64,000 bases of DNA from an uncultured Bacilli bacterium (GTDB lineage: Bacteria > Bacillota_I > Bacilli_A > RFN20 > CAG-449): NCBI GenBank assembly GCA_947588815.1, contig CANQAG010000006.1, positions 24,830 to 88,829 of the forward strand. Reading direction: 5' to 3'. Under the pieces are notes generated by a model that was not told the DNA's origin, did not search any database, and saw only the letters and a program-made list of their open reading frames with translations. Within the stretch, counting starts at the first letter, position 1; each line of letters begins with the position of its first letter. Made by a program: the position numbers and the translations under genes. Below, in pieces: positions 1 to 64,000 of this stretch.

Positions 1-774
1 TAAACTTAAATATGAAAATGCCAATATAAGAATCATTAATAATTTACAAGCAAAATTTTTTAACCCAAAATATTTTAAGCAAGACAATACTTTTTTTGTT
101 TCTAAACTTTTTTGATTTTTAGAGGAGCAAATAAACTTCTTTTGATTCTTTAAAGTAATTTGTTGATTCTTAAGTTCATAGATAGAATCACCATATTTCT
201 TAGCTAAACGTTGATTATGCGTAATCACAATCACTAAACGTTTAGTTGCTTCATTTTTTAAAAATCCAAAAACTTCTTCACTATTTCTTTCATCCAACGA
301 TCCGGTTGGTTCATCACACAATAAAACCCGTGGATTAGAAATGATAGCTTTAACCAAAGCTACTCTTTGCTTTTCACCACCCGATAAAGTACTGACTTTA
401 TGATTTTTTAACTTTTCAATATTAAAAAGTTTTAAGTTTTCATCAATTAATTTTTTCTTATCTTCTTCTTTTAAGTTTTTATTTATTAATCCAAATTTAA
501 TATTTTCAAAAACCGTAAGATAATCGAATAATTCAAAATTTTGAAACATCATTGAAACATTATTTGTTTCTTGATTTTCATTATTATTGAACATTATTCT
601 ACCTTCAAACGTATCAAATCCACACAAACAATTAAAAAAAGTCGACTTCCCACTTCCCGAAGCTCCTAAAAGTATAATTAGTCCTTCGTTAGAATCAAAA
701 GTAAGATTAATGTCGTTTAAAATTAATCTTTCTCCATAATGCTTGGTTAAATGCTCAATAATGATTTCGTCCAT
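1..774 (-). CDS. ABC transporter ATP-binding protein (runs off window start, probably fused to a permease)
   Basis: Manual translation from ATG at 774: MDEIIIEHLTKHYGERLIL..., Walker A GASGSGKST, signature LSGGEKQR, Walker B CDEPTGSLD; SD AGAGGA upstream. Missing from ORF track because truncated. Confidence 0.85.
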   Translation of the reverse strand, partial: MDEIIIEHLTKHYGERLILNDINLTFDSNEGLIILLGASGSGKSTFFNCLCGFDTFEGRIMFNNNENQETNNVSMMFQNFELFDYLTVFENIKFGLINKNLKEEDKKKLIDENLKLFNIEKLKNHKVSTLSGGEKQRVALVKAIISNPRVLLCDEPTGSLDERNSEEVFGFLKNEATKRLVIVITHNQRLAKKYGDSIYELKNQQITLKNQKKFICSSKNQKSLETKKVLSCLKYFGLKNFACKLLMILILAFSYLSL

Positions 775-810
775 AAAAAATCCTCTATTATATCAATAGA
801 GGACTTTTTG
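775..810. terminator. Hairpin/terminator-like inverted repeat overlapping the ABC gene SD
   Basis: AAAAAA-TCCTCTATT-atatc-AATAGAGGA-CTTTTT. Confidence 0.55.
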
Positions 811-812
811 AA

Positions 813-1016
813 TTAATCAGATTTTTTGATGATTTTTTTTGCTTTATTGTTAAATTCATTGCGTGGCATCATAATGATATTTCCACACCCACAACATTTA
901 ATCTTAATATCCGCTCCAAGGCGAACGATTTCAAATTGCTTAGAACGAGAACTGCAAGGATGTGGTTTTCTCATTTCAACAATATCACCAAGACCATATT
1001 CATTATTTTCGATCAT
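813..1016 (-). CDS. DUF951 family protein
   Basis: YGLGDIVEMRKPHPC...IVRLGADIKIKCCGCG matches the DUF951/YyzM pattern. Confidence 0.85.
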   Translation of the reverse strand: MIENNEYGLGDIVEMRKPHPCSSRSKQFEIVRLGADIKIKCCGCGNIIMMPRNEFNNKAKKIIKKSD

Positions 1017-1830
1017 GATTATACCTATAACATTTCAAAACATTATCCATCGCCAAAGCGGAAGTAATCGTTCCAACACCGCCAGGTACTTTGCTGAGCA
1101 TTTTTACTTTATCGCTAGGAATCACGTCTCCTTTGATTTGATCATCTAAATAATGGATTCCGGCATCGACAACTACTGCATTTTCATTCATTAAAGAACT
1201 ATCAATAAAATGAGGTTTTCCAATAGCGACGACAACAATATCAAAATCCTTCAACATTTGATTAAGATTCTTGGTTTTAGAATGAGCGACTGTAACTGTG
1301 GCATTACGATTCATCAACATTAAAGCAACTGGTTTTCCGACCGAGATTGATCTACCGATAATCAATGCCCTTTTTCCTTCTATTTCAACGTGATACTCAT
1401 CAAGCAATTCCATAATCGCTTTAGCGGTTGCCGGTACTAAACTTTCTTTTTCATTACGCACTAATCGCCCAAGCATCAAAGAATTCATTGCATCAATATC
1501 TTTTTTAGGATCCAAAGCATCGATAATTTTTTGTTCGTCAGCTCCTTTATATAATGGTCTAGTAATCAAAACAGCATCGACATCTTGGTCTGAATTTAAT
1601 TTTTGAATCGTTTTTAAATAATCTTCCTCACAAGCTTTCATTTTCATTAAAGTAAAGCGAATTCTTAATTCCTCCGCTAATTTTTGCTGAGAAATACAAT
1701 AACCTTTACTTGATTCATCACTTTCATTTAATAAAACCACTAGATGAGGCGTTTTTTCCAAAGCGGCAATTTCTTGTTTGACTCGCTCTTTTATTTTTGA
1801 AGCCGCATTTTTTCCAATCATCAATTCCAT
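1003..1830 (-). CDS. folD: Methylenetetrahydrofolate dehydrogenase/cyclohydrolase
   Basis: KDIDAM, IGRSISVGKP, NATVTVAHSKT, VPGGVG motifs; adjacent to fhs. Confidence 0.93.
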   Translation of the reverse strand: MELMIGKNAASKIKERVKQEIAALEKTPHLVVLLNESDESSKGYCISQQKLAEELRIRFTLMKMKACEEDYLKTIQKLNSDQDVDAVLITRPLYKGADEQKIIDALDPKKDIDAMNSLMLGRLVRNEKESLVPATAKAIMELLDEYHVEIEGKRALIIGRSISVGKPVALMLMNRNATVTVAHSKTKNLNQMLKDFDIVVVAIGKPHFIDSSLMNENAVVVDAGIHYLDDQIKGDVIPSDKVKMLSKVPGGVGTITSALAMDNVLKCYRYNHDRK

Positions 1831-3441
1831 TTATAAATTCTCCATTTTTACTGCTGCCGGAACTTTAGGGAGTCCTGGCATTGTCAAAATATTACCTGTA
1901 AGTGGAATGATAAATCTTGCACCGCTTGAAAGATTGACATCACGGATCATCAAATCAAAGTCACGAGGCGTATTTAAAAGTTGCGGATTATCACTGAATG
2001 ATTGCGGAGTTTTGGCCATGCAAATATAAGAATCGCCATAACCCATTTCTATGTATTTATCGATTTTCTTTTTCGCTAACTCAGTGTAATTTACACTTCT
2101 TGCACGATATATTTCCTTTGCGATTTTTTCGATTTTATCATAAACATTTTCTTCTTTTCTATAAAGTGGCATATATCCTTTACCATTAGAATCATTAAGT
2201 GCTGCAACCACTTTGTGTGCTAAATCCACCGCTCCTTCTCCACCATTAATGAAACCATCTTGGAATGAGACCACATATCCATGTTCTTGACACCAATTCG
2301 TTAAAAAGGCAACTTCACTTGGATAATCACTTGCAAAGTGATTAATTGCAACCAAAGGCTTGATCCCGAATTTTTCAATGTTTTCTAAGTGTTGCTTTAA
2401 ATTGTTAACACCCAATTTTAAAGCTTCGACATTCTCGACTCCTAAATCTTCAAGTTTTTGACCACCATGCATTTTCAAGGCCCTTATGGTGGCAACCATC
2501 ACTACTAAAGATGGTTTTAATCCAGCCTCTTGACATTTAATATTCAAAAATTTTTCAGCGCCTAAATCTGCGCCAAATCCAGCTTCAGTTACGACAATAT
2601 CTTTCAGCTTTAATGCCAATTTGGTAGCAATAATAGAATTGCAACCGTGTGCAATATTAGCAAAAGGGCCACCGTGAACAAGGCACGGGTTATTTTCCCC
2701 AGTTTGAATTAAATTAGGTTTTAAAGCCTCTTTCATCAATTTCATAATCGCATTAGAAATCTTCAAATCCTTGACTTTAATAGGTTTATCTTCATAAGAA
2801 TAAGCGACAATGATTTCATTTACCCGACGTTTAAAATCTTCTTTAGACGTTGCTAAACACAATACTGCCATCATTTCACTAGCAACTGTGATTATAAAAC
2901 CATCATCACGTTCAACGCCATTTTTTTCTCCAAGACCAACCCTAATTTCTCGAAGGGCTCGGTCATTCATATCCAAAGCACGCTTCCAGACAACTTTTGT
3001 CGGGTCAATTCCTAATTCATTGCCTTGAAAAATATGATTATCGATAATAGCCGAAATAAGGTTAATCGAACTTGTCAAGGCGTGCATATCGCCGGTGAAG
3101 TGAAGGTTAATATCTTCGCTAGGCTCAATTGTTACTTTGCCACCACCTGTAGCCCCGCCTTTTATCCCAAAAACCGGTCCTAAAGAAGGTTCTCTTAAAG
3201 CGAGCATCACCGAAGCCCCGATTCGATTCAATCCTTCCGTCAAAGCAATCGATGTCGTGGTTTTTCCTTCTCCAGCTTTCGTTGGGGTGATAGCTGTCAC
3301 TAATACCAATTGACCATCTTTTTTATCTTTTAATTCGTCGAGTAGTGATAGATCTATTTTACCTTTGTATTTTCCGTATGGTTCTAAATATTTTTGATCA
3401 ATGCCGGCTTTAGCGGCAATATTATAAATCTCTTCTAACAT
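1831..3441 (-). CDS. fhs: Formate--tetrahydrofolate ligase
   Basis: TPTKAGEGKTT, GIKGGATGGG, HGGPFANIAHGCNS, TEAGFGADLGAEKF. Confidence 0.97.
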   Translation of the reverse strand: MLEEIYNIAAKAGIDQKYLEPYGKYKGKIDLSLLDELKDKKDGQLVLVTAITPTKAGEGKTTTSIALTEGLNRIGASVMLALREPSLGPVFGIKGGATGGGKVTIEPSEDINLHFTGDMHALTSSINLISAIIDNHIFQGNELGIDPTKVVWKRALDMNDRALREIRVGLGEKNGVERDDGFIITVASEMMAVLCLATSKEDFKRRVNEIIVAYSYEDKPIKVKDLKISNAIMKLMKEALKPNLIQTGENNPCLVHGGPFANIAHGCNSIIATKLALKLKDIVVTEAGFGADLGAEKFLNIKCQEAGLKPSLVVMVATIRALKMHGGQKLEDLGVENVEALKLGVNNLKQHLENIEKFGIKPLVAINHFASDYPSEVAFLTNWCQEHGYVVSFQDGFINGGEGAVDLAHKVVAALNDSNGKGYMPLYRKEENVYDKIEKIAKEIYRARSVNYTELAKKKIDKYIEMGYGDSYICMAKTPQSFSDNPQLLNTPRDFDLMIRDVNLSSGARFIIPLTGNILTMPGLPKVPAAVKMENL

Positions 3442-3488
3442 AACTACCCTCCTATTTTCATTTTATTTTTATGTATCATATCATAGAG

Positions 3489-4376
3489 TTAATCATGGTT
3501 TAACTTATTTATGCAAAAATCGTAAGCTTCTTTCTTTGAACTAAACCAATTAACTATAAACTGATTTTTAAAATATGTGTACTGTCTTCTAGCATAAGCA
3601 TGAGATTTATGCTTAATATGCTCGACAATTAAAGCGTTCGATTCATTATTCTCTTTTCCAACTATAAAATCTTTGTATCCTATCGCTTGAAAAGCCTTAT
3701 GATTACTTCCATATTTTGCAACCAACATCTGAACTTCTTTTTCTAGACCTTTTTCAATCATATTGTCGACTCGTCGATCAATATCCTGATACAATTTTTG
3801 TCGTTCGACTTCAAGTCCTACAAAACATACATCGTAAATAGGCTGATGATGTTGCCTTTCGATTAATGTTGATTTTTTTTCTCCACGCATCAAATAAATT
3901 TCAATTGCTCTAAGTACCCTTTTGCGGTTGTTCATATGAATTTTAGAGGCTTCTATAGGATCGATTTTCAATAACTTTTCATAAAGTTCTTCGTTATTCA
4001 AGCACTCATATTCATTCATATCAACTTTTTGTTCTTGCAATTCTAAATCAAAATCAAAAAGCGCCGCTTTTAAATACATTCCGGTTCCTCCAACGATGAT
4101 GATAGGAACATTTTTTTTCGACAATTCTGCGATTTTATTTCTGGCATCAACTTGATAATTAAACGCTGAATAATCTTGATCAGGATTAACAAATGAAAAG
4201 AGATGATGTGGTACACTTTTCATTTCCATTTCACTTGGTTTTGCCGTACCGATATTCATATCCTTATAGATTTGAAAAGCATCACCATTGATAATTTCGC
4301 CATGAACCGTTTTCGCCACTTCAATCGCTAAAGCACTTTTCCCGACACCGGTTGGACCAACGATACAAATTATCAT
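3489..4376 (-). CDS. miaA: tRNA dimethylallyltransferase
   Basis: GPTGVGKS, QIYKDMNIGTAKP, VGGTGMY, QAIGYK, YARRQYT. Confidence 0.95.
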   Translation of the reverse strand: MIICIVGPTGVGKSALAIEVAKTVHGEIINGDAFQIYKDMNIGTAKPSEMEMKSVPHHLFSFVNPDQDYSAFNYQVDARNKIAELSKKNVPIIIVGGTGMYLKAALFDFDLELQEQKVDMNEYECLNNEELYEKLLKIDPIEASKIHMNNRKRVLRAIEIYLMRGEKKSTLIERQHHQPIYDVCFVGLEVERQKLYQDIDRRVDNMIEKGLEKEVQMLVAKYGSNHKAFQAIGYKDFIVGKENNESNALIVEHIKHKSHAYARRQYTYFKNQFIVNWFSSKKEAYDFCINKLNHD

Positions 4377-6202
4377 ATCGCAGTCCTTTTAAACATCTTT
4401 TCAATGTCATACTTTTTAAAACGCACAATCGTCGGTCGTCCATGAGGACAACATGTCGGATTTTTACATTTAAACAATTGATCAATCAACTGTTTCATTT
4501 CAAATAAATTAAGTCGATCATTAGCTTTTATTGAGGCCTTACAAGCCATCGTAGCTATCACATGTTTTCTTAAAGAAATTAAATCTATTTTTTCTTTTCC
4601 AAGCACTTGATCGATTAATTCTAAAATATAAGAATCATCTTTTTCTTCTCGCAAGAAAAGCGGAATTCTAGATACCTTCAAAGTATTAGTACCAAACAAT
4701 TCAATCGTTAATCCGATGTCCTCTAAAAGTTTAAAATGCCTTTCATTTAATCGCATGGCATCGCTTGGATTAAGATTTACAATAATCGGAAACAATGGCG
4801 TGCATGTCTCAATATTTGAATTTAAAATCTCTTGGTATTTTTCATAATTGATTCTCTCGTTTGCGGCATGTTGATCAATCAAATAAAATCCGTCCGGCGC
4901 ACTGCAAACAATGTACGTATTTAAGATTTGACCAAGTGGAGTAATCTCGTTTTTTTCTTCAATATCTACTTTTCGTTCTTCTTTAACTTCTATTTCTTTA
5001 AAGAGTTCTTTAGCTTCCGGTAATTGTTCATCGAAGTCTTCAAAATTAATCTTAATCGGTGCATTCTCTTCTATTTTTTCTTTTTTTGGCTCAGTAGCTT
5101 GATGTTGATTAGAAACCGTTGGACGAACGATATTTTCTTTAAACGGAACTTCAATTTGCTCAAACATCGGCATCGTCGATACTTTTTCCGTCGCTTTGAT
5201 ATTGACTTCTTGAATGTGATTTAAATTTTTAAGTTCTTCAGAAATCGCTTTTTCAAGAGCGGTGTAAAGATTATTTTCATTGGATAGACGGACTTCTTTT
5301 TTCGTGGGATGGACATTAACGTCTACTAAAGCATAGTCAACTTTAATATCCAGCACTACAAACGGAAATTTAGAGTTAAATATATAATCACTGTATCCAT
5401 CGATAATCGCCTTTTGAATTTTAGGCATATACACACTTCTTTGATTTAATAGTGTAATCATGTAATAGCGATTAGATTTTGCTATTTCAGGTAATCCTAG
5501 GTATCCTGTAACTTCAAATTCATAAGTGGAAAAAGAAATCGGTATCATCTTTTTAGCGGCATCATAGCCATAAATATTTGCGATAACTTCTAATAATTTA
5601 CCATTTCCGTTAGTGGCAAAAGATAAACGATCATCAAAATATAGCGAAAAAGCCACGTCGCTTCTAGCCATTGCTAAACGTTGCATCACTTCAAGGATTG
5701 AGGAGTTTTCGGTAGTATCCGATTTTAGATATTTTAAACGTGCCGGGGTATTAAAAAACAGCTCTTCAATCGTAAAAGTAGTTCCTTTTATTAAACTCGC
5801 GTCTTCCACAGTGACATTTTCATCTTCGATAGTTACTTTTGTTCCTACGCCTTTTCCGTCAGATGTGGTCATCGTCACTTTAGAAACCGCAGCGATTGAC
5901 GCTAATGCCTCGCCCCTAAAACCCATCGTTTTGATGTTAAAAAGATCTCTTTCATTATATAGTTTGCTAGATGCATGACGCTTAAAAGCTAGAATTGCAT
6001 CTTCTCGATCCATTCCGCTTCCATTATCGCTAACAATAATCTTATCGCGTCCGGCCCCATATATCATCACTTTGATTTTCGTGCTACCAGCATCCAAAGA
6101 ATTTTCAACCAATTCTTTTACGACACTTGAAGGCCGTTCGATAACTTCTCCAGCAGCGATCATATTGGCAAGTTTATGATCCATCACTTTAATTACGCTC
6201 AT
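4373..6202 (-). CDS. mutL: DNA mismatch repair endonuclease MutL
   Basis: IAAGEVIERP, GFRGEALASI, DQHAANER, CPHGRP. Confidence 0.97.
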   Translation of the reverse strand: MSVIKVMDHKLANMIAAGEVIERPSSVVKELVENSLDAGSTKIKVMIYGAGRDKIIVSDNGSGMDREDAILAFKRHASSKLYNERDLFNIKTMGFRGEALASIAAVSKVTMTTSDGKGVGTKVTIEDENVTVEDASLIKGTTFTIEELFFNTPARLKYLKSDTTENSSILEVMQRLAMARSDVAFSLYFDDRLSFATNGNGKLLEVIANIYGYDAAKKMIPISFSTYEFEVTGYLGLPEIAKSNRYYMITLLNQRSVYMPKIQKAIIDGYSDYIFNSKFPFVVLDIKVDYALVDVNVHPTKKEVRLSNENNLYTALEKAISEELKNLNHIQEVNIKATEKVSTMPMFEQIEVPFKENIVRPTVSNQHQATEPKKEKIEENAPIKINFEDFDEQLPEAKELFKEIEVKEERKVDIEEKNEITPLGQILNTYIVCSAPDGFYLIDQHAANERINYEKYQEILNSNIETCTPLFPIIVNLNPSDAMRLNERHFKLLEDIGLTIELFGTNTLKVSRIPLFLREEKDDSYILELIDQVLGKEKIDLISLRKHVIATMACKASIKANDRLNLFEMKQLIDQLFKCKNPTCCPHGRPTIVRFKKYDIEKMFKRTAI

Positions 6203-6205
6203 AAC

Positions 6206-8725
6206 TTACTCCTTTATTTTTTTCTTCAAATCATAAAGATAATTCAACGCCTCAAGCGGTGAAAGAGTCAATGGATCTAATTGCTTTAAATCTTTAATCC
6301 ATGGTTCTTCTTTCTTATCTTCACGTTTGATGACATCTTTTGAAACTTTTACCGATTCATTCTCCAAAGAATCAAGAATTTCACGGGCTCTTTTAATCAA
6401 TGTTGGGGGTAAATGCGCTAAGCGAGCGACATTTAATCCATATGATTTATTCATCGCTCCGTCTTCCACTTTATAAAGGAAAGTAATTTGATCGTCGACT
6501 TCGCTGACTGATACATGTATGTTCTTTAAAACTTTAAGTTCCTTTTCGATGGTGGTAATTTCATGATAATGAGTAGAAAAAATCGTCTTGGCCTTAATGA
6601 TTGAAGCAATATATTCAAGAATCGCCTGCGCTAATGCCATACCATCAAAAGTCGCGGTTCCTCTTCCTATTTCATCAAAAAGCAGTAATGAATTTTCATT
6701 AGCGTGTTGTAAGGCATAATTTGTTTCACTCATTTCGACCATGAAAGTAGATTGACCAGAGACTAAATCATCGGACGCGCCGATGCGTGTGAATATTTGA
6801 TCGAAAATCATTAACTCAGCTTCATCGCAAGGGACGTAGCAACCGATTTGAGCCATAATCACTATCAAGGCAAATTGGCGCATATAAGTCGATTTTCCAC
6901 CCATATTAGGACCGGTTATCACAAGAATATCGGTGTCTTTATCCATGATAATATCGTTTGGAACATAGTTACTGTTTTGCATCACTTTTTCAATCACCGG
7001 ATGACGCCCATTTTTAATTCTTATAATGCGATTTTCATTAAATGTCGGTTTAACATAATGATTTTCATTTGACACTTTAGCAAATGCCAACAAACAATCA
7101 ATGTATGAAATCAATTGGGCAAGAGTTTGAATTTGTTCTGTATATGAAGAAACATGTTTACGAAGAGCAACGAAAAGTTCGTACTCCAAAGCCGCTCTTC
7201 TTTCGTCAGCTTGAAGGATCAACGCTTCTTTTTCTTTAAGCTCTCGGGTTATAAAACGTTCCGAATTAATCGTCGTCTGTTTTCTTTCATAGCCCCACTC
7301 TTCTTTAATTTGATTGACGGCTCCTTTAGATACTTCAATATAATATCCAAAAACTCGATTATATCCGACTTTCAAAGTTTTAATACCGGTCTTTTCTCGC
7401 TCTTGGGCTTCTAAAGAAGCCACCCATGATTTACCATCAGTCGATAAAAAGATCAATTCATCAAGTTCTTTGGAATATCCACGCTTAAAGATACCGCCTT
7501 CTTTAATCGTAAGAGGCACATCTTCGTCGATTGCTTTTTCCAACATATTAGTCAAATCAGAAAAATCATAATCAAGACCTTTTAATAAATTGACATTTTC
7601 GTTATTTAACATTTTTAAATCGCTTAGTAAAGATGGCACTAGTTCAAGAGATTTTTTAAGTTGTAATAAATCTCGACCAGAAGCACTTCCAAAATTGATT
7701 TTAGCAATCAAGCGTTCTAAATCATAAATATCGCGTAAATCTTTTGAAATATCATTGGCAAGCAAAAAGTTATCAATAAAAGAAGCTACGATACTTTGGC
7801 GCTTTAAAATTTCATTTAAATCTGCCGTTGGTTTAACGATCCATTTTTTAAGAAGACGCGATCCCATATTGGTTAAAGTCTTATCTAACAGCCAAAATAA
7901 AGTACCATATGTTTCATCGCTTCTTATAGTTCTGACTAATTCTAAATTCACTCGCGAAAAATGATCGATTTGCATGTCTGAAGTAGAACGCAACACTTTG
8001 GCTTTTTGCAAATAATTAAGCTCTCGTTTTTGCGTTTCTTTAAGATAATTCAAAAGACGCACCAAAGCATGTTGCTGAAAAACATCACGCACATCCGAAA
8101 GAACATAGTCATGTTCCATCGTGATGTTATCGTCATTTTCATAAGAGATTAATATATTATCGCGACTTTTGATTTTTAAAATGTCTTGATGGCTAAAAGA
8201 AGTTGAAACCACCACTTCACGAATCGCTAAATTTAAAATTTCATTGATTACAAGCTCGATATCCTTTTCGATATTTTCGACATATATTTCACCGGTAGAA
8301 ATATCGGCGTAAGCAAAAACATAATAATTTTCGCTACTTCCAATACACCCGATGTAATTATTGCCTTTTTGTTTTACATCCACCACTGCGCCGGGAGTAA
8401 TGATTTGAACAACATCGCGTTCCACTAATCCTTTGGCGGTGCTTGGATCTTCCATTTGCTCGACAATTCCGACTTTGTAGCCTTTTTTGATCAATTTTTC
8501 GATGTAGGCATCGATTGCATGATGTGGAACTCCACACATCGGAACCCGTTCTTCTACACCGGCACTTTTCCCGGTTAATGCTAATTGCAATTCGCGCGAG
8601 GCGATCTTTGCATCATCAAAAAACAATTCATAAAAATCGCCGAGTCGAAAAAGAATCAAAGTATCTGGATGTTTATTTTTGATACTCAAATATTGCATCA
8701 TCATCGGCGTATACTTCTTTTCCAT
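6206..8725 (-). CDS. mutS: DNA mismatch repair protein MutS
   Basis: TPMMMQY, GDFYELF, TGPNMGGKSTYMRQ, DEIGRGT, STHYHE. Confidence 0.97.
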   Translation of the reverse strand: MEKKYTPMMMQYLSIKNKHPDTLILFRLGDFYELFFDDAKIASRELQLALTGKSAGVEERVPMCGVPHHAIDAYIEKLIKKGYKVGIVEQMEDPSTAKGLVERDVVQIITPGAVVDVKQKGNNYIGCIGSSENYYVFAYADISTGEIYVENIEKDIELVINEILNLAIREVVVSTSFSHQDILKIKSRDNILISYENDDNITMEHDYVLSDVRDVFQQHALVRLLNYLKETQKRELNYLQKAKVLRSTSDMQIDHFSRVNLELVRTIRSDETYGTLFWLLDKTLTNMGSRLLKKWIVKPTADLNEILKRQSIVASFIDNFLLANDISKDLRDIYDLERLIAKINFGSASGRDLLQLKKSLELVPSLLSDLKMLNNENVNLLKGLDYDFSDLTNMLEKAIDEDVPLTIKEGGIFKRGYSKELDELIFLSTDGKSWVASLEAQEREKTGIKTLKVGYNRVFGYYIEVSKGAVNQIKEEWGYERKQTTINSERFITRELKEKEALILQADERRAALEYELFVALRKHVSSYTEQIQTLAQLISYIDCLLAFAKVSNENHYVKPTFNENRIIRIKNGRHPVIEKVMQNSNYVPNDIIMDKDTDILVITGPNMGGKSTYMRQFALIVIMAQIGCYVPCDEAELMIFDQIFTRIGASDDLVSGQSTFMVEMSETNYALQHANENSLLLFDEIGRGTATFDGMALAQAILEYIASIIKAKTIFSTHYHEITTIEKELKVLKNIHVSVSEVDDQITFLYKVEDGAMNKSYGLNVARLAHLPPTLIKRAREILDSLENESVKVSKDVIKREDKKEEPWIKDLKQLDPLTLSPLEALNYLYDLKKKIKE

Positions 8726-8801
8726 ACTACTACCTCATACTGCAATTTTTATTATAACAATTTTAAGGATGTTTTTCGAGATAAAAAACATACTTAGAAA
8801 A

Positions 8802-9314
8802 TTACTTATCTTCGAGATAATTAGGATTTACATTCATTAAAATTTCTTCGTCGATTGAAATATCTTCTTTATAATCATCGGCACAGTTTACTACTAGAAT
8901 CGCTTCCGCGAAACAATCGACTAAATAAAGGCTTTCGATTTTTAAATTGACAACCCCATTGCTTTCTAATTCCATCTTGCTGCAAGTCGGATAATGAGAA
9001 ACATAAACTTTTATAAAACGCTCTTCTGAAATTGTTTTTAAATCCCGATACACCATGGTAAATGGTTCTTCAAATTCAATCGTCTCATTGTAAACCGATG
9101 ACTTTTGATCATGATTGGAAGCGTACCATAATTGAATATCAAAAGAACCTTTTAAAGTAATCTTCCCTTGCGATTCAATGGTTTCATATTTAAGGTTGAT
9201 AATCCAGCAACCTAACGTTTTAGAAATATCCTCATCAATATAAATGCGTTTATTAATGATACTGGAAAGTTTTCCTTTACCAATTAAAGTTTTCGCGGCG
9301 ATTTCACGATACAT
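8802..9314 (-). CDS. cotE: Outer spore coat morphogenetic protein CotE
   Basis: MYREI..K..IGKG, LGCWIIN, G.FDIQLWY resemble CotE; conserved position between ricA/ymcA and mutS. Confidence 0.85.
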   Translation of the reverse strand: MYREIAAKTLIGKGKLSSIINKRIYIDEDISKTLGCWIINLKYETIESQGKITLKGSFDIQLWYASNHDQKSSVYNETIEFEEPFTMVYRDLKTISEERFIKVYVSHYPTCSKMELESNGVVNLKIESLYLVDCFAEAILVVNCADDYKEDISIDEEILMNVNPNYLEDK

Positions 9315-9333
9315 AAAAAAATCCTCCTCTACT

Positions 9334-9362
9334 AATATATGAGAAGGATACCTTTTTATTTC
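9334..9362 (-). promoter_or_regulatory. sigmaE/sigmaK-like promoter of cotE
   Basis: AAATAAA-13nt-CATATATT followed by SD GAGGAGG. Confidence 0.5.
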
Positions 9363-9670
9363 AAAGCCTGTTGCAACTTTTCTAAAAGGAGCATTACTTC
9401 CTCGCGTTCTAAATAAAAGTTTACAATCAAGGGGTTTTCATCGTAACTTTTTTTTAATTCGAGATATTTTTGGCGATTAATTTGATAATTTTTCTCATCG
9501 TTGATCGCTAAAGCCGTCTTTTTTTGCCACTTTTTTATTTCTATTTCCAACATGTTCAATTCAGAACTCTCAAGAATCATTTTCTTCAATTCTAAAAAAC
9601 GGATAACTGCTGGATTATCAAAAAAAGTTTTGATAAATTCGTCTAAATCATTTTTTAATTTTTCATTCAT
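9356..9670 (-). CDS. YlbF/YmcA (RicA-like) family regulator
   Basis: Short helical protein with NPAV..F and NPLIV.F motifs, in the ymcA position between miaB and cotE. Confidence 0.7.
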   Translation of the reverse strand: MNEKLKNDLDEFIKTFFDNPAVIRFLELKKMILESSELNMLEIEIKKWQKKTALAINDEKNYQINRQKYLELKKSYDENPLIVNFYLEREEVMLLLEKLQQALK

Positions 9671-11111
9671 CGCTTACCAATTCTCCGATTAAAGAAAATG
9701 TATGTGACTCCAAAATTTTAACTTTTACAATTTTACCGATTAAATCTTTGGATCCTTTAAAGTTGACGAGTTTCATAGTTTCAGTATAACCACTTAAAAT
9801 ATCATCTCTCTTTTTAGAAGTTCCCTCAACTAAAACATCATAGACGTTATTTATATAGCGTTTTGCTCTTTCTTCCGCTTCTTGTTCAACCACTTTGACC
9901 AAGCGATCAAATCTTCTTTTTTTCTCTTCCATCGAAACGTTATCTTCCATTTTAGCTGCAGGGGTTCCTACACGTGGAGAATAGATAAAAGTAAAGGCAC
10001 TATCAAAGTGACAATATTGAACCATCTTTAAAGTTTCTTCAAAATCGGCTTCACTTTCATTGGGAAAACCGACAATAATATCCGTCGTTAAAGCGACATC
10101 CTTAATAAGACTTTTCAGTTCATCGACTAATTGGCGATATTGAAAAGCAGTGTATCTTCTTCCCATTCTGCGTAACACATCGTCACTACCCGATTGAAGC
10201 GGAAGATGAATACATGGCATGATATTTTTATATTTAGCGATCACTTCAAACATCTCTTTGGAAAAATCCCACGGATGTGAAGTCGTAAAACGAAGTCGTG
10301 CAATACCGGTCTTAGCTACTAATTCTAAAAGTTTAGCAAAGTTTAAATTTGAATCCAGATCTTTACCATATGCATTGACATTTTGACCTAAAAGAGTAAT
10401 TTCTTGATAACCATTATCAACAAGATTCTGGCATTCATTTAAAATATCGGCCACGCGACGACTTCTTTGCTTGCCACGGGTATATGGAACAATGCAATAA
10501 GTGCAAAACTTATCGCATCCGTACATGATATTTACAAAGGCTTTAAAGCGATCACTTCGCGCCAAAGGAATTCCTTCAATCACTTCGCCTTCTTTTGACA
10601 AAACTTCAATTACACGTTTTTCATCAAAAACCACTTCGTCTAAAAGTTGTGGTAAGCGAAAGATATTGTGGGTCCCAAAAACCAAATCAACTTGAGGATA
10701 TGATTTTTTTACTTGCTCGACGATATGAGTTTGTTGCACCATGCATCCGCATAAAGCGATAATTGCTCCCGGATTAATGTCTTTCAAACGTTTCAAAGAA
10801 CCGATTTCTCCAAAAACTTTATCTTCGGCGTTCTCTCTTACCGCACAAGTATTTAAAATCAATAAATCCGACTTTAAAGGATCGTCTACAGGCACAAAAC
10901 CCAGTTCTTGAAGAATCCCTTCAATCGCTTCAGAGTCTAAAACATTAGCTTGACAACCATATGTTCTAATAAAATATTTACGATTTTTGGCAAACTCTAA
11001 CAATCGTGAAGAATAAGTGATCTCTTCATGAATAATTTTAGTTGCTTCCTTGCTACGTTTAGCCGCTTCTTTTAAAGAAGGCAAGCTGTGCTCCTTTATT
11101 TGCTTCTTCAT
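9663..11111 (-). CDS. miaB: tRNA methylthiotransferase MiaB
   Basis: TYGCQAN, NTCAVRENAE, radical SAM GCDKFCTYC, C-terminal TRAM domain. Confidence 0.96.
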   Translation of the reverse strand: MKKQIKEHSLPSLKEAAKRSKEATKIIHEEITYSSRLLEFAKNRKYFIRTYGCQANVLDSEAIEGILQELGFVPVDDPLKSDLLILNTCAVRENAEDKVFGEIGSLKRLKDINPGAIIALCGCMVQQTHIVEQVKKSYPQVDLVFGTHNIFRLPQLLDEVVFDEKRVIEVLSKEGEVIEGIPLARSDRFKAFVNIMYGCDKFCTYCIVPYTRGKQRSRRVADILNECQNLVDNGYQEITLLGQNVNAYGKDLDSNLNFAKLLELVAKTGIARLRFTTSHPWDFSKEMFEVIAKYKNIMPCIHLPLQSGSDDVLRRMGRRYTAFQYRQLVDELKSLIKDVALTTDIIVGFPNESEADFEETLKMVQYCHFDSAFTFIYSPRVGTPAAKMEDNVSMEEKKRRFDRLVKVVEQEAEERAKRYINNVYDVLVEGTSKKRDDILSGYTETMKLVNFKGSKDLIGKIVKVKILESHTFSLIGELVSDE

Positions 11112-11122
11112 TTTTACTCCCG

Positions 11123-11389
11123 CTATTTCTTTTTTTCTATTCTTAATTTGATTGCTGTTTTTTCTTTTCCTTCAATTTCTATTTCCTTAAAAGAAGGAAT
11201 CATATATATTTCAATACCAGAAGGTACGAGATATCCTCGAGCAATTGCGACAGCTTTGATCGCTTGATTTAAAGAACCGGCACCTACGGTGTTTACTTCA
11301 AGGTAATCTTGGTCACGAATAATATTGCTGATTGCGCCCGCCACAGCAGTGACAGATGACTGTGACGCCACTTTTATTTGCTGTATCAT
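11123..11389 (-). CDS. spoVS: Stage V sporulation protein S
   Basis: IKVASQS..AVAGAI, VGAGSLNQAIKAVAIARG; start moved to ATG 11389 behind SD AGAGGAG. Confidence 0.93.
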   Translation of the reverse strand: MIQQIKVASQSSVTAVAGAISNIIRDQDYLEVNTVGAGSLNQAIKAVAIARGYLVPSGIEIYMIPSFKEIEIEGKEKTAIKLRIEKKK

Positions 11390-11433
11390 TTTTGTTTTCT
11401 CCTCTTTCAAAAAATATGAAAGAGTCAAAAAAA

Positions 11434-12225
11434 CTAGACCTCTATTGTCAATATTTTATAAATTGGTTTGATGGCTATACAGCGATTATTGTTATCAAAA
11501 GATAAAATCACTGCGTTAAACAAGCTTTGATCATCATCATTTTCAATTGTAAATGTACTCGATAATCCGGTCCAAGTTCTAGTGATTACTTCTTCTTTTC
11601 CGGCTCCTAAAATGCCATTATAAGGCCCACACATCCCAACATCGGAAATATAGGCCGTGCCATTTGGCAAGAGGCGATAATCACGCGTTTGAACATGTGT
11701 GTGTGTGCCAAGTAAAGCGCCGATTTTCCCGTCAAAAGCATAGGCTAAAGCTAGTTTTTCACCAGTTGCCTCTGCATGAAAATCGACGATGTGAATATCA
11801 GCTTGATCTTCTTGAATTATTTCTTTTAAAGCCTCGAAAGGATTATTGGCATTTAAATTAATAAATGCTCTACCCAACAAATTGGTAACGCGGATTTTTT
11901 TACCGGAAAAAGTTTCTAGAACCGTAGTACCCAAACCCGGAATAGAATAATGGAGATTATAAGGTCTAAGAAGATTATCGCAATCATCGATGAAATTGAA
12001 AATCTCTTTTCTAGCTCCATAGTGATTTCCAAGAGTGATACAATCAATACCACAATCGATTAATTCATCATAATTCGCTCTTGAAATTCCTTTGCCATGC
12101 GTGGCATTTTCACCATTGGCGATAATGAATTCAATTTCATATTCTTCTTGGAGTTCTTGTATCATTCGAGCGACAACTTGACGTCCGGATTTTGCGACAA
12201 TATCACCGATAAAAAGAATATTCAT
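11434..12225 (-). CDS. ymdB: YmdB/TIGR00282 metallophosphoesterase
   Basis: GDIV, NGEN, TLGNH, DFHAEATGEK, GTHTHVQT; follows rny. Confidence 0.93.
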   Translation of the reverse strand: MNILFIGDIVAKSGRQVVARMIQELQEEYEIEFIIANGENATHGKGISRANYDELIDCGIDCITLGNHYGARKEIFNFIDDCDNLLRPYNLHYSIPGLGTTVLETFSGKKIRVTNLLGRAFINLNANNPFEALKEIIQEDQADIHIVDFHAEATGEKLALAYAFDGKIGALLGTHTHVQTRDYRLLPNGTAYISDVGMCGPYNGILGAGKEEVITRTWTGLSSTFTIENDDDQSLFNAVILSFDNNNRCIAIKPIYKILTIEV

Positions 12226-12273
12226 GAGTTCTCCTTTCTAAAAGAAAGGCCTTAAAGGCCTTATTTATTTCTA

Positions 12274-13836
12274 TTATTTTGCAATTTCTGTAGCCCGCAA
12301 TTCGCGAATAACCGAAACTTTAATTTGACCCGGATAAGTCATTTCATTTTCAATTTTATCTCTGATATCACGCGCCAATTTAAACGATGCTAAATCGTCA
12401 ACCTTATCGGGAACCACCATGACTCTTACTTCACGACCAGATTGCATCGCAAATGACGAAGACACACCTTCAAATTGCTTACAAATATTTTCTATTTGTT
12501 CGATTCTTTGAATGTAATTTTCTAATGTTTCGCTCCGGGCTCCAGGTCTTGCCGCTGAAAGCGTGTCTGCTGCAGCAACCAAATGAGAAATTACAAACTT
12601 AGCCGGCACGTCACCATGGTGCGATTCGATTGCATTGATTACAACTTCAGGTTCTCCATATTTTTTAGCAAGTCGCACCCCGATTTCAACATGGCTTCCA
12701 TCCATTTCAAAATCAGCAGCTTTACCGACATCGTGGAGTAAGCCAGCTCGCTTTGCAAGATTTTGATCCAAACCTAATTCAGCTGCCATTACGCCAGCTA
12801 AATAAGCCACCTGAACCGAGTGATCAAAGACATTTTGTCCATATGAAGTCCGATATTTTAAACGTCCTACATAAGTTAATAAATCTTTATTAATGCGTGG
12901 TAACCCAAGTTTTAATGCTGCTTGCATTCCTGCTTCTTTAACCGAACGATCAACTTCGGCTTTGGCTTTTTCACAAATTTCTTCAATCCGTCCCGGTTGA
13001 ATTCTCCCGTCTTTAATCAATAATTCCAAAGCTAAACGAGCCGTCTCTCTTCTAATTGGGTCAAAGCAAGAAACAGTAATTACTTCCGGAGTATCGTCGA
13101 TTAAAATATCGACACCTAAAAGTTGCTCCAAAGTCCTGATATTGCGACCTTCTCTTCCAATGATTCTCCCTTTCATTTCATCGCTTGGAAGCGGAACTAC
13201 AGAAACAGTTCTTTCTGTCGTTACTTCTTGTGCGTATTTATCGATGGCGAGTGCCAATAAATCACGAGCCTTATTGTCAGCTTGCTCTTTTGCTTCATCT
13301 TCACGATTTTTAATGAAAGCTGCGATTTCTTGAGAAAGTTTCTCTTCAACTCTTTTAAATATTTCAGTCTTAGCTTCATTGATCGACATTTGCGAAACTT
13401 TCTCTAATTCAGTAATAATCGCATCAATTTTTTCTTGTAAAACAAGTTCTTTTCGCGATAATTCTTTATTGCGTCGATCAAGCAAGTCGTTCTTTTCCTC
13501 TAAGTTTTTTTCTTTTTCAAGCAAAGCGAGATCTCGTCGATCAATGCTTTGCTCTCTTGCCGTCAATTTATTTTCAACATTGACTGCTTCTTGCTTTCTT
13601 TCCTTAATTTCTCGCTCGGCTTCAAGTTTCATCTCATAAACCGTAGATTTGGCATCTAATTGAGCATTTTTTATAATGTGCTCTCCTTTAATCTCTGCAT
13701 CTTTAATAATCTTTTCAGCTTTTTTAGTAGCTTGCTTTGATTTTAAAACCGGAATGAATCGGCAAATTAAAAAGCCGGCCACAAGTCCGATGACGAGAAA
13801 AAGGATGATTAAAAGTACGGCTGTTCCTGTATCCAT
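12274..13836 (-). CDS. rny: Ribonuclease Y
   Basis: N-terminal TM, coiled coil, KH motif [15 protein letters not shown] motif LLHDVGK. Confidence 0.97.
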
Positions 13837-14064
13837 TTTCTTCCTCCTTTTCGTGGTAAATCATTAAAATATTACCAATCGATACATAAAATAAGCGTAA
13901 TAGTTCCATTAATGTATCCTAATTAAATAAATTAACATTAAATATTGAGAATGGAATAAATCCAAATCATAACTAATCTGCTCAACACTCTATGAGTGCA
14001 ATAATATTATAACAATAAAAACCTAATTAATAAAAGATAAATCTTATAATATTTCTATTACATT

Positions 14065-14088
14065 AAAAAAGGAGGCCATGCCTCCGTG
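14065..14088 (-). terminator. Intrinsic terminator after recA
   Basis: Minus strand GGAGGC-atg-GCCTCC-TTTTTT. Confidence 0.75.
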
Positions 14089-14093
14089 TATAT

Positions 14094-15095
14094 TTATTGT
14101 TCTTGACGCTTTTCATTGATTTTAGCAACTAAATTATCATAAACTTCAGGATGTTGTTTTAAAAATTCTTTGGCTGCCTCTCGTCCTTGACCGACTCGTT
14201 CTCCTAAAATTTCAAACCAAGAACCGGCTTTTTTGGCAAGATCATATTCCAAGGCCATATCGAGTGCTTCACCATACTTTGAAAAGCCTTCGCCATATAT
14301 CAATTCAACTTTACAACTCTTAAATGGTGGTGCCACTTTATTTTTAACCACTTTTATATTAACGACATTTCCGATAATTTGATCGCCTTCTTTTAACGCT
14401 TCTCCTTTACGAATATCTATGCGGATAGAAGCATAAAACTTTAAGGCACGTCCTCCGGTTGTTACTTCAGGATTACCATAAATAACACCAACTTTTTCTC
14501 TTAATTGATTAATGAAGATAACGGTGCAAGAAGATTTATTCAAAACTCCGGCAAGTTTTCTCATTGCCTTTGACATTAATCTAGCATGAGCACCCACATT
14601 TGAATCGGACATCACTCCTTCTAATTCACTTTGGGGAACTAAAGCGGCAACTGAATCGACGACAATAATATCAATGGCTCCTGATTTAGCAAGCATTTCG
14701 ACTATTTCAAGCGCTTGTTCTCCATGATCGGGTTGAGCCAAAATAAGTTCATCGGTATTGACGCCGAGTTTAGTAGCATATACCGGATCAATCGCATGTT
14801 CAGCATCGACAAAAGCCGCTCTACCACCTTTTTTCTGGGCCTCAGCAATCGCGGTTAAAGCTAAAGTGGTTTTTCCTGAAGATTCAGGTCCGAAAATTTC
14901 AATAATTCGACCTTTGGGATAACCCCCGATACCTAGTGCATTATCGATTAGAAGTGAGCCGCTAGGAATAGTATCGACATCGATATTAGGGCGATCGCCA
15001 AGTTTCATTACGGCTCCTTTGCCAAATAATTTTTCAATGTCGCGAATAGTTTCTTCTAATTTTTCATCTTTTGTCTTTACTTTTTCTTGTGCCAT
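14094..15095 (-). CDS. recA: Recombinase A
   Basis: [36 protein letters not shown]. Confidence 0.98.
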
Positions 15096-15113
15096 ATTTT
15101 TATCCTCACTTTA

Positions 15114-15587
15114 TCAATATTTGATTTTTTTACTTTTTATAAGTTCTTCGATTTTTTTCAAAGCGATCACTACACATTTGGCTCTGATTTCTTCGCGAGA
15201 ACCCTTTAGATGAAGTTCCAATACTGTCGTTTCACCATAAGCAAAACCAATGTAAACTAATCCAACCGGCTTATCTTCTAAAGCATCCGGGCCGGCGTTT
15301 CCGGTGAAAGATACGGCGATTGATGAATTAAATAAATTTGCCGCTCCTTCTGCCATATATCTAGCAGTTTCTTTAGAAACAGCTCCGTATTCTTTTAAAA
15401 TTGACTCAGGAACATTAAGAATTTTTTGTTTTGCTTCGTTAGAGTAAGTAACCGTAGAACCTTTAAAATAGCGAGAAGCACCCGGATGTGAAGTAATGGT
15501 TGTAGCAAACAAACCACCTGTGAGGCTTTCAGCACTACTTAAAGTAATATCGTCGTTTTTTAGCATCTTAAATAAGTCTTTAATCAT
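15114..15587 (-). CDS. cinA: CinA C-terminal domain (PncC-type NMN deamidase)
   Basis: AESLTGG, YGAVS, TGNAGP, PVGLVYIG; between pgsA and recA; lacks the N-terminal MoCF domain. Confidence 0.85.
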   Translation of the reverse strand: MIKDLFKMLKNDDITLSSAESLTGGLFATTITSHPGASRYFKGSTVTYSNEAKQKILNVPESILKEYGAVSKETARYMAEGAANLFNSSIAVSFTGNAGPDALEDKPVGLVYIGFAYGETTVLELHLKGSREEIRAKCVVIALKKIEELIKSKKIKY

Positions 15588-16194
15588 TTTTGTTTTCCTC
15601 CTTAAATAATTCTCTCGCTGAAATTACATATATTATACCCGAAACAACTGAAGCAATCATCGCCAAATAACAAAGGATTATACTAATATGAAATGGTAAA
15701 TTCAGTAAAGAAAAAGGATAATCATTTAAAAAGACACATATGATCGCTATCATCTGAAGTACTGTTTTTAATTTTCCCCAAATTGAAGCGGCAATTACTT
15801 TTCCTTTTTCAACAGCAAGCATACGGATAGCATCGACAACTATATCCCTAGCAATCATCAAAACCACTACAATCGTAGGAATACGCAAAGGGCCTTGAAT
15901 AGCTAAAATAATAAGCGTTGAATTGATTAACAATTTATCGGCAATGGGATCCATAAACTTGCCATAAGTAGTTACTAGATTATATTTTCTAGCGAGATGT
16001 CCATCCAAATAATCGGAGAATGAAGCAATAACGAAAATTATTAGTGCGACTAAATAAATTACAGAAACGTTGAATCCACCACCAGAAAGTTGTGGAATAT
16101 TAATATTGAACACATCGTAAGGAAATAAGAGTAAAACTACTAATATTACCATTAAAATCATTCTAACAGTCGTAATTTTGTTGGGCAAATTCAT
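15580..16194 (-). CDS. pgsA: Phosphatidylglycerophosphate synthase
   Basis: MNLPNKIT..R, SDYLDGHLARK...TTYGKFMDPIADK. Confidence 0.95.
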   Translation of the reverse strand: MNLPNKITTVRMILMVILVVLLLFPYDVFNINIPQLSGGGFNVSVIYLVALIIFVIASFSDYLDGHLARKYNLVTTYGKFMDPIADKLLINSTLIILAIQGPLRIPTIVVVLMIARDIVVDAIRMLAVEKGKVIAASIWGKLKTVLQMIAIICVFLNDYPFSLLNLPFHISIILCYLAMIASVVSGIIYVISARELFKEENKND

Positions 16195-16216
16195 TATTTA
16201 ACTCCTTTATTGAGTA

Positions 16217-16551
16217 TTTGACCCGATAAGCCATGTTCTGTCGCGGACAATTATTTATCTATGCAATGCATGCCTGAAGCAATTCAATTCTCGCTTCTTG
16301 CTTCCCTTACCAAATTTAGGTTTCTCGCTTGTGGGGTTTACCGCGTTCCACTTCATGATTTCTCATGAACTCCGTCACTGTGGCACTTTCAAAGACTTAA
16401 TCATGTCATTCAAGATTTAGATTTCGTCTTGCCGTTAGATGCTCCCATCTACCCAAAGTTATTTTTTTCTTTGGCACAAACACTACCATCATCGCAGATG
16501 GTGCGAGCATGGACTTTCCTCTAGCTATCGCCAGCAATTGTCTGGGTCAAA
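16217..16551 (-). ncRNA. rnpB: RNase P RNA, bacterial type B
   Basis: GAGGAAAGTCCATGCTCGC, GAAAGTGCCACAGTGACG, GTGGAACGCGGTAAACCCC, ACAGAACATGGCTTAT; complementary ends TTTGACCC/GGGTCAAA; directly downstream of gpsB as in Bacillus. Confidence 0.95.
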
Positions 16552-16553
16552 AA

Positions 16554-16919
16554 CTATTTTATTTGATTTGGATCAATACCTTGCTTAAATAGAGCTTGTT
16601 CTAATGCTGAGATTCTTTTTAGCAAATCGATATTTCCTAAAGAAGAAACATGATCATTACCTTCTAGGCTTTTCATTTTTTCGTTTAAAACAGCATTAGT
16701 AACTTCAATTTGATCCAATCGTTCTTTTAAAAGTTTATTAGTGCGGGTTAATTCACTTATTGTATTTTCCGCAGTTTGATGATATTGATTAAAAGCTAAA
16801 TAATCTTTCACAATTTCATCGAGAAAAATATCTACTTGAAGAGGATCATAACCTGGTTTTTTACCGGCAAATTCACGATCAAGAATCGCTTTTGCATCAT
16901 ATTTAAGATTGAAATCCAT
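16554..16919 (-). CDS. gpsB: DivIVA-domain cell division regulator GpsB
   Basis: ILDREF...GYDPLQVDIFLDEIVKDY and C-terminal NIDLLKRISALEQ; start set at ATG 16919 behind AGAAAGGA. Confidence 0.88.
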   Translation of the reverse strand: MDFNLKYDAKAILDREFAGKKPGYDPLQVDIFLDEIVKDYLAFNQYHQTAENTISELTRTNKLLKERLDQIEVTNAVLNEKMKSLEGNDHVSSLGNIDLLKRISALEQALFKQGIDPNQIK

Positions 16920-17166
16920 CACTAATTTTTCCTTTCTCGGAACTTTAATTATTATACAATAATTATCGATTATATGCAAAGTAAATAAAAAACCTTAGCT
17001 AATCTACTCATGACCGCCATTAGCAAAAACTCTTTTTTATATTATTAATAAAAACCAACTTATTTAAAAACATATAAGTTGATTATATGATATTAGACTT
17101 AATTACTACATAATTTTTAACTTCAACTAATACATGATATTTTTACTTTATTTCATCTTAAAAATT

Positions 17167-17191
17167 AAAAAATCCTCAAATGAGGATTTTT
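17167..17191. terminator. Intrinsic terminator
   Basis: AAAAATCCTCA-aa-TGAGGATTTTT just 3' of the Cys-rich gene. Confidence 0.7.
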
Positions 17192-17208
17192 CATAAAGCC
17201 TTTACTTT

Positions 17209-17664
17209 TTAATTGCAACATCCGCAGACTTGAATTGTTTCCATATTGCTTGAAACCGCCATCGGTTGCTTCATACAAAAAGCGCACACACAGAAATTAC
17301 AAGTAGCTCTCATTCTGATATATCGACACAAATTCATCACTGTACAAGTAAAAGTAATTGTCACCGTTTCATTTTGATTGATCGTTCCAAGACAGATGTT
17401 ATTAGTGCCACCGCATTGACTATTAACAACATTTCCATTGACCATCAAACTACCACGCATCAAACATAGCGAATTGTCAATTGGTAGTGAAACGACACAA
17501 TCCGTTATCGAACTTGAACAATTATTTTGAATAGTCAAAGTGTAATTAACTTGTTCACAAACTCGGCAACAACAACGATCGCTTTGAAGCGTCATTAATA
17601 AGCCACAAGTAGAACAATTAGAAACCCAAATAGGTTGATTTCCAGAGTTACAATTAGTATTCAT
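17209..17664 (-). CDS. Cysteine-rich protein with DUF11-like beta domain
   Basis: 21 Cys in 151 aa; VNYTLTIQN, GSLMVNG, LGTINQNETVTITF resemble DUF11 repeats; SD GAAAGAGGT. Confidence 0.6.
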   Translation of the reverse strand: MNTNCNSGNQPIWVSNCSTCGLLMTLQSDRCCCRVCEQVNYTLTIQNNCSSSITDCVVSLPIDNSLCLMRGSLMVNGNVVNSQCGGTNNICLGTINQNETVTITFTCTVMNLCRYIRMRATCNFCVCAFCMKQPMAVSSNMETIQVCGCCN

Positions 17665-17795
17665 CCAAACACCTCTTTCAAACGTTACAACGTTCAATTA
17701 TGTATATGTGCCTATTTTGTTTTTGCAACAAGCCGAATTATTCATTTTATAAATGAGACAAATGGAGTATACTTATTTTAGAAACGGAGTAGTCA

Positions 17796-18521
17796 ATGAA
17801 AGCTTTAAACAAATTACTTAAAAACAAAAGAACTCTAGTATTTATAGATTTTGAAGGTACGCAATTTACTCATGAAATTATCGCTTGGGGAGCTATAAAA
17901 GTACATATCGACGAAAATGGAAATATCATTGACACTTATCCTGGTTTTCATGTTTATATTAAAACTGATTCAAAAATCGGATCAGTGGTTACAAAAATGA
18001 CAAGCATTGATAAAGCTTTGCTGGAAAAAAATGGAATTGATTTCATTGAAGCGATATCAAAATTTGTAGAATATGTTGATGAAGATCTACAAAATGTTTG
18101 GCTTTTGACTTTTGGAAGTAACGATTTGCGCATGTTTCATGACACGATGTTAAAATTCAATCTTCAAAAAGATGAAACCGCTGTTCAAATATGTAAAATG
18201 ATGGTTGATTTTATGGCTTTCATCGGTCAATATATTCGTGATTCTAAAGGAAATAATTATTCTTTAACGAATTATTTAAAAATTTTTAATATCGAGCCTT
18301 ATGGTAAAAGTCATGATCCTTTAAATGATTCTATCGATTTATTAAATCTTTATAAAGCTTTTATCCATTCTCCGGAAATCGTTGCCAATGAATATTTAAA
18401 ACTAATAAGCAATTTAAAAATTTTACCTGATCCGATTAAAAAAGCCATCGCTAAATTATGTAATGGTGAAAACATAACAAGTGAAGAATTTCAAAATTAC
18501 GTTAAAACTTTCTTATCATAA
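17796..18521 (+). CDS. DEDDh 3'-5' exonuclease (KapD/ERI-like)
   Basis: FIDFEGT, FGSNDL, SHDPLND motifs. Confidence 0.8.
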   Translation: MKALNKLLKNKRTLVFIDFEGTQFTHEIIAWGAIKVHIDENGNIIDTYPGFHVYIKTDSKIGSVVTKMTSIDKALLEKNGIDFIEAISKFVEYVDEDLQNVWLLTFGSNDLRMFHDTMLKFNLQKDETAVQICKMMVDFMAFIGQYIRDSKGNNYSLTNYLKIFNIEPYGKSHDPLNDSIDLLNLYKAFIHSPEIVANEYLKLISNLKILPDPIKKAIAKLCNGENITSEEFQNYVKTFLS

Positions 18522-18562
18522 ATCGTTATGAATATGGCAAAATATAACTAATGGAGGTATCT

Positions 18563-19150
18563 ATGGTCAATTATCCTAACAAAAAAGATGTCTCAAAACT
18601 TGAAAAATCTTTTCACAATTTTGCTAATCGAGGCATGAACTTTGAACATGCCGTTAATACTTCAAACGACTATTATGATGAAGTGAAACGAGCAATTATT
18701 ACTAAAAGACCTACTCCAATTCACGTGGTTAAGGTCGATTATGCTGATAATGCAAGAATTAAAGACGCTTATTTTGAAAAGCAGTCTACCGCTGACTATA
18801 ACGGCGTTTACCGCTCGCGTTACATTGATTTTGAATGTAAAGAGACAAAATCCAAAACTTCTTTAAGTTTTAACAATATTTCTTCTCATCAAATAAAACA
18901 CTTGGAGAAAGTCATCTTTCATGGAGGTATTGCCTTTTTTCTCATTCATTTTGCGACGCTTGGAGAAGTTTATTTACTGGATGCCAAAATCGTGTGTGAT
19001 TATTATAATAAACAAGAACGAAAATCGATTCCTTATAATTTCATTCAAGAAAAAGGAGTATTGGTGGAACAAAGCTTTATGCCGAGACTGAAGTACCTAG
19101 ACGCGGTCGATAAGGTCTTCTTTAATGAAGCGCAAAAAGTCAATCTTTAA
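18563..19150 (+). CDS. recU: Holliday junction resolvase RecU
   Basis: ANRGMNFE, KRPTP, STADYNGVY, IDFECKET, HQ; SD GGAGG before ATG 18563; upstream of ponA. Confidence 0.95.
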   Translation: MVNYPNKKDVSKLEKSFHNFANRGMNFEHAVNTSNDYYDEVKRAIITKRPTPIHVVKVDYADNARIKDAYFEKQSTADYNGVYRSRYIDFECKETKSKTSLSFNNISSHQIKHLEKVIFHGGIAFFLIHFATLGEVYLLDAKIVCDYYNKQERKSIPYNFIQEKGVLVEQSFMPRLKYLDAVDKVFFNEAQKVNL

Positions 19151-21455
19151 TACTATATTAAGCGGGGTTTTTATTACAACTTTTATGGTATCATTAGGAA
19201 TTGGTACTTATGTTTTTTATACTGTAAAAGATTTATCAACGCCGCAAATCGAAAAGTTAATTGAACAAAAACATACTCGAATTTACGATTCTTCTTCTCG
19301 TCTCATTGAAACTTTAGGGGAAGATAAAGCTAAACTTGTAAAATACGAAGAGTTACCTCAAACGTTGATTAACGCTTTAATCAGTATTGAAGACGAACAC
19401 TTTTTTGAACATCACGGTATCAATTATTCGAGAATACTTTATTCGGCTTTCAATAATTTGTTTTCTTCTAACGCGCGACAAGGCGGTTCCACAATTACGC
19501 AACAATTAGTAAAAAATTTACTTTTAACTTCAGAAATTTCGTTATCTCGAAAAATTCAAGAAGCTTATCTTGCTTATCAAATAGAACAAATGATGAGCAA
19601 AGAGGAAATCTTGGAACAATATTTTAATCGCATTTATTTTGACGCCACAATTCAAGGCGTTGGTTACGCTTCGTATCGCTTTTTTAATAAAAGCGTCGAT
19701 TTATTAACCCTTCCGGAATGCGCGATTTTGGCAGGTGTTGTAAAATCTCCTTCTTTATATTCTCCTTTTAAACATATTGAAGAATGTAACGACCGCAAAA
19801 ATCTTGTTTTAAAAGCAATGCTCAACAATCATTATATAACCGATGAACAATATCAATTAGGCGTTAAAAAACACGCAAAAGATCTCGTAATTGAAAAAGG
19901 ATCGAATTATCAAGAGGAAACTTATGAGTTTCAAAGTTATTTGGATGTGGTATATCGGGAAGTTAAAGAATTAACCGGTTTTAACCCTTTTTCGGTAGCT
20001 TTGGATATCGAAACATATCTTGATACTTCAGTTCAATCCTATATAGACGGCATTCAATCAGGAACGAATTTTATCTTTGAAGATGAAAACCAACAAGCAG
20101 CTTTAGCGGTAATCGACAGTCAAAATCAAGCTTTGATAGGCCTTATGGGTGGACGAAACTATGAAGGACAAATGTTATATAACCGCAGTTACGAAATGCA
20201 ACGTCAACCGGCTTCAACAATGAAACCGATTTTTACTTACGCTTTAGCCATGGAACATCTCCATTACAATGAATTAAGTGCCGTTATCGATGAACCATAC
20301 ACTTATCCAAATACATCAATCACGGTACAAAATGCCGATAAACAATATTTAGGTAAAATCACTCTTCTTGATGCTCTCGGTTATTCAAGAAATACTTCGA
20401 CTCTTTATACTCTTGAAAAAGTTATTGCAAAAATCGGCGTCGATAAAGCTGTACAATACCTTAAAGATATAGGAATTATGGACGAAGGAGAATTTACTTA
20501 TCCTTATGCAATCGGTGGCATGAAATATGGCGTCTCGCCGATTCAACTCGCCGGAGCATACGCAATGCTTGCAAATAATGGATTATACATTAAACCCTCT
20601 ACCATAAAAAAAATCACCGATCAAGAAACCGGTAAAATCATCTACTCTCGCGATTTACACGGAAAACAAGTAATTTCAAAAGAAGCCGCTTTAACGATGA
20701 CAAGCGCTTTAACAAGAATGATTGATCAAAATTACTACAACATCGCTTTAGCAAAACCATCTAACGTTGCAATCGCCGGAAAAACCGGAACTAACGCTTA
20801 CGACTCAAATGTGAGAGCCCGTTACAATTATCCTTCTAATGCCGATCGTGATGTTTGGTTTGCCGGTTACTCACCTTCACATACTATCGCCGTATGGACC
20901 GGATTCGATGAACCCAAATTAGGTGAAAAAAACTACTTTGGTTACAGCGACTCACGACGATTGGTTGCCAAAAAATTATTTAAGAATGTGATGGAAAAAA
21001 TATCAAGCAAAAGTAAAAGTTTTAATTACGAAGCTAATCTCCAAAAAGTTGAAGTGGTCAAAGGTCTTGAAAAATTTTACTTGCCTAATTCCTTTGTTCC
21101 TTCACAATTTATTTCATATGCTTATTTCCGAAAAGAAGAAATACCTACTGAGATCCTTCCTAATCCGGAATTTGAGATTTTAGATAATATCAATGTCAAT
21201 TTTTTAGATAATTCGATATCAATGTCGATTTTAAACGAATTAAAAGAAGATGAGATTTATACTACATTTTTTGGCAATCGTGGTTATCTCTTTAAAATAA
21301 AAACCTTCGACGAAGAATACGAAATTTTTGTCGATGGATATAACTTAGAAATACAGGAACTACCGCAAGAAATCGAATCCATTGAAATTTACGAAACTTT
21401 TAAAAACAATCATAATCTTCATGGCGAGCCTTACATTTTAACTTTCTTTTTATAA
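19125..21455 (+). CDS. ponA: Class A penicillin-binding protein (PBP1A)
   Basis: EDEHFFEHHG, QGGSTITQQL, RKIQE; transpeptidase STMK, SRN and KTGT motifs. Confidence 0.92.
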   Translation: MKRKKSIFNTILSGVFITTFMVSLGIGTYVFYTVKDLSTPQIEKLIEQKHTRIYDSSSRLIETLGEDKAKLVKYEELPQTLINALISIEDEHFFEHHGINYSRILYSAFNNLFSSNARQGGSTITQQLVKNLLLTSEISLSRKIQEAYLAYQIEQMMSKEEILEQYFNRIYFDATIQGVGYASYRFFNKSVDLLTLPECAILAGVVKSPSLYSPFKHIEECNDRKNLVLKAMLNNHYITDEQYQLGVKKHAKDLVIEKGSNYQEETYEFQSYLDVVYREVKELTGFNPFSVALDIETYLDTSVQSYIDGIQSGTNFIFEDENQQAALAVIDSQNQALIGLMGGRNYEGQMLYNRSYEMQRQPASTMKPIFTYALAMEHLHYNELSAVIDEPYTYPNTSITVQNADKQYLGKITLLDALGYSRNTSTLYTLEKVIAKIGVDKAVQYLKDIGIMDEGEFTYPYAIGGMKYGVSPIQLAGAYAMLANNGLYIKPSTIKKITDQETGKIIYSRDLHGKQVISKEAALTMTSALTRMIDQNYYNIALAKPSNVAIAGKTGTNAYDSNVRARYNYPSNADRDVWFAGYSPSHTIAVWTGFDEPKLGEKNYFGYSDSRRLVAKKLFKNVMEKISSKSKSFNYEANLQKVEVVKGLEKFYLPNSFVPSQFISYAYFRKEEIPTEILPNPEFEILDNINVNFLDNSISMSILNELKEDEIYTTFFGNRGYLFKIKTFDEEYEIFVDGYNLEIQELPQEIESIEIYETFKNNHNLHGEPYILTFFL

Positions 21456-22075
21456 TATTTACAATATTTTGTAAGTTTACAAACGTCACACATCGGTTTT
21501 TGGGCTTTACAATAATAACGACCAAAATGAATAAATTGATGATGTGTTAAAATATATCTTTCAGTTGGAAAAAGTTTTTCTAATTTTTGCTCTACTTGCA
21601 ATGGCGAAGCATTTTCATCAACAAGTTTTAATCTTTTGCTGATTCTTTCCACATGAGTGTCAACGGCAATATGCGGTTCTTTAAATAACTCGGCTAAAAC
21701 CACATTAGCGGTTTTTCTTCCCACGCCATTCATTTCAATTAAAAGATCGCGGGAATTAGGAACTTTTCCATCATATTTTAAAAGTAACGAATTTGCGATT
21801 GCTTTAATATTACAAGCTTTATTTTTAAATAATCCTAAAGGTTTAATGATCTCTTCAAGTTCCTCTAAGGGAGCATTTTTTAATGCTTCTAAAGTTGGAA
21901 AGCGTGAAAAAAGTAAAGCGGTAACCGCATTAACTTTTTTATCTGTCGTCTGTGCCGAAAGCATCACTGCAATCAAAAGTTCATAATCTTTATGGTAGAT
22001 TAATTCGCAACTGGCATTCGGTAAAATTTCATCGAAATATTCGATAATTTGATCAATCTTATTATTTTTCATCAT
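21431..22075 (-). CDS. nth: Endonuclease III
   Basis: LSAQTTD, GVGRKTANV, AVDTHV, C-X6-C-X2-C-X5-C cluster; start likely 22075. Confidence 0.95.
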   Translation of the reverse strand: MMKNNKIDQIIEYFDEILPNASCELIYHKDYELLIAVMLSAQTTDKKVNAVTALLFSRFPTLEALKNAPLEELEEIIKPLGLFKNKACNIKAIANSLLLKYDGKVPNSRDLLIEMNGVGRKTANVVLAELFKEPHIAVDTHVERISKRLKLVDENASPLQVEQKLEKLFPTERYILTHHQFIHFGRYYCKAQKPMCDVCKLTKYCKYYKKKVKM

Positions 22076-22739
22076 CAGTCCAATGGTATGAGGCAATATC
22101 AATCGCTTTTTCAATATCATTTCTATGACGCTCGTCGATAGTGGAATATCCTTCTTTTTCGCGATCGTTATGTATTAAACGTTTTAATAAAATTTTATCG
22201 ACTAACCGAACGGTAACTTTTTTATTCTTCATAGCGCACTCTTCAAGCGCGGAAAGAATGGATTTATCGTCTATTCCAGATTGAATCCATTCCATAATTT
22301 TGTCGATATCGAGACGCGTTAAACTCGAGCCGATTGCAGTTTCAAAAGCCGTGAAGATATTTTCTTTTTGCTCTTCGCTCAAATATTGTTCGCTTTTTCG
22401 TCGATCTTCAATAGAAGCAGTATAAAAAGCTTCGATCTTTTTAAAAGTAGGTTCCAAAGAAGTTACCATTTGATCGTTTTTAGTCACATATTCAATAAAA
22501 CATTTATCTTTATTATTTGGATCGCTTAATTTAACAATTAACTGATCGATTTCTTTTTCTCCAAGCGACATTTTTAAAGCCAATGTATCCGCAGTTACCA
22601 AGATCGCACCATGTTTAAGAATATTGTCAATCGACAATATAATCATCACTTCATTTTCGTTTAAACCCAAATATTTGTATTTATCAATTAAGATATAACG
22701 ATAATCTAACTCCTGTATAGTTGCCATCATATTTATCAC
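22062..22739 (-). CDS. dnaD: DnaD-like replication protein
   Basis: YKYLGLNENE, IFTAFE..IG..L, VDKIL; conserved dnaD-nth order. Confidence 0.75.
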   Translation of the reverse strand: MINMMATIQELDYRYILIDKYKYLGLNENEVMIILSIDNILKHGAILVTADTLALKMSLGEKEIDQLIVKLSDPNNKDKCFIEYVTKNDQMVTSLEPTFKKIEAFYTASIEDRRKSEQYLSEEQKENIFTAFETAIGSSLTRLDIDKIMEWIQSGIDDKSILSALEECAMKNKKVTVRLVDKILLKRLIHNDREKEGYSTIDERHRNDIEKAIDIASYHWTDDEK

Positions 22740-22779
22740 CTTATCAAAATTATAAAAAAAAAGTGAGCAAACTTAAATC

Positions 22780-24426
22780 TTATTTACACACTTTTTTAAA
22801 TACTCGTAAAAAATTTTTATAGAAAATTTTTTCAATTTCAGCTTCATTGAAATTTTCCGTTTTCAATCGTTCATATAAAAGGTTCATTTTTGAAGCATCG
22901 CTTAATTTTTCCGGAGTGTCGATTCCATCAAAATCACTCCCTAGAGCAATCGCATTGATGCCGGCGATAGTTTTAATATGATTTATGTGATCTACTATTA
23001 ATGATAAATAATCATCCGATGGTTTATTTTTTACAAACTTCTCACAAAAGTTAATTCCGATTACCCCACCTTTTAAAGCGATCTTTTTAATTAAATCATC
23101 ACTTAGGTTACGTTCGTTAGGAGATACGAAAAAAGCGTTAGAATGAGAAGCGACAATCGGATCTTTTGAAATATTAAGCACATCTTCGACAACTTTATGC
23201 GAGCAATGTGAAATATCGATAATCATTCCTAATTCATTCATTTTTTTCACTACTTCTTGTCCAAATAATGTTAATCCTTGATAAATATCTGAAATGTTGC
23301 TTTCTTGGCTAATATCGTGTGCCGGATATCCGATTTCATTAGGATAATTCCATGTTAAAGTCATACTTCGACATCCGCGTGTATATAACTTTTCTAGTTT
23401 TGATAAATCACCTTCGATAATTTCTCCGCCTTCAAGAGTTATTAAGGCCCCTATCTTTTTCTTTGCCACGATTTTTAAATAATCGTCATAACAAGTGACT
23501 TTTTCAATCACACTATCATTTTCAAGTAATTCGTTTTCAAAGTTATCAAGATAAACTTGAGCTTTATTGTAAAGATCTCCTTCGGTTTTTTTAATGAATA
23601 AAGCGAAGCATTGTAAGGTGTAATGACTCTGCATCATTTTATTTAAATCGAGGTGAAGGTTATTTTTTATTAATTTCTGTTTTTTGTCTTTAAGTGATGT
23701 CAATGTATCGCAATGCATGTCCACAAGAGCAATTGGATTAAGAATTTGACATAAAGGAATTATTTCATCAAGTTTTAATCTTTGCCATTCATCAATAAAA
23801 AGTTGAAAATATTTATTGTCTACTTTTTTAGTTTCTTCAAGAATCTTTGTAAAGGATATTTGTTTTAAAAAAGTCCTTTGTTTTGAAATCGCCTGCTCAA
23901 GAGACAAATCATAGGTCAAATCTTGAGTTGTTTTAAATCTAACTGCCCTTACGATACGTAATGGATCTTCTTGCAAACGAACGTCCGGATTACCTATCAT
24001 TTTCAGATTTTTGTTTTTTAAATCAGTTTTTCCATCATAAAAATCATGTACATTCATCTCGTGATCTAAATAAAGTGCATTAATTGTAAAATCTCTTCTT
24101 TTAGCGTCTTCTTTTAAATCTTTAACAAAGCGAACATATTCCGGATGACGAAAATCCTTATAATCACCTTCAACTCGCAAAGTAGTAATATCAACTTTTC
24201 GTTTATGCCAAATTAACGAAGTACTCCCAAGTTTACGGTACTTAATAACGCAGTTTGGAAACATTGCTTCAATTTTTTCTGGCAAAGCATCAGTCACTAG
24301 GTCAAAATCGTCAATTGGACGATCACTTAAAAAATCTCGCACGGCACCACCAACAAGGTAAAGGTTTACTCCGTGAAGTTTAAAAATTTCACTTAATTCC
24401 TTAAAAATATCCAATTCACTCATCAA
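22780..24426 (-). CDS. CCA-adding/poly(A) polymerase-type nucleotidyltransferase head fused to M19 membrane dipeptidase
   Basis: N-term YLVGGAVRD, DFD, EDAKRRDFTINA, EDPLRIVRAVRF; C-term DMHCDT, TLEGG, LTWN, IDISH, ASHSN, RNLSD, GSDFDG. Confidence 0.85.
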   Translation of the reverse strand: MMSELDIFKELSEIFKLHGVNLYLVGGAVRDFLSDRPIDDFDLVTDALPEKIEAMFPNCVIKYRKLGSTSLIWHKRKVDITTLRVEGDYKDFRHPEYVRFVKDLKEDAKRRDFTINALYLDHEMNVHDFYDGKTDLKNKNLKMIGNPDVRLQEDPLRIVRAVRFKTTQDLTYDLSLEQAISKQRTFLKQISFTKILEETKKVDNKYFQLFIDEWQRLKLDEIIPLCQILNPIALVDMHCDTLTSLKDKKQKLIKNNLHLDLNKMMQSHYTLQCFALFIKKTEGDLYNKAQVYLDNFENELLENDSVIEKVTCYDDYLKIVAKKKIGALITLEGGEIIEGDLSKLEKLYTRGCRSMTLTWNYPNEIGYPAHDISQESNISDIYQGLTLFGQEVVKKMNELGMIIDISHCSHKVVEDVLNISKDPIVASHSNAFFVSPNERNLSDDLIKKIALKGGVIGINFCEKFVKNKPSDDYLSLIVDHINHIKTIAGINAIALGSDFDGIDTPEKLSDASKMNLLYERLKTENFNEAEIEKIFYKNFLRVFKKVCK

Positions 24427-25066
24427 GCGTCGTCCTCAATCCTTCAAATAATCCGATATTTTGCAAAGCTTTTTTAACTCCTTCAACATATGCATGTTTG
24501 TCTTTAATTTCATGAATCATCGTCAATGAATCATTCTCATTATCAAATATTATATCATGGCGATAGACAAAATCGTCACCTCGAGAGGAAATTATCTTTA
24601 TCTTTTCATTTCCTAAGAGATTTTTCAACAAAATGGCTGTCCCTGAAGGGATATCTTTTTTTGATTTATGATGACGTTCCTTAATAGTAATATTAGCACC
24701 AGGTTTTAAGATTTCTAGACATTTAACCAATCGCCAAAAGGAAAGCGAAAAATTGTAAACTAAGTAGGCAGAAAGATGATTGTCTTTGGCCGTTCGATCT
24801 ATTAAAGATATTTCAAAAGGAAGTAGTCCGGTCGTTCCAGAGATAAAATGAATCCCGTTTGTTAAACATAATAAAGCACTACGTAAGCATTCGTGTCTTT
24901 CAGTAAAGTCAATTACAACGTCGTGTGGTCTTTCAATCAATTTTTCAATTGTCAAAGGATTTTCTTTGTCATAACCATAAACCAAAAAAGATTCTTTTAA
25001 ATCCTCATAGATTAGACTTCCCATTTTTCCTTTAAAACCATTGATACCAATAATCATCATTATCAC
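24416..25066 (-). CDS. dapB: 4-hydroxy-tetrahydrodipicolinate reductase
   Basis: GFKGKMG, VVIDFT, SGTTG, ERHHKSKKDIPSGTA. Confidence 0.85.
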   Translation of the reverse strand: MIMMIIGINGFKGKMGSLIYEDLKESFLVYGYDKENPLTIEKLIERPHDVVIDFTERHECLRSALLCLTNGIHFISGTTGLLPFEISLIDRTAKDNHLSAYLVYNFSLSFWRLVKCLEILKPGANITIKERHHKSKKDIPSGTAILLKNLLGNEKIKIISSRGDDFVYRHDIIFDNENDSLTMIHEIKDKHAYVEGVKKALQNIGLFEGLRTTLDE

Positions 25067-25073
25067 CTAATCA

Positions 25074-25102
25074 ACTATATGATTAAAGAAAATTGATATT
25101 AC
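25074..25102 (-). promoter_or_regulatory. sigmaE-like promoter upstream of dapB
   Basis: GTAATAT-14nt-CATATAGT then SD AGGTGA. Confidence 0.45.
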
Positions 25103-25113
25103 CAAAAATTATA

Positions 25114-25142
25114 TTGACACCAATCACCATTTGCATTATTAT
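25114..25142 (+). promoter_or_regulatory. sigmaA promoter of tRNA-Val
   Basis: TTGACA-17nt-TATTAT, 11 nt before the tRNA. Confidence 0.8.
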
Positions 25143-25153
25143 ATTTTCGTTCT

Positions 25154-25229
25154 GGGTGTTTAGCTCAGCTGGGAGAGCATCTGTTTGACGTACAGAAGGT
25201 CGGCGGTTCGATCCCGTCAGCACCCACCA
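25154..25229 (+). tRNA. tRNA-Val(GAC)
   Basis: 76-nt cloverleaf: acceptor GGGTGTT/AGCACCC, anticodon arm TCTGT-TTGACGT-ACAGA, GTTCGATC T-loop, encoded CCA. Confidence 0.96.
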
Positions 25230-25231
25230 TT

Positions 25232-25261
25232 AAAAAAGTGCCTTATTCAAAGGCTTTTTTT
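25232..25261 (+). terminator. Terminator after tRNA-Val
   Basis: GCCTT-attca-AAGGC followed by a T run. Confidence 0.6.
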
Positions 25262-25277
25262 ATTTAAGAAGGCAAAT

Positions 25278-25309
25278 AAAAAGAACTTCTTTAAGAGAAG
25301 TTCTTTTTT
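25278..25309. terminator. Bidirectional terminator after hup
   Basis: AAAAAGAACTTCT-ttaag-AGAAGTTCTTTTT. Confidence 0.8.
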
Positions 25310-25311
25310 AA

Positions 25312-25587
25312 TTAGCCATTAACTTTATCTTTAGCTGGTTTGGCTGCCTTAAAGACAACAGCTTTCATCGCAGGAATCTCAATTTTTTCCTTGGTAGTTG
25401 GGTTAATTCCGACTCTTGCCGCGCGTTCTTTAACGACAAAGGAACCGAATCCGGCAATTTTCACTTCTTCCCCATTAACGAGAGCCTCAAGAATTTTTTC
25501 GAAAACAACTTCGGTTGCATATTGAGCATCTTTCTTTGTTAAACGAGCTTCAGCTGCAACCTTTTCAACTAAATCAGCTTTATTCAT
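25312..25587 (-). CDS. hup: DNA-binding protein HU
   Basis: MNKADL, GFGSF, RAARVGINPTT; SD AGGAGG before ATG 25587. Confidence 0.95.
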   Translation of the reverse strand: MNKADLVEKVAAEARLTKKDAQYATEVVFEKILEALVNGEEVKIAGFGSFVVKERAARVGINPTTKEKIEIPAMKAVVFKAAKPAKDKVNG

Positions 25588-25698
25588 TTCTAACCTCCTA
25601 ATGAATTGTACAAATAATACCATAAATTAGGACTTTTTGCAACCTTTTATTTGAAATATATAGAAATTAAGATACCGCTTACATTTTATAACTTATCG

Positions 25699-27177
25699 TC
25701 AGAATACAAATGCGATTAAATTTCCTTTACCCTTATTTGAAATAGTTTTGATCAGTTGTTGTAATTTTACTTTAACCGGTTCCGGTAAACTATTAAGTTT
25801 TGAAGAAATACTTTCGTTTAAAATATCTTTGAATTGGCGACCGAAAATTTCGCAATCCAAAATTGCCGTTTCATTTTTTTCATACGCTTCCAATAAATAA
25901 TTTAGGAAGTATTCTGCTTGATCTTTAGCTCCTAAAACCGGTTCAAAAGAAGTTGATACATCAACTTTAATAATGTGATATGAAGGTGAAGTCGCTTTGA
26001 CCTTGATTCCATATCTTCCATTAACCTTAATCATCTCCGGTTTTTCAATTACCATCTTATCTAAAGGCGAGGAAGCAAACCCATAGCCTGTACCTTCCGC
26101 CATTTTCAATGCCGAACCTATAAGATCATAATCCTTTTTAGCTTTAACATACTCGCTTAAAACCGCGATTAATTGAGCTTTGTCAGTTATTTCACATCCG
26201 ACAAGTTCTTTTAAGACTTGATCATACAAGCCTTCATCAACATCTAATTGAACAGTGACAATACCGGTTCCGGTATCGACATTTTGTAAATTGACTTCAG
26301 TTAAGTATTCGTTTTCTTTTAAAACACCATTGATTTTTTCAACGTCTTTGACAATTTTAGCTTCTCGCATTGCCATATCAATCGATTGTTTGATCGACAC
26401 TTTAATATAATGTTCGTCATCTAAAGAACTAACCCAAGTCGGTAAGGCCATTTCAATGCCGCTGATCGGATATTGATATAAAGCCGCTTTTAAAATTTCA
26501 GTCGCATCTTTTTGACCCATTGACATTACATCCAAAGCGATAACCGGAGCTCCGTAATTTGTTTCCAATTCTTTTGCCAAGGCTAAAGTTTCTTCTTTTC
26601 CTGGAGTTTTGGTGTTCATGACAATCACGAAAGGCTTGTCGATTTCTTTCATTTCTTCAATAACCTTGCGTTCTGCTCCAAGATAATCTGTTCTAGAAAA
26701 ATCATTGATGCTTCCATCGCTAATTACAACAATACCGATTGTCGAATGGTCTTTAATTACTTTTTGAGTTCCAATACGCGCCGCATCATCAAAAGGAATG
26801 GTTTCTGTAAACCATGGGGTTTTAACCATTCTCATTTTACCATCTTCTAAATACCCATTGGCACTATCGATAATAAAACCAACACAATCGATAAGTCTAA
26901 TCTTTACTGAAAGACTTTCATCAATTGCAATAGAAACCGCATTTGATGGAACAAATTTTGGTTCCATTGTCATAATTGTGCGTCCTTCCCCAGACTGCGG
27001 AAGTTCATCAAGAGCACGCTTTTTTTCGCTTTCATCAGTGATATTTTCAATGACTACTGTCTCCATAAAGCGTTTAATAAAAGTTGATTTACCTACTCTA
27101 ACCGGACCGACAACTCCTAAATACACATCTCCATTATTTCGTAATCCGATATCTCTTAACACTTGTAATGTGTCCAT
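25699..27177 (-). CDS. spoIVA: Stage IV sporulation protein A
   Basis: GVVGPVRVGKSTFIKRFM, DELPQSG, TMEPKFVP, RLIDCVG, HSTIG; 492 aa. Confidence 0.96.
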   Translation of the reverse strand: MDTLQVLRDIGLRNNGDVYLGVVGPVRVGKSTFIKRFMETVVIENITDESEKKRALDELPQSGEGRTIMTMEPKFVPSNAVSIAIDESLSVKIRLIDCVGFIIDSANGYLEDGKMRMVKTPWFTETIPFDDAARIGTQKVIKDHSTIGIVVISDGSINDFSRTDYLGAERKVIEEMKEIDKPFVIVMNTKTPGKEETLALAKELETNYGAPVIALDVMSMGQKDATEILKAALYQYPISGIEMALPTWVSSLDDEHYIKVSIKQSIDMAMREAKIVKDVEKINGVLKENEYLTEVNLQNVDTGTGIVTVQLDVDEGLYDQVLKELVGCEITDKAQLIAVLSEYVKAKKDYDLIGSALKMAEGTGYGFASSPLDKMVIEKPEMIKVNGRYGIKVKATSPSYHIIKVDVSTSFEPVLGAKDQAEYFLNYLLEAYEKNETAILDCEIFGRQFKDILNESISSKLNSLPEPVKVKLQQLIKTISNKGKGNLIAFVF

Positions 27178-27207
27178 AATATTACCTCCTTGAGGTTCCT
27201 CAAGATG

Positions 27208-27237
27208 AATTTATGATAGAGATTTATAGATTAGAAC
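27208..27237 (-). promoter_or_regulatory. sigmaE-like promoter of spoIVA
   Basis: gTTCTAAT-14nt-CATAAATT; spoIVA is sigmaE-controlled in B. subtilis. Confidence 0.6.
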
Positions 27238-27344
27238 AAACAATCAATAAAAAAGATGCACTTGTATGATTTCATTTTATTTTAAGAATAATTATTCTTT
27301 ACATACTTACGCATCTTTATTTTTAATATTAAAAATTTTTAATA

Positions 27345-28163
27345 TCAGTTATTTTTCTTAAGTGACAAGATAAGATCCGTGACAGATAAACTTAATCCCA
27401 ATGCCAAAATGATGAAAAGGCCAACCCATTCATACCACTCTTTTGGCCATTTAGAAGAAACGGCAACACCGATAATTAAAAGAGCGTTCAAAGCTACTAG
27501 CGATAGACCAACAATTAGCATATTATGAGATTTTGATGCCACAAGTGTTCTTTCTTCTATTTCATTAAACATAAAATGGGTTCGTTTATAGACTAAGAAA
27601 GTAATAAGGTTACAAACGATTGATAATAAAGCATTAAATGGTAGTACCCCGACCAACAAGTAAAGTATCAAATAATTTGATTCATTGATTCCAGGGATCA
27701 TCGCACACATTGCAATTAAACCTTGAACATTACCTTTAAAGAAAAATTCTAAATAGAACGGGATTAAAATCAGCCAATTAGTAATGATGGCCACTAATAC
27801 CCATGCTAGTGAGGAAAACGCCAATCCGACAATTGCTCCTTTTTTAGAATGAAATTTTTTGTAAATCAAAGAAGAAGTCAATACGACCGCGATGCCTATT
27901 AAAAGATCCGCTAATTCTCCTACGTAACTTGTAGAAGTTCCAATCGTAAGAATTTTAAGCAAAGCTCTTACAGCAACCACAGTAACACCACCGGTTGGTC
28001 CTAAAAGGAATCCTGCGATAATGGCAGGTAAATTAGAAATTTGGATATCTAAAAACGAAGGGAAAAGCATTGGAAGCGGGAACTTTACAAACATGTAAAG
28101 AATAGCGCTGATTGCAGATAAAACCGCCGTTTTTACTATCCAGGCTACTTTTTTGTTTCTCAT
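27345..28163 (-). CDS. ribU: Riboflavin ECF transporter S component (RibU/FmnP-like) with C-terminal extension
   Basis: FPLP..FPSFLDIQISNLP, YVGELAD, LPFN motifs; FMN riboswitch upstream; start ATG 28163 behind AGAAAGGAG. Confidence 0.85.
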   Translation of the reverse strand: MRNKKVAWIVKTAVLSAISAILYMFVKFPLPMLFPSFLDIQISNLPAIIAGFLLGPTGGVTVVAVRALLKILTIGTSTSYVGELADLLIGIAVVLTSSLIYKKFHSKKGAIVGLAFSSLAWVLVAIITNWLILIPFYLEFFFKGNVQGLIAMCAMIPGINESNYLILYLLVGVLPFNALLSIVCNLITFLVYKRTHFMFNEIEERTLVASKSHNMLIVGLSLVALNALLIIGVAVSSKWPKEWYEWVGLFIILALGLSLSVTDLILSLKKNN

Positions 28164-28191
28164 ACGAAACTCCTTTCTATGTGGGCTTAAA

Positions 28192-28221
28192 AATAAAAAA
28201 GCCCTCAATATACTTAGAGGG
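28192..28221 (-). terminator. Riboswitch expression-platform terminator
   Basis: CCCTC-taagtatatt-GAGGG followed by CTTTTTTATTTTT between aptamer and start codon. Confidence 0.7.
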
Positions 28222-28244
28222 TAAAGATAGTTGATTTAACTATA

Positions 28245-28350
28245 ACTTCTTTCATCCAGACTTTACTGTCGCCACTAGAATTTCACTAGTTCATGCATTA
28301 CTGCTCGCGGGGTTTACCGCCGGTAAGGAATTTCACCTAACCCTGAAGTA
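28245..28350 (-). ncRNA. FMN riboswitch (RFN element)
   Basis: CTTCAGGGTTAGGTGAAATTCCTTACCGGCGGT...CCGCGA...GTGAAATTC...CGACAGTAAAGTCTGGATGAAAGAAG. Confidence 0.95.
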
Positions 28351-28434
28351 CAGCCATATTATATGACTGCCTATTTTTAAATGCAACTATTATGATTGAC
28401 AATTTTTCTTTGTTTGTTGCACTTACTTTTATAA

Positions 28435-29202
28435 TTAACCAAAATTTTTTTCTTTATATGTTGGAATTACATTTTTCTTCTTATTGATTAAGCACAAATT
28501 TTTTAACATCTCAATTTCAGAATTAGTTAATTTGCGATATGCTCCTCTTTTAAGATCGTTAAGCTTGATGAATCCGATCGAAGTGCGGGTCAAAGACTTT
28601 ACAGCCAACCCAAAATATTCAAACATTCTCCGCACCTGACGATTTCTTCCTTCATGAATGCTGATTTCTACTTTAGATTCTAAACCACTTCTTATGATTT
28701 TCACTTTGCATGGAGCGGTCATTCCATCGCTTAAAAGAATTCCCTTTTCCATTTTTAAAGCCATCTCTTGATTAAAACATTCATTAACTATCGCTACATA
28801 AGTTTTTTCTAAATGTGAAGAGGGATGCATAATCAAGTTTGCCAGTTCACCATCATTTGTTATTAAAATAGCACCAGAAGTATTGTAATCAAGACGGCCA
28901 ACCGGAAATAATCGATAAGGATACTCTTTAAAAAAATCCGTAACTACTTTACGACCCCGATCATCTTTTACACTTGATAAAACACCAAGCGGTTTATTGA
29001 ACAAAAACACAACTTGTTCTTCATTAGTTAAGATTGTTCCATCAACTTCAACACAATCTAAAGGCGAAACTAAAGTACCAAGTTTATTGCAAATGACATT
29101 ATTTACTTTCACTTTATTAGCGGTAATCAATAGTTCCGCTTTTCGCCTTGAGCAAATACCACTTGCCGCAATTCTTTTTTGCAATCTAATTTTATCTTCC
29201 AT
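28435..29202 (-). CDS. rluB: 23S rRNA pseudouridine synthase (RsuA/RluB family)
   Basis: S4 domain RLQKRIA.SG.CSRRKAE, VGRLDYNTSG, HEGRNRQVRRM; follows spmB as in Bacillus; start set at ATG 29202. Confidence 0.9.
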   Translation of the reverse strand: MEDKIRLQKRIAASGICSRRKAELLITANKVKVNNVICNKLGTLVSPLDCVEVDGTILTNEEQVVFLFNKPLGVLSSVKDDRGRKVVTDFFKEYPYRLFPVGRLDYNTSGAILITNDGELANLIMHPSSHLEKTYVAIVNECFNQEMALKMEKGILLSDGMTAPCKVKIIRSGLESKVEISIHEGRNRQVRRMFEYFGLAVKSLTRTSIGFIKLNDLKRGAYRKLTNSEIEMLKNLCLINKKKNVIPTYKEKNFG

Positions 29203-29309
29203 GCAAATCAGTTTATCAAAAAAAGAAATTAAAATAAATAGATTATTTGAAATGATTAGCGTAGAGATAAAAGCATGCAAAACTATTTTTCAAATTTTAT
29301 AAAAAATAA

Positions 29310-29828
29310 TTATTTTAAAAATAATAAAGACAAAATAACACCCACAGTGATTCCAACCACATCTGCCATAAGTCCAACTTTCAAAGCATGTTTCCATTTA
29401 GTAATTCCAACGCTTGTAAAATACAATGATAGAACGTAAATCGTCGTGTCTGTACTCCCTTGAATCGTCGAAGCCATTTTACAAGTAAAAGAATCGGCGC
29501 CGGCAGCGCATATATTATCTAAAACGGCGATTGAAGCTGATCCGGATATTGGTCTAAATAATACCATGGGAGTAATATCCGCAAACATATTTATCGCGGG
29601 AAACAGAGTTTTTAAACTGGTTTTTATATCTGTAATCAATCCCGAAGCTTCTAACATCGTTACCGCAAGCAACATGGCCATTACTGATGGAAAAACTTCC
29701 ACAAATAAACCCAACCCTTCTTTGGTACCATTCAAAAATGAAGCATAAGCATTTTTCTTTTTAATTGCTGCATATACAATAGTTAAAATCACTAGCAGCG
29801 GAATAAATACTAAAGATACTTTATTCAT
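29310..29828 (-). CDS. spmB: Spore maturation protein B
   Basis: F..G.KEGL, RPISGS, ASTIQGSTDTTIYVL..YF..VGI. Confidence 0.93.
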   Translation of the reverse strand: MNKVSLVFIPLLVILTIVYAAIKKKNAYASFLNGTKEGLGLFVEVFPSVMAMLLAVTMLEASGLITDIKTSLKTLFPAINMFADITPMVLFRPISGSASIAVLDNICAAGADSFTCKMASTIQGSTDTTIYVLSLYFTSVGITKWKHALKVGLMADVVGITVGVILSLLFLK

Positions 29829-29853
29829 ATACGATCATTTCTTTCATCTTTAA

Positions 29854-29882
29854 ATAATATGAGCGATATGACAAACATATTA
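29854..29882 (-). promoter_or_regulatory. sigmaE-like promoter upstream of spmB
   Basis: TAATATG-14nt-CATATTAT. Confidence 0.45.
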
Positions 29883-29953
29883 TAAAGTTTTAATAATTTT
29901 CAAATCTTAGTTTTCTCGATGTCAAATTTATTTTAAGCATTGAAATATAATTT

Positions 29954-30541
29954 TTATCTTTTGTTTTTCAATGCTTTTTTACGATAATACCGATCCAATA
30001 AAAGACCAGATACGCATGATAAAAGTGTACCGATAATACCATATATAATAAAATCTGTCGGATTTACCGCACCATAACTATGTCTTATCGCCATCACTGT
30101 AGTAGGAATCAACGTCACTCCGGCAGTGTTTAAAATCAAAAATGTGACCATTTCATCGGAAGCTGTTTTTTCATCTTCCGGTGAAATCATTTTTAATCTT
30201 TTCATCGCTTTTAAACCACTCGGAGTAGCCGCAAAACCAAGACCAAACATATTTGCGGCAATATTAGAAGAAATATATTTTCTTGCTTCCTCATCTTTTA
30301 AATTTGGCATGATAAGATTTAATAGCGGATTCAAAGCTTTAGCAACTTTATCGATAAGGCCGCTATCATACATGATCATCATAATTCCATTCCAAAAACA
30401 AGCAGAAAAAACCAATGTACATACAAGATTCAAGCCCTTTTCCGGCAATGCCAAAATCGAGTTTGCCAAAGCGTCAAACCTACCTGTAACTAATCCATAA
30501 ATAATTGAAATAACAATAATTCCAATCCAAATCTTATTCAT
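29954..30541 (-). CDS. spmA: Spore maturation protein A
   Basis: MNKIW, NIAANMFGLG.AATP.GLKAM, FLILNTAGVTLIPTT. Confidence 0.94.
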   Translation of the reverse strand: MNKIWIGIIVISIIYGLVTGRFDALANSILALPEKGLNLVCTLVFSACFWNGIMMIMYDSGLIDKVAKALNPLLNLIMPNLKDEEARKYISSNIAANMFGLGFAATPSGLKAMKRLKMISPEDEKTASDEMVTFLILNTAGVTLIPTTVMAIRHSYGAVNPTDFIIYGIIGTLLSCVSGLLLDRYYRKKALKNKR

Positions 30542-30552
30542 TTGATATCACC

Positions 30553-30614
30553 TATATAAATAAATGAATAAAACGATAATGTAAGAACTATCTAGTTATT
30601 AACTTTTTCTTTTT
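30553..30614 (+). repeat. 62-bp direct repeat, left copy (island boundary)
   Basis: TATATAAATAAATGAATAAAACGATAATGTAAGAACTATCTAGTTATTAACTTTTTCTTTTT, identical to 45849-45910; imperfect similarity extends left to ~30529. Confidence 0.95.
30559..30588 (-). promoter_or_regulatory. sigmaE-like promoter of spmA (inside the repeat; second copy at 45855-45884)
   Basis: gTTCTTAC-14nt-CATTTATT then SD AGGTGA. Confidence 0.5.
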
Positions 30615-30877
30615 AAATGGTCAAAAACAAAAAAGTTAACGTTTTTAGAATATAAACCAACTTGTAATTAATCGTAAAGTGTCTAGGGTTAATCCATTAG
30701 AAATGTAAGAATATTGCCCAATTATTCTGCCAACTTTAGCACTTGGCTAACATAAGTTTGACTACTACTAACAACTTCAACACCTCTTAATCCTTTTTTA
30801 GTAACACTAGTTACATCAAGTCTAAATCCTTCTAGTATTTTACTTCTTAGTAACTATTTTATTTAATTTTGAGGAAA

Positions 30878-31532
30878 CTATTTATCCCAAATGTTTACAT
30901 CGGTTAGATAGTCTTGTAATCCAATCACTACATTGTATTCATTATCTTTGAATCGCACTTCAAACCATCTATGCGGCGGTGTTTCCTCCCACATCTTTTC
31001 CTCTACAAAAACATATTTTTCATCTTTGACATTTAAATGCTCACCATTTATATATTTTTCTTTTGCTTCATCATAAAGTGTATTAATTTTTTCACCTGTA
31101 CCTAGCAAATTATTACAGCAAAAATCAGTTACATCAATAATGATATTCATATAATTCTGTGGAATATTGAATGCCTCTTCTTCAGTCGCTAATTTATAAA
31201 TTAAGCCAAAAAGAATGTGACTATCAGCAGTAGATCTACAATTAAAACTATAATCATAGAATAATGTTAACTCATAGAAAAGTGACTCAGTAACATAGTA
31301 TTTTGCCATATAAAATTTAGTATATGGGTCATTTACTTTCTCTGTATATTCTTTTTTACATAACATCATTCTTTTGCAACGTGTTTTCAATCTCGTCAAA
31401 ATATTTAGGAAAATACTCATCAGCAAGTTCTAAAGTGTTTATATGCAAATCCTGCTGTACCCACTTATTAGTACAAGAAGTTAATAAAAGTACTGATGAA
31501 AGTAATGATAACATCCATGTTCTTTTTTTCAA
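30878..31532 (-). pseudogene. Frameshifted lipoprotein (candidate immunity protein)
   Basis: TTG 31532 gives MKKRTWMLSLLSSVLLLTSC (lipobox)...KNDVM-stop at 31356; protein-like sequence continues in another frame (KKEYTEKVNDPY...) to 30878. Confidence 0.65.
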
Positions 31533-31539
31533 ATTAGTT

Positions 31540-31550
31540 CCCCCCCCCCC
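31540..31550 (-). repeat. G11 homopolymer at the RBS position
   Basis: 11 consecutive C on plus strand, 7 nt upstream of the TTG start at 31532. Confidence 0.9.
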
Positions 31551-31656
31551 TTTAATTTTATTTTACCATAACATATTTCCAAAGAATCTTAAGAAATACG
31601 ATCTAAACGTTTGAGTTTCTTCAACATCAGCAGTTTTAAGATGATCGTAAAAAATT

Positions 31657-31748
31657 AGATTGAAATAATATCAGGTGAAATGAATCTTCCTATCTTTGAA
31701 TCATAATATCTACTATTTAGATAATATAGTCCTGTTTCAAATGATTTA
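31657..31748 (-). pseudogene. RHS core-end remnant behind TAAATCATTT|GA junction (copy 2)
   Basis: Encodes ETGLYYLNSRYYDSKIGRFISPDIISI-stop; 92-bp repeat of 34661-34752 with 4 mismatches by manual alignment. Confidence 0.85.
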
Positions 31749-31806
31749 ACTAAGCCAATGACTTTTGCTATTTTTCCCCAATTACATGTTAATGGATTAT
31801 ACCATC

Positions 31807-32116
31807 ATGTCTACTAATATAGAAAAAGCTGTTTATGACATCAAACAAAAAAAAGTTTTTATGGAAGAAATGATTAAAAATAATTATTTTTATAGGAGAA
31901 CCTTTCTATCATAAAAATGGTGAATCATGCATTTTAAAAACACCAAATGGATATGTTGAATATAATGGTGAAATTAAATCAATGCATGAAATTGCATCTA
32001 AAATGATGAATGGAAAACGACGAGTAAATGCATTTGATTATTTATATGTCATGAGAGATGGTAAACTTATTTCAATTGATGAAATAAGAAACAATTATAG
32101 AAAAACAATTGAATAA
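31807..32116 (+). pseudogene. C-terminal fragment of a CcrM/M.HinfI-like adenine DNA methyltransferase
   Basis: With one frameshift near 31890: IEKAVYDIKQKKVFMEEMIKNNYF/IGEPFYHKNGE...NGYVEYNGEIKSMHEIASKMM..RRVNAFDYLYVMRDGKLISIDEIRNNYR, resembling the SIHK..A...NGW.Y/W...LD.LR tail of GANTC methylases. Confidence 0.65.
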
Positions 32117-32120
32117 TAAG

Positions 32121-32158
32121 TATAAAAGGACAGCCGCTAAATAGGTTGTCCTTTTATA
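32121..32158. terminator. Bidirectional terminator between convergent genes
   Basis: TATAAAAGGACAGCC-gctaaata-GGTTGTCCTTTTATA. Confidence 0.75.
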
Positions 32159-32205
32159 AAAATTGTTTAGTAATCTTACATTATTTTGCTTGTGAAAGTA
32201 ATTTG

Positions 32206-32667
32206 CTATTTTTCAATAATATTTTGAATTATATTTTTTATTTTTAAATAATCTTTATAAAGTACTTTAAATTGGATTTTTTCACCTGAATCTAATTTGA
32301 AAGTAACTAAACCACCTGCTTGTTGTTTATAGATAGGAACTATTGGTAGTGCATACCATTTACATACATTATATTCAGCATAAAAAATTTTAGTTATTGA
32401 ATATTTATTATTTAAAAATATAAATTCATCATTATTTAAAATTAATTCCTTTTTACTTTTATGATTTATTACATAGCAAAGTATTAAAGATAAAATCAAT
32501 AAAGATAAACAAATTATATAAGAAATTATAATTCCTTTATAAACAATAGCCTTTTGTTTTATAAACAAAGAAATAATTAAAATAATAGTTGTTAACAAAA
32601 AACCAATATTTGGAAATAGAATTGCTCCAACAATAGATTCAAATAAATTCAGTTTAATTTTAATCAT
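32206..32667 (-). CDS. Membrane protein, putative immunity for orphan RHS tip 2
   Basis: Two TM segments plus a small beta-rich tail; 15 nt downstream of the orphan tip. Confidence 0.65.
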   Translation of the reverse strand: MIKIKLNLFESIVGAILFPNIGFLLTTIILIISLFIKQKAIVYKGIIISYIICLSLLILSLILCYVINHKSKKELILNNDEFIFLNNKYSITKIFYAEYNVCKWYALPIVPIYKQQAGGLVTFKLDSGEKIQFKVLYKDYLKIKNIIQNIIEK

Positions 32668-32682
32668 TTTAAATCCCCATTT

Positions 32683-33383
32683 TTAAAATAAATTTTCAAA
32701 CATATAATTTGGTACATAATTTGCAATAAATCTGCCTGCTGCTCTTCCAAAGGTTGATAATAATGAATTTTTTGCTCCTACACCAACATTCCAAATTTTT
32801 GAACCTACAAACATACCTGCAGTAAAAAATGATAATAGACCTTTGCCTGTTTGTCCAATACCTTCAGAAATTCCTTTTAAAAAATTAAAGTTTTCTGTTT
32901 CTGAACCAGCAGCATGCATTGCATATCCGACAACTCCAGCTGTAAAGTTAGTAACTGCTGCAGTACTCATTAGTAAACCTATAGACTGGTATATAGTTAA
33001 TGCTTTCCCTGCAATAGTTAATGCTTGAAATGAGCCTTTTATTATACCACCTGCAACTCCACCTAAGCCATAAGCAAATCCAGTAGCAGCTCCTATAAGT
33101 GATGCCTTTCCTATTTCCCACCAATTCCATGTGCTTAAATCCCAGTTCCAATCACCACCGTTATAAGCTTGTTTTGCAGCTTCAACTCCGAATCCAAATG
33201 CCAAACCTACCCCAGTAGCAATTAGTAAGGTTAGAATAATTCCGAAATGTCCACTAGGATCAGCATACATTACAGGATTATTATAACAATAACAATATAA
33301 ATTTAAGCCATTAATTGATTCTGGATCTAAATATTTAATTGAATCAGGTGTAAGCCATCTACAAAGTTTTGGTAAATAATAAC
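32683..33383 (-). pseudogene. Orphan RHS C-terminal toxin module 2
   Basis: YYLPKLCRWLTPDSIKYLDPESINGLNLYCYCYNNPVMYADPSGHF then a Gly/Ala-rich hydrophobic tip; core part closely matches main rhs 35811-35946. Confidence 0.85.
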
Positions 33384-33430
33384 GTAAAAAATTTTAATAT
33401 AATCCTATTCGACTTTATTACTTTATTATT

Positions 33431-33919
33431 TTATTGTGACTCACTCATTATTATTTTAACATCATATATAAACCTTCTTATACTTCCACTTAAATATCTT
33501 GAACTAATAGAAATAGATTTATTTTTAGATTTAATAATTCTTTTATCTGATTTTTCAATTATTTTTGTTTCTTTATTTAGCATTATTTTTTTTGTGCCAA
33601 AAATATTCTTTTTAATCACCATATTATCTTTTAAATAAATACAAGTAGTAGCAACAATGCTAAATATAAATAATAAGCATAAATCATATGAAAATAGCAT
33701 AAGTAAAAACAACCAACTATATGATAATCCTTTTGTTGTTATGCAATATATAGTTAGTAAGCCAATTGTACTAGCAATTGTGATAACATAAAATGCAATT
33801 GAGATACCTTGACCAATGTATAATTCTTTCACAAAATATTTTTTTCTCCAAACTTTTACTATTAAAAAACTTAATACTATAGAAAACAAAATTGCTATAA
33901 TCAAAATATTATCTAACAT
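33431..33919 (-). CDS. Membrane protein, putative immunity for orphan RHS tip 1
   Basis: Three hydrophobic segments; ATG 33919 with SD AGGAG, 10 nt after the toxin stop. Confidence 0.65.
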   Translation of the reverse strand: MLDNILIIAILFSIVLSFLIVKVWRKKYFVKELYIGQGISIAFYVITIASTIGLLTIYCITTKGLSYSWLFLLMLFSYDLCLLFIFSIVATTCIYLKDNMVIKKNIFGTKKIMLNKETKIIEKSDKRIIKSKNKSISISSRYLSGSIRRFIYDVKIIMSESQ

Positions 33920-33929
33920 ATTTTTTCTC

Positions 33930-34742
33930 CTAGAAATAATCGTTAAACCAGTTGTATAATAATCCTTTACCAGCTGTTCCAAGTAATAATGCTATTCCAC
34001 CAAATGATAATGCTTTTATCAAAGCTTTCTCTGCTTGACTAATAACCATTTTATTCCATTGTTTAACTAAATTTTGACCTGATAGTCTTAAAGCATTTGC
34101 TGCAATACCAGCAGTTCTATATCCGCCAGTTACGACTTTTGTTAACACTTCATCATACAGTCCCGCAGCTCTAATAAATTTTGCAGTTTGTTTTGCACCA
34201 TTTAAATAGTTAGCATTTAATGCGCCTGCTCCTCCAATTAAGCCAACTAATGCTCCTAACCCCGTTGATAATCCAATATCTAGCCATGTTGATCCTTTAG
34301 AGAAATCACTTCCATTTATTAAATGTCCACCGACTGCACCTACAAATCCTAAACCTGCATTTGCAACAACTATTGCACCTAATCCTAAAGGTGACATGGA
34401 TAGTAAACCACTAGTTCCTCCTAAAATTGTATCTAAAGCAAGTTGCCCCCAATTAAAATCTTTCCAACTACATCCATTTGCTAAATATTGTCCTGCAACA
34501 TTGGAACATGCTCCAATTACAGCACCAACGATACCTCCTATAACCATTAATAATCCAATAGAAATTGCAAAATGTCCACTAGGATCAGCATTCATCACTG
34601 GATTATCCCCACAATACATGTAAAGATTTAGTCCGTTAATCTGTGCCGTTGTTTCATCTAAGATTGAAATAATATCAGGTGAAATGAATCTTCCCGTCTT
34701 TGGATCATAATATCTACTATTTAGATAATATAGTCCTGTCTC
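33930..34742 (-). pseudogene. Orphan RHS C-terminal toxin module 1
   Basis: Begins exactly at ETGLYYLNSRYYDPKTGRFISPDIISILDETTAQINGLNLYMYCGDNPVMNADPSGHF, then a Gly-rich hydrophobic tip. Confidence 0.88.
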
Positions 34743-34774
34743 AAATGATTTATATCGAGTATCCTCAACAAAGA

Positions 34775-34975
34775 TTAACCTATAAACTTATAGACAATCT
34801 TTATTTCTCTAAATTTTGTACCATTAATAACTTTCACATAACCTATTATTATATGTGAAATTAAATTATTAATGATTTCAGGAGTTAATTCTTCAAAGTC
34901 AATATATTTTCTTGCTATTTGTTTAAACATTTCTATATTAGCTTCAGTCTTATTCTCCTGAGTAATTTTTATTAA
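34775..34975 (-). pseudogene. 3' remnant of a large serine recombinase (DUF4368-like C-terminal domain, TnpX type)
   Basis: Manual translation EANIEMFKQIARKYIDFEELTPEIINNLISHIIIGYVKVINGTKFREIKIVYKFIG-stop fits the KY.D..ELTPE...I..I.V....G.R...I.I.Y.F.G tail of these recombinases; absent from the ORF track. Confidence 0.75.
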
Positions 34976-35015
34976 ACAGAAAAATCAATTATATTTTATT
35001 AATTTTTTTGCAAAA

Positions 35016-35279
35016 TCAATTATTTTTTTTGTGAAAATATTTATCATTTTTTTTTAATACTTTTTCACATCGTGGACATAATCCATCTTCATTTAATGGT
35101 AAAGGCTTAAAATATTTTTTTATAAAATACACTTCCAATGATCCATCTACAGTCGTGATTTTTTCAGGCATGTTTGGCTTATATCCTTTTTCATGACAAC
35201 ATATACATTCGTTAATCCATTTTTTAAATTTTGGAAAAGCATTTATATATTCTTCGCCTTCATTTCCGTTTCTTTTCAT
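35016..35279 (-). CDS. Putative cognate immunity protein of the full-length RHS toxin (two CxxC motifs)
   Basis: ATG overlaps the rhs stop (TAATG); CICC and CPRC motifs. Confidence 0.7.
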   Translation of the reverse strand: MKRNGNEGEEYINAFPKFKKWINECICCHEKGYKPNMPEKITTVDGSLEVYFIKKYFKPLPLNEDGLCPRCEKVLKKNDKYFHKKNN

Positions 35280-38200
35280 TACAACTTCCCCCATTTCTCT
35301 AAAATTTCTTTTAATAAATTAATTAACTTTTTTAAATTATCGTGAGTACTATAAGGATATTTATCAATTTCTTTATGCAATCTTTGCCATAAATCCCTAT
35401 TCTTAATATCTAATTGTCTCATTGCCTCTGCCCATTGCTTGTTTTGGTATTTGTTATTTGGCAAGCCGCCTTTGAAAAACATATAAGTGACACCAAATAT
35501 TCCTGCAACATCTAATATTTGCGCACCAGTTATAGTTAAAGTCATAGATCCAGTAGTTGCAAGCATCATTGTTCCTGTTGATGTTTGTGCCAAAGCAAAG
35601 CCAGTTGGAATTGTTGCTGAAAAACTCATTCCAGCAAAAGCTCCTACTCCTGCACCGATTATTCCACCTACCACTGTAGCACCTAAATAGTCATACCATT
35701 CTACACTACCATTAAATATTTTTCCATCATCTTTATAATCTATATATGCAGCCACTCCAAAACCAATGGCAGCTCCAATTATAGCTCCAATGATTAATGC
35801 AGTAATGGCAAAATGTCCACTAGGATCTACGTACATCACTGGATTATTATAACAATAACAATATAAATTTAAGCCATTAATAGATTCTGGGTCTAAATAT
35901 TCAATTGAATCAGGTGTTAACCATCTACATAGTTCTGGTGAATAATATCTAGAGTTGCAATAGAAGAGTCCTGTTTCCTCATCATAATAGTATCCACGAT
36001 ATCTAAATGGGTTAAGAGTTGCAATTCCATCTACATCATTAGTAATTATGTGATTACCATAAGCATCATATGCATATCCCCCTACTTCATTTCCTTCATC
36101 ATCGTATATAGCAATAATATCACCTTGTATATTTCTTAAGTAGATATATTCTTTGCTATTACTACCATCATTATAATTGAAACCAATCAATTTGTTAAGA
36201 GCATATTTGTATGTCAATATCCCATTTTTGGTAATTGCCCTTAGTATTCTTGTTCCATCGACGATGAATGAAGTTTCAACATCATTAACAATCTTATTTC
36301 TTCTTATACCATTTGCATCATAAAAATAATAAGCCTCCACTTCTTCACTCATGAAACTTAATAAATTTCCATTACTTTCCCATTCTAACAAATTATCCAT
36401 ATAAGTAATTGGACGTCCCATTTTATCATATTCAAACTGTTTGCCATTAAAGAATAGTAATTGGTCATTCCATCCATCACATTCATAAGTATATTCATCT
36501 ACTTTTGGTGAATACAATTTATCTTCTAGAGTATATTCATAAGTTTTCTTTAAAAGAATATTTCCTGCACTATCGTACTTATAGGTAATGGTCTTATTTA
36601 ATTTTGGATTATCCTCTCTTACAAGACGATTTAATTTATCGTATTGATATCTTGTTAAACTATCATCAGCATCGATTTCAATGATATTACCACTTTCATC
36701 ATAATTATATTTGCTTGTCTCAGTCATATAAATTTTAATAGGTATTAGTTTGTTCTCTTCAGATATAGACTCTTTTCTTACAATGACTTTGGTTCGATCC
36801 TCAGCAACTAAATCCAAACTATTTTCATCTTGTTGCAAATAACTATATTCGTGGCACAACTCTATTTTTTGTGAAGAATAGCTACTACTTTTATCTATTT
36901 CAATATTTTGATGCTTTACTCTATTTAGAACATCATAATCATAATTAATTGTAAATAGTCCATTAATATCTAATGTCGTTATTCTATTATCTTCATCATA
37001 TTGATACTCAGTTTGTAAAACATCACCATCTTGGAGGCTGATTTCTTCTTTACTTAAACGATTCTTACTATCATACATAAATGCGCGGTAGAAATGTACA
37101 TCATCATTTATAGTCTTGGTAAAATCTGTAACATTATTATAATCATCATATGATGTTTCTAAAACTTCTGTAAAAGTATCTTGAGAATCACGATTTGTCT
37201 TATTTGAGATAACTTTTACTAAATTTTCGCAATCATATTCATAAACACTATCACCATAATATTGTGCACTATCAAAAGATGTTCTTCGTACCTTTCCCTT
37301 TTCATCAATTATTAAATCGACATAGTAACCATCCGAAGTAGTTGCCGTTGTTAACTTTCCATGATAAATTCCTAATTCTTCATTCTTATAATTGTCATTA
37401 TAAGTATTCCACACAAAATCATTGCCATTTAACTTAATATCAGTTTTTCTACCTCTCCCATCACAAGTATAATCTACTTTCATTCCATGATGTGATAAGG
37501 AAGTTAATAGTCCATAATTATAAGTAAACACAGTTGAGTTATTTACACCTGCAGAACTCGAAGAAATACTCAATAAATTCCCTGTGTTAAAGTCATAGGT
37601 ATAACATGTAGTTTCTCCATTTACTCCTTTAATTTTACTTTGAATATTTGTGTTTGGTAAATAAGTTACTTCTTCGGTAGGATAATTACCTTTTTGATCT
37701 TTTATTGATCCTTTTGATGATAATAATCTCCCATTTTCATCATACTCAATTTTTTCTACTTTCATCAAAGATGCATCTTTTTTGTTATAGATTCTCTTTT
37801 CGATACATCGTCCTTTATCATTATAGTAGTATTCTTCAACGTTTCCTTTACTATCTTCTACATTAGTAAGTTGTCTATCACTATTGTAACTGTAAATTGT
37901 AACAACTTCATCTCCATAAATGTTAGTATTAGTAACTTTTAAAGGAATATCATTTTCATTATAGTCTTCGTAAACTGTAGTATTAGTGCCATCTTGTTTT
38001 TTAATTAAATGATTTTCTTCATCATAAGTGTAAATTGTACCACTTTCAAGTTTAATTAACTCTGCTGATTTGAAGAAACTACCTTCTGACTCATCATAAG
38101 TATTACTTAAGGAAAATTGAATAGTAGTCGACAATTCTCTATCAATTACAATTGGTAAAATAACCGTTTGATTATAAACTTCTTGATAAACTAATTTAAA

Positions 38201-41200
38201 CTCTTCTATTTTTGTATCATTTTCGTTGGAAGAGATAACATTCACTTTAATATCGAATTTTGAGAGTGAAATATCTGCTTCATTCATTATTGATCCAAGA
38301 ACAAGCTTTATAGCAAGAAGATTAGAAATTGGGAGATCATTCTTAAATGTTGTGCGATACTTCGACAAATCAAACTCTTTAGTAGCAGTCACACCTGACA
38401 ATCCAAATTGTTCTAAAGTAGAAATGCTATTATCTGTTTTAAATTTTGCAGTATGTTTTACCAAGCCTTTTTCATAATGCACAATCTCTTCGTATTCATT
38501 ATCTTTAATATGTAGCAATCTTCCTAAATTATCAAATTGGTATGTAATTGTTTTTTTATAAAAACTATCATAAATAGTTGTAATATTATTAATACCAAAA
38601 GTATATTGCTCTTCACTAATAGTTTTTTGACTATCTAAAGCACTTATTTTTGAATTCGAATCTATTTTTCCTTCTAGACATTTTTGACAAACAAACAATT
38701 GATTATCAGTGTTAAGGTCAAGTTCAATTGTCTCTAATAGGGGGCTAGTAAATGATATAATATTGTTCTCATAAATAAATGAAGAAGTTTTACTATCGTT
38801 ATATTTCACAGAGACTAAGCAATTATTATCATCGTATTCGAATTTTGTTTTTCTTCCACTACAATCGATAAGGGATTTTAATAGTCCAGATTCTTTATCA
38901 TAATTAAATTTAACCGTTTCTACTCCAGAGGTTACATAAAGAAGTTTTCCTTTATTTTCATCATCGAATCCATAATCAATATTAATTTCATTTTCAAATG
39001 ATCCTAGAATTGAAATTAATCTTCCGTAACCATCAAATCCTAAAGCATTTCCATCTTTATCAACAATAAAATCATTAGCTTTTCTCATTTGTTCTTCAAT
39101 TAGTGAATCTTTTTTATTTTGCAAATCTTTTAGCTGTTGATTATAATTAGCAAGAGTATTTAGAATATTAAAATAATCAGCACTTTGGCTTTCAATTCTA
39201 GTAGATAACGTAGTAATAGACCCCTCTAAACTTAAATCTTGAATTTCTTTTGCCAACTCTCGAGTTTTTGCTAGTAGAAAAGAATTTATGCGATAAGTGT
39301 TATCTGTAAACCTTTGTAATCCACTATTAAAAGCTGACACCATCGTAGCCGGCAACTTTTGTGCGTTCTCATTATTTCCAGGATTATATTCGCTATTAAC
39401 AATCCCAAAAGATTCTGCATATGCCTTTAAAGTAGAAAAATCCGTTGTTCCATCAGCTTTTGCCATATATTCCAAATATCTATCACCACATCTGTTGAAA
39501 AAGATTTTTTTTGCGTTTTGAATATCTTCTGATAGCGTATCAAAAACTTTATTATTTTGCATATATTGTTTCTGCTTTGCGTATAAATTTAAAGTATTTT
39601 CAATATTCTTTAAGGTTGCTAAGTTAGCATAAAATGAAATTGTTTTAGAAAGTTCTAAATTCTTAATGTATGATTCTACTTGTTTAATCTGTAAATTTAA
39701 ATTAGTGATATCTTCATTTACATAAAGGTCTATTACCTCATCCTCTTCAGAAGATTCTTCAAGAGAATAAATCACTATCGATTCATTTTGTACTGATTCA
39801 TCTGCATTACCACCAAAACTAGAACACTTATAATTTACAGAATAAGTCCCATTGTTATTTAAAATGACATCATTTACAAATTCAATATCGATACTAACTG
39901 GTTGATTGGTAGGACCAACAAGATCACCAAAACTATTTCTCTTAACGCTTTTCGGTTCAACCCATACTTTAGCACCAGTATTCGGGTTATAATAGAAAAA
40001 TGATAAATGATTTTGGTTACTATCAACATCTACTTCTAATGATCCGAAATTTTCATATTTTAAATAATATCTTTTCCTTTTTTTGTTTGATTTAAAAGAA
40101 GTTAAATTCATTCCAGAAATATAGGATAGTCCCTCATCGTTTTTAATTTCCACATTTACTTCTTGTATATCACCATCGTAATCCATAATTTTTAGTTTTT
40201 GGTCACTATCTAAAAATATATCTTCTCGATTAACAAATATTTTTTCTCCATTTACTAAATAATACCAACGTTCATGTAACTTATGTGCAAAACCATCTCC
40301 ATCAATATAAGTCACATCTTTGCTTCCCAAAACTTGATTAAAAGTGTCAGACTTAATTAAATACTGATGAAGATTTGTTTTCCATCCTTTGCCCATATAA
40401 GCTGGTGTAATTTCAAGTTTCTTGTCAGCGTAAACAGAAGAATCAAATACATGATTAATTGTATATGATAATGTCTTAAGATCTATTTTAGCGTCTCTAT
40501 GAACATGTCTAAAGTTTCCGTTTTTAAGATTTATAAAAGTTGTACCTGCTCTTCCTAATGAATAATAATTCTCAGGAATTTTTTGAATATCTTCTTCATC
40601 TAGATATTCAATATTAAGTTTTGGTCTATACTTTTCTTCTGCTAATAAGGTGCATACATTTACGTAAAATGAATTATAATTAGTTCTTCCGGTGTATTTA
40701 AGTTCAATTTTCATTACATCTTCAGTGACAGAATTAAAACCATCAGTAATATCAATAAAATGTTCCCCCAAATAATCTTCCTTTTCAATTGTAAAAAGAG
40801 TTTTACCATCACAAATGGCGATAATTTTACTATTATCAGATATATTTTTATCTACTTTTTTAACATAAAATTTTAAGAATATCTTAGATAAATTGCTAAA
40901 ATTTTTGATAATTGTCGAGCGATTAATTCTAAAGTTAATGATACTAAAAAATAATCCACCTACATTTTGATAACCAACAAGATTTAGTTTTCTATTGTCA
41001 CTATATAAAGTTCCAGTCATTTCAAAAACATCTGAAACTACCTCAATAGTCGGATCAATAATAACCGGTAAAACTCTTTTATCATCATTAATCCAAGAAG
41101 CATCTGCTATTAAGGTTAGGTTTAGTACTTCTCCATCTTGTTCAATATCATAGAAACAATCAAATGATGTCTTTTCACTACTATCTTTCATATATGGGCT

Positions 41201-41806
41201 TAAAATTCTATAGATTATCTTGTCGTTATCACAAAGTTCAATACATTTTGTTTCTTCGTTATATCGTGGTGTTAAACTTCCGATATTTAAACTAAAGTCA
41301 TAACTATATTCATCTTGTTTTTCTCTTACGATAATATTTTCTTTGATTCCATGAGAATGTACTTCATAGTTTAAATCTAATCCTTTTTCAAAGTTTTCAA
41401 AACTAATGGATGACTTCTCTTTCTTACTAGAAATTACTTTTCCTCTTACTTTAGAGATCTTTCCAATTTTTGATTTCTTTCCCAAAAAGTTTAAAGATAC
41501 TTCATGATTATCTTTGCTTAATTTTACAAGTTCTTTTTCATCTAGTGATTTAGCAAAATAACTCGTGAATTTCCCTTTTGTTGTTTTGAATCCATTTTCA
41601 TCTTCTTGTAATTCAAAATTACCATCTCCATTATCAATTCCGAAAGTAATTGTTTTTACTTTACCTTTAAGAGTAGAATTTGGTTTTTTAATTTTATTTT
41701 CTTTACTATTTGATGTTTCTTTTTGATTAGACACATGGGAAGCTTGCTTATTTACTTTCATTTTTTCTTCTTTTAACTCTTCTTTCGATACAACTATTTT
41801 TTTCAT
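35279..41806 (-). CDS. RHS/YD-repeat polymorphic toxin (WapA-like), 2175 aa
   Basis: Many YD repeats, core NPFRYRGYYYDEETGLFY...NNPVMYVDPSG, variable C-terminus; WapA-like N-terminal IKENI/PYMKD/VIIDPT region; no Sec signal peptide. Confidence 0.93.
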   Translation of the reverse strand: MKKIVVSKEELKEEKMKVNKQASHVSNQKETSNSKENKIKKPNSTLKGKVKTITFGIDNGDGNFELQEDENGFKTTKGKFTSYFAKSLDEKELVKLSKDNHEVSLNFLGKKSKIGKISKVRGKVISSKKEKSSISFENFEKGLDLNYEVHSHGIKENIIVREKQDEYSYDFSLNIGSLTPRYNEETKCIELCDNDKIIYRILSPYMKDSSEKTSFDCFYDIEQDGEVLNLTLIADASWINDDKRVLPVIIDPTIEVVSDVFEMTGTLYSDNRKLNLVGYQNVGGLFFSIINFRINRSTIIKNFSNLSKIFLKFYVKKVDKNISDNSKIIAICDGKTLFTIEKEDYLGEHFIDITDGFNSVTEDVMKIELKYTGRTNYNSFYVNVCTLLAEEKYRPKLNIEYLDEEDIQKIPENYYSLGRAGTTFINLKNGNFRHVHRDAKIDLKTLSYTINHVFDSSVYADKKLEITPAYMGKGWKTNLHQYLIKSDTFNQVLGSKDVTYIDGDGFAHKLHERWYYLVNGEKIFVNREDIFLDSDQKLKIMDYDGDIQEVNVEIKNDEGLSYISGMNLTSFKSNKKRKRYYLKYENFGSLEVDVDSNQNHLSFFYYNPNTGAKVWVEPKSVKRNSFGDLVGPTNQPVSIDIEFVNDVILNNNGTYSVNYKCSSFGGNADESVQNESIVIYSLEESSEEDEVIDLYVNEDITNLNLQIKQVESYIKNLELSKTISFYANLATLKNIENTLNLYAKQKQYMQNNKVFDTLSEDIQNAKKIFFNRCGDRYLEYMAKADGTTDFSTLKAYAESFGIVNSEYNPGNNENAQKLPATMVSAFNSGLQRFTDNTYRINSFLLAKTRELAKEIQDLSLEGSITTLSTRIESQSADYFNILNTLANYNQQLKDLQNKKDSLIEEQMRKANDFIVDKDGNALGFDGYGRLISILGSFENEINIDYGFDDENKGKLLYVTSGVETVKFNYDKESGLLKSLIDCSGRKTKFEYDDNNCLVSVKYNDSKTSSFIYENNIISFTSPLLETIELDLNTDNQLFVCQKCLEGKIDSNSKISALDSQKTISEEQYTFGINNITTIYDSFYKKTITYQFDNLGRLLHIKDNEYEEIVHYEKGLVKHTAKFKTDNSISTLEQFGLSGVTATKEFDLSKYRTTFKNDLPISNLLAIKLVLGSIMNEADISLSKFDIKVNVISSNENDTKIEEFKLVYQEVYNQTVILPIVIDRELSTTIQFSLSNTYDESEGSFFKSAELIKLESGTIYTYDEENHLIKKQDGTNTTVYEDYNENDIPLKVTNTNIYGDEVVTIYSYNSDRQLTNVEDSKGNVEEYYYNDKGRCIEKRIYNKKDASLMKVEKIEYDENGRLLSSKGSIKDQKGNYPTEEVTYLPNTNIQSKIKGVNGETTCYTYDFNTGNLLSISSSSAGVNNSTVFTYNYGLLTSLSHHGMKVDYTCDGRGRKTDIKLNGNDFVWNTYNDNYKNEELGIYHGKLTTATTSDGYYVDLIIDEKGKVRRTSFDSAQYYGDSVYEYDCENLVKVISNKTNRDSQDTFTEVLETSYDDYNNVTDFTKTINDDVHFYRAFMYDSKNRLSKEEISLQDGDVLQTEYQYDEDNRITTLDINGLFTINYDYDVLNRVKHQNIEIDKSSSYSSQKIELCHEYSYLQQDENSLDLVAEDRTKVIVRKESISEENKLIPIKIYMTETSKYNYDESGNIIEIDADDSLTRYQYDKLNRLVREDNPKLNKTITYKYDSAGNILLKKTYEYTLEDKLYSPKVDEYTYECDGWNDQLLFFNGKQFEYDKMGRPITYMDNLLEWESNGNLLSFMSEEVEAYYFYDANGIRRNKIVNDVETSFIVDGTRILRAITKNGILTYKYALNKLIGFNYNDGSNSKEYIYLRNIQGDIIAIYDDEGNEVGGYAYDAYGNHIITNDVDGIATLNPFRYRGYYYDEETGLFYCNSRYYSPELCRWLTPDSIEYLDPESINGLNLYCYCYNNPVMYVDPSGHFAITALIIGAIIGAAIGFGVAAYIDYKDDGKIFNGSVEWYDYLGATVVGGIIGAGVGAFAGMSFSATIPTGFALAQTSTGTMMLATTGSMTLTITGAQILDVAGIFGVTYMFFKGGLPNNKYQNKQWAEAMRQLDIKNRDLWQRLHKEIDKYPYSTHDNLKKLINLLKEILEKWGKL

Positions 41807-42318
41807 TTTGTTTCCTCCTTATTGTTATTGCTTAATATCCATCTATTTTTCGATTCACTAGTAATAACATGAGTTATTAATTCCTCTACCGGTTGATTTG
41901 GAACATGTGGCTCTTGTAGTTTTTGAATCGTTTCTTCACAATACTTAAGTTTCTCAAAAACATTCTTTTTCTTTTGATATTGCCTAATCATCGTATAGAA
42001 ACCTTTAGCCAACGTTAAAGTTAAGGTCGCTCCACTAAATAAACCGGTCAATAATGTTCCATCTAAAGTAATGGTGTGTTTCAGATAGAATTCATTTCCG
42101 AGATATAAAGCTGTATAGATTATTAAGGCTACTATTCTTCCTACCTTTGAAAGTATTTGATCCTTCTCCGTTGGATCCATTCCCTCCTTAATCACTTTTC
42201 TTTTTTTGAGAATCATTTTGATGATCCAAGTGATCAACATCGTTAAGATGCTAGATATGATGGTTACATATCCTAATTGGACAAAAAATTCATAATTCGT
42301 CAAACCTGAAAAATCCAT
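41803..42318 (-). CDS. Three-TM membrane protein, holin-like topology
   Basis: Three hydrophobic segments and a charged C-terminus; stop overlaps rhs start (ATGA); SD AAAGGAG. Confidence 0.5.
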   Translation of the reverse strand: MDFSGLTNYEFFVQLGYVTIISSILTMLITWIIKMILKKRKVIKEGMDPTEKDQILSKVGRIVALIIYTALYLGNEFYLKHTITLDGTLLTGLFSGATLTLTLAKGFYTMIRQYQKKKNVFEKLKYCEETIQKLQEPHVPNQPVEELITHVITSESKNRWILSNNNKEETK

Positions 42319-42341
42319 AATAAACACTCCTTTATACCTCG

Positions 42342-42415
42342 ATTATAATGTCGTTTTTTGTCAAAGATGGATACCGATTTTCGGTATCCCACTTGACTAT
42401 TTTTTATGTTATAAT
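42342..42415. promoter_or_regulatory. Dyad-symmetric element upstream of the holin-like/rhs unit
   Basis: Palindrome GGATACCGA-ttt-TCGGTATCC flanked on both strands by TTGAC(A/T)-N11-TATAAT. Confidence 0.55.
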
Positions 42416-42433
42416 TACGCGCGAGAAATTTTG

Positions 42434-42467
42434 AAAAAAAACGTCCAACTTGCTTAGTCGAACGTTT
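42434..42467 (-). terminator. Terminator closing the ECF-subtilase unit
   Basis: Minus strand AAACGTTCGACT-aagca-AGTTGGACGTTT-TTTTT; the mismatches are G-U pairs only on this strand. Confidence 0.75.
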
Positions 42468-42471
42468 AAGT

Positions 42472-42735
42472 TTATTGTCTTACTTTAATTCTTTCAGTTG
42501 CAATATCTATGTACTTATTAATTTTATGCATATGGACGTGCAATGCAGTATTAGAGATATTTAAAATTTCGCCAAGTTCTTTTAAAGAATATAATTGACA
42601 ATCAATATAAATATAATAAAATTCTTTACTATAAATAGTGCTATGCACACTATCATACAGAGAAAGTACTTCAAATAAATATGTCTTTAGATTTTTAGGG
42701 CAATCTCGGATATTAACATTTTTACCCTTAAGCAT
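42472..42735 (-). CDS. Small protein with sigma-70 region-4-like HTH
   Basis: YSLKELGEILNISNTALHVHMHK. Confidence 0.55.
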   Translation of the reverse strand: MLKGKNVNIRDCPKNLKTYLFEVLSLYDSVHSTIYSKEFYYIYIDCQLYSLKELGEILNISNTALHVHMHKINKYIDIATERIKVRQ

Positions 42736-42738
42736 TTA

Positions 42739-44343
42739 TTAGAATATTCGATATGCTAGTCCTATGAAATCATTTTGTACAATGTTTCCATTTTGTAATA
42801 CTTCAATCATATACACATCTGTTTTTGTGACTGTGTAATCTAAAAATTCTAGATTTTCTTCGTTTCCACTGCTACTCAATAGAATATCATCACTAGAATT
42901 TTTTATTACAATATCATAATCAGTAAATGCGATACTATCAGCATTACCATTTGAATAAGCCATCCAAGAAAGCGCAGCTCTAATACTTTGTCCGCTTTGA
43001 ACCAACTCGCCTTTTCCACCTAAATTTGATTTATTTTGAGTGTTGTGAAATTGTGTTAATCCGCCTATATTATTTATAGTTTCTTTGAAATCTATGCACC
43101 CAGCACCTATTTGATCATGTAATCCGTATGTTTGTCTATAAGCATCCGATGGAACTTTTGCATTCGCCATTAAAATCGCTCTTAATAGTGCAGGATTAGT
43201 TTGAAAAGCTGTTACCTTTTCCATCATAAGAGCGATACATCCTGTTGTTATTGCAGCAGATAGACTTGTTCCTTCTTGTGCTCCAAATGGTTTTACATTA
43301 ATACTATGACCTGGTGCAAGAATATTTGGTTTGCTTGGACCATCTTTTACAACATAAGATGAAAAAGTACGGCGATGCGCAGTAGTACTAGAACTTGCGC
43401 CAACCGTAATAACATTATAACCCAATCCTGGATTTGCAACATATTTATCTGTAGTACCAGTATTTCCAGATGAAACAACAAATGTAATTCGATATATGTT
43501 AGAAATATAATCCATATAGGCAGATTTTGATGAATAAACTCCTGTTGGCGATGCATCCCCATAGCTACAATTAATAATATTTACGTCATTATCTAGTAAC
43601 CAATCTATTTCACTTAAAGCATCCCCATTTAATTCGACACTTAATAATTTTGCCTTTGGTGCAATACCATTTTTCCCAGCTATTATGGAACCCATTATAG
43701 TTGTGTGATCTGATATGGTTTCATTATATAGCCATTCATCTCTTACAAGTACATCAGTATCTCCAAAATTTTCATGGGATTTGTCTAAAATATTAGGTTC
43801 AAGAATACCCACTGTGATACCTTTTCCTGTTAGCTCTCCTGATGTAATAGTCGATCGAACGCCAACAAATTCTTTTGCCAATTCTAGTTCTGGTTTAGTT
43901 GATTGATAATCCGTTACAATTATTTTTTCTATATTATTATCACTAGTTAAATCTAAAAGCATATTTAAATCAGTTGTTTCATCACTTTCAAAAGAAACAT
44001 AGGGTGCGTATGCAGACACATACAAGTTTGGAATTTTACCCAGTAAAGAGGACTCAACGATATCTTTATTTTTTTGTTCGTGAAATTCTCTTCCTACTTG
44101 TAATAAACGTGCATGATAATTTTCAAATGATTCATCTTCATTTAATAAAACATTGTTTTTCATTTCATAATTTAATTTTACCATTACTGATGAATTAGTA
44201 ATCTCAAAGTTACCCTCAGTAAAATTCGATTTGTTAAAGTCCTCAAAGACTATTTTACTAAGCCTAGATTCTTGCACTTTTTTATCACTTTGAATAGTAG
44301 TGAATGCTCCAATAATTAACGGAATAATAAATATAATTTTCAT
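42739..44343 (-). CDS. Secreted S8 subtilase (Glu-His-Ser type)
   Basis: Signal peptide; GKGITVGILE, DHTT, VSSGN, NVITVGA, KPNILAPG, GTSLSA. Confidence 0.88.
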   Translation of the reverse strand: MKIIFIIPLIIGAFTTIQSDKKVQESRLSKIVFEDFNKSNFTEGNFEITNSSVMVKLNYEMKNNVLLNEDESFENYHARLLQVGREFHEQKNKDIVESSLLGKIPNLYVSAYAPYVSFESDETTDLNMLLDLTSDNNIEKIIVTDYQSTKPELELAKEFVGVRSTITSGELTGKGITVGILEPNILDKSHENFGDTDVLVRDEWLYNETISDHTTIMGSIIAGKNGIAPKAKLLSVELNGDALSEIDWLLDNDVNIINCSYGDASPTGVYSSKSAYMDYISNIYRITFVVSSGNTGTTDKYVANPGLGYNVITVGASSSTTAHRRTFSSYVVKDGPSKPNILAPGHSINVKPFGAQEGTSLSAAITTGCIALMMEKVTAFQTNPALLRAILMANAKVPSDAYRQTYGLHDQIGAGCIDFKETINNIGGLTQFHNTQNKSNLGGKGELVQSGQSIRAALSWMAYSNGNADSIAFTDYDIVIKNSSDDILLSSSGNEENLEFLDYTVTKTDVYMIEVLQNGNIVQNDFIGLAYRIF

Positions 44344-44397
44344 AAAAAAACCTCCTATACTTTAATAACGATTTTAGGAGGCGAAATTTGTTGAAAT

Positions 44398-45027
44398 TTA
44401 TAAAATAAATGAAATTTGTTTTATAAGATAATCATATTCATAAACTTTTATTAATAAAAGCCCTTCCTTTAATAGCGGAATTGCATTATTCAAATTTCCC
44501 ATAATTTGCTTTTCTTCACTGCCAAATAAGCTATATATCAAATTATCTTCTTGAAAAAAATGAAATTCCAAATTCGATGTACCATCTAAAAACGAATATA
44601 TTTGATAATAATAGCTTAAAGTGAATTCACCATCATCATTAAATGAATAGCCTTTATACAGATTTATAACATAAATAGAATCTATAAAAGAAGTTTGATC
44701 TGGTAAGATTTCATAAGAATCACATACTTCATTCAAATAAACTTTTGCAGCCTCTATATATTCATTTGTGTCAACCATTACAGTATTGTGCTGAATGTTT
44801 TCAACTGGTCTATTAAGAAATAAATACTGAACCACATTAAAACCAATTGAACCAATTAACATTAAACAAATTATAGAAGCAAAAGCGATAAATGGTCTTT
44901 TTTTAAAACTAATCTTTTTCTCCTCTTTAAATTCTATTTTCCCTTCAAGCTTATTAAACGCTTCTTTAGGATCAATATCGCTACAATCATATTGGCTAAG
45001 AAGTTTTTTGATTTCACTTTTTTTCAT
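44398..45027 (-). CDS. Single-pass membrane protein, putative anti-sigma factor
   Basis: Short cytoplasmic N-terminus, one TM, extracellular domain; overlaps the sigma stop (ATGA). Confidence 0.6.
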   Translation of the reverse strand: MKKSEIKKLLSQYDCSDIDPKEAFNKLEGKIEFKEEKKISFKKRPFIAFASIICLMLIGSIGFNVVQYLFLNRPVENIQHNTVMVDTNEYIEAAKVYLNEVCDSYEILPDQTSFIDSIYVINLYKGYSFNDDGEFTLSYYYQIYSFLDGTSNLEFHFFQEDNLIYSLFGSEEKQIMGNLNNAIPLLKEGLLLIKVYEYDYLIKQISFIL

Positions 45028-45581
45028 TGATTATTCCTCCTTACATATTCTTCAATTTTTACCATCGCTTTATTTTTTAAATTTCTGCAACCATAATCGG
45101 AAATATCCATAATTTTCTGAATTTGTTGATAGGTATGGCCTTCACAATAATACAAATAAACTAACAAAAATTCTTCTGTAGTGAGATAATCTCGCAAATC
45201 TTCAAACTCAATAATAGCATCAATTTTATTTGATTCATCAGTTTGAATCTTATTTTCATCAAATGCAATAGTTTTACCATTATACTTTCTGAAATAAGAT
45301 ATCGCATGATTCTTAGCTACTTTTATTATCCAAGAGTCAAAGTAGTCTCCAGAATAGCTTTGTAATTTTCTGGGTAATTCTATAACCAACGATTGAATTA
45401 TATCTTCCACATCCTCTTTACTTCTAAACATATTATTTAAAATATTAAAGAGTTTCACATAGTATCTTCTATAAAATTCTTCGTATGCTCTTTTATCTAA
45501 AGTCATTAGTCCTTTAATAAATCTTGCCATATTCCCCAACCCTATATTTGCTATATAAAAAATGTAATAATAAGAACCCAC
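45024..45581 (-). CDS. ECF-type RNA polymerase sigma factor
   Basis: DVEDIIQ, FDSWIIKVAKNHAISYFRK, YYCEGHTYQQI; true start may be ATG 45530. Confidence 0.85.
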   Translation of the reverse strand: MGSYYYIFYIANIGLGNMARFIKGLMTLDKRAYEEFYRRYYVKLFNILNNMFRSKEDVEDIIQSLVIELPRKLQSYSGDYFDSWIIKVAKNHAISYFRKYNGKTIAFDENKIQTDESNKIDAIIEFEDLRDYLTTEEFLLVYLYYCEGHTYQQIQKIMDISDYGCRNLKNKAMVKIEEYVRRNNQ

Positions 45582-45848
45582 CCTTTAAAAAATGTAAAAT
45601 TTATTAAATTGTAATAATTATTGTCAAAATTTGCAACTTCATATTATTTTTAGACTAATAGTACGATATTATAAATTAATTTGAATTCAATCCTTATAAC
45701 TAAAATGACTTTTCGTTCTTGAAATTGCTTCTTTCAATTTTGTCTTTAATCTGATTAGTTTTATTATTAATTATAATTCTTAGTAGTTCTTTATAAAAAT
45801 CAATTCATCAATATGATTTCATTTAAAATCTTATTCATCAATATCACT

Positions 45849-45910
45849 TATATAAATAAATGAATAAAACGATAATGTAAGAACTATCTAGTTATTAACT
45901 TTTTCTTTTT
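45849..45910 (+). repeat. 62-bp direct repeat, right copy (island boundary)
   Basis: Identical to 30553-30614; includes the last codons and stop of the 280-aa gene. Confidence 0.95.
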
Positions 45911-46730
45911 GCTTATTTTCTTTATTGTTCTTTTTATTATTTTTTTGTTGTAACTTAATTTGTCGTTTTTCTTCTTTCTGCTCGCGTTTAATTTCTTCTT
46001 CTATTTCTTCAAACATTTTTCGATAAGTTTCATTCTCATCGATTAATACTTTTCGTGAGAAAACCTTATATGCTTCTTCACCGCTGATTTGGATGATAAG
46101 TAAACATATTTTTTTTATAATTATCGAAATAGAATTATCTACAATTGCTTTTTTTAACCAATGAAAAGGATTTAATAAATTAAGTGCCGACATCATAGTT
46201 TTGACTTTTTCAGGAATCTTATGTTCATTTATGGTTTTAACCGGTTTAGAATTTTTAACTTCTATTAACGAAATTACTGTCGATAATTTCATCTTTCTAA
46301 GAATCGAAAGCATACGATTGGAAAATATATTTTCAACCCGATCTGTTATATATTTACTTAATAGCACAAGTTCATCAAAGGTCAATTCTGCCATTGGATG
46401 TTTGGATTTTGGATGATACCATTTGGCGATCTGAAGAACTTCTTCTTTGACACATGAAGTAAAAGCTGTATCTTTTAAATTTGGATCTTGTATCCGATAT
46501 TTATATTCATTCTTGTAGTGTTCAATAAGTTTAATGACATCTTCATCTTTGATATCCACAAAAGTATTATCGATGATATATCGGGATTTTCTTAACGACA
46601 GCAAAGCGCTATAAAGGTATAATAAAAAAGTGATTACAATCCCTAAAGCAATGCCAGTTAAAAGGGTAATTACTAATGAAATATTTAATTCAAATTCAAT
46701 TCCAAAAATTTCAAATAAAAAATAGTTCAT
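45888..46730 (-). CDS. Hypothetical membrane-anchored protein
   Basis: 280-aa ORF with N-terminal TM, helical body, Lys-rich tail; SD AAGGAG. Confidence 0.7.
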   Translation of the reverse strand: MNYFLFEIFGIEFELNISLVITLLTGIALGIVITFLLYLYSALLSLRKSRYIIDNTFVDIKDEDVIKLIEHYKNEYKYRIQDPNLKDTAFTSCVKEEVLQIAKWYHPKSKHPMAELTFDELVLLSKYITDRVENIFSNRMLSILRKMKLSTVISLIEVKNSKPVKTINEHKIPEKVKTMMSALNLLNPFHWLKKAIVDNSISIIIKKICLLIIQISGEEAYKVFSRKVLIDENETYRKMFEEIEEEIKREQKEEKRQIKLQQKNNKKNNKENKQKEKVNN

Positions 46731-46800
46731 CGAGGATACTCCTTTATTAATTATAAAAGATTTTTCTAATCGATAAAACTATTTTTATTTTACTCAATTT

Positions 46801-49269
46801 TTAAAAAATCGCTTCGTAACCAGCTTCTTGAATTTTTTGTTTGATCACTTCGTTATCTAAAGGGTCTTTGCTTTTCAATTTGACTTCTTTAGTTTTCAAA
46901 TTGACTTCTACTTCCGTAACATTAGGCAATGACAATAAAGCATCTTTAACATGTTTAACACAATGCTCACACATCATCCCTTCAACAATAAAGTTTTTTT
47001 CCATAAATTCTTCCTCCTTTCTTATTGATGGTTTGAAACTTTTTATCCTTAAAGCGTTTAAGCAAACACAAACACTTGATAAACTCATCGCCGCCGCGGC
47101 AATCATCGGATTTAGTTTTAATCCTAATGGCTGATATAAAACTCCTGCTGCAAGCGGAATTCCAATCGCATTGTAGAAAAAAGCCCAAAAAAGATTCATC
47201 TTAATATTATTAATCGTTTTTTTGCTTAATCTAATTGCATCGATGACATCCATTAAGTCACTTCTCATTAGAATAACATCAGCCGAATCAATAGCAATAT
47301 CTGATCCGGCACCGATTGCAATGCCGATATCCGCTTTAGTCAAAGCGATTGAGTCATTTATTCCATCGCCAACCATCGCAACCTTAAATCCTTTTCTTTG
47401 TAAATCTGCAATAACTTTTTCTTTTTCTTCCGGCAACACTTCATATTTAACTTCATCTAATTCAAGTTGTTTAGCAATATAATTCGCACTTGCGGCATTG
47501 TCGCCTGTAAGCATCAATGTTTTGATACCCAATTCCTTCAGTTTTTGTATCGCTTCAATACTTGATGGTTTAATCGTATCGCTGACGTCAATTAACGCAT
47601 AAATTTTAGTCTCCGTAAATAAAACTAATAAAGTCATGCCCTCTTGTTGCATAGTAGCAAGGTCTTTTTCATCAAAAGATAGACCCTTTTCTATTGCGTA
47701 AGAATAACTGGCACAATAATATTCTTCACCTTGATAAATTCCTTTTATTCCTTTGCCGACTATCGTTTCAAAATTTGAAATCGTAGCAGTTTCAATATTA
47801 TTTTCTTTACAATAAGATACCACTGCATTTGCCAAAGGATGTGAAGACAATTGTTCCAACCCCATAATAATTGAAAGAATTTCTTGTTTGTTATTTTCTT
47901 TAAATAGAATAGTTTGAACTTTCGGTTTTCCTTCAGTTATCGTCCCGGTTTTATCGAATACAACATAAGATACATTATGTAGATTTTCTAAGGCCGTTGC
48001 TGATTTTATTAATATATGATTGGTAGCGCCTACTCCGGTGCCTACCATAATCGCTAAAGGCGTCGCTAAGCCAAGGGCACATGGGCATGAGATGACCAAA
48101 ACAGAAATTCCAATTGAAAGACTAAATTCTACAGTTGCGCCACATATTAACCAAATAATCGTGGCTATTAAACTTATTCCAATCACACATGGAACAAAAA
48201 TTCCGCTGATTTTATCTGCAAATCGTGAAATCGGAGCTTTTGATGCCGAGGCTTCCTCGACAAGTTTTACAATCGTCGCTACAGTCGAATCTTCATTTCG
48301 CTTAGTAACTTCATATTTGATGGTACCTACAGTATTTATCGATCCTGAAAAGACATTATTACCATTAGATTTATATACCGGCATACTCTCACCGCTTATC
48401 ATCGATTCATCGATAGTCGATTCTCCTTCGACAACCACTCCATCGCAAGCGATAACCATTCCAGGTTTACAAAGTAGGATATCACCGATCATGATGTTTT
48501 CAACGGGAGTTTCAATTTCGAGATTATTTTGAATTTTTAAAGCGGTTTTCGGCGAAAGGTTCATTAATTTATCTAAAGTTTCGCTCGTCTTTTTTTTCGA
48601 ACGACTCTCAAGATATTTTCCTACGGTGACCAAAGTTAAAATTGTTCCCGCCGATTCAAAATAAAGATCCATATGATAGGCTTGAACTGTTGCTAAATCT
48701 TGAACCGCTAAAGCATTTCCGATCCTGCATATCGCAAATATTCCATATACTAAAGCCGCAGTAGAGCCAATAGCCACTAAAGTGTCCATATTGGGAGATA
48801 GATGAAATAATTTTTTAAACCCGGAAATATAATATTCTCTATTATAGAAAACAATCGGAAGTACTAAGAGAAATTGAACAAAAGCAAACGTAATGATGTT
48901 CTCTTCTCCATCAATAAACGGTGGCAATGGTAATCCGATCATATGCCCCATCGATACATACATTAATAAAATTAAAAAGCAAATCGAAACCAAAAGACGT
49001 TCCTTGGTTTTTTTGGCACTTTCATCGTATTTTTTTAATTCACTTGATTCTTGGTGTTTTTTTTGATCTACTCCATATCCTGCTTTAGAAACAGCATTGA
49101 TTAAATTATCGATATCACATATTTGCTCGTCGAAAGATACTTTTGCACTATTAGTTAAAAGATTAACTTCTGCGCTTATAACTCCCTCAACCTTTTTTAA
49201 AGATTTTTCAACGGTGCTTGAACAGGCTGAACAAGTCATCCCTGTAATTTTTAGTCTTACTTCCGTCAT
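46801..49269 (-). CDS. copA: Copper-translocating P1B-type ATPase with N- and C-terminal HMA domains
   Basis: GMTCSAC, CPCALGLA, DKTGT, SHP, GDGIND, YN, MSLSS; C-terminal GMMCEHC. Confidence 0.93.
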   Translation of the reverse strand: MTEVRLKITGMTCSACSSTVEKSLKKVEGVISAEVNLLTNSAKVSFDEQICDIDNLINAVSKAGYGVDQKKHQESSELKKYDESAKKTKERLLVSICFLILLMYVSMGHMIGLPLPPFIDGEENIITFAFVQFLLVLPIVFYNREYYISGFKKLFHLSPNMDTLVAIGSTAALVYGIFAICRIGNALAVQDLATVQAYHMDLYFESAGTILTLVTVGKYLESRSKKKTSETLDKLMNLSPKTALKIQNNLEIETPVENIMIGDILLCKPGMVIACDGVVVEGESTIDESMISGESMPVYKSNGNNVFSGSINTVGTIKYEVTKRNEDSTVATIVKLVEEASASKAPISRFADKISGIFVPCVIGISLIATIIWLICGATVEFSLSIGISVLVISCPCALGLATPLAIMVGTGVGATNHILIKSATALENLHNVSYVVFDKTGTITEGKPKVQTILFKENNKQEILSIIMGLEQLSSHPLANAVVSYCKENNIETATISNFETIVGKGIKGIYQGEEYYCASYSYAIEKGLSFDEKDLATMQQEGMTLLVLFTETKIYALIDVSDTIKPSSIEAIQKLKELGIKTLMLTGDNAASANYIAKQLELDEVKYEVLPEEKEKVIADLQRKGFKVAMVGDGINDSIALTKADIGIAIGAGSDIAIDSADVILMRSDLMDVIDAIRLSKKTINNIKMNLFWAFFYNAIGIPLAAGVLYQPLGLKLNPMIAAAAMSLSSVCVCLNALRIKSFKPSIRKEEEFMEKNFIVEGMMCEHCVKHVKDALLSLPNVTEVEVNLKTKEVKLKSKDPLDNEVIKQKIQEAGYEAIF

Positions 49270-49526
49270 ATTGCTTTTCCTAATAACTTTACGATTTCTT
49301 CAACTTTTTCTTCAGCATCGCCTTGCTTTAAGGCTGCTCTTACACATCCTTTGATGTGGCCTTCCAAAATCAAAAGTTCCGCCTTTTTTAAAATTGCCAT
49401 AGCGGATTGGAGTTGCACACAAATATCGATGCAATATCTTTCTTCGTCAATCATTTTTAAAATTCCGTCTATTTGTCCTCGTGCTGTTTTAATCTGTGTA
49501 ATTGCTGCTTCTTTGTACTTTGTCAT
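49266..49526 (-). CDS. csoR: Copper-sensing repressor CsoR family
   Basis: GQIDGILKMIDEERYCIDI...HIKGCV; overlaps copA start. Confidence 0.88.
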   Translation of the reverse strand: MTKYKEAAITQIKTARGQIDGILKMIDEERYCIDICVQLQSAMAILKKAELLILEGHIKGCVRAALKQGDAEEKVEEIVKLLGKAI

Positions 49527-49534
49527 TTTTGTCT

Positions 49535-49556
49535 CCCCCTCCCCGTGGGGTGTTAT
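49535..49556 (-). promoter_or_regulatory. CsoR operator-like C/G-tract pseudo-palindrome
   Basis: ATAACACCCCACGGGGAGGGGG just downstream of TATAAT and upstream of csoR. Confidence 0.6.
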
Positions 49557-49582
49557 TATTATATGACAATTTTTGATATTTA

Positions 49583-50602
49583 TCAATTATCTTTATCTAT
49601 TAATTTAACTCCTTGATAGACACCACCATTTAAAAGTTTGGTTTTCGTTGCAAAAAAGATGGTTATCGTCCCTTCGGATATATTAATTTTATAAAGCTTT
49701 ATTCCGCCTTCAAGATCTTCATAACAAATTCGCATACCGATCACTCGATCGCTTTCAATTAAATAATCATCGATATAATTTTTACCTTTATTGAGATAAA
49801 CAATATAAATGCTTTGATTAAAATATTTTTCATAGAGCGCACGATGATATGCAAAATCACTACCACAATTTAATGTAACTACAATTAATCTTTGATCATA
49901 TTTTTGTGCAACGGTAACTAAAGTTCTTTTGGCCTTAGTCGTATATCCGGTTTTACCTCCGATGCAATATTGATATTGTCTTAACAATTTGTTTTTATTG
50001 ATCCACACTCCCTTAATAGGGTTGGTATATGTAGTCGTACTTACAATTTGTTGAAACAATTCATTTTCCATACAATATGCCATTAATAAAGCCATGTCAT
50101 AACAAGAAGAAATATTACCTTCATCAAAAATATCTAAGCCCGAAGGATTGTGAAATGTCGTATTCTTCATTCCGATTTCTTGAGCTTTTTGATTCATTTT
50201 CATTACAAAAGAAGGAATATCTTTTGCCACATTATCCGCTATTAAAACTGCGGCATCATTTCCGCTTCTTAGTAACAATCCATATACTAAGTCAAGAATT
50301 GTAATTTTATCTCCTATTGATAAATAAATCGAAGATCCTTCGATTGTTTTGATTATTTCGTCGACTTCGATAACATTAAATAACTTGTCACTTTCTAAGG
50401 CGATGATCGCTGTCATAATTTTAGATATCGATGCTACCGAATATGCCGAATTGATATCTTTGCCTTCCAAAACTTCGTGTGAGTAACTATCCATTACAAT
50501 GTAATTTCTAGCATAGTACGAAGTTTCAGCATTGATGATGTTTGATTTAGAATTGCTAAAAAAAGTTAATAGACAAACAAAAAATAATATAATTTTTTTC
50601 AT
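49583..50602 (-). CDS. dacB: D-alanyl-D-alanine carboxypeptidase (S11, DacB-like)
   Basis: ASISKIMT, SGNDAA, NPSGLD, GGKTGYT; signal peptide. Confidence 0.8.
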   Translation of the reverse strand: MKKIILFFVCLLTFFSNSKSNIINAETSYYARNYIVMDSYSHEVLEGKDINSAYSVASISKIMTAIIALESDKLFNVIEVDEIIKTIEGSSIYLSIGDKITILDLVYGLLLRSGNDAAVLIADNVAKDIPSFVMKMNQKAQEIGMKNTTFHNPSGLDIFDEGNISSCYDMALLMAYCMENELFQQIVSTTTYTNPIKGVWINKNKLLRQYQYCIGGKTGYTTKAKRTLVTVAQKYDQRLIVVTLNCGSDFAYHRALYEKYFNQSIYIVYLNKGKNYIDDYLIESDRVIGMRICYEDLEGGIKLYKINISEGTITIFFATKTKLLNGGVYQGVKLIDKDN

Positions 50603-50661
50603 ATTAAATTATATTTTGCTAAAAAAATTTAAGAACATTCGATTCTTAGTTTTTAGATAAA

Positions 50662-51762
50662 CTATACCATTTCTTTTTTCAAACGCTTGGCGATTAATCG
50701 ATACTTAAATAAAGTTTCCTTTAAAAATTTTCTTTTTTGTTCTGGTAACTGTTTTAAATTATGATGAAACATTCTTATAAAAATGAACGGATGCTTTTTG
50801 ATATCAAAAATACCGATTGAACTTTTAGCGCCGATTAAATCAAATAAAGTGTCAACGAATTCCTTCCTGTCTTCTTCGGAAATCGAATTGATCCATTCAT
50901 TTACGACTCTGTTAAATAATTCGGCTCGTTTGGCAATTTGTTTAACCATTCTCAGATTTCCGTCTTTATTTACTTGCCAATTGTATAAATCATGTTTTAG
51001 AACGCTAAACTTATAACATTTTATAATGCGAAAATTAAATCCATTGTGCATCAAAATTCCTACCATCGGATCATCGGGGATCATTTTAGTCATTTTATTT
51101 TCTAAGCTTTTAAAACTTTCGGATTCAAAAAATTTTTCAGATTTAAAGCCCGGTCCGTCATGATTGTAAATATGAATTATTCGTTCATGAATATTAGTAT
51201 CCGCCATTACCGCTGCATAATATGCTAAATTACCGCCTTTAGAATGACCACCAATAATTATCGGTAATGGCTTTAAAATCTCTGAAACGATGTTTACATA
51301 TTTCTTGGCTTCTTCTTGGGCAGGAACAATGTCCATAAAAGACATTTGGCAATCTTCCTTCCAGCCAATTAAAGTCGGATCAGTACCCCTAAACGCTATA
51401 TAAATGAAATTTTTAAAAACAAAAGTCAACGAAAAAAATTGTTTATCTTTTCTAGCGCTAAATTGATCAGAAACATAACCTATTTTCATATCTTGATAAC
51501 GTTTAGATGCTTTGATGTAATCTATCAATTTTCGATTTAATCTTTCATCCAAAGTATTTTCACAGATTTTATATTTCACAAAATCATCGGATACTATCTC
51601 CGACAAAGAAAGTGTCATATTATCACTTAAAGAAGGAGCAAAATCGTGAAAGTTTAAATACGAAAGTTGCGCCATTATCAAACTATCAACTTCATTGAAT
51701 GAAAAGTTTTCAAAAGCAACGTCTCCGTAATGCTTTAAAAAATAAAATACATTTTTCTTCAT
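50662..51762 (-). CDS. DUF2974 lipase-like alpha/beta hydrolase
   Basis: FNEVDSL, AFRGTD...GWKED, GGHSKGGNLA, DGPGF. Confidence 0.88.
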   Translation of the reverse strand: MKKNVFYFLKHYGDVAFENFSFNEVDSLIMAQLSYLNFHDFAPSLSDNMTLSLSEIVSDDFVKYKICENTLDERLNRKLIDYIKASKRYQDMKIGYVSDQFSARKDKQFFSLTFVFKNFIYIAFRGTDPTLIGWKEDCQMSFMDIVPAQEEAKKYVNIVSEILKPLPIIIGGHSKGGNLAYYAAVMADTNIHERIIHIYNHDGPGFKSEKFFESESFKSLENKMTKMIPDDPMVGILMHNGFNFRIIKCYKFSVLKHDLYNWQVNKDGNLRMVKQIAKRAELFNRVVNEWINSISEEDRKEFVDTLFDLIGAKSSIGIFDIKKHPFIFIRMFHHNLKQLPEQKRKFLKETLFKYRLIAKRLKKEMV

Positions 51763-51842
51763 TTTTCGACTCCTTTCTTCAATTTAAATATAGCATAAAA
51801 CTAATTTGGAAAGTAGTCATACATAAATAATAAGGAATGCTA

Positions 51843-52670
51843 TTACAGCAATTTTTTTATAAAATTATCTAACTCTTCTTCAGAAGGAAAATCTAACGTG
51901 ATTCTATTTTTCGTAATTCGTACTTTTATATCATATTTTTTCTCAAGTTTTTGTTGCGTTTCATATTTTATGTTACTTCCGTTTAAAAAAGACACTAAAT
52001 CTTCTACGGCTCTGACTGATAATTTTTCTTCGATAATCATTGCAAGAATTTTTTCTTGTTCCGCTTCATTTAAACCAACTAAAACACGAGCATGGCCAAA
52101 CGAAATATCGTTTCGACGCAGGGCATCCAAAACCGGTTTCGACAATTTTAAAATTCTTAAAGAATTGACGATATGGCTTAAAGATTGATGAGTCATAATC
52201 GCAATATCATTTCGACTGATTCCAAACTTTTTCACCGCCGCTTGATACGCGTAAGCTTTATTTAAAATAGAAATTCTGCTATCATTGGCATGATGTTTTA
52301 AAACCATATAAATCATTAAATCATCGGATATTGATCTTACCATCAAAGGTACTTCTTTGAGTTTAAGTTTTCTAGCGACAAAAAATCGTTTGTATCCAGA
52401 TATTACTTCATATTTATCGCCGACTTTTCGCGCTAGTAATGGTAACAATATTCCGTTTTCTTTAATTGATTGAGTCATATCTACGACATCTTCATCCATA
52501 ACCAAAAAATGTTTACACAATGGATTAAATGTGACATCTTCCAACGGCACATTGATAATTGTTTCTTTTGTAAAATCGTTTTCTATAAGTGAAATAATGT
52601 CATTATCACTATAGCGATCAATAAGAACTGCAAGAGAAGGATTTTGCAAATTCTTTTCTTTTTTACTCAT
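51843..52670 (-). CDS. parB: ParB/Spo0J family protein (divergent)
   Basis: SIKENGILLPLL, ISFGHARVL, LSVRAVE; follows parA; several conserved residues altered. Confidence 0.8.
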   Translation of the reverse strand: MSKKEKNLQNPSLAVLIDRYSDNDIISLIENDFTKETIINVPLEDVTFNPLCKHFLVMDEDVVDMTQSIKENGILLPLLARKVGDKYEVISGYKRFFVARKLKLKEVPLMVRSISDDLMIYMVLKHHANDSRISILNKAYAYQAAVKKFGISRNDIAIMTHQSLSHIVNSLRILKLSKPVLDALRRNDISFGHARVLVGLNEAEQEKILAMIIEEKLSVRAVEDLVSFLNGSNIKYETQQKLEKKYDIKVRITKNRITLDFPSEEELDNFIKKLL

Positions 52671-53421
52671 TCAATATCTCCTTTGCTAAAGACAAATAAG
52701 CAATGCTTCCTGACGCTGTCGGTTTAAAGATATTGATTGGTTTTCCTCGCGCGGCCGCTTCAGCCAAAGAAATATTTCGTGGAATTTGAGTTATAAAAGT
52801 TTTTTCCCTGAACAACCCGCGAATTTCAGTGGTAACTTCCGTTCCCAAGCGAGTTCTAGGATCATACATAGTTAAAAGAAACCCCATAATTTCAAGCGAT
52901 GAATTATACTTACTTTGAACTTTGGAAATCGATGAAAGGACTTGAGCAATCCCTTCTAAAGCAAAATATTCACACTGCACAGGTATAATTACTTTATTTG
53001 CCGCGCACAAAGCGTTGATAGTTAAAAATCCAAGCGAAGGCGGGCAATCAATAAACATAAAATCATATTGATCAACTATTTTCTCTAAATTTGTTTTTAA
53101 AATAAAAAACGGATTTGAAATATGCAACATTGCCGATTCGGTAGTTGATAATTTTAAGTTTGCCGGAATCAAATCAAGATTGTCCATTTCAGTTTTTTTA
53201 ATAATTTTATTTATGTCATAACCTGAAACTAAAACATCATAAATCGTGCGGTTTAAACTAGTTGGATCAACACCGACACCTCTAGAACAATTTCCTTGAG
53301 GGTCAAAATCAATTAAAAGAACTTTTTTACCTAATTGAACTAGAGAGGACGCCAAAGAAATTGAAGTCGTAGTTTTTCCTACGCCTCCTTTTTGATTGCT
53401 AAGTGCGATTATTGTTGCCAT
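52663..53421 (-). CDS. parA: ParA/Soj ATPase
   Basis: NQKGGVGKTTT, DFDPQGN, IDCPPSLG, PVQCEYFALEG. Confidence 0.94.
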   Translation of the reverse strand: MATIIALSNQKGGVGKTTTSISLASSLVQLGKKVLLIDFDPQGNCSRGVGVDPTSLNRTIYDVLVSGYDINKIIKKTEMDNLDLIPANLKLSTTESAMLHISNPFFILKTNLEKIVDQYDFMFIDCPPSLGFLTINALCAANKVIIPVQCEYFALEGIAQVLSSISKVQSKYNSSLEIMGFLLTMYDPRTRLGTEVTTEIRGLFREKTFITQIPRNISLAEAAARGKPINIFKPTASGSIAYLSLAKEILNE

Positions 53422-53455
53422 ACTTTATCTCCTACTTCTTTTTCATTATCTCACA

Positions 53456-54166
53456 TTAAAGTGGCATTTTCTTTATTTTAGAATAATTTCTTGGATATTT
53501 ATCATCGGTTTTAGAATTTTTTAAAATAATTAAATTATTTCTTTCGTCACCATTAGTAGGTAAAATCCACTGTTGTTGGTCGACAACTTTTGCCTTTAAA
53601 ATTTTTAAAGCGTTATTAGATATCTCTAGTTCTTCTAAAGCATTTTTACCTTTTAAAGCGATAAAATAACCGCCGACCTTGACTAACGGAATGGCTAATT
53701 CTAATAAGATAGGAAGTTTTGCAACTGCACGAGCCGTCACAATATCAAAACTTTCTTTATAATCTTTACTCAAGTCTTCGCTTCTTTTAGCTATTATTTT
53801 AACGTTGTGAAGATTCAATGCTTCAACCACAACCTTTAAAAAATTTGCTCGCTTATTTAAAGGTTCGATTAAAGTAAAATTTCTATCTTTAAAATAAATC
53901 GCTAACGGAATTCCCGGAAAGCCCGCGCCACTTCCAATATCCGCAATATTTAAACATGGTTTAGATGCAAGAAACGGAGCAACTAACAAGCAATCGTAAA
54001 AATGTTTTTCGTAAATTTCCTCTTCGCTATCGATAGCTGTTAAATTCATCACTTTATTATAAGATTGTAATAACTCTAGATATTGTTTTAGTTTGAAAAG
54101 CATATCATCGCTTAAATCTATTCCGATTATTTGTAAGGCGTTTTTAAATGCTATTTCGTTCATCAC
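53456..54166 (-). CDS. rsmG: 16S rRNA m7G527 methyltransferase
   Basis: MNLTAI, KHFYD, DIGSGAGFPGIPL, TARAVA. Confidence 0.95.
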   Translation of the reverse strand: MMNEIAFKNALQIIGIDLSDDMLFKLKQYLELLQSYNKVMNLTAIDSEEEIYEKHFYDCLLVAPFLASKPCLNIADIGSGAGFPGIPLAIYFKDRNFTLIEPLNKRANFLKVVVEALNLHNVKIIAKRSEDLSKDYKESFDIVTARAVAKLPILLELAIPLVKVGGYFIALKGKNALEELEISNNALKILKAKVVDQQQWILPTNGDERNNLIILKNSKTDDKYPRNYSKIKKMPL

Positions 54167-56021
54167 GGAACCTCCTTACATAAATTAATAACATCGCTAT
54201 ATCGCTTGGATTAATTCCGCTGATTCTTGAAGCTTCCGCAATATTTTTAGGATGAAATTTACTAAGTTTTTGCCTTGCTTCTAACGCTAACCCGTCAAGA
54301 TTATCAAAATCCAAACCATCTGGTATTTCAATATTTTCCATTTTAATCAAGCGCTCTGCTTCTCGCTTTTGCTTTTCGATATAACCTTCATATTTGATGA
54401 TTACTTCAAGTTGCATCATGCCGATTTCGTCAAGTTCATTTAAACCAGAAACAAATTGTTTTATTTCATTATATTTAACTAATGGTCTTTTCAAAAGATT
54501 CGCAGCTGAAGTACCAGCCTTGAAATCACTATAACCAAGCGTTTGAAGATATTCTAAAAGAGCTTTTGAATCAGTTAAAAAAGTTGTTCTTAAAATCTTT
54601 TCGTTCTCTTCTAATTTTGCTTTTTTATCACAAAATCTGGCATATCTTTTTTCACTAATTAATCCGATTTGATGTCCATATTCCGTTAGTCTTAAATCGG
54701 CATTATCGTGACGTATTAAAAGTCGATATTCAGCTCTTGACGATAAAAGTCGATACGGTTCATTTGTCCCTTTTAACACCAAATCATCAATCATCACGCC
54801 GATGTAAGCTTCATCGCGCCTTAAAATAAGCGGATCTTTACCTAAAATTTTCAATGAAGCATTGATACCCGCCATCAATCCTAATCCGGCCGCCTCTTCG
54901 TAACCTGAAGTTCCACATATTTGTCCGGCGCAATATAGTCCCGGCCATTTTTTTATTTGCAGAGTGTGATCAAACTGGAGTGGAACGATTGCGTCGTATT
55001 CGATTGCATAAGCGTATTTTAAAATTTCAGCATGTTCCAATCCTTTTAAAGAATGCACCATCTCTTCTTGTACTTCTTTTGGCATCGAAGTTGAAAATCC
55101 TTGTAAGTAAATGGAATTTGTCTTTCGCGACTCCGGCTCTAAAAATAATTGATGACGTGGTTTATCGGCAAACCGCACAATTTTATCTTCGATGCTTGGG
55201 CAGTATCGTGGTCCAACGCCTTTCACAATACCGCCATACATGGCTGATTTATGTAAATTATCACGAATTATTTGATGTGTTTTTTCATTAGTGTATGTCA
55301 AATAGCAAACGATTTGATCTTCAAGGGGAATAAATTTATCAGTTTCGTAAGAAAAAGCTAAATTTCCTTGAGTACCATATTGAGGCTCTAAAATTGAAAA
55401 ATCTATCGATTCAGCTTTAATTCTTTGAGGAGTACCGGTTTTCAATCTAAAAATTTCAATTCCCATTTTTTGAAGATTCAAAGAAAGACCGCGAGCTGAC
55501 TTTTCTCCATCAGGACCGCCTACGGTTGCTTCATGTCCGACCAAAATTTCACTTTCCATATAAGTTCCGGTCGTTAAAATCACGGCTTGACTTTCGTATT
55601 GTCCCTTTGTTGTGATGACACCATAAACTTTTGAATCATCATGCAACAAATCGACAACCATCTCTTCTGCAATCGTTAAATTCTCTGTGTTCATAGCTAA
55701 ATATTGCATATAAGCGGGATAATCGATTTTATCGGCTTGACAACGAAGGCATTGAACTCCAGGCCCTTTTCCGGTGTTTAACATTTTCATCTGCAAATAC
55801 TCATGGTCTGCAGCTTTACCCATCATGCCCCCTAAAGCGTCGATTTCACGCACGACAATTCCTTTAGCGGAGCCACCAATAGATGGATTACAAGGCATAT
55901 TAGCCATCATTTTTTTATTCAAAGTTAATAGGAGAGTATTTAATCCCATGTGGGCAGCAGCAAAAGCTGCTTCCATTCCAGCATGACCTCCGCCTACAAC
56001 AATGACATCGTACTTTTTCAT
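54144..56021 (-). CDS. mnmG: tRNA uridine modification enzyme GidA/MnmG
   Basis: [43 protein letters not shown]. Confidence 0.97.
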
Positions 56022-57403
56022 CCGATACTACCTTCCATATCCATTTTGATCAATTGATTCAATTCAACAGCATATTCCATCGGTAATTCTCGCGAAAAAG
56101 GTTCAATAAATCCCATGATAATCATTTGAGTAGCATCTTTTTCTGAGATGCCACGACTCATCAAATAGAACATTTGATCTTCACTAATTTTACTTACGGT
56201 TGCTTCATGTTCAAGAAAAGAAGAGTTATTTGAAATAATATTCGTCGGTATCGTATCAGAGCGCGAAACATTATCGAGAATCAAAGTGTCACATTCGACA
56301 TGAGCTTTACAATTTTTAGCTTGTTCTGCAATAAATACTTTTCCGCGATAATTAGCGATTCCGCCACGCTTCACTACAGATTTTGAAATAATAGATGAAG
56401 TTGTTTCATCAGCTAAATGAATCATTTTAGCCCCTGCGTCTTGTTCTTGCAAGTGATCAGCAACAGCGATAGAAATACATGTTCCTTTCGCTCGAGGACC
56501 CGCTAAAACGCAACATGGATATTTCATATTCAATTGACTGCCGATATTGCCATCGATCCATTCCATCATCGCATCTTCGTGGACCAAAGCTCTTTTGGTA
56601 ACTAAATTGACAATGTTGTTCGACCAATTTTGAATAGTGGAATAACGACATTTGCCTCCTTTTAAAATGACAATTTCCACTACCGCAGCGTGTAATGATT
56701 CTTTTGAATAAATCGGTGCCGTACAGCCTTCGACATAGTGCACGTCCGCCCCTTCATCGACAATAATCAGTGTTCTTTCAAATTGACCTGTTTTTTCATT
56801 ATTAATTCTAAAGTAAGACTGCAGAGGTTTTTCTAACTTTACACCTTTAGGAACATAAATAAAAGATCCACCCGACCAAACCGCTCCATTCAAAGCCGCA
56901 AATTTATTGTCGTCATAATTAACTACAGATCCAAAATATTTTTTAAATAAATCAGGGCATGTTTTTAATGCCATGTCAGTAGAAAGAAAAATTATTCCTT
57001 TTTCTTCAACTTCTTTAAGCATATTGTGATAGACAACTTCAGATTCATACTGCGTAGAAACTCCAGCCAAATATTTTTGTTCGGCTTCAGGAATCCCAAG
57101 ACGTGAGAAAGTTTCTTTAATCGTTTCTGGCACATCGTCCCAATTATTCTCTTCTTTTTTGCTCGGCCTTGTAAAATAAGTGTATGAATTAAAATCAAGA
57201 TTTTTTAAATTCGGTCCATAATTAGGAAGACTCATTTCCAAAAATTTTTTATAACTTTTTAATCTAAATTCAAGCATCCATTCAGGCTCATTTTTATATT
57301 CGGAAATCTGTCTTATAATATCTTCGTTTAACCCAACCGCCGTTTTAATAATAGATACATCTTTATCTTTAAATCCATATTTATATTCTTCACTCATCGT
57401 CAT
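56018..57403 (-). CDS. sufB: Fe-S cluster assembly protein SufB
   Basis: [41 protein letters not shown]. Confidence 0.96.
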
Positions 57404-57830
57404 CAGCTCCTAAGATTTTATTGACCCCATTCCATCCGATCGTTGCGCATTTGATTCTCGCAGCTTGTTTAGAAGTATTCATAAAAACTATCGCCTCATC
57501 AAGAATTTCAGGATCATATTCTTCCTCGTGAATCATATTTTTATAATTCGAAATGATATTTTGGGCTTCGCTAACCGTTTTACCTTTTAAAAGTTCCGTC
57601 ATAATCGAAGTAGACGCTGTTGAAATCGCACAACCGATTCCATGCCAACAAACATCTACAAGTCGATCGTTTTCAATTTTCACTTGGATATAAATTTTAT
57701 CAATACACGAAGTGGAGTCCATATAAATTGTTTGATAATCTTCACTTGTTGCTTCTCTTTTATTTCTTGGATTTTGATAATGATCCATGATGATTTCCCG
57801 CATCATCTCGTTAGTCATTGAAAAATGCAT
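57390..57830 (-). CDS. sufU: SufU (NifU-like) sulfur transfer protein
   Basis: [28 protein letters not shown]; start 57830 or 57818. Confidence 0.92.
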
Positions 57831-59043
57831 CGAGAAAATCACCGCCTTTCTTGCACGCATCAACAAAGATATCTATTTCTTCTTTAGTGTTGTAGAAATA
57901 AAGACTGGCTCTTAAAGTAGCTGTCGTCTTTAAAAATTCCATTAATATTTTAGCACAATGTTGCCCCGAACGAACACAAACGCCTTTAGAATTCAATAAA
58001 GAAGCTGCATCTTGAGCAAAAACATTCTTCAAGTTAAAAGTAACAATTCCTGTATCAGCTGAAGGATTGTATATTGTTATACCTTCAATTTCTTTCATTT
58101 TATCAATCATATATTGTCGCAATTCAATCTCATATTTTGCAATTTCATCCATGCCGATTTTTTCAAGATATTCAATAGCTGCCGCCAAGCCGATTGCCCC
58201 TTCAATATTTTGAGTTCCGGCTTCAAATTTTAAAGGAGGAATTTGTAAACCGACATCGCCACACATGTCAAAACGCGTGTTCATCCCACCACCGGTCAAT
58301 AAAGGATCCATACAATCTAACAATTGATATTTTCCATATAAGACTCCAATGCCGGTAGGTCCACACATCTTATGTCCGCTAAAACAAAGAAAATCACAGT
58401 CCAAATCTTTTACATCAGTTTTCATATGTGGAACACTTTGCGCTCCGTCCACCACAATAATAGCGCCATATTGATGAGCGATTTTTGCAATCTCTTTAAC
58501 ATCAATTACATACCCCATAACGTTAGTGACTTGAGCCACAGAAATAACCTTAGTATTTTTAGTAATCGTTTTACTGACATTTTCAGGAGTTAATTTGCCT
58601 TTTTCATCAAGAGGAATATATTTTATTTTGCAACCGGTAACTTCTGCTACTTTAAACCAAGGTAAAATATTTGAAGCGTGTTCGGCTTCAGTCAATAAAA
58701 TTTCATCTTCCGGTTTTAAATATTTTATTCCCCATCCATAAGCGACAAGATTAAGTGACATTGAAGCGCCTGAAGTAAAAACGATTTCCGATTTTTTTGC
58801 TCCGATAAACTTTGCAACTTTACTCCTCGCTCCTTCATAAAGTTCGTCAACTTGCTGCGATAAATCATAATCCGCACGATGGGAATTAGATGTGCAGTTA
58901 CAATAATAATTTTCAATGGCCTTTAAAACACAATAAGGTTTAAAAGAAGTCGCAGCATTATCCAGATAGACTAAAGGATGTCCCTGCATCGTAAGGCCTC
59001 GTAACATTGGAAAGTCTTTTCTTATTTGTTGTACATCAAACAT
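57811..59043 (-). CDS. sufS: Cysteine desulfurase SufS
   Basis: YLDNAAT, VDGAQ, SGHKMCGPTGIG, RSGQHCA. Confidence 0.95.
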   Translation of the reverse strand: MFDVQQIRKDFPMLRGLTMQGHPLVYLDNAATSFKPYCVLKAIENYYCNCTSNSHRADYDLSQQVDELYEGARSKVAKFIGAKKSEIVFTSGASMSLNLVAYGWGIKYLKPEDEILLTEAEHASNILPWFKVAEVTGCKIKYIPLDEKGKLTPENVSKTITKNTKVISVAQVTNVMGYVIDVKEIAKIAHQYGAIIVVDGAQSVPHMKTDVKDLDCDFLCFSGHKMCGPTGIGVLYGKYQLLDCMDPLLTGGGMNTRFDMCGDVGLQIPPLKFEAGTQNIEGAIGLAAAIEYLEKIGMDEIAKYEIELRQYMIDKMKEIEGITIYNPSADTGIVTFNLKNVFAQDAASLLNSKGVCVRSGQHCAKILMEFLKTTATLRASLYFYNTKEEIDIFVDACKKGGDFLDAFFND

Positions 59044-59046
59044 AAA

Positions 59047-59892
59047 TTACACCTTCTTTATGATCGCATTAGCGATGTCTTCTTTTATTCTTTGATCATC
59101 AAAATATGCAATAATCGGATTCAAATATCCAAGAGTAATCAATCTTTTAGCTTCTTCTTCACCTAAACCACGTGAACAAAGATAAAAAATATGTTCTTCA
59201 TTTATTTTTCCAACAACAGCAGCGTGACTAGCTTCGACATCATTTTCGTCAATGCACAAAATCGGATCCGCTTCAGCACGACATTTTTCATCAAATACCA
59301 TAATTCGCGCATTTTGATGAGCGGCAGATTTGCTAGCTTTATTTTCAATTTTTGAAGTTCCCAAAAACGAAATTTTTGATTCATCTTTGCACACTCCGTA
59401 ATTATTCATTTCGGAATAAGTGTTCACTGCACAATGATCGAAAGAAACTTTCATAGTTTTTCGATCGTTTTTACCGGCCAAAGCAGCAAGGTGCCATAAA
59501 GCTCTAGCATTAGGTTCTTTAAGAGAAATCAAAACATCGATAGCTTCGATGCCAGTGCAAAAATCTGCATAGGCACACAATAAGTTTGCACTATCGAATA
59601 GTTTGAATTTATAAGTTCTTTTATTGCTAAAATCTAAAGAGCAAATTTCTAATTTCAAACAACTTTTTTCTTTAAGAATAACATTGAAATTTGCATCTTT
59701 AGAACCAAGTTGAACAATTTTAATATTTGATTCTTCATCGCAGATTATCTCTATTTGAGATTGAGCGCAATCATCTACATTTAAGTATCCATCGACATTT
59801 GAATTCTTTTCAAAAGAAAAGGTTAATTTATCGTTATTAAAGCTCTTTTTAACTGTTTTAGAATCCAAGTTTTCATTTAAAATGTCTATCAT
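59047..59892 (-). CDS. sufD: Fe-S cluster assembly protein SufD (short form)
   Basis: P.L.IDENDVEASHAAVVG, FYLCSRG; operon position. Confidence 0.88.
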   Translation of the reverse strand: MIDILNENLDSKTVKKSFNNDKLTFSFEKNSNVDGYLNVDDCAQSQIEIICDEESNIKIVQLGSKDANFNVILKEKSCLKLEICSLDFSNKRTYKFKLFDSANLLCAYADFCTGIEAIDVLISLKEPNARALWHLAALAGKNDRKTMKVSFDHCAVNTYSEMNNYGVCKDESKISFLGTSKIENKASKSAAHQNARIMVFDEKCRAEADPILCIDENDVEASHAAVVGKINEEHIFYLCSRGLGEEEAKRLITLGYLNPIIAYFDDQRIKEDIANAIIKKV

Positions 59893-59900
59893 AGGTTCAC

Positions 59901-60728
59901 CTATTTCTTGATTGCTTCTTTTACGGCACACGAACCAATCGAAGTACTACGCATTGCAACTTGATCATCTTTTTGAATTTCAATGCCTTTTTCATATTTA
60001 AGCCATTCATATCCATCTTTATCGATTCGTGAAATAAGTTCAGCGCCACCTTCTAAAGCAATTTTTCCATTAACCATAATCGCTACACGTGTCGGCTTAA
60101 TTAATTGGTATAACCGCGCATAGTGCGAGACCACCAAAAATGAAATAAGTGATTCATTTTTTAAATCATTTATTGCATCGGAAACACAATTTAAAGCATC
60201 CACATCAAGTCCGGAATCGATTTCATCGAGCATTGCAAAATCCGGTTTTAAAAGGAGCATTTGTAAAATTTCATTTCTTTTCTTTTCGCCACCGGAAAAA
60301 CCTTCATTAAGAAAACGGCTAGCCATACTCATCGAAATGTTCATTTTCTTGGAGGCGGCTTCCAATTGTCGATAAAACTCGTATATACCAATCGGTTTTT
60401 CACGGCGACTATTAATCGCCGACTTTAAAAAATCCGCATTGACTACCCCCGGTACTTCACTTGGATATTGCATGCCTAAAAATAACCCATGCTTAGCTCT
60501 TTCGTCAACTGACATTTTTAAAACATCTTCACCATTTAAGAGAATTTTACCTTCGGTAACCCGATAGCGAGGATTACCCATAATCGCAGCTAATAAAGTC
60601 GATTTACCATGTCCATTAGGGCCAAGTAAAGCCACCACCTCATTTTCTTTGATCTCTAAGTTTACCCCTCTAAGAATTTCTTTATCGTCAACACTCACAT
60701 GGAGATTTTCAACAATTAGCGATTTCAT
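59901..60728 (-). CDS. sufC: Fe-S cluster assembly ATPase SufC
   Basis: GPNGHGKST, NEGFSGGEKKRNE, LDEIDSGLDVDA. Confidence 0.95.
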   Translation of the reverse strand: MKSLIVENLHVSVDDKEILRGVNLEIKENEVVALLGPNGHGKSTLLAAIMGNPRYRVTEGKILLNGEDVLKMSVDERAKHGLFLGMQYPSEVPGVVNADFLKSAINSRREKPIGIYEFYRQLEAASKKMNISMSMASRFLNEGFSGGEKKRNEILQMLLLKPDFAMLDEIDSGLDVDALNCVSDAINDLKNESLISFLVVSHYARLYQLIKPTRVAIMVNGKIALEGGAELISRIDKDGYEWLKYEKGIEIQKDDQVAMRSTSIGSCAVKEAIKK

Positions 60729-60896
60729 AAGTTTTTTGTCTCCTTATTGCTATTATTTTACACTATTAACTAACGCAGTACAATTTTTTGGAAAAATTAA
60801 CTGCTCGCGAATATCTTTAAATATTTTGGTCAAAAATGCAACTAGGATGATAAAAAACAAAAAAAAAGAGCAAAGCTTAAACTTTGCCCCTAAGAA

Positions 60897-60992
60897 CTAA
60901 AAACCGCAACTTCCAAACCAGCCGCCGCAACCGACAATGACGAGTAGGATGAATAAAACTAAAATAATCGCAAAAGTGTTATTACCATTCAT
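60897..60992 (-). CDS. YjcZ/SscA family sporulation micro-protein (31 aa)
   Basis: MNGNNTFAIILVLFILLVIVGCGGWFGSCGF; SD AAGGAGGT; FA..LVLFILL.I.G signature. Confidence 0.85.
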   Translation of the reverse strand: MNGNNTFAIILVLFILLVIVGCGGWFGSCGF

Positions 60993-61009
60993 TTAAACGC
61001 ACCTCCTTT

Positions 61010-61117
61010 TTAGCCTTGGCACATACAACCAATGATGGCTATTAAGATAAACAAAATGAGTATAAACGCAAAGAAATTAGTCGTCGATGCGGGTTGGTAT
61101 CCCATGCTTTGATTCAT
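61010..61117 (-). CDS. YjcZ/SscA family sporulation micro-protein (35 aa)
   Basis: MNQSMGYQPASTTNFFAFILILFILIAIIGCMCQG; SD AAGGAGGT. Confidence 0.8.
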   Translation of the reverse strand: MNQSMGYQPASTTNFFAFILILFILIAIIGCMCQG

Positions 61118-61141
61118 AGTCGACCTCCTTTGTTTTCACGA

Positions 61142-61168
61142 TATATTATGCAACTTCCAAAAACATGT
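61142..61168 (-). promoter_or_regulatory. sigmaK-like promoter
   Basis: AC-16nt-CATAATATA matches the AC-N16-CATAnnnTA consensus. Confidence 0.6.
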
Positions 61169-61313
61169 TCTCAGTCGTTAAAAAAAAGTATCTTAGATGC
61201 CCAAAAATATTGGTTTTAATTTTTTTTGCATTTGATTTTTTTATATTGAAATGAAAAGTGCCGTATTGTAAAATACTTATGCTATATTTTTATAGAAGGA
61301 GGAAAAAACAACC

Positions 61314-63011
61314 ATGAACAAACGTTTACTGATGTTATCCATGACTGGTTGTCTAACGCTCGGAGCTCTTGTTTCTTGTGATTCTCTCACAGGGAAAAAA
61401 GATGACGCTGGTCGTGATGTAATCGTATCGATTGGTAATAAAAACTACACTGCAGAAGAGTTGTTTGACAACTACAGTGAAACAACAACTGGTGCTGCGG
61501 CGTATTATAACGCAATCTATGACGTTTTGGTTCGCCACGCTGTTCCTGTTACTGCTACAATCGAAAATACTGTAAATACACAAATCGATGATTTTACAAG
61601 ATTAGCCACTGTCGCAGCCAACAACAACGGAACCAGTTATAGAGATGAGCTTTCTAATGCTCTAATCGGTGAAGGTGTCGAAGATCTCGATCAATTGCGC
61701 GAACTTTACATTTTAAAAGAGCAAAAGAAAAAATTCGAAGAAAATTATTATGACAAGATGACCGATACTAAAGTGGTCAAAACCGAAGGTGAAGAGGCCG
61801 AAGCGATTTCGATGTTTGAAAAATTATCGCTCGAATATTTTAGTACCAAAACTCCATATCACATTAAGCACATCCTTGTCAAAGTCAGTGCTGATTCTAG
61901 TTTCTACAATGGAAAAATTTCTAAGGATGACGCTAAAAAAATCGCTCGTGTAATTAAGCTTCTATCGAGTGATTTAGTCACTTTCGGTAATGTTGCCAAA
62001 ACCGAAAGCGATGATAATTCAGGAGACAAGAGTTCCGCTAACAACTTCGGTAGCTTAGGCATCATGGATCGCGATACTTCATTTGTAAGCGAATTTAAAT
62101 ATGCTGTCTATCAATATGATGGTCTCTTCAATAATGCTGTTTCCGCAGAAAAGAAAGCTTTATTGGGAATTCCAGGAGATCAAGATATCTTTGTTTCAAA
62201 CGATGAAACCGAAGGCGACAAATATTTGAAAGTTTCTTCCATTCTTAACAAAGACAACATTAATTACATCCCATATGAAAAAGCGATGGATTTAGAAAAG
62301 TATGCCGAAGTTGAAACCAACGTTAACACTTACGAAAAAATTGAAGATGGTAATGCTGATTACTATCCGCGTAATATCGTTTTTAACAATTGGTTCAACT
62401 ACCATGGTCTTAGTTTCATCGTAAAACCAACTGATCCTCAATATACTGTATCTGATTCCCGTTTCAAAACATTTGAAGGATTAGATAACGAAGTTTTGTG
62501 CGATGAAAATGGTAATCCGATTCTCGTTACTCGTGCCGGAACTCCTGGTGATTCAGGATATGAAGGTATCCATTTTATCGTCATTGAACAATCACCATTA
62601 ACCGCAACCGATGGTGAACTCTTAGATTACTATTCAACCGATATTCCAGCAACCGGAGAAAATGTTGAAGGAAAAAGACGTTTTGTTACTTTCATCGCCT
62701 CTGATAGAACAACTTATCAAGAAGCTGCCGAAAGCATCGAAAATAGTGTCAAAGGTTTTGATTCAAGCATTGAATATCGTATGTTTAAAGAAGAAGTCGA
62801 AAAATCCAATGTCGTAATTAATGAAAAAATCAAAAAATTGATTCTTGATTATAAAGAAGAAGCGATTCTTAATAACAAATATTCTTTAGAACAATCCAAT
62901 TTATCATCTTGGGCCGCTTACCTTAGAAAATTAGTTCTTCAAAAATCAATGAAGAATGCAAAAGTAATCGGTGAAGATAAGATTCAGTTGTTCTACGACA
63001 ATAAGGAGTAA
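61314..63011 (+). CDS. Lipoprotein with parvulin-like PPIase domain (PrsA-like foldase)
   Basis: Lipobox LVSC; YHIKHILVK, FGNVAKTESDD..SSANNFGSLG, FVSEF, YEGIHFI. Confidence 0.7.
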   Translation: MNKRLLMLSMTGCLTLGALVSCDSLTGKKDDAGRDVIVSIGNKNYTAEELFDNYSETTTGAAAYYNAIYDVLVRHAVPVTATIENTVNTQIDDFTRLATVAANNNGTSYRDELSNALIGEGVEDLDQLRELYILKEQKKKFEENYYDKMTDTKVVKTEGEEAEAISMFEKLSLEYFSTKTPYHIKHILVKVSADSSFYNGKISKDDAKKIARVIKLLSSDLVTFGNVAKTESDDNSGDKSSANNFGSLGIMDRDTSFVSEFKYAVYQYDGLFNNAVSAEKKALLGIPGDQDIFVSNDETEGDKYLKVSSILNKDNINYIPYEKAMDLEKYAEVETNVNTYEKIEDGNADYYPRNIVFNNWFNYHGLSFIVKPTDPQYTVSDSRFKTFEGLDNEVLCDENGNPILVTRAGTPGDSGYEGIHFIVIEQSPLTATDGELLDYYSTDIPATGENVEGKRRFVTFIASDRTTYQEAAESIENSVKGFDSSIEYRMFKEEVEKSNVVINEKIKKLILDYKEEAILNNKYSLEQSNLSSWAAYLRKLVLQKSMKNAKVIGEDKIQLFYDNKE

Positions 63012-63018
63012 TGGAATT

Positions 63019-64000
63019 ATGAAAAAGAAAAATATCTTATTCGCGTTAGCCGCTTCCTTATTATTGGTCGGCTGTTCAGCAACTGTCGAAGCCAAACCCG
63101 GAAATGTCGATGATCCGCTTGTTAATTTTTCGGGTGCCTCAGTCGATTATTTCCGTAACGACTATCAAACTATTTACGATCAATTAGTAGATGCCGGAAC
63201 TAGCAATTCTACAATTCTCAATGCTCTTCTTGAAATGATTGCTAAAGATGAAGAAAAAGGAATCTATAGCAATTCATTCACTACTGAGGCTCATATTAAA
63301 GAACTTTGTCAACAAAAGATGATTGATAAAGTCAAATCCGGAAGTTACGATGTCGATGGTTTATTTCAAGAGACAAAATTGATCAACGAATTAAAATCAT
63401 CCTTATATGATATAAAGAAAGTTGGAGAAAAAGAAGCCAATGATAACTACTTACTTCTCCCTTCCGATGAATATGAAACTGTCGAAGAAGAATACAATGC
63501 TATTTTCCATTATGATTATAATGATTATATTGAAAGAAGCATCAAACAAGAAGTATTGATTTCCGAATTGACCGCCAAATATCTTTACGATGAAGATTTT
63601 TCAAACCTTGGAAAATCAAACGCCCGTCGTGTAAAATACATCGCTTTACAAGAAATCGACACTCATAATGGTGAAGCTGCTAGAACTATCAATGCTTTTA
63701 TAAATGATTTTGAAAGCAAAGCTAAAGAAGATGAGAATGCTAAATTCGATTTAAATGCTTTATCAAATATTTGGCGCGGTGTAAATACTAGCGATGAAGA
63801 AAAAGCTTTTATCGAAAATAACAATCTTTATACTTTAGCCGATCAAATTGAAGAAGAAATCGCTAAGATTGTCGAAACTGATGGTGAAGGAAAGCCAGTA
63901 CGCGATGATGATGGCGAATGGAAAATGAAAGATGTTAAAGCTACTGACGATAGTCTTGAAGCAAAATATACCAATAGTTATAGTTACTCTGTTGAATATG
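63019..64000 (+). CDS. Acidic lipoprotein, partial (runs off window end)
   Basis: MKKKNILFALAASLLLVGC lipobox; SD AAGGAG; frame appears open to the window end. Confidence 0.7.
   Translation, partial: MKKKNILFALAASLLLVGCSATVEAKPGNVDDPLVNFSGASVDYFRNDYQTIYDQLVDAGTSNSTILNALLEMIAKDEEKGIYSNSFTTEAHIKELCQQKMIDKVKSGSYDVDGLFQETKLINELKSSLYDIKKVGEKEANDNYLLLPSDEYETVEEEYNAIFHYDYNDYIERSIKQEVLISELTAKYLYDEDFSNLGKSNARRVKYIALQEIDTHNGEAARTINAFINDFESKAKEDENAKFDLNALSNIWRGVNTSDEEKAFIENNNLYTLADQIEEEIAKIVETDGEGKPVRDDDGEWKMKDVKATDDSLEAKYTNSYSYSVEY

Follow-up and report, generated by a model that had tools for sequence, protein, structure and literature searches.

The 64,000-nucleotide stretch of DNA from an uncultured Bacilli bacterium analysed here (the window) most probably carries the fossil remains of a small integrative cassette driven by a TndX/TnpX-type large serine recombinase; judging from sequence comparisons, we put the probability of this reading at roughly 0.8. 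The arrangement set out in an earlier note on this DNA, i.e. an RHS core, its current tip, a presumed immunity gene, a recombinase-like remnant, a short non-coding stretch and an orphan tip, with GA dinucleotides at 35976-35977 and 34741-34742, was confirmed.

In the proposed mechanism, the attP site of the element would be an imperfect palindrome of ~50 bp with a GA dinucleotide at its centre. The non-coding DNA directly behind the recombinase gene would form the right half-arm of attP, and the left half-arm would be coding, namely the first codons (E-T-x-L-F-x-V-S-S...) of the element-borne toxin tip. The partner site of attP would be the most conserved motif of the RHS core end (..YYYDx/ETG.., with the boundary before E), more precisely the GA of its Glu codon; the recombinase would pair the two sites and catalyse cutting and rejoining at GA, which would insert the circular element. 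The resident RHS shell would gain the incoming tip by in-frame fusion, followed by a small ORF (presumably for immunity), by cargo, if any, and by the gene of the recombinase. The old tip and its immunity gene would be moved downstream as an orphan starting at the Glu codon, with the right arm of the element ahead of it, and repeated insertions would build the orphan arrays. The ancestor of the window locus would have consisted of the core joined to an orphan-1-type tip, the toxin of the present tip would have arrived with the element, and about 470 recombinase codons would have been deleted from the inserted copy; with their loss the insertion would have become fixed.

Anatomy of the locus and of the recombinase remnant

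The features of the locus, all of them on the minus strand, are listed in Table 1. The RHS ORF matched the RHS repeat and the RHS-associated core model TIGR03696 (residues 1913-1998, 77.4 bits), as well as the YD repeat model. The full gene covers TIGR03696 positions 1-76, and the genome has no other full copy; orphan 1 aligns with positions 24-76 and orphan 2 with positions 27-76. The present tip and both orphans contain the DPSGH motif (DPxG type) ahead of a variable C-terminal toxin region. At the left junction, which reads ...TAT GAT GAG / GA A ACA GGA..., the boundary falls just before GA (35977-35976); past GA, the reading frame of the core carries on into the present tip for 232 codons, with DPSGH 50 residues after the Glu. 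Profile searches revealed no family above threshold for the toxin regions of the present tip and the orphans; in Pfam, the present tip gave weak glycine-zipper matches only. The 92-aa ORF matched no family in Pfam or NCBIfam, and its putative role in immunity is deduced solely from its position. The 183-aa ORF co-occurs with the orphan-1-type toxin in three related loci (L083, L078, L079), and its immunity function is likewise presumed.

Table 1. Features of the RHS locus, in window coordinates.
Feature	Position	Strand	Description
RHS shell and core, as far as the last codon ahead of the junction	35978..41806	(-)	part of ORF 35279..41806, 2175 aa
B arm of the attachment site	35978-36001	(-)	last 24 nt of the RHS core before GA
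GA of Glu codon, left junction (attL)	35976..35977	(-)	probable crossover dinucleotide; alignment partner switches relative to G032
Present tip	35279..35975	(-)	rest of Glu codon, TGLFYCNS...DPSGH, glycine-zipper-rich toxin region, stop
92-aa ORF	35016..35294	(-)	two CxxC pairs; putative immunity gene of the present tip
3' remnant of large serine recombinase gene	34775..34984	(-)	69-codon stop-to-stop frame; homology from ~34963; stop 34775-34777
Non-coding right end of the element	34743..34774	(-)	32 nt; follows the stop of the recombinase remnant
P arm	34743-34766	(-)	last 24 nt of the right end; outer 8-mer GAGGATAC
GA of Glu codon, right junction (attR)	34741..34742	(-)	G032 alignment resumes exactly at 34742
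Orphan tip 1	33930..34740	(-)	ETGLYYLNS...DPSGH and toxin region; probable displaced former tip; open to 33930
183-aa ORF, membrane-protein-like	33431..33982	(-)	putative immunity gene of orphan 1
Orphan 2 and the 153-aa ORF behind it	32206..33393	(-)	orphan 2 proper 32683-33393
Duplicate of the right junction	31657..31748	(-)	92 nt, 96% identical to 34661-34752

A recombinase-like character had been proposed for positions 34775-34975. The frame containing them (34775-34984) matched DUF4368 (PF14287) with an E-value of 8.2e-17 (61.6 bits, profile positions 2-64 of 67), which bears the proposal out. Recombinases of nearly full length in two genomes (G068 and G008) share 83-84% identity with the remnant at their C-termini, and the closest intact relatives of the remnant are proteins of 538 aa with Resolvase, Recombinase, Zn-ribbon and DUF4368 domains; all four domains are also present in the intact relatives L039, L109 and L124. 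The L039 recombinase is 36.9% identical to the annotated TndX (NZ_KP345886.1) over 98% of its length, and its C-terminal 353 aa are 96% identical to the G068 relative, the tail of which is 84% identical to the remnant. The N-terminal Resolvase, Recombinase and zinc ribbon domains are absent from the window gene, of which the last 69 codons alone remain. Given the four domains of the intact relatives, this gene represents a remnant of a TnpX/TndX-type member and not a working recombinase; the copy in the window is fossil, a dead relic left by a small mobile cassette. It gave the sole DUF4368 match in the genome of the window (96.6% complete), in which no match to the Recombinase domain (PF07508) was found.

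The segment between the two GA dinucleotides amounts to 1,235 bp and comprises the present tip, the 92-aa ORF, the last 69 recombinase codons and the right arm. The non-coding stretch that follows the stop codon of the remnant ends ...TATAAATCATTT, and past the GA of the right junction (34742-34741) the frame reads on as ETGLYYLNSRYYDP..., i.e. as orphan tip 1. Orphan 2 begins later, at ...RYY, with no arm ahead of it; the N-terminal part of the present tip has an 89% identical counterpart in orphan 2 (145 nt, 33237-33381). In the duplicate of the right junction, the final 10 nt of the P arm are kept, followed by GA and by 80 nt of a tip of the orphan-1 type; the DNA after the duplicate (31669-30834) is that which follows the attached tip in G032, a genome of the same genus.

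The empty site and the junctions of related loci

An allele with the core fused directly to tip 1 had been predicted, and it was found, with a tip-1-type N-terminus, in G032, where no match to the recombinase remnant or to the arm was detected. The core of this empty site aligns with window positions 38062-35942 at 89% identity and then with positions 34742-34575 at 95%, the switch falling exactly at GA; relative to G032, the insertion is the whole GA-to-GA segment. The N-terminal 168 nt of orphan 1 are 95% identical to the core-attached tip of G032, and the B arm of the window shows one mismatch in 53 nt against this allele. In the three-way alignment, G032 has the structure B-GA-B', the attL of the window B-GA-x and its attR P-GA-B', so that attB, attL and attR are related by an exchange at one point, around GA. 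The base after GA differs (A in G032, G in the attR of the window).

The P arm of the window was also found in a second genome of the genus (G098; 100% identity over 54 nt) and in a rabbit-gut genome (L042), in the latter after the C-terminal part of a recombinase that shares 86% identity with the G068 query. The homologue of the 92-aa ORF in G098 occupies the same place and is 87% identical. G098 shows rearrangements.

The earlier note expected orphans beside homologous recombinases to begin at the Glu codon of ETG. This is the case in 58 of the 71 assessable related loci (20 of 25 genome loci and 38 of 46 metagenome loci; six more loci end too early and were left out), where a conserved arm of 24 nt comes after the recombinase, and then GA and an RHS tip that starts from the same codon. 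These positive loci represent 40 distinct junction contexts, and the identity of the recombinases ranges from 35 to 100%. The distance between the last recombinase codon and the Glu codon is 34-41 nt in 42 loci and ~1,061-1,065 nt in 13 loci with an intervening YhcG-type gene; in these, the arm keeps to the end of the element and not to the stop codon. The remnant of the window ends 35 nt from the Glu codon of orphan tip 1, which is the commonest value in related loci, and its junction therefore reflects more than chance. No RHS follows the recombinase in the remaining 13 of the 71 loci: six of them (L056, L111-L115) carry a single F2-type element, with non-RHS DNA after its right arm and GA, and the other seven are distant relatives. 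As a control, other DUF4368 loci of the same order were inspected, of which 3 of 27 adjoin an RHS tip.

At the 18 listed left junctions, the frame of the core passes through GA for 133-268 codons and a small ORF comes next. Junctions of the type right arm/GA/left-arm-type tip, indicative of serial insertion, were identified in L039, L044, L045, L048-50, L053 and L059, which suggests insertion beside earlier elements; tandem elements of different subfamilies also occur. Many of the related copies are frameshifted.

Intact small cassettes, composed of a tip, a small ORF and a recombinase gene, are 3,199 bp (L109, with a 547-aa recombinase), 3,364 bp (L118), 3,473 bp (L124) and 4,115 bp (L103) long, and bigger cassettes bear defence genes as well. 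When L039 was compared with the assembled contigs of four runs, the joints had sides of 20-38 nt within repeated tip sequence; neither a circle nor an excision product was observed. In a quick tree, all 24 RHS-abutting recombinases fell in a single clade of 32 members (SH-aLRT 99), six of them without RHS; this clade leaves out TndX and 14 recombinases without RHS.

Attachment arms and alternative histories

At the left ends of related loci, the first 24 nt of the tip repeat the right arm in inverted orientation, with co-variation of the two across three recombinase subfamilies (F1, F2 and F3). The reverse complement of the right arm matches the left arm at 15.2 (F1), 17.9 (F2) and 17.4 (F3) of 24 nt, as against 10.4-13.8 for pairings across subfamilies and 6.3 +/- 2.2 for shuffled arms. 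The dyad is centred on GA in all 12 elements (12-18 matches of 22, versus at most 11 at other offsets from -6 to +6), and in 7 of 10 F1-type left junctions the outer 8-mer recurs in the core arm 4 nt nearer to the centre. GA-R-AC is kept in all sites by coding, so conservation alone does not fix the crossover point; from the symmetry of the arms we infer that it lies at GA.

Of the 24 positions of the left arm of the window (to the right of GA 35977), 8 agree with the reverse-complemented right arm (3 of 12 in the outer half), which is near chance; the arms at the core junction of G098 pair at 17 of 24 (11 of 12 in the outer half). A non-cognate left arm of the FYCNS/FFCNS type is also present at L052:43 and L094:4120. 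As the left arm of the window is non-cognate, the first ~150 nt or all of the present tip may not be element-borne: gene conversion may have replaced the first ~150 nt, or the whole tip may predate the insertion. The earlier proposal that an element carrying tip, immunity gene and recombinase integrated at the core motif is supported: the checks on the homology of the remnant, on the start of adjacent orphans and on a directly fused allele all came out in its favour, and intact cassettes of this content exist. Caution is called for with regard to the left arm of the window.

The same arm leaves some room for a two-step history, which we consider unlikely, in which the element entered at the GA of a Glu codon and left its right arm and the remnant, the present tip and the 92-aa ORF not being its cargo. 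Either (a) the tip and the ORF were already there and the element entered a downstream orphan, or (b) the tip of the element was later replaced by homologous recombination among the conserved ETG..DPSGH regions. The FYCNS/YYCNS-type N-terminus is indeed a common native type on RHS tips of the genus (it was seen on the RHS of G098 contig 1 and on orphans), and in G098 the P arm of the window type precedes an FYCNS-type orphan. Toxins have been shuffled among N-terminal types elsewhere, as illustrated by an orphan-1-like toxin on an FWLSS N-terminus (L083) and by a tip behind the recombinase of L026 that bears a toxin 52% identical to that of the window; furthermore, orphan 2 and the 92-nt duplicate point to arm-independent recombination at the locus. 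However, the order of tip, small ORF, recombinase and arm in the window is exactly that of the intact minimal cassettes, and the entire segment between the GA dinucleotides is an insertion relative to G032. There is no second target stub or left arm between the 92-aa ORF and the remnant, and in G098 the last 48 toxin codons of the present tip and the small ORF recur directly beside the P arm that the window has.

Homologous recombination only, i.e. a RecA-type crossover in the conserved core with the remnant as a passenger from an unrelated decayed element, is already strongly disfavoured, and we regard it as very improbable. It is the model put forward for enterobacterial rhs by Jackson et al. 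in 2009 (available text of PMC2935791), and it agrees with orphan 2, which starts elsewhere and without an arm, and with a core stub in L047:6045. It does not account for the recurrence of the arm-GA-Glu codon junction across 40 contexts, for the arm that shifts along with the element end where cargo is inserted, for co-varying inverted repeats centred on GA, for the restriction to a specific recombinase clade or for the low control rate (3/27). Orphan 1 and the 58 related junctions display one start codon behind the arm, not breakpoints spread through the core. The contrast drawn in the earlier note between a site-specific route and homologous recombination therefore holds for these junctions, but not for the whole array: homologous recombination also shaped the orphans of the window (orphan 2, the 92-nt duplicate, the G098 rearrangements). 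Both processes occur, since orphan 2 and L047:6045 fit the displacement model.

Gin/Hin-type serine recombinases swap C-terminal gene segments by inversion, and several arm-GA sites are present in many arrays, but a shufflon-like resolvase or invertase reshuffling tips within one array, rather than a cassette integrase, is extremely improbable, as all sites found are in direct orientation on the coding strand, the enzymes, unlike the small invertases, are large serine recombinases with a Zn-ribbon and a coiled-coil region, near-identical recombinases (96-100% over the C-terminal 353 aa) and right arms adjoin different tips in different genomes, and an empty site exists.

Significance and relation to known systems

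Beyond the cassette fossil of the window, it seems an even bet that the whole large serine recombinase clade, from gut and digester Bacillota, constitutes a dedicated 'toxin-tip cassette' system. In such a system attP would be written in the first codons of the toxin tip, which would make every RHS gene with the ETG motif a landing pad. Each landing would re-arm the shell with a new pair of toxin and immunity genes, serial landings and not homologous recombination would be the main builders of the orphan arrays there, and excision between left and right junctions could restore the previous toxin. The same vehicles would ferry restriction-modification, Gabija-like and SIR2-HerA anti-phage systems, and would, if the reading is true, couple the spread of interbacterial weapons with that of phage defence.

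So far, homologous recombination via a hypothetical circle has served to explain how polymorphic toxins such as RHS gain tips and build up orphan arrays. No description of an RHS tip-swapping recombinase cassette was found in the full-text literature searched, which takes in few subscription journals, and recombinase-driven addition of RHS tips appears to be a so far undescribed route to toxin diversity. The recombinase clade, the arms, the crossover centre, the empty site and intact cassettes of 3.2 kb are now defined from sequence, which makes the question directly testable by a two-plasmid assay. The cassettes would offer a compact natural case of a site-specific recombinase with a coding attP, the product of which is an in-frame protein fusion, and hence a possible tool; they also tie the exchange of toxins to the mobility of genes for phage defence among uncultured gut Bacilli.

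The cassettes resemble elements of the Tn5397/Tn4451 family (TndX/TnpX) in the domain composition of the recombinase (Resolvase, Recombinase, Zn-ribbon, DUF4368) and in the location of its gene at the end of the element. TnpX and TndX cross over at GA. For TnpX, a 2-bp target site is given in the available text of PMC3158075. Unlike in those elements, the target here is one codon, in the ETG motif of the RHS core, and the left arm is coding sequence of a toxin tip, as a result of which insertion would create an in-frame gene fusion. The cassette recombinases also form a clade separate from TndX in the quick tree, and no resistance or conjugation genes were seen in the cassettes.

A pseudo-palindromic attP of ~2 x 24 nt around a central dinucleotide is shared with the serine integrases of A118/LI, phiC31 and Bxb1 (attP x attB -> attL + attR). 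The outer 8-mer lies approximately where the attP of the A118 family has its zinc-ribbon motif (positions 16-24), and the 4-nt shift in the core arm can be set beside the 5-bp shift of the motif reported for attB (both from the accessible part of PMC3783163). Unlike phage serine integrases, the cassettes are not parts of prophages (the smallest has 3.2 kb and three genes), and their insertion would give the target gene a different functional 3' end and would neither disrupt the gene nor restore it unchanged.

The Gin/Hin/Cin invertases and the R64 shufflon also swap a variable C-terminal part on a constant N-terminal part, in frame, and do so by inverting resident segments within one locus. 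The cassettes, in contrast, would bring in outside sequence by integration of a mobile element.

Integrase-like genes have repeatedly been found beside Rhs loci of bee-gut Snodgrassella and Gilliamella and were suggested to aid the capture of Rhs sequences (Steele et al. 2017, PMC5727410); that case concerns Gram-negative bacteria with T6SS, and the available text gives no recombinase class, attachment site, junction or mechanism. The rAID-1 arrays of Bacteroidales (Ross et al., bioRxiv 10.1101/471110) are likewise recombinase-linked, apparently actively acquiring gut arrays tied to interbacterial toxins. As described in the accessible part of that preprint, they differ in having a XerD-family tyrosine recombinase, integron-like intergenic repeats and immunity genes only, with no fusion of a toxin to a shell. 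An integron or rAID-1-like array was rejected for the window, as the recombinase is of the serine type and the repeats between orphans are right arms of elements.

The same outcome is reached in the displacement model of 2009 (Jackson et al., PMC2935791), in which, according to the available text, homologous recombination involves core fragments of variable length, a new tip joins the core, the old tip becomes a silent downstream orphan and arrays grow; a circular intermediate is postulated both there and in the cassette scheme. That text states that no integrase was known to accompany Rhs. Here, unlike in the 2009 model, one finds a dedicated recombinase and a junction fixed at one dinucleotide.

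Window locus and the empty site in a related genome

The window holds the only RHS locus found in its genome (1.33 Mb in 37 contigs, 96.6% complete), and each component that the earlier note had described there was recovered: the RHS core, the first GA, the present tip, a small ORF, a DUF4368 remnant, a non-coding arm, the second GA and an orphan tip (see the table). Read on the minus strand, the core ends in ...YRGYYYDE/ETGLFYCNSRYY, and its Glu codon opens with GA at 35977-35976. The frame of the present tip remains open for 232 codons past this left GA, with DPSGH placed 50 residues beyond the Glu and followed by a glycine-zipper-rich region. The same genome gave no second DUF4368 match, and the Recombinase domain was not found in it; what the locus shows is a dead copy. 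Orphan 2 and the 92-nt duplicate show that ordinary recombination also acts on this array.

Positions of the features in the window, and of elements and their parts in related loci
Feature	Position or locus	Strand	Remarks
RHS gene	35279..41806	minus	2175 aa; RHS repeats and RHS-associated core domain
92-aa ORF	35016-35294	minus	two CxxC pairs; without family match
Remnant	34775-34984	minus	69-codon open frame, DUF4368 domain, E 8.2e-17; ~30 nt past 92-aa ORF
Non-coding stretch	32 nt after remnant stop	minus	last 24 nt start GAGGATAC and end ...AAATCATTT
Orphan tip 1	from GA 34742-34741	minus	frame reads ETGLYYLNSRYYDP...; own DPSGH, toxin region, 183-aa ORF
Right-junction copy	31657-31748		92 nt: 10 nt arm, GA, 80 nt tip; 96% identical to 34661-34752
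Orphan 2	32683-33393		begins further along the motif, without preceding arm
Complete small element	L109		3,199 bp GA to GA; 254-codon tip, 129-aa ORF, 547-aa recombinase at 1642-3285
Complete small element	L118		3,364 bp; intact recombinase
Complete small element	L124		3,473 bp; intact recombinase at 2209-3825
Complete small element	L103		4,115 bp; intact recombinase
Anti-phage cargo	L035 4244-12034 (G008); L034 9388-12004 (G068); L076 6276-13048 (G098)		between tip module and recombinase
Tandem elements	L045 1034-2704 and 9419-11092; L044; L087		different subfamilies in one RHS locus
Conserved upstream block	L039 8640-9450; also L041, L035 (G008), L034 (G068), L084, L045, L104		
F2-type element, right end without RHS	L056 about 8260; L111-L115		
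Split recombinase genes	L036, L040, L047, L048, L051, L052, L053, L055, L056		
Recombinase genes listed against the split ones	L037, L038, L039, L041, L044, L045, L046, L054		

Three genomes of the same genus were searched with the window locus. The RHS core of G032, one of the three, matches window 38062-35942 (89%) and the alignment resumes at window 34742-34575 (95%), the switch of partner falling at the GA. This site differs from the left flank of the window by 1 mismatch in 53 nt and from the right flank by 3 in 76 nt, and the search returned no match in G032 to the remnant or the arm. Relative to this allele, the window contains an insert of 1,235 bp between the two GA dinucleotides, with the present tip at its left junction and the element arm at its right. 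An allele with the core fused directly to a tip of the orphan 1 type, which the earlier note had proposed to look for, was found, with the alignment switching at the GA.

Several small features were noted near the array. The 92-nt duplicate includes a 10-nt stub of the arm (31739-31748), and the module at 31669-30834 is present in three copies in G032. A run of 11 G (31540-31550, minus strand) lies 8 nt before the TTG start of a lipoprotein-like ORF (31356..31532; signal peptide, LTSC lipobox), and this homopolymer in the ribosome-binding region could be phase-variable. The opposite (plus) strand has, at 31762-32116, two overlapping frames of 50 and 80 codons that resemble a single gene broken by a frameshift; they lie between the 92-nt copy and the orphan 2 module, and neither matched a Pfam family.

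Recombinases and element ends in related loci

[quoted passage not shown] The close matches (83-84% identical) came from G068 and G008, where the genes are near-full-length large serine recombinases, both frameshifted. Each has a non-coding arm of the same kind behind it, succeeded by an RHS tip starting at the Glu codon. The arm stands directly behind the recombinase in G068 and behind an inserted YhcG-type nuclease gene in G008, so that it marks the end of the element and is not a 3' UTR of the recombinase. Intact members of the family comprise Resolvase, Recombinase, Zn-ribbon and DUF4368 domains, and one of them, encoded at L039 9446-11062, shares 36.9% identity with TndX across 98% of its length. 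A quick tree (SH-aLRT, midpoint root) was built from 47 recombinases, i.e. 65 recombinase ORFs minus 2 shorter than 490 aa and 16 near-identical rows. It placed all 24 RHS-abutting recombinases within one clade of 32 (SH-aLRT 99), which excludes the annotated TndX and 14 recombinases without an adjacent RHS. About half of the recombinase genes of the genome set are broken by frameshifts or stops, the others being intact (538-551 aa), which suggests that these genes are often inactivated after insertion, as in the window.

The junction survey covered 28 loci from a one-genome-per-species scan and 49 more from a metagenome scan; the ends of two metagenome contigs (L096, L097), which we take to resemble sequencing-adapter sequence, were left out. 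Under fixed criteria, a locus counted as assessable when 100 nt or more followed the recombinase match (71 loci; 6 end too early). An RHS tip follows the recombinase in 58 of these 71 (20/25 genome and 38/46 metagenome loci), representing 40 distinct junction contexts. In 42 loci, 34-41 nt separate the last recombinase codon from the Glu codon (35 in the window); in 13 loci having the YhcG-type gene the distance is approximately 1,061-1,065 nt. The 13 loci without an RHS tip are (i) six copies of one element of recombinase subfamily F2 (L056, L111-L115) and (ii) seven distant relatives (25-40% identity). On its left, this F2-type element joins an RHS core properly (L056:4763). On its right, non-RHS DNA comes after the arm and GA; either the orphan has been deleted or the target half is another one. 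As a control, other DUF4368 loci from the order-wide search were inspected, and 3 of 27 abut an RHS tip; these three represent further arm types. At least six types of arm exist. An exact-pattern scan of the metagenome contigs gave 0 matches to the right-arm subtype of the window. Elsewhere this subtype occurs only in L042, which lacks upstream DNA, and in the same-genus genome G098, and hence the loci compared offer no second left end for it.

Where enough upstream DNA was available, the first RHS site ahead of the recombinase proved to be a genuine core end (..Y[KR]GYYYDx). At 18 listed left junctions the core frame crosses the GA into a tip of 133-268 codons with a small ORF behind it. Counted rightwards from this left GA, the first 24 nt form an inverted repeat of the 24 nt that precede the right-end GA, and this repeat varies with the recombinase subfamily. 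Its outer 8-mers are GAGGATAC and GTATCCTC in F1 (GTATCCTC being read as ..V-S-S.. in the tip), GAGGTTAT and GTAACCTC in F2, and a third pair in F3. Mean arm complementarity within subfamilies is 15.2 (F1), 17.9 (F2) and 17.4 (F3) of 24 nt; pairings across subfamilies give 10.4-13.8 and shuffled arms 6.3 +/- 2.2. When the right arm was joined to the left arm in silico and the assumed 2-nt centre was slid from -6 to +6, dyad symmetry was highest at the GA in 12 of 12 elements (12-18 of 22, compared with at most 11 at other offsets). Judged from sequence, this anatomy is that of a putative serine-integrase attP, with two arms of ~24 nt around a central dinucleotide; unlike in such sites, one arm is here the coding sequence of the first eight codons of the tip.

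Base frequencies were less informative on the crossover point than the dyad test. On both junction types the Glu-Thr codons hold GA, +2 and +3 constant and +1 is variable, so that base frequencies do not place the crossover. The outer motif is shifted by 4 nt between arm and core in 7 of 10 F1-type left junctions, which is only suggestive because the Gly-Tyr codons at the core end dictate the shift. When Logan contigs from 4 of 24 runs were compared with L039:4000-12500, they contained joints (e.g. 5087 to 11107) with sides of only 20-38 nt. These joints lie in the repeated tip N-terminus and look like further RHS alleles present in the sample rather than excision products. Three of the four runs had high cover over the element interior and low or absent cover over parts of the L039 flanks and the tip toxin, a pattern to which we give no weight.

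Cassette content, cargo and later changes

Complete small elements with intact recombinases carry the cassette content proposed in the earlier note, i.e. a tip, a small ORF and the recombinase. Whether the present tip and the 92-aa ORF of the window arrived as cargo in this way bears on a two-step history, in which both have a past separate from that of the element. The left arm of the window (24 nt right of GA 35977; ETGLFYCNS) matches the reverse complement of its right arm at only 8 of 24 positions; L052 and L094 have the same left-arm type. RHS tips in this genus often carry the FYCNS N-terminal type, and toxin regions have clearly been exchanged between N-terminal types. This leaves two readings: either gene conversion overwrote the first ~150 nt of the tip once the element had inserted, or the tip and the 92-aa ORF have a separate history. 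We regard the two-step history as unlikely.

In G098 the core junction has a cognate left arm (17/24 and 11/12 against the right arm of the window) with a stop codon inside it. There follow (i) ORFs of 670 and 653 aa, matching the AlwI-type enzyme and D12 methyltransferase of G008 by size alone, (ii) SIR2-like and HerA-like ORFs, recognized by eye against the Pfam-tested pair of G068, (iii) an ORF resembling an HTH regulator, and (iv) the last 48 codons of the window toxin with a homologue of the 92-aa ORF (93% nucleotide identity). The recombinase is absent altogether, and next come the arm of the window (100% over 54 nt), GA and an orphan of the FYCNS type. We infer later decay, in which a second element landed on a window-like arrangement and a deletion followed.

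Larger elements with cargo measure 5.5-7.9 kb, and about 12 kb (by coordinates) in G008. In the latter, the RHS core reads in frame into a tip. Between this tip and the recombinase lie, in order, a small ORF, an AlwI-type restriction enzyme and D12 methyltransferase, an OLD-type ATPase with UvrD helicase (Gabija-like) and an HTH protein. The cargo of the larger elements includes AlwI-type enzyme with D12 methyltransferase, OLD-type ATPase/TOPRIM with UvrD (Gabija-like), and SIR2 with HerA; some also have a YhcG-type nuclease behind the recombinase.

Tandem elements, together with junctions at which an arm and GA meet an arm-type tip, show what would be insertion beside earlier elements. Many orphans are preceded by an arm whose translation reads KDNQDYDV; elements with recombinases of the same subfamily as that of L045 at 1034 have it as their right arm. 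Ahead of the recombinase gene and a small ORF (53 aa in one subfamily) stands a conserved non-coding block. The block holds 18 nt that do not vary across divergent elements, with a short hairpin and a GGATAC core also seen in attachment arms. An Rfam scan assigned it to no family (one match lay far below threshold), and the block may be a regulatory site or an operator of the recombinase.

Comparison with known systems

The interpretation put forward in the earlier note, a serine-recombinase cassette that would enter at the Glu codon of the RHS core and leave the old tip downstream as an orphan, is supported by the comparative evidence, and at the level of the family the proposed mechanism is well supported by the sequences compared. 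A full-text literature search, with most subscription journals outside its coverage, found no paper combining serine recombinases with Rhs orphans. Among the matches listed, judged by title and start of abstract, none was relevant for polymorphic toxins with serine recombinases, or for polymorphic toxins with site-specific recombination and immunity; the sole paper with all the terms Rhs, attB and serine integrase names Rhs only in a reference. A prior description is possible.

The outcome resembles the C-terminal displacement of enterobacterial rhs genes, where a new tip is placed on the shell and the old one is shunted downstream; that displacement was put down to homologous recombination with a hypothetical circle (PMC2935791). 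Rhs-associated integrase-like genes were later reported from bee-gut bacteria, the relevant passages giving no mechanism (PMC5727410), and the rAID-1 arrays of Bacteroidales hold immunity genes alone, alongside a tyrosine recombinase of the XerD type (10.1101/471110). The outer motif of the present arms sits about where the zinc-ribbon motif does in A118-family attP sites (PMC3783163). In recombinase class and style of element the system is like the Tn5397/Tn4451 family, from which it differs in that the target is one codon of a protein-family motif, one attP arm is coding and the fusion is in frame. What is new compared with TndX/TnpX-type elements is the target logic and its consequence, and the tip-cassette system offers a concrete, testable and site-specific answer to how RHS tips are exchanged.
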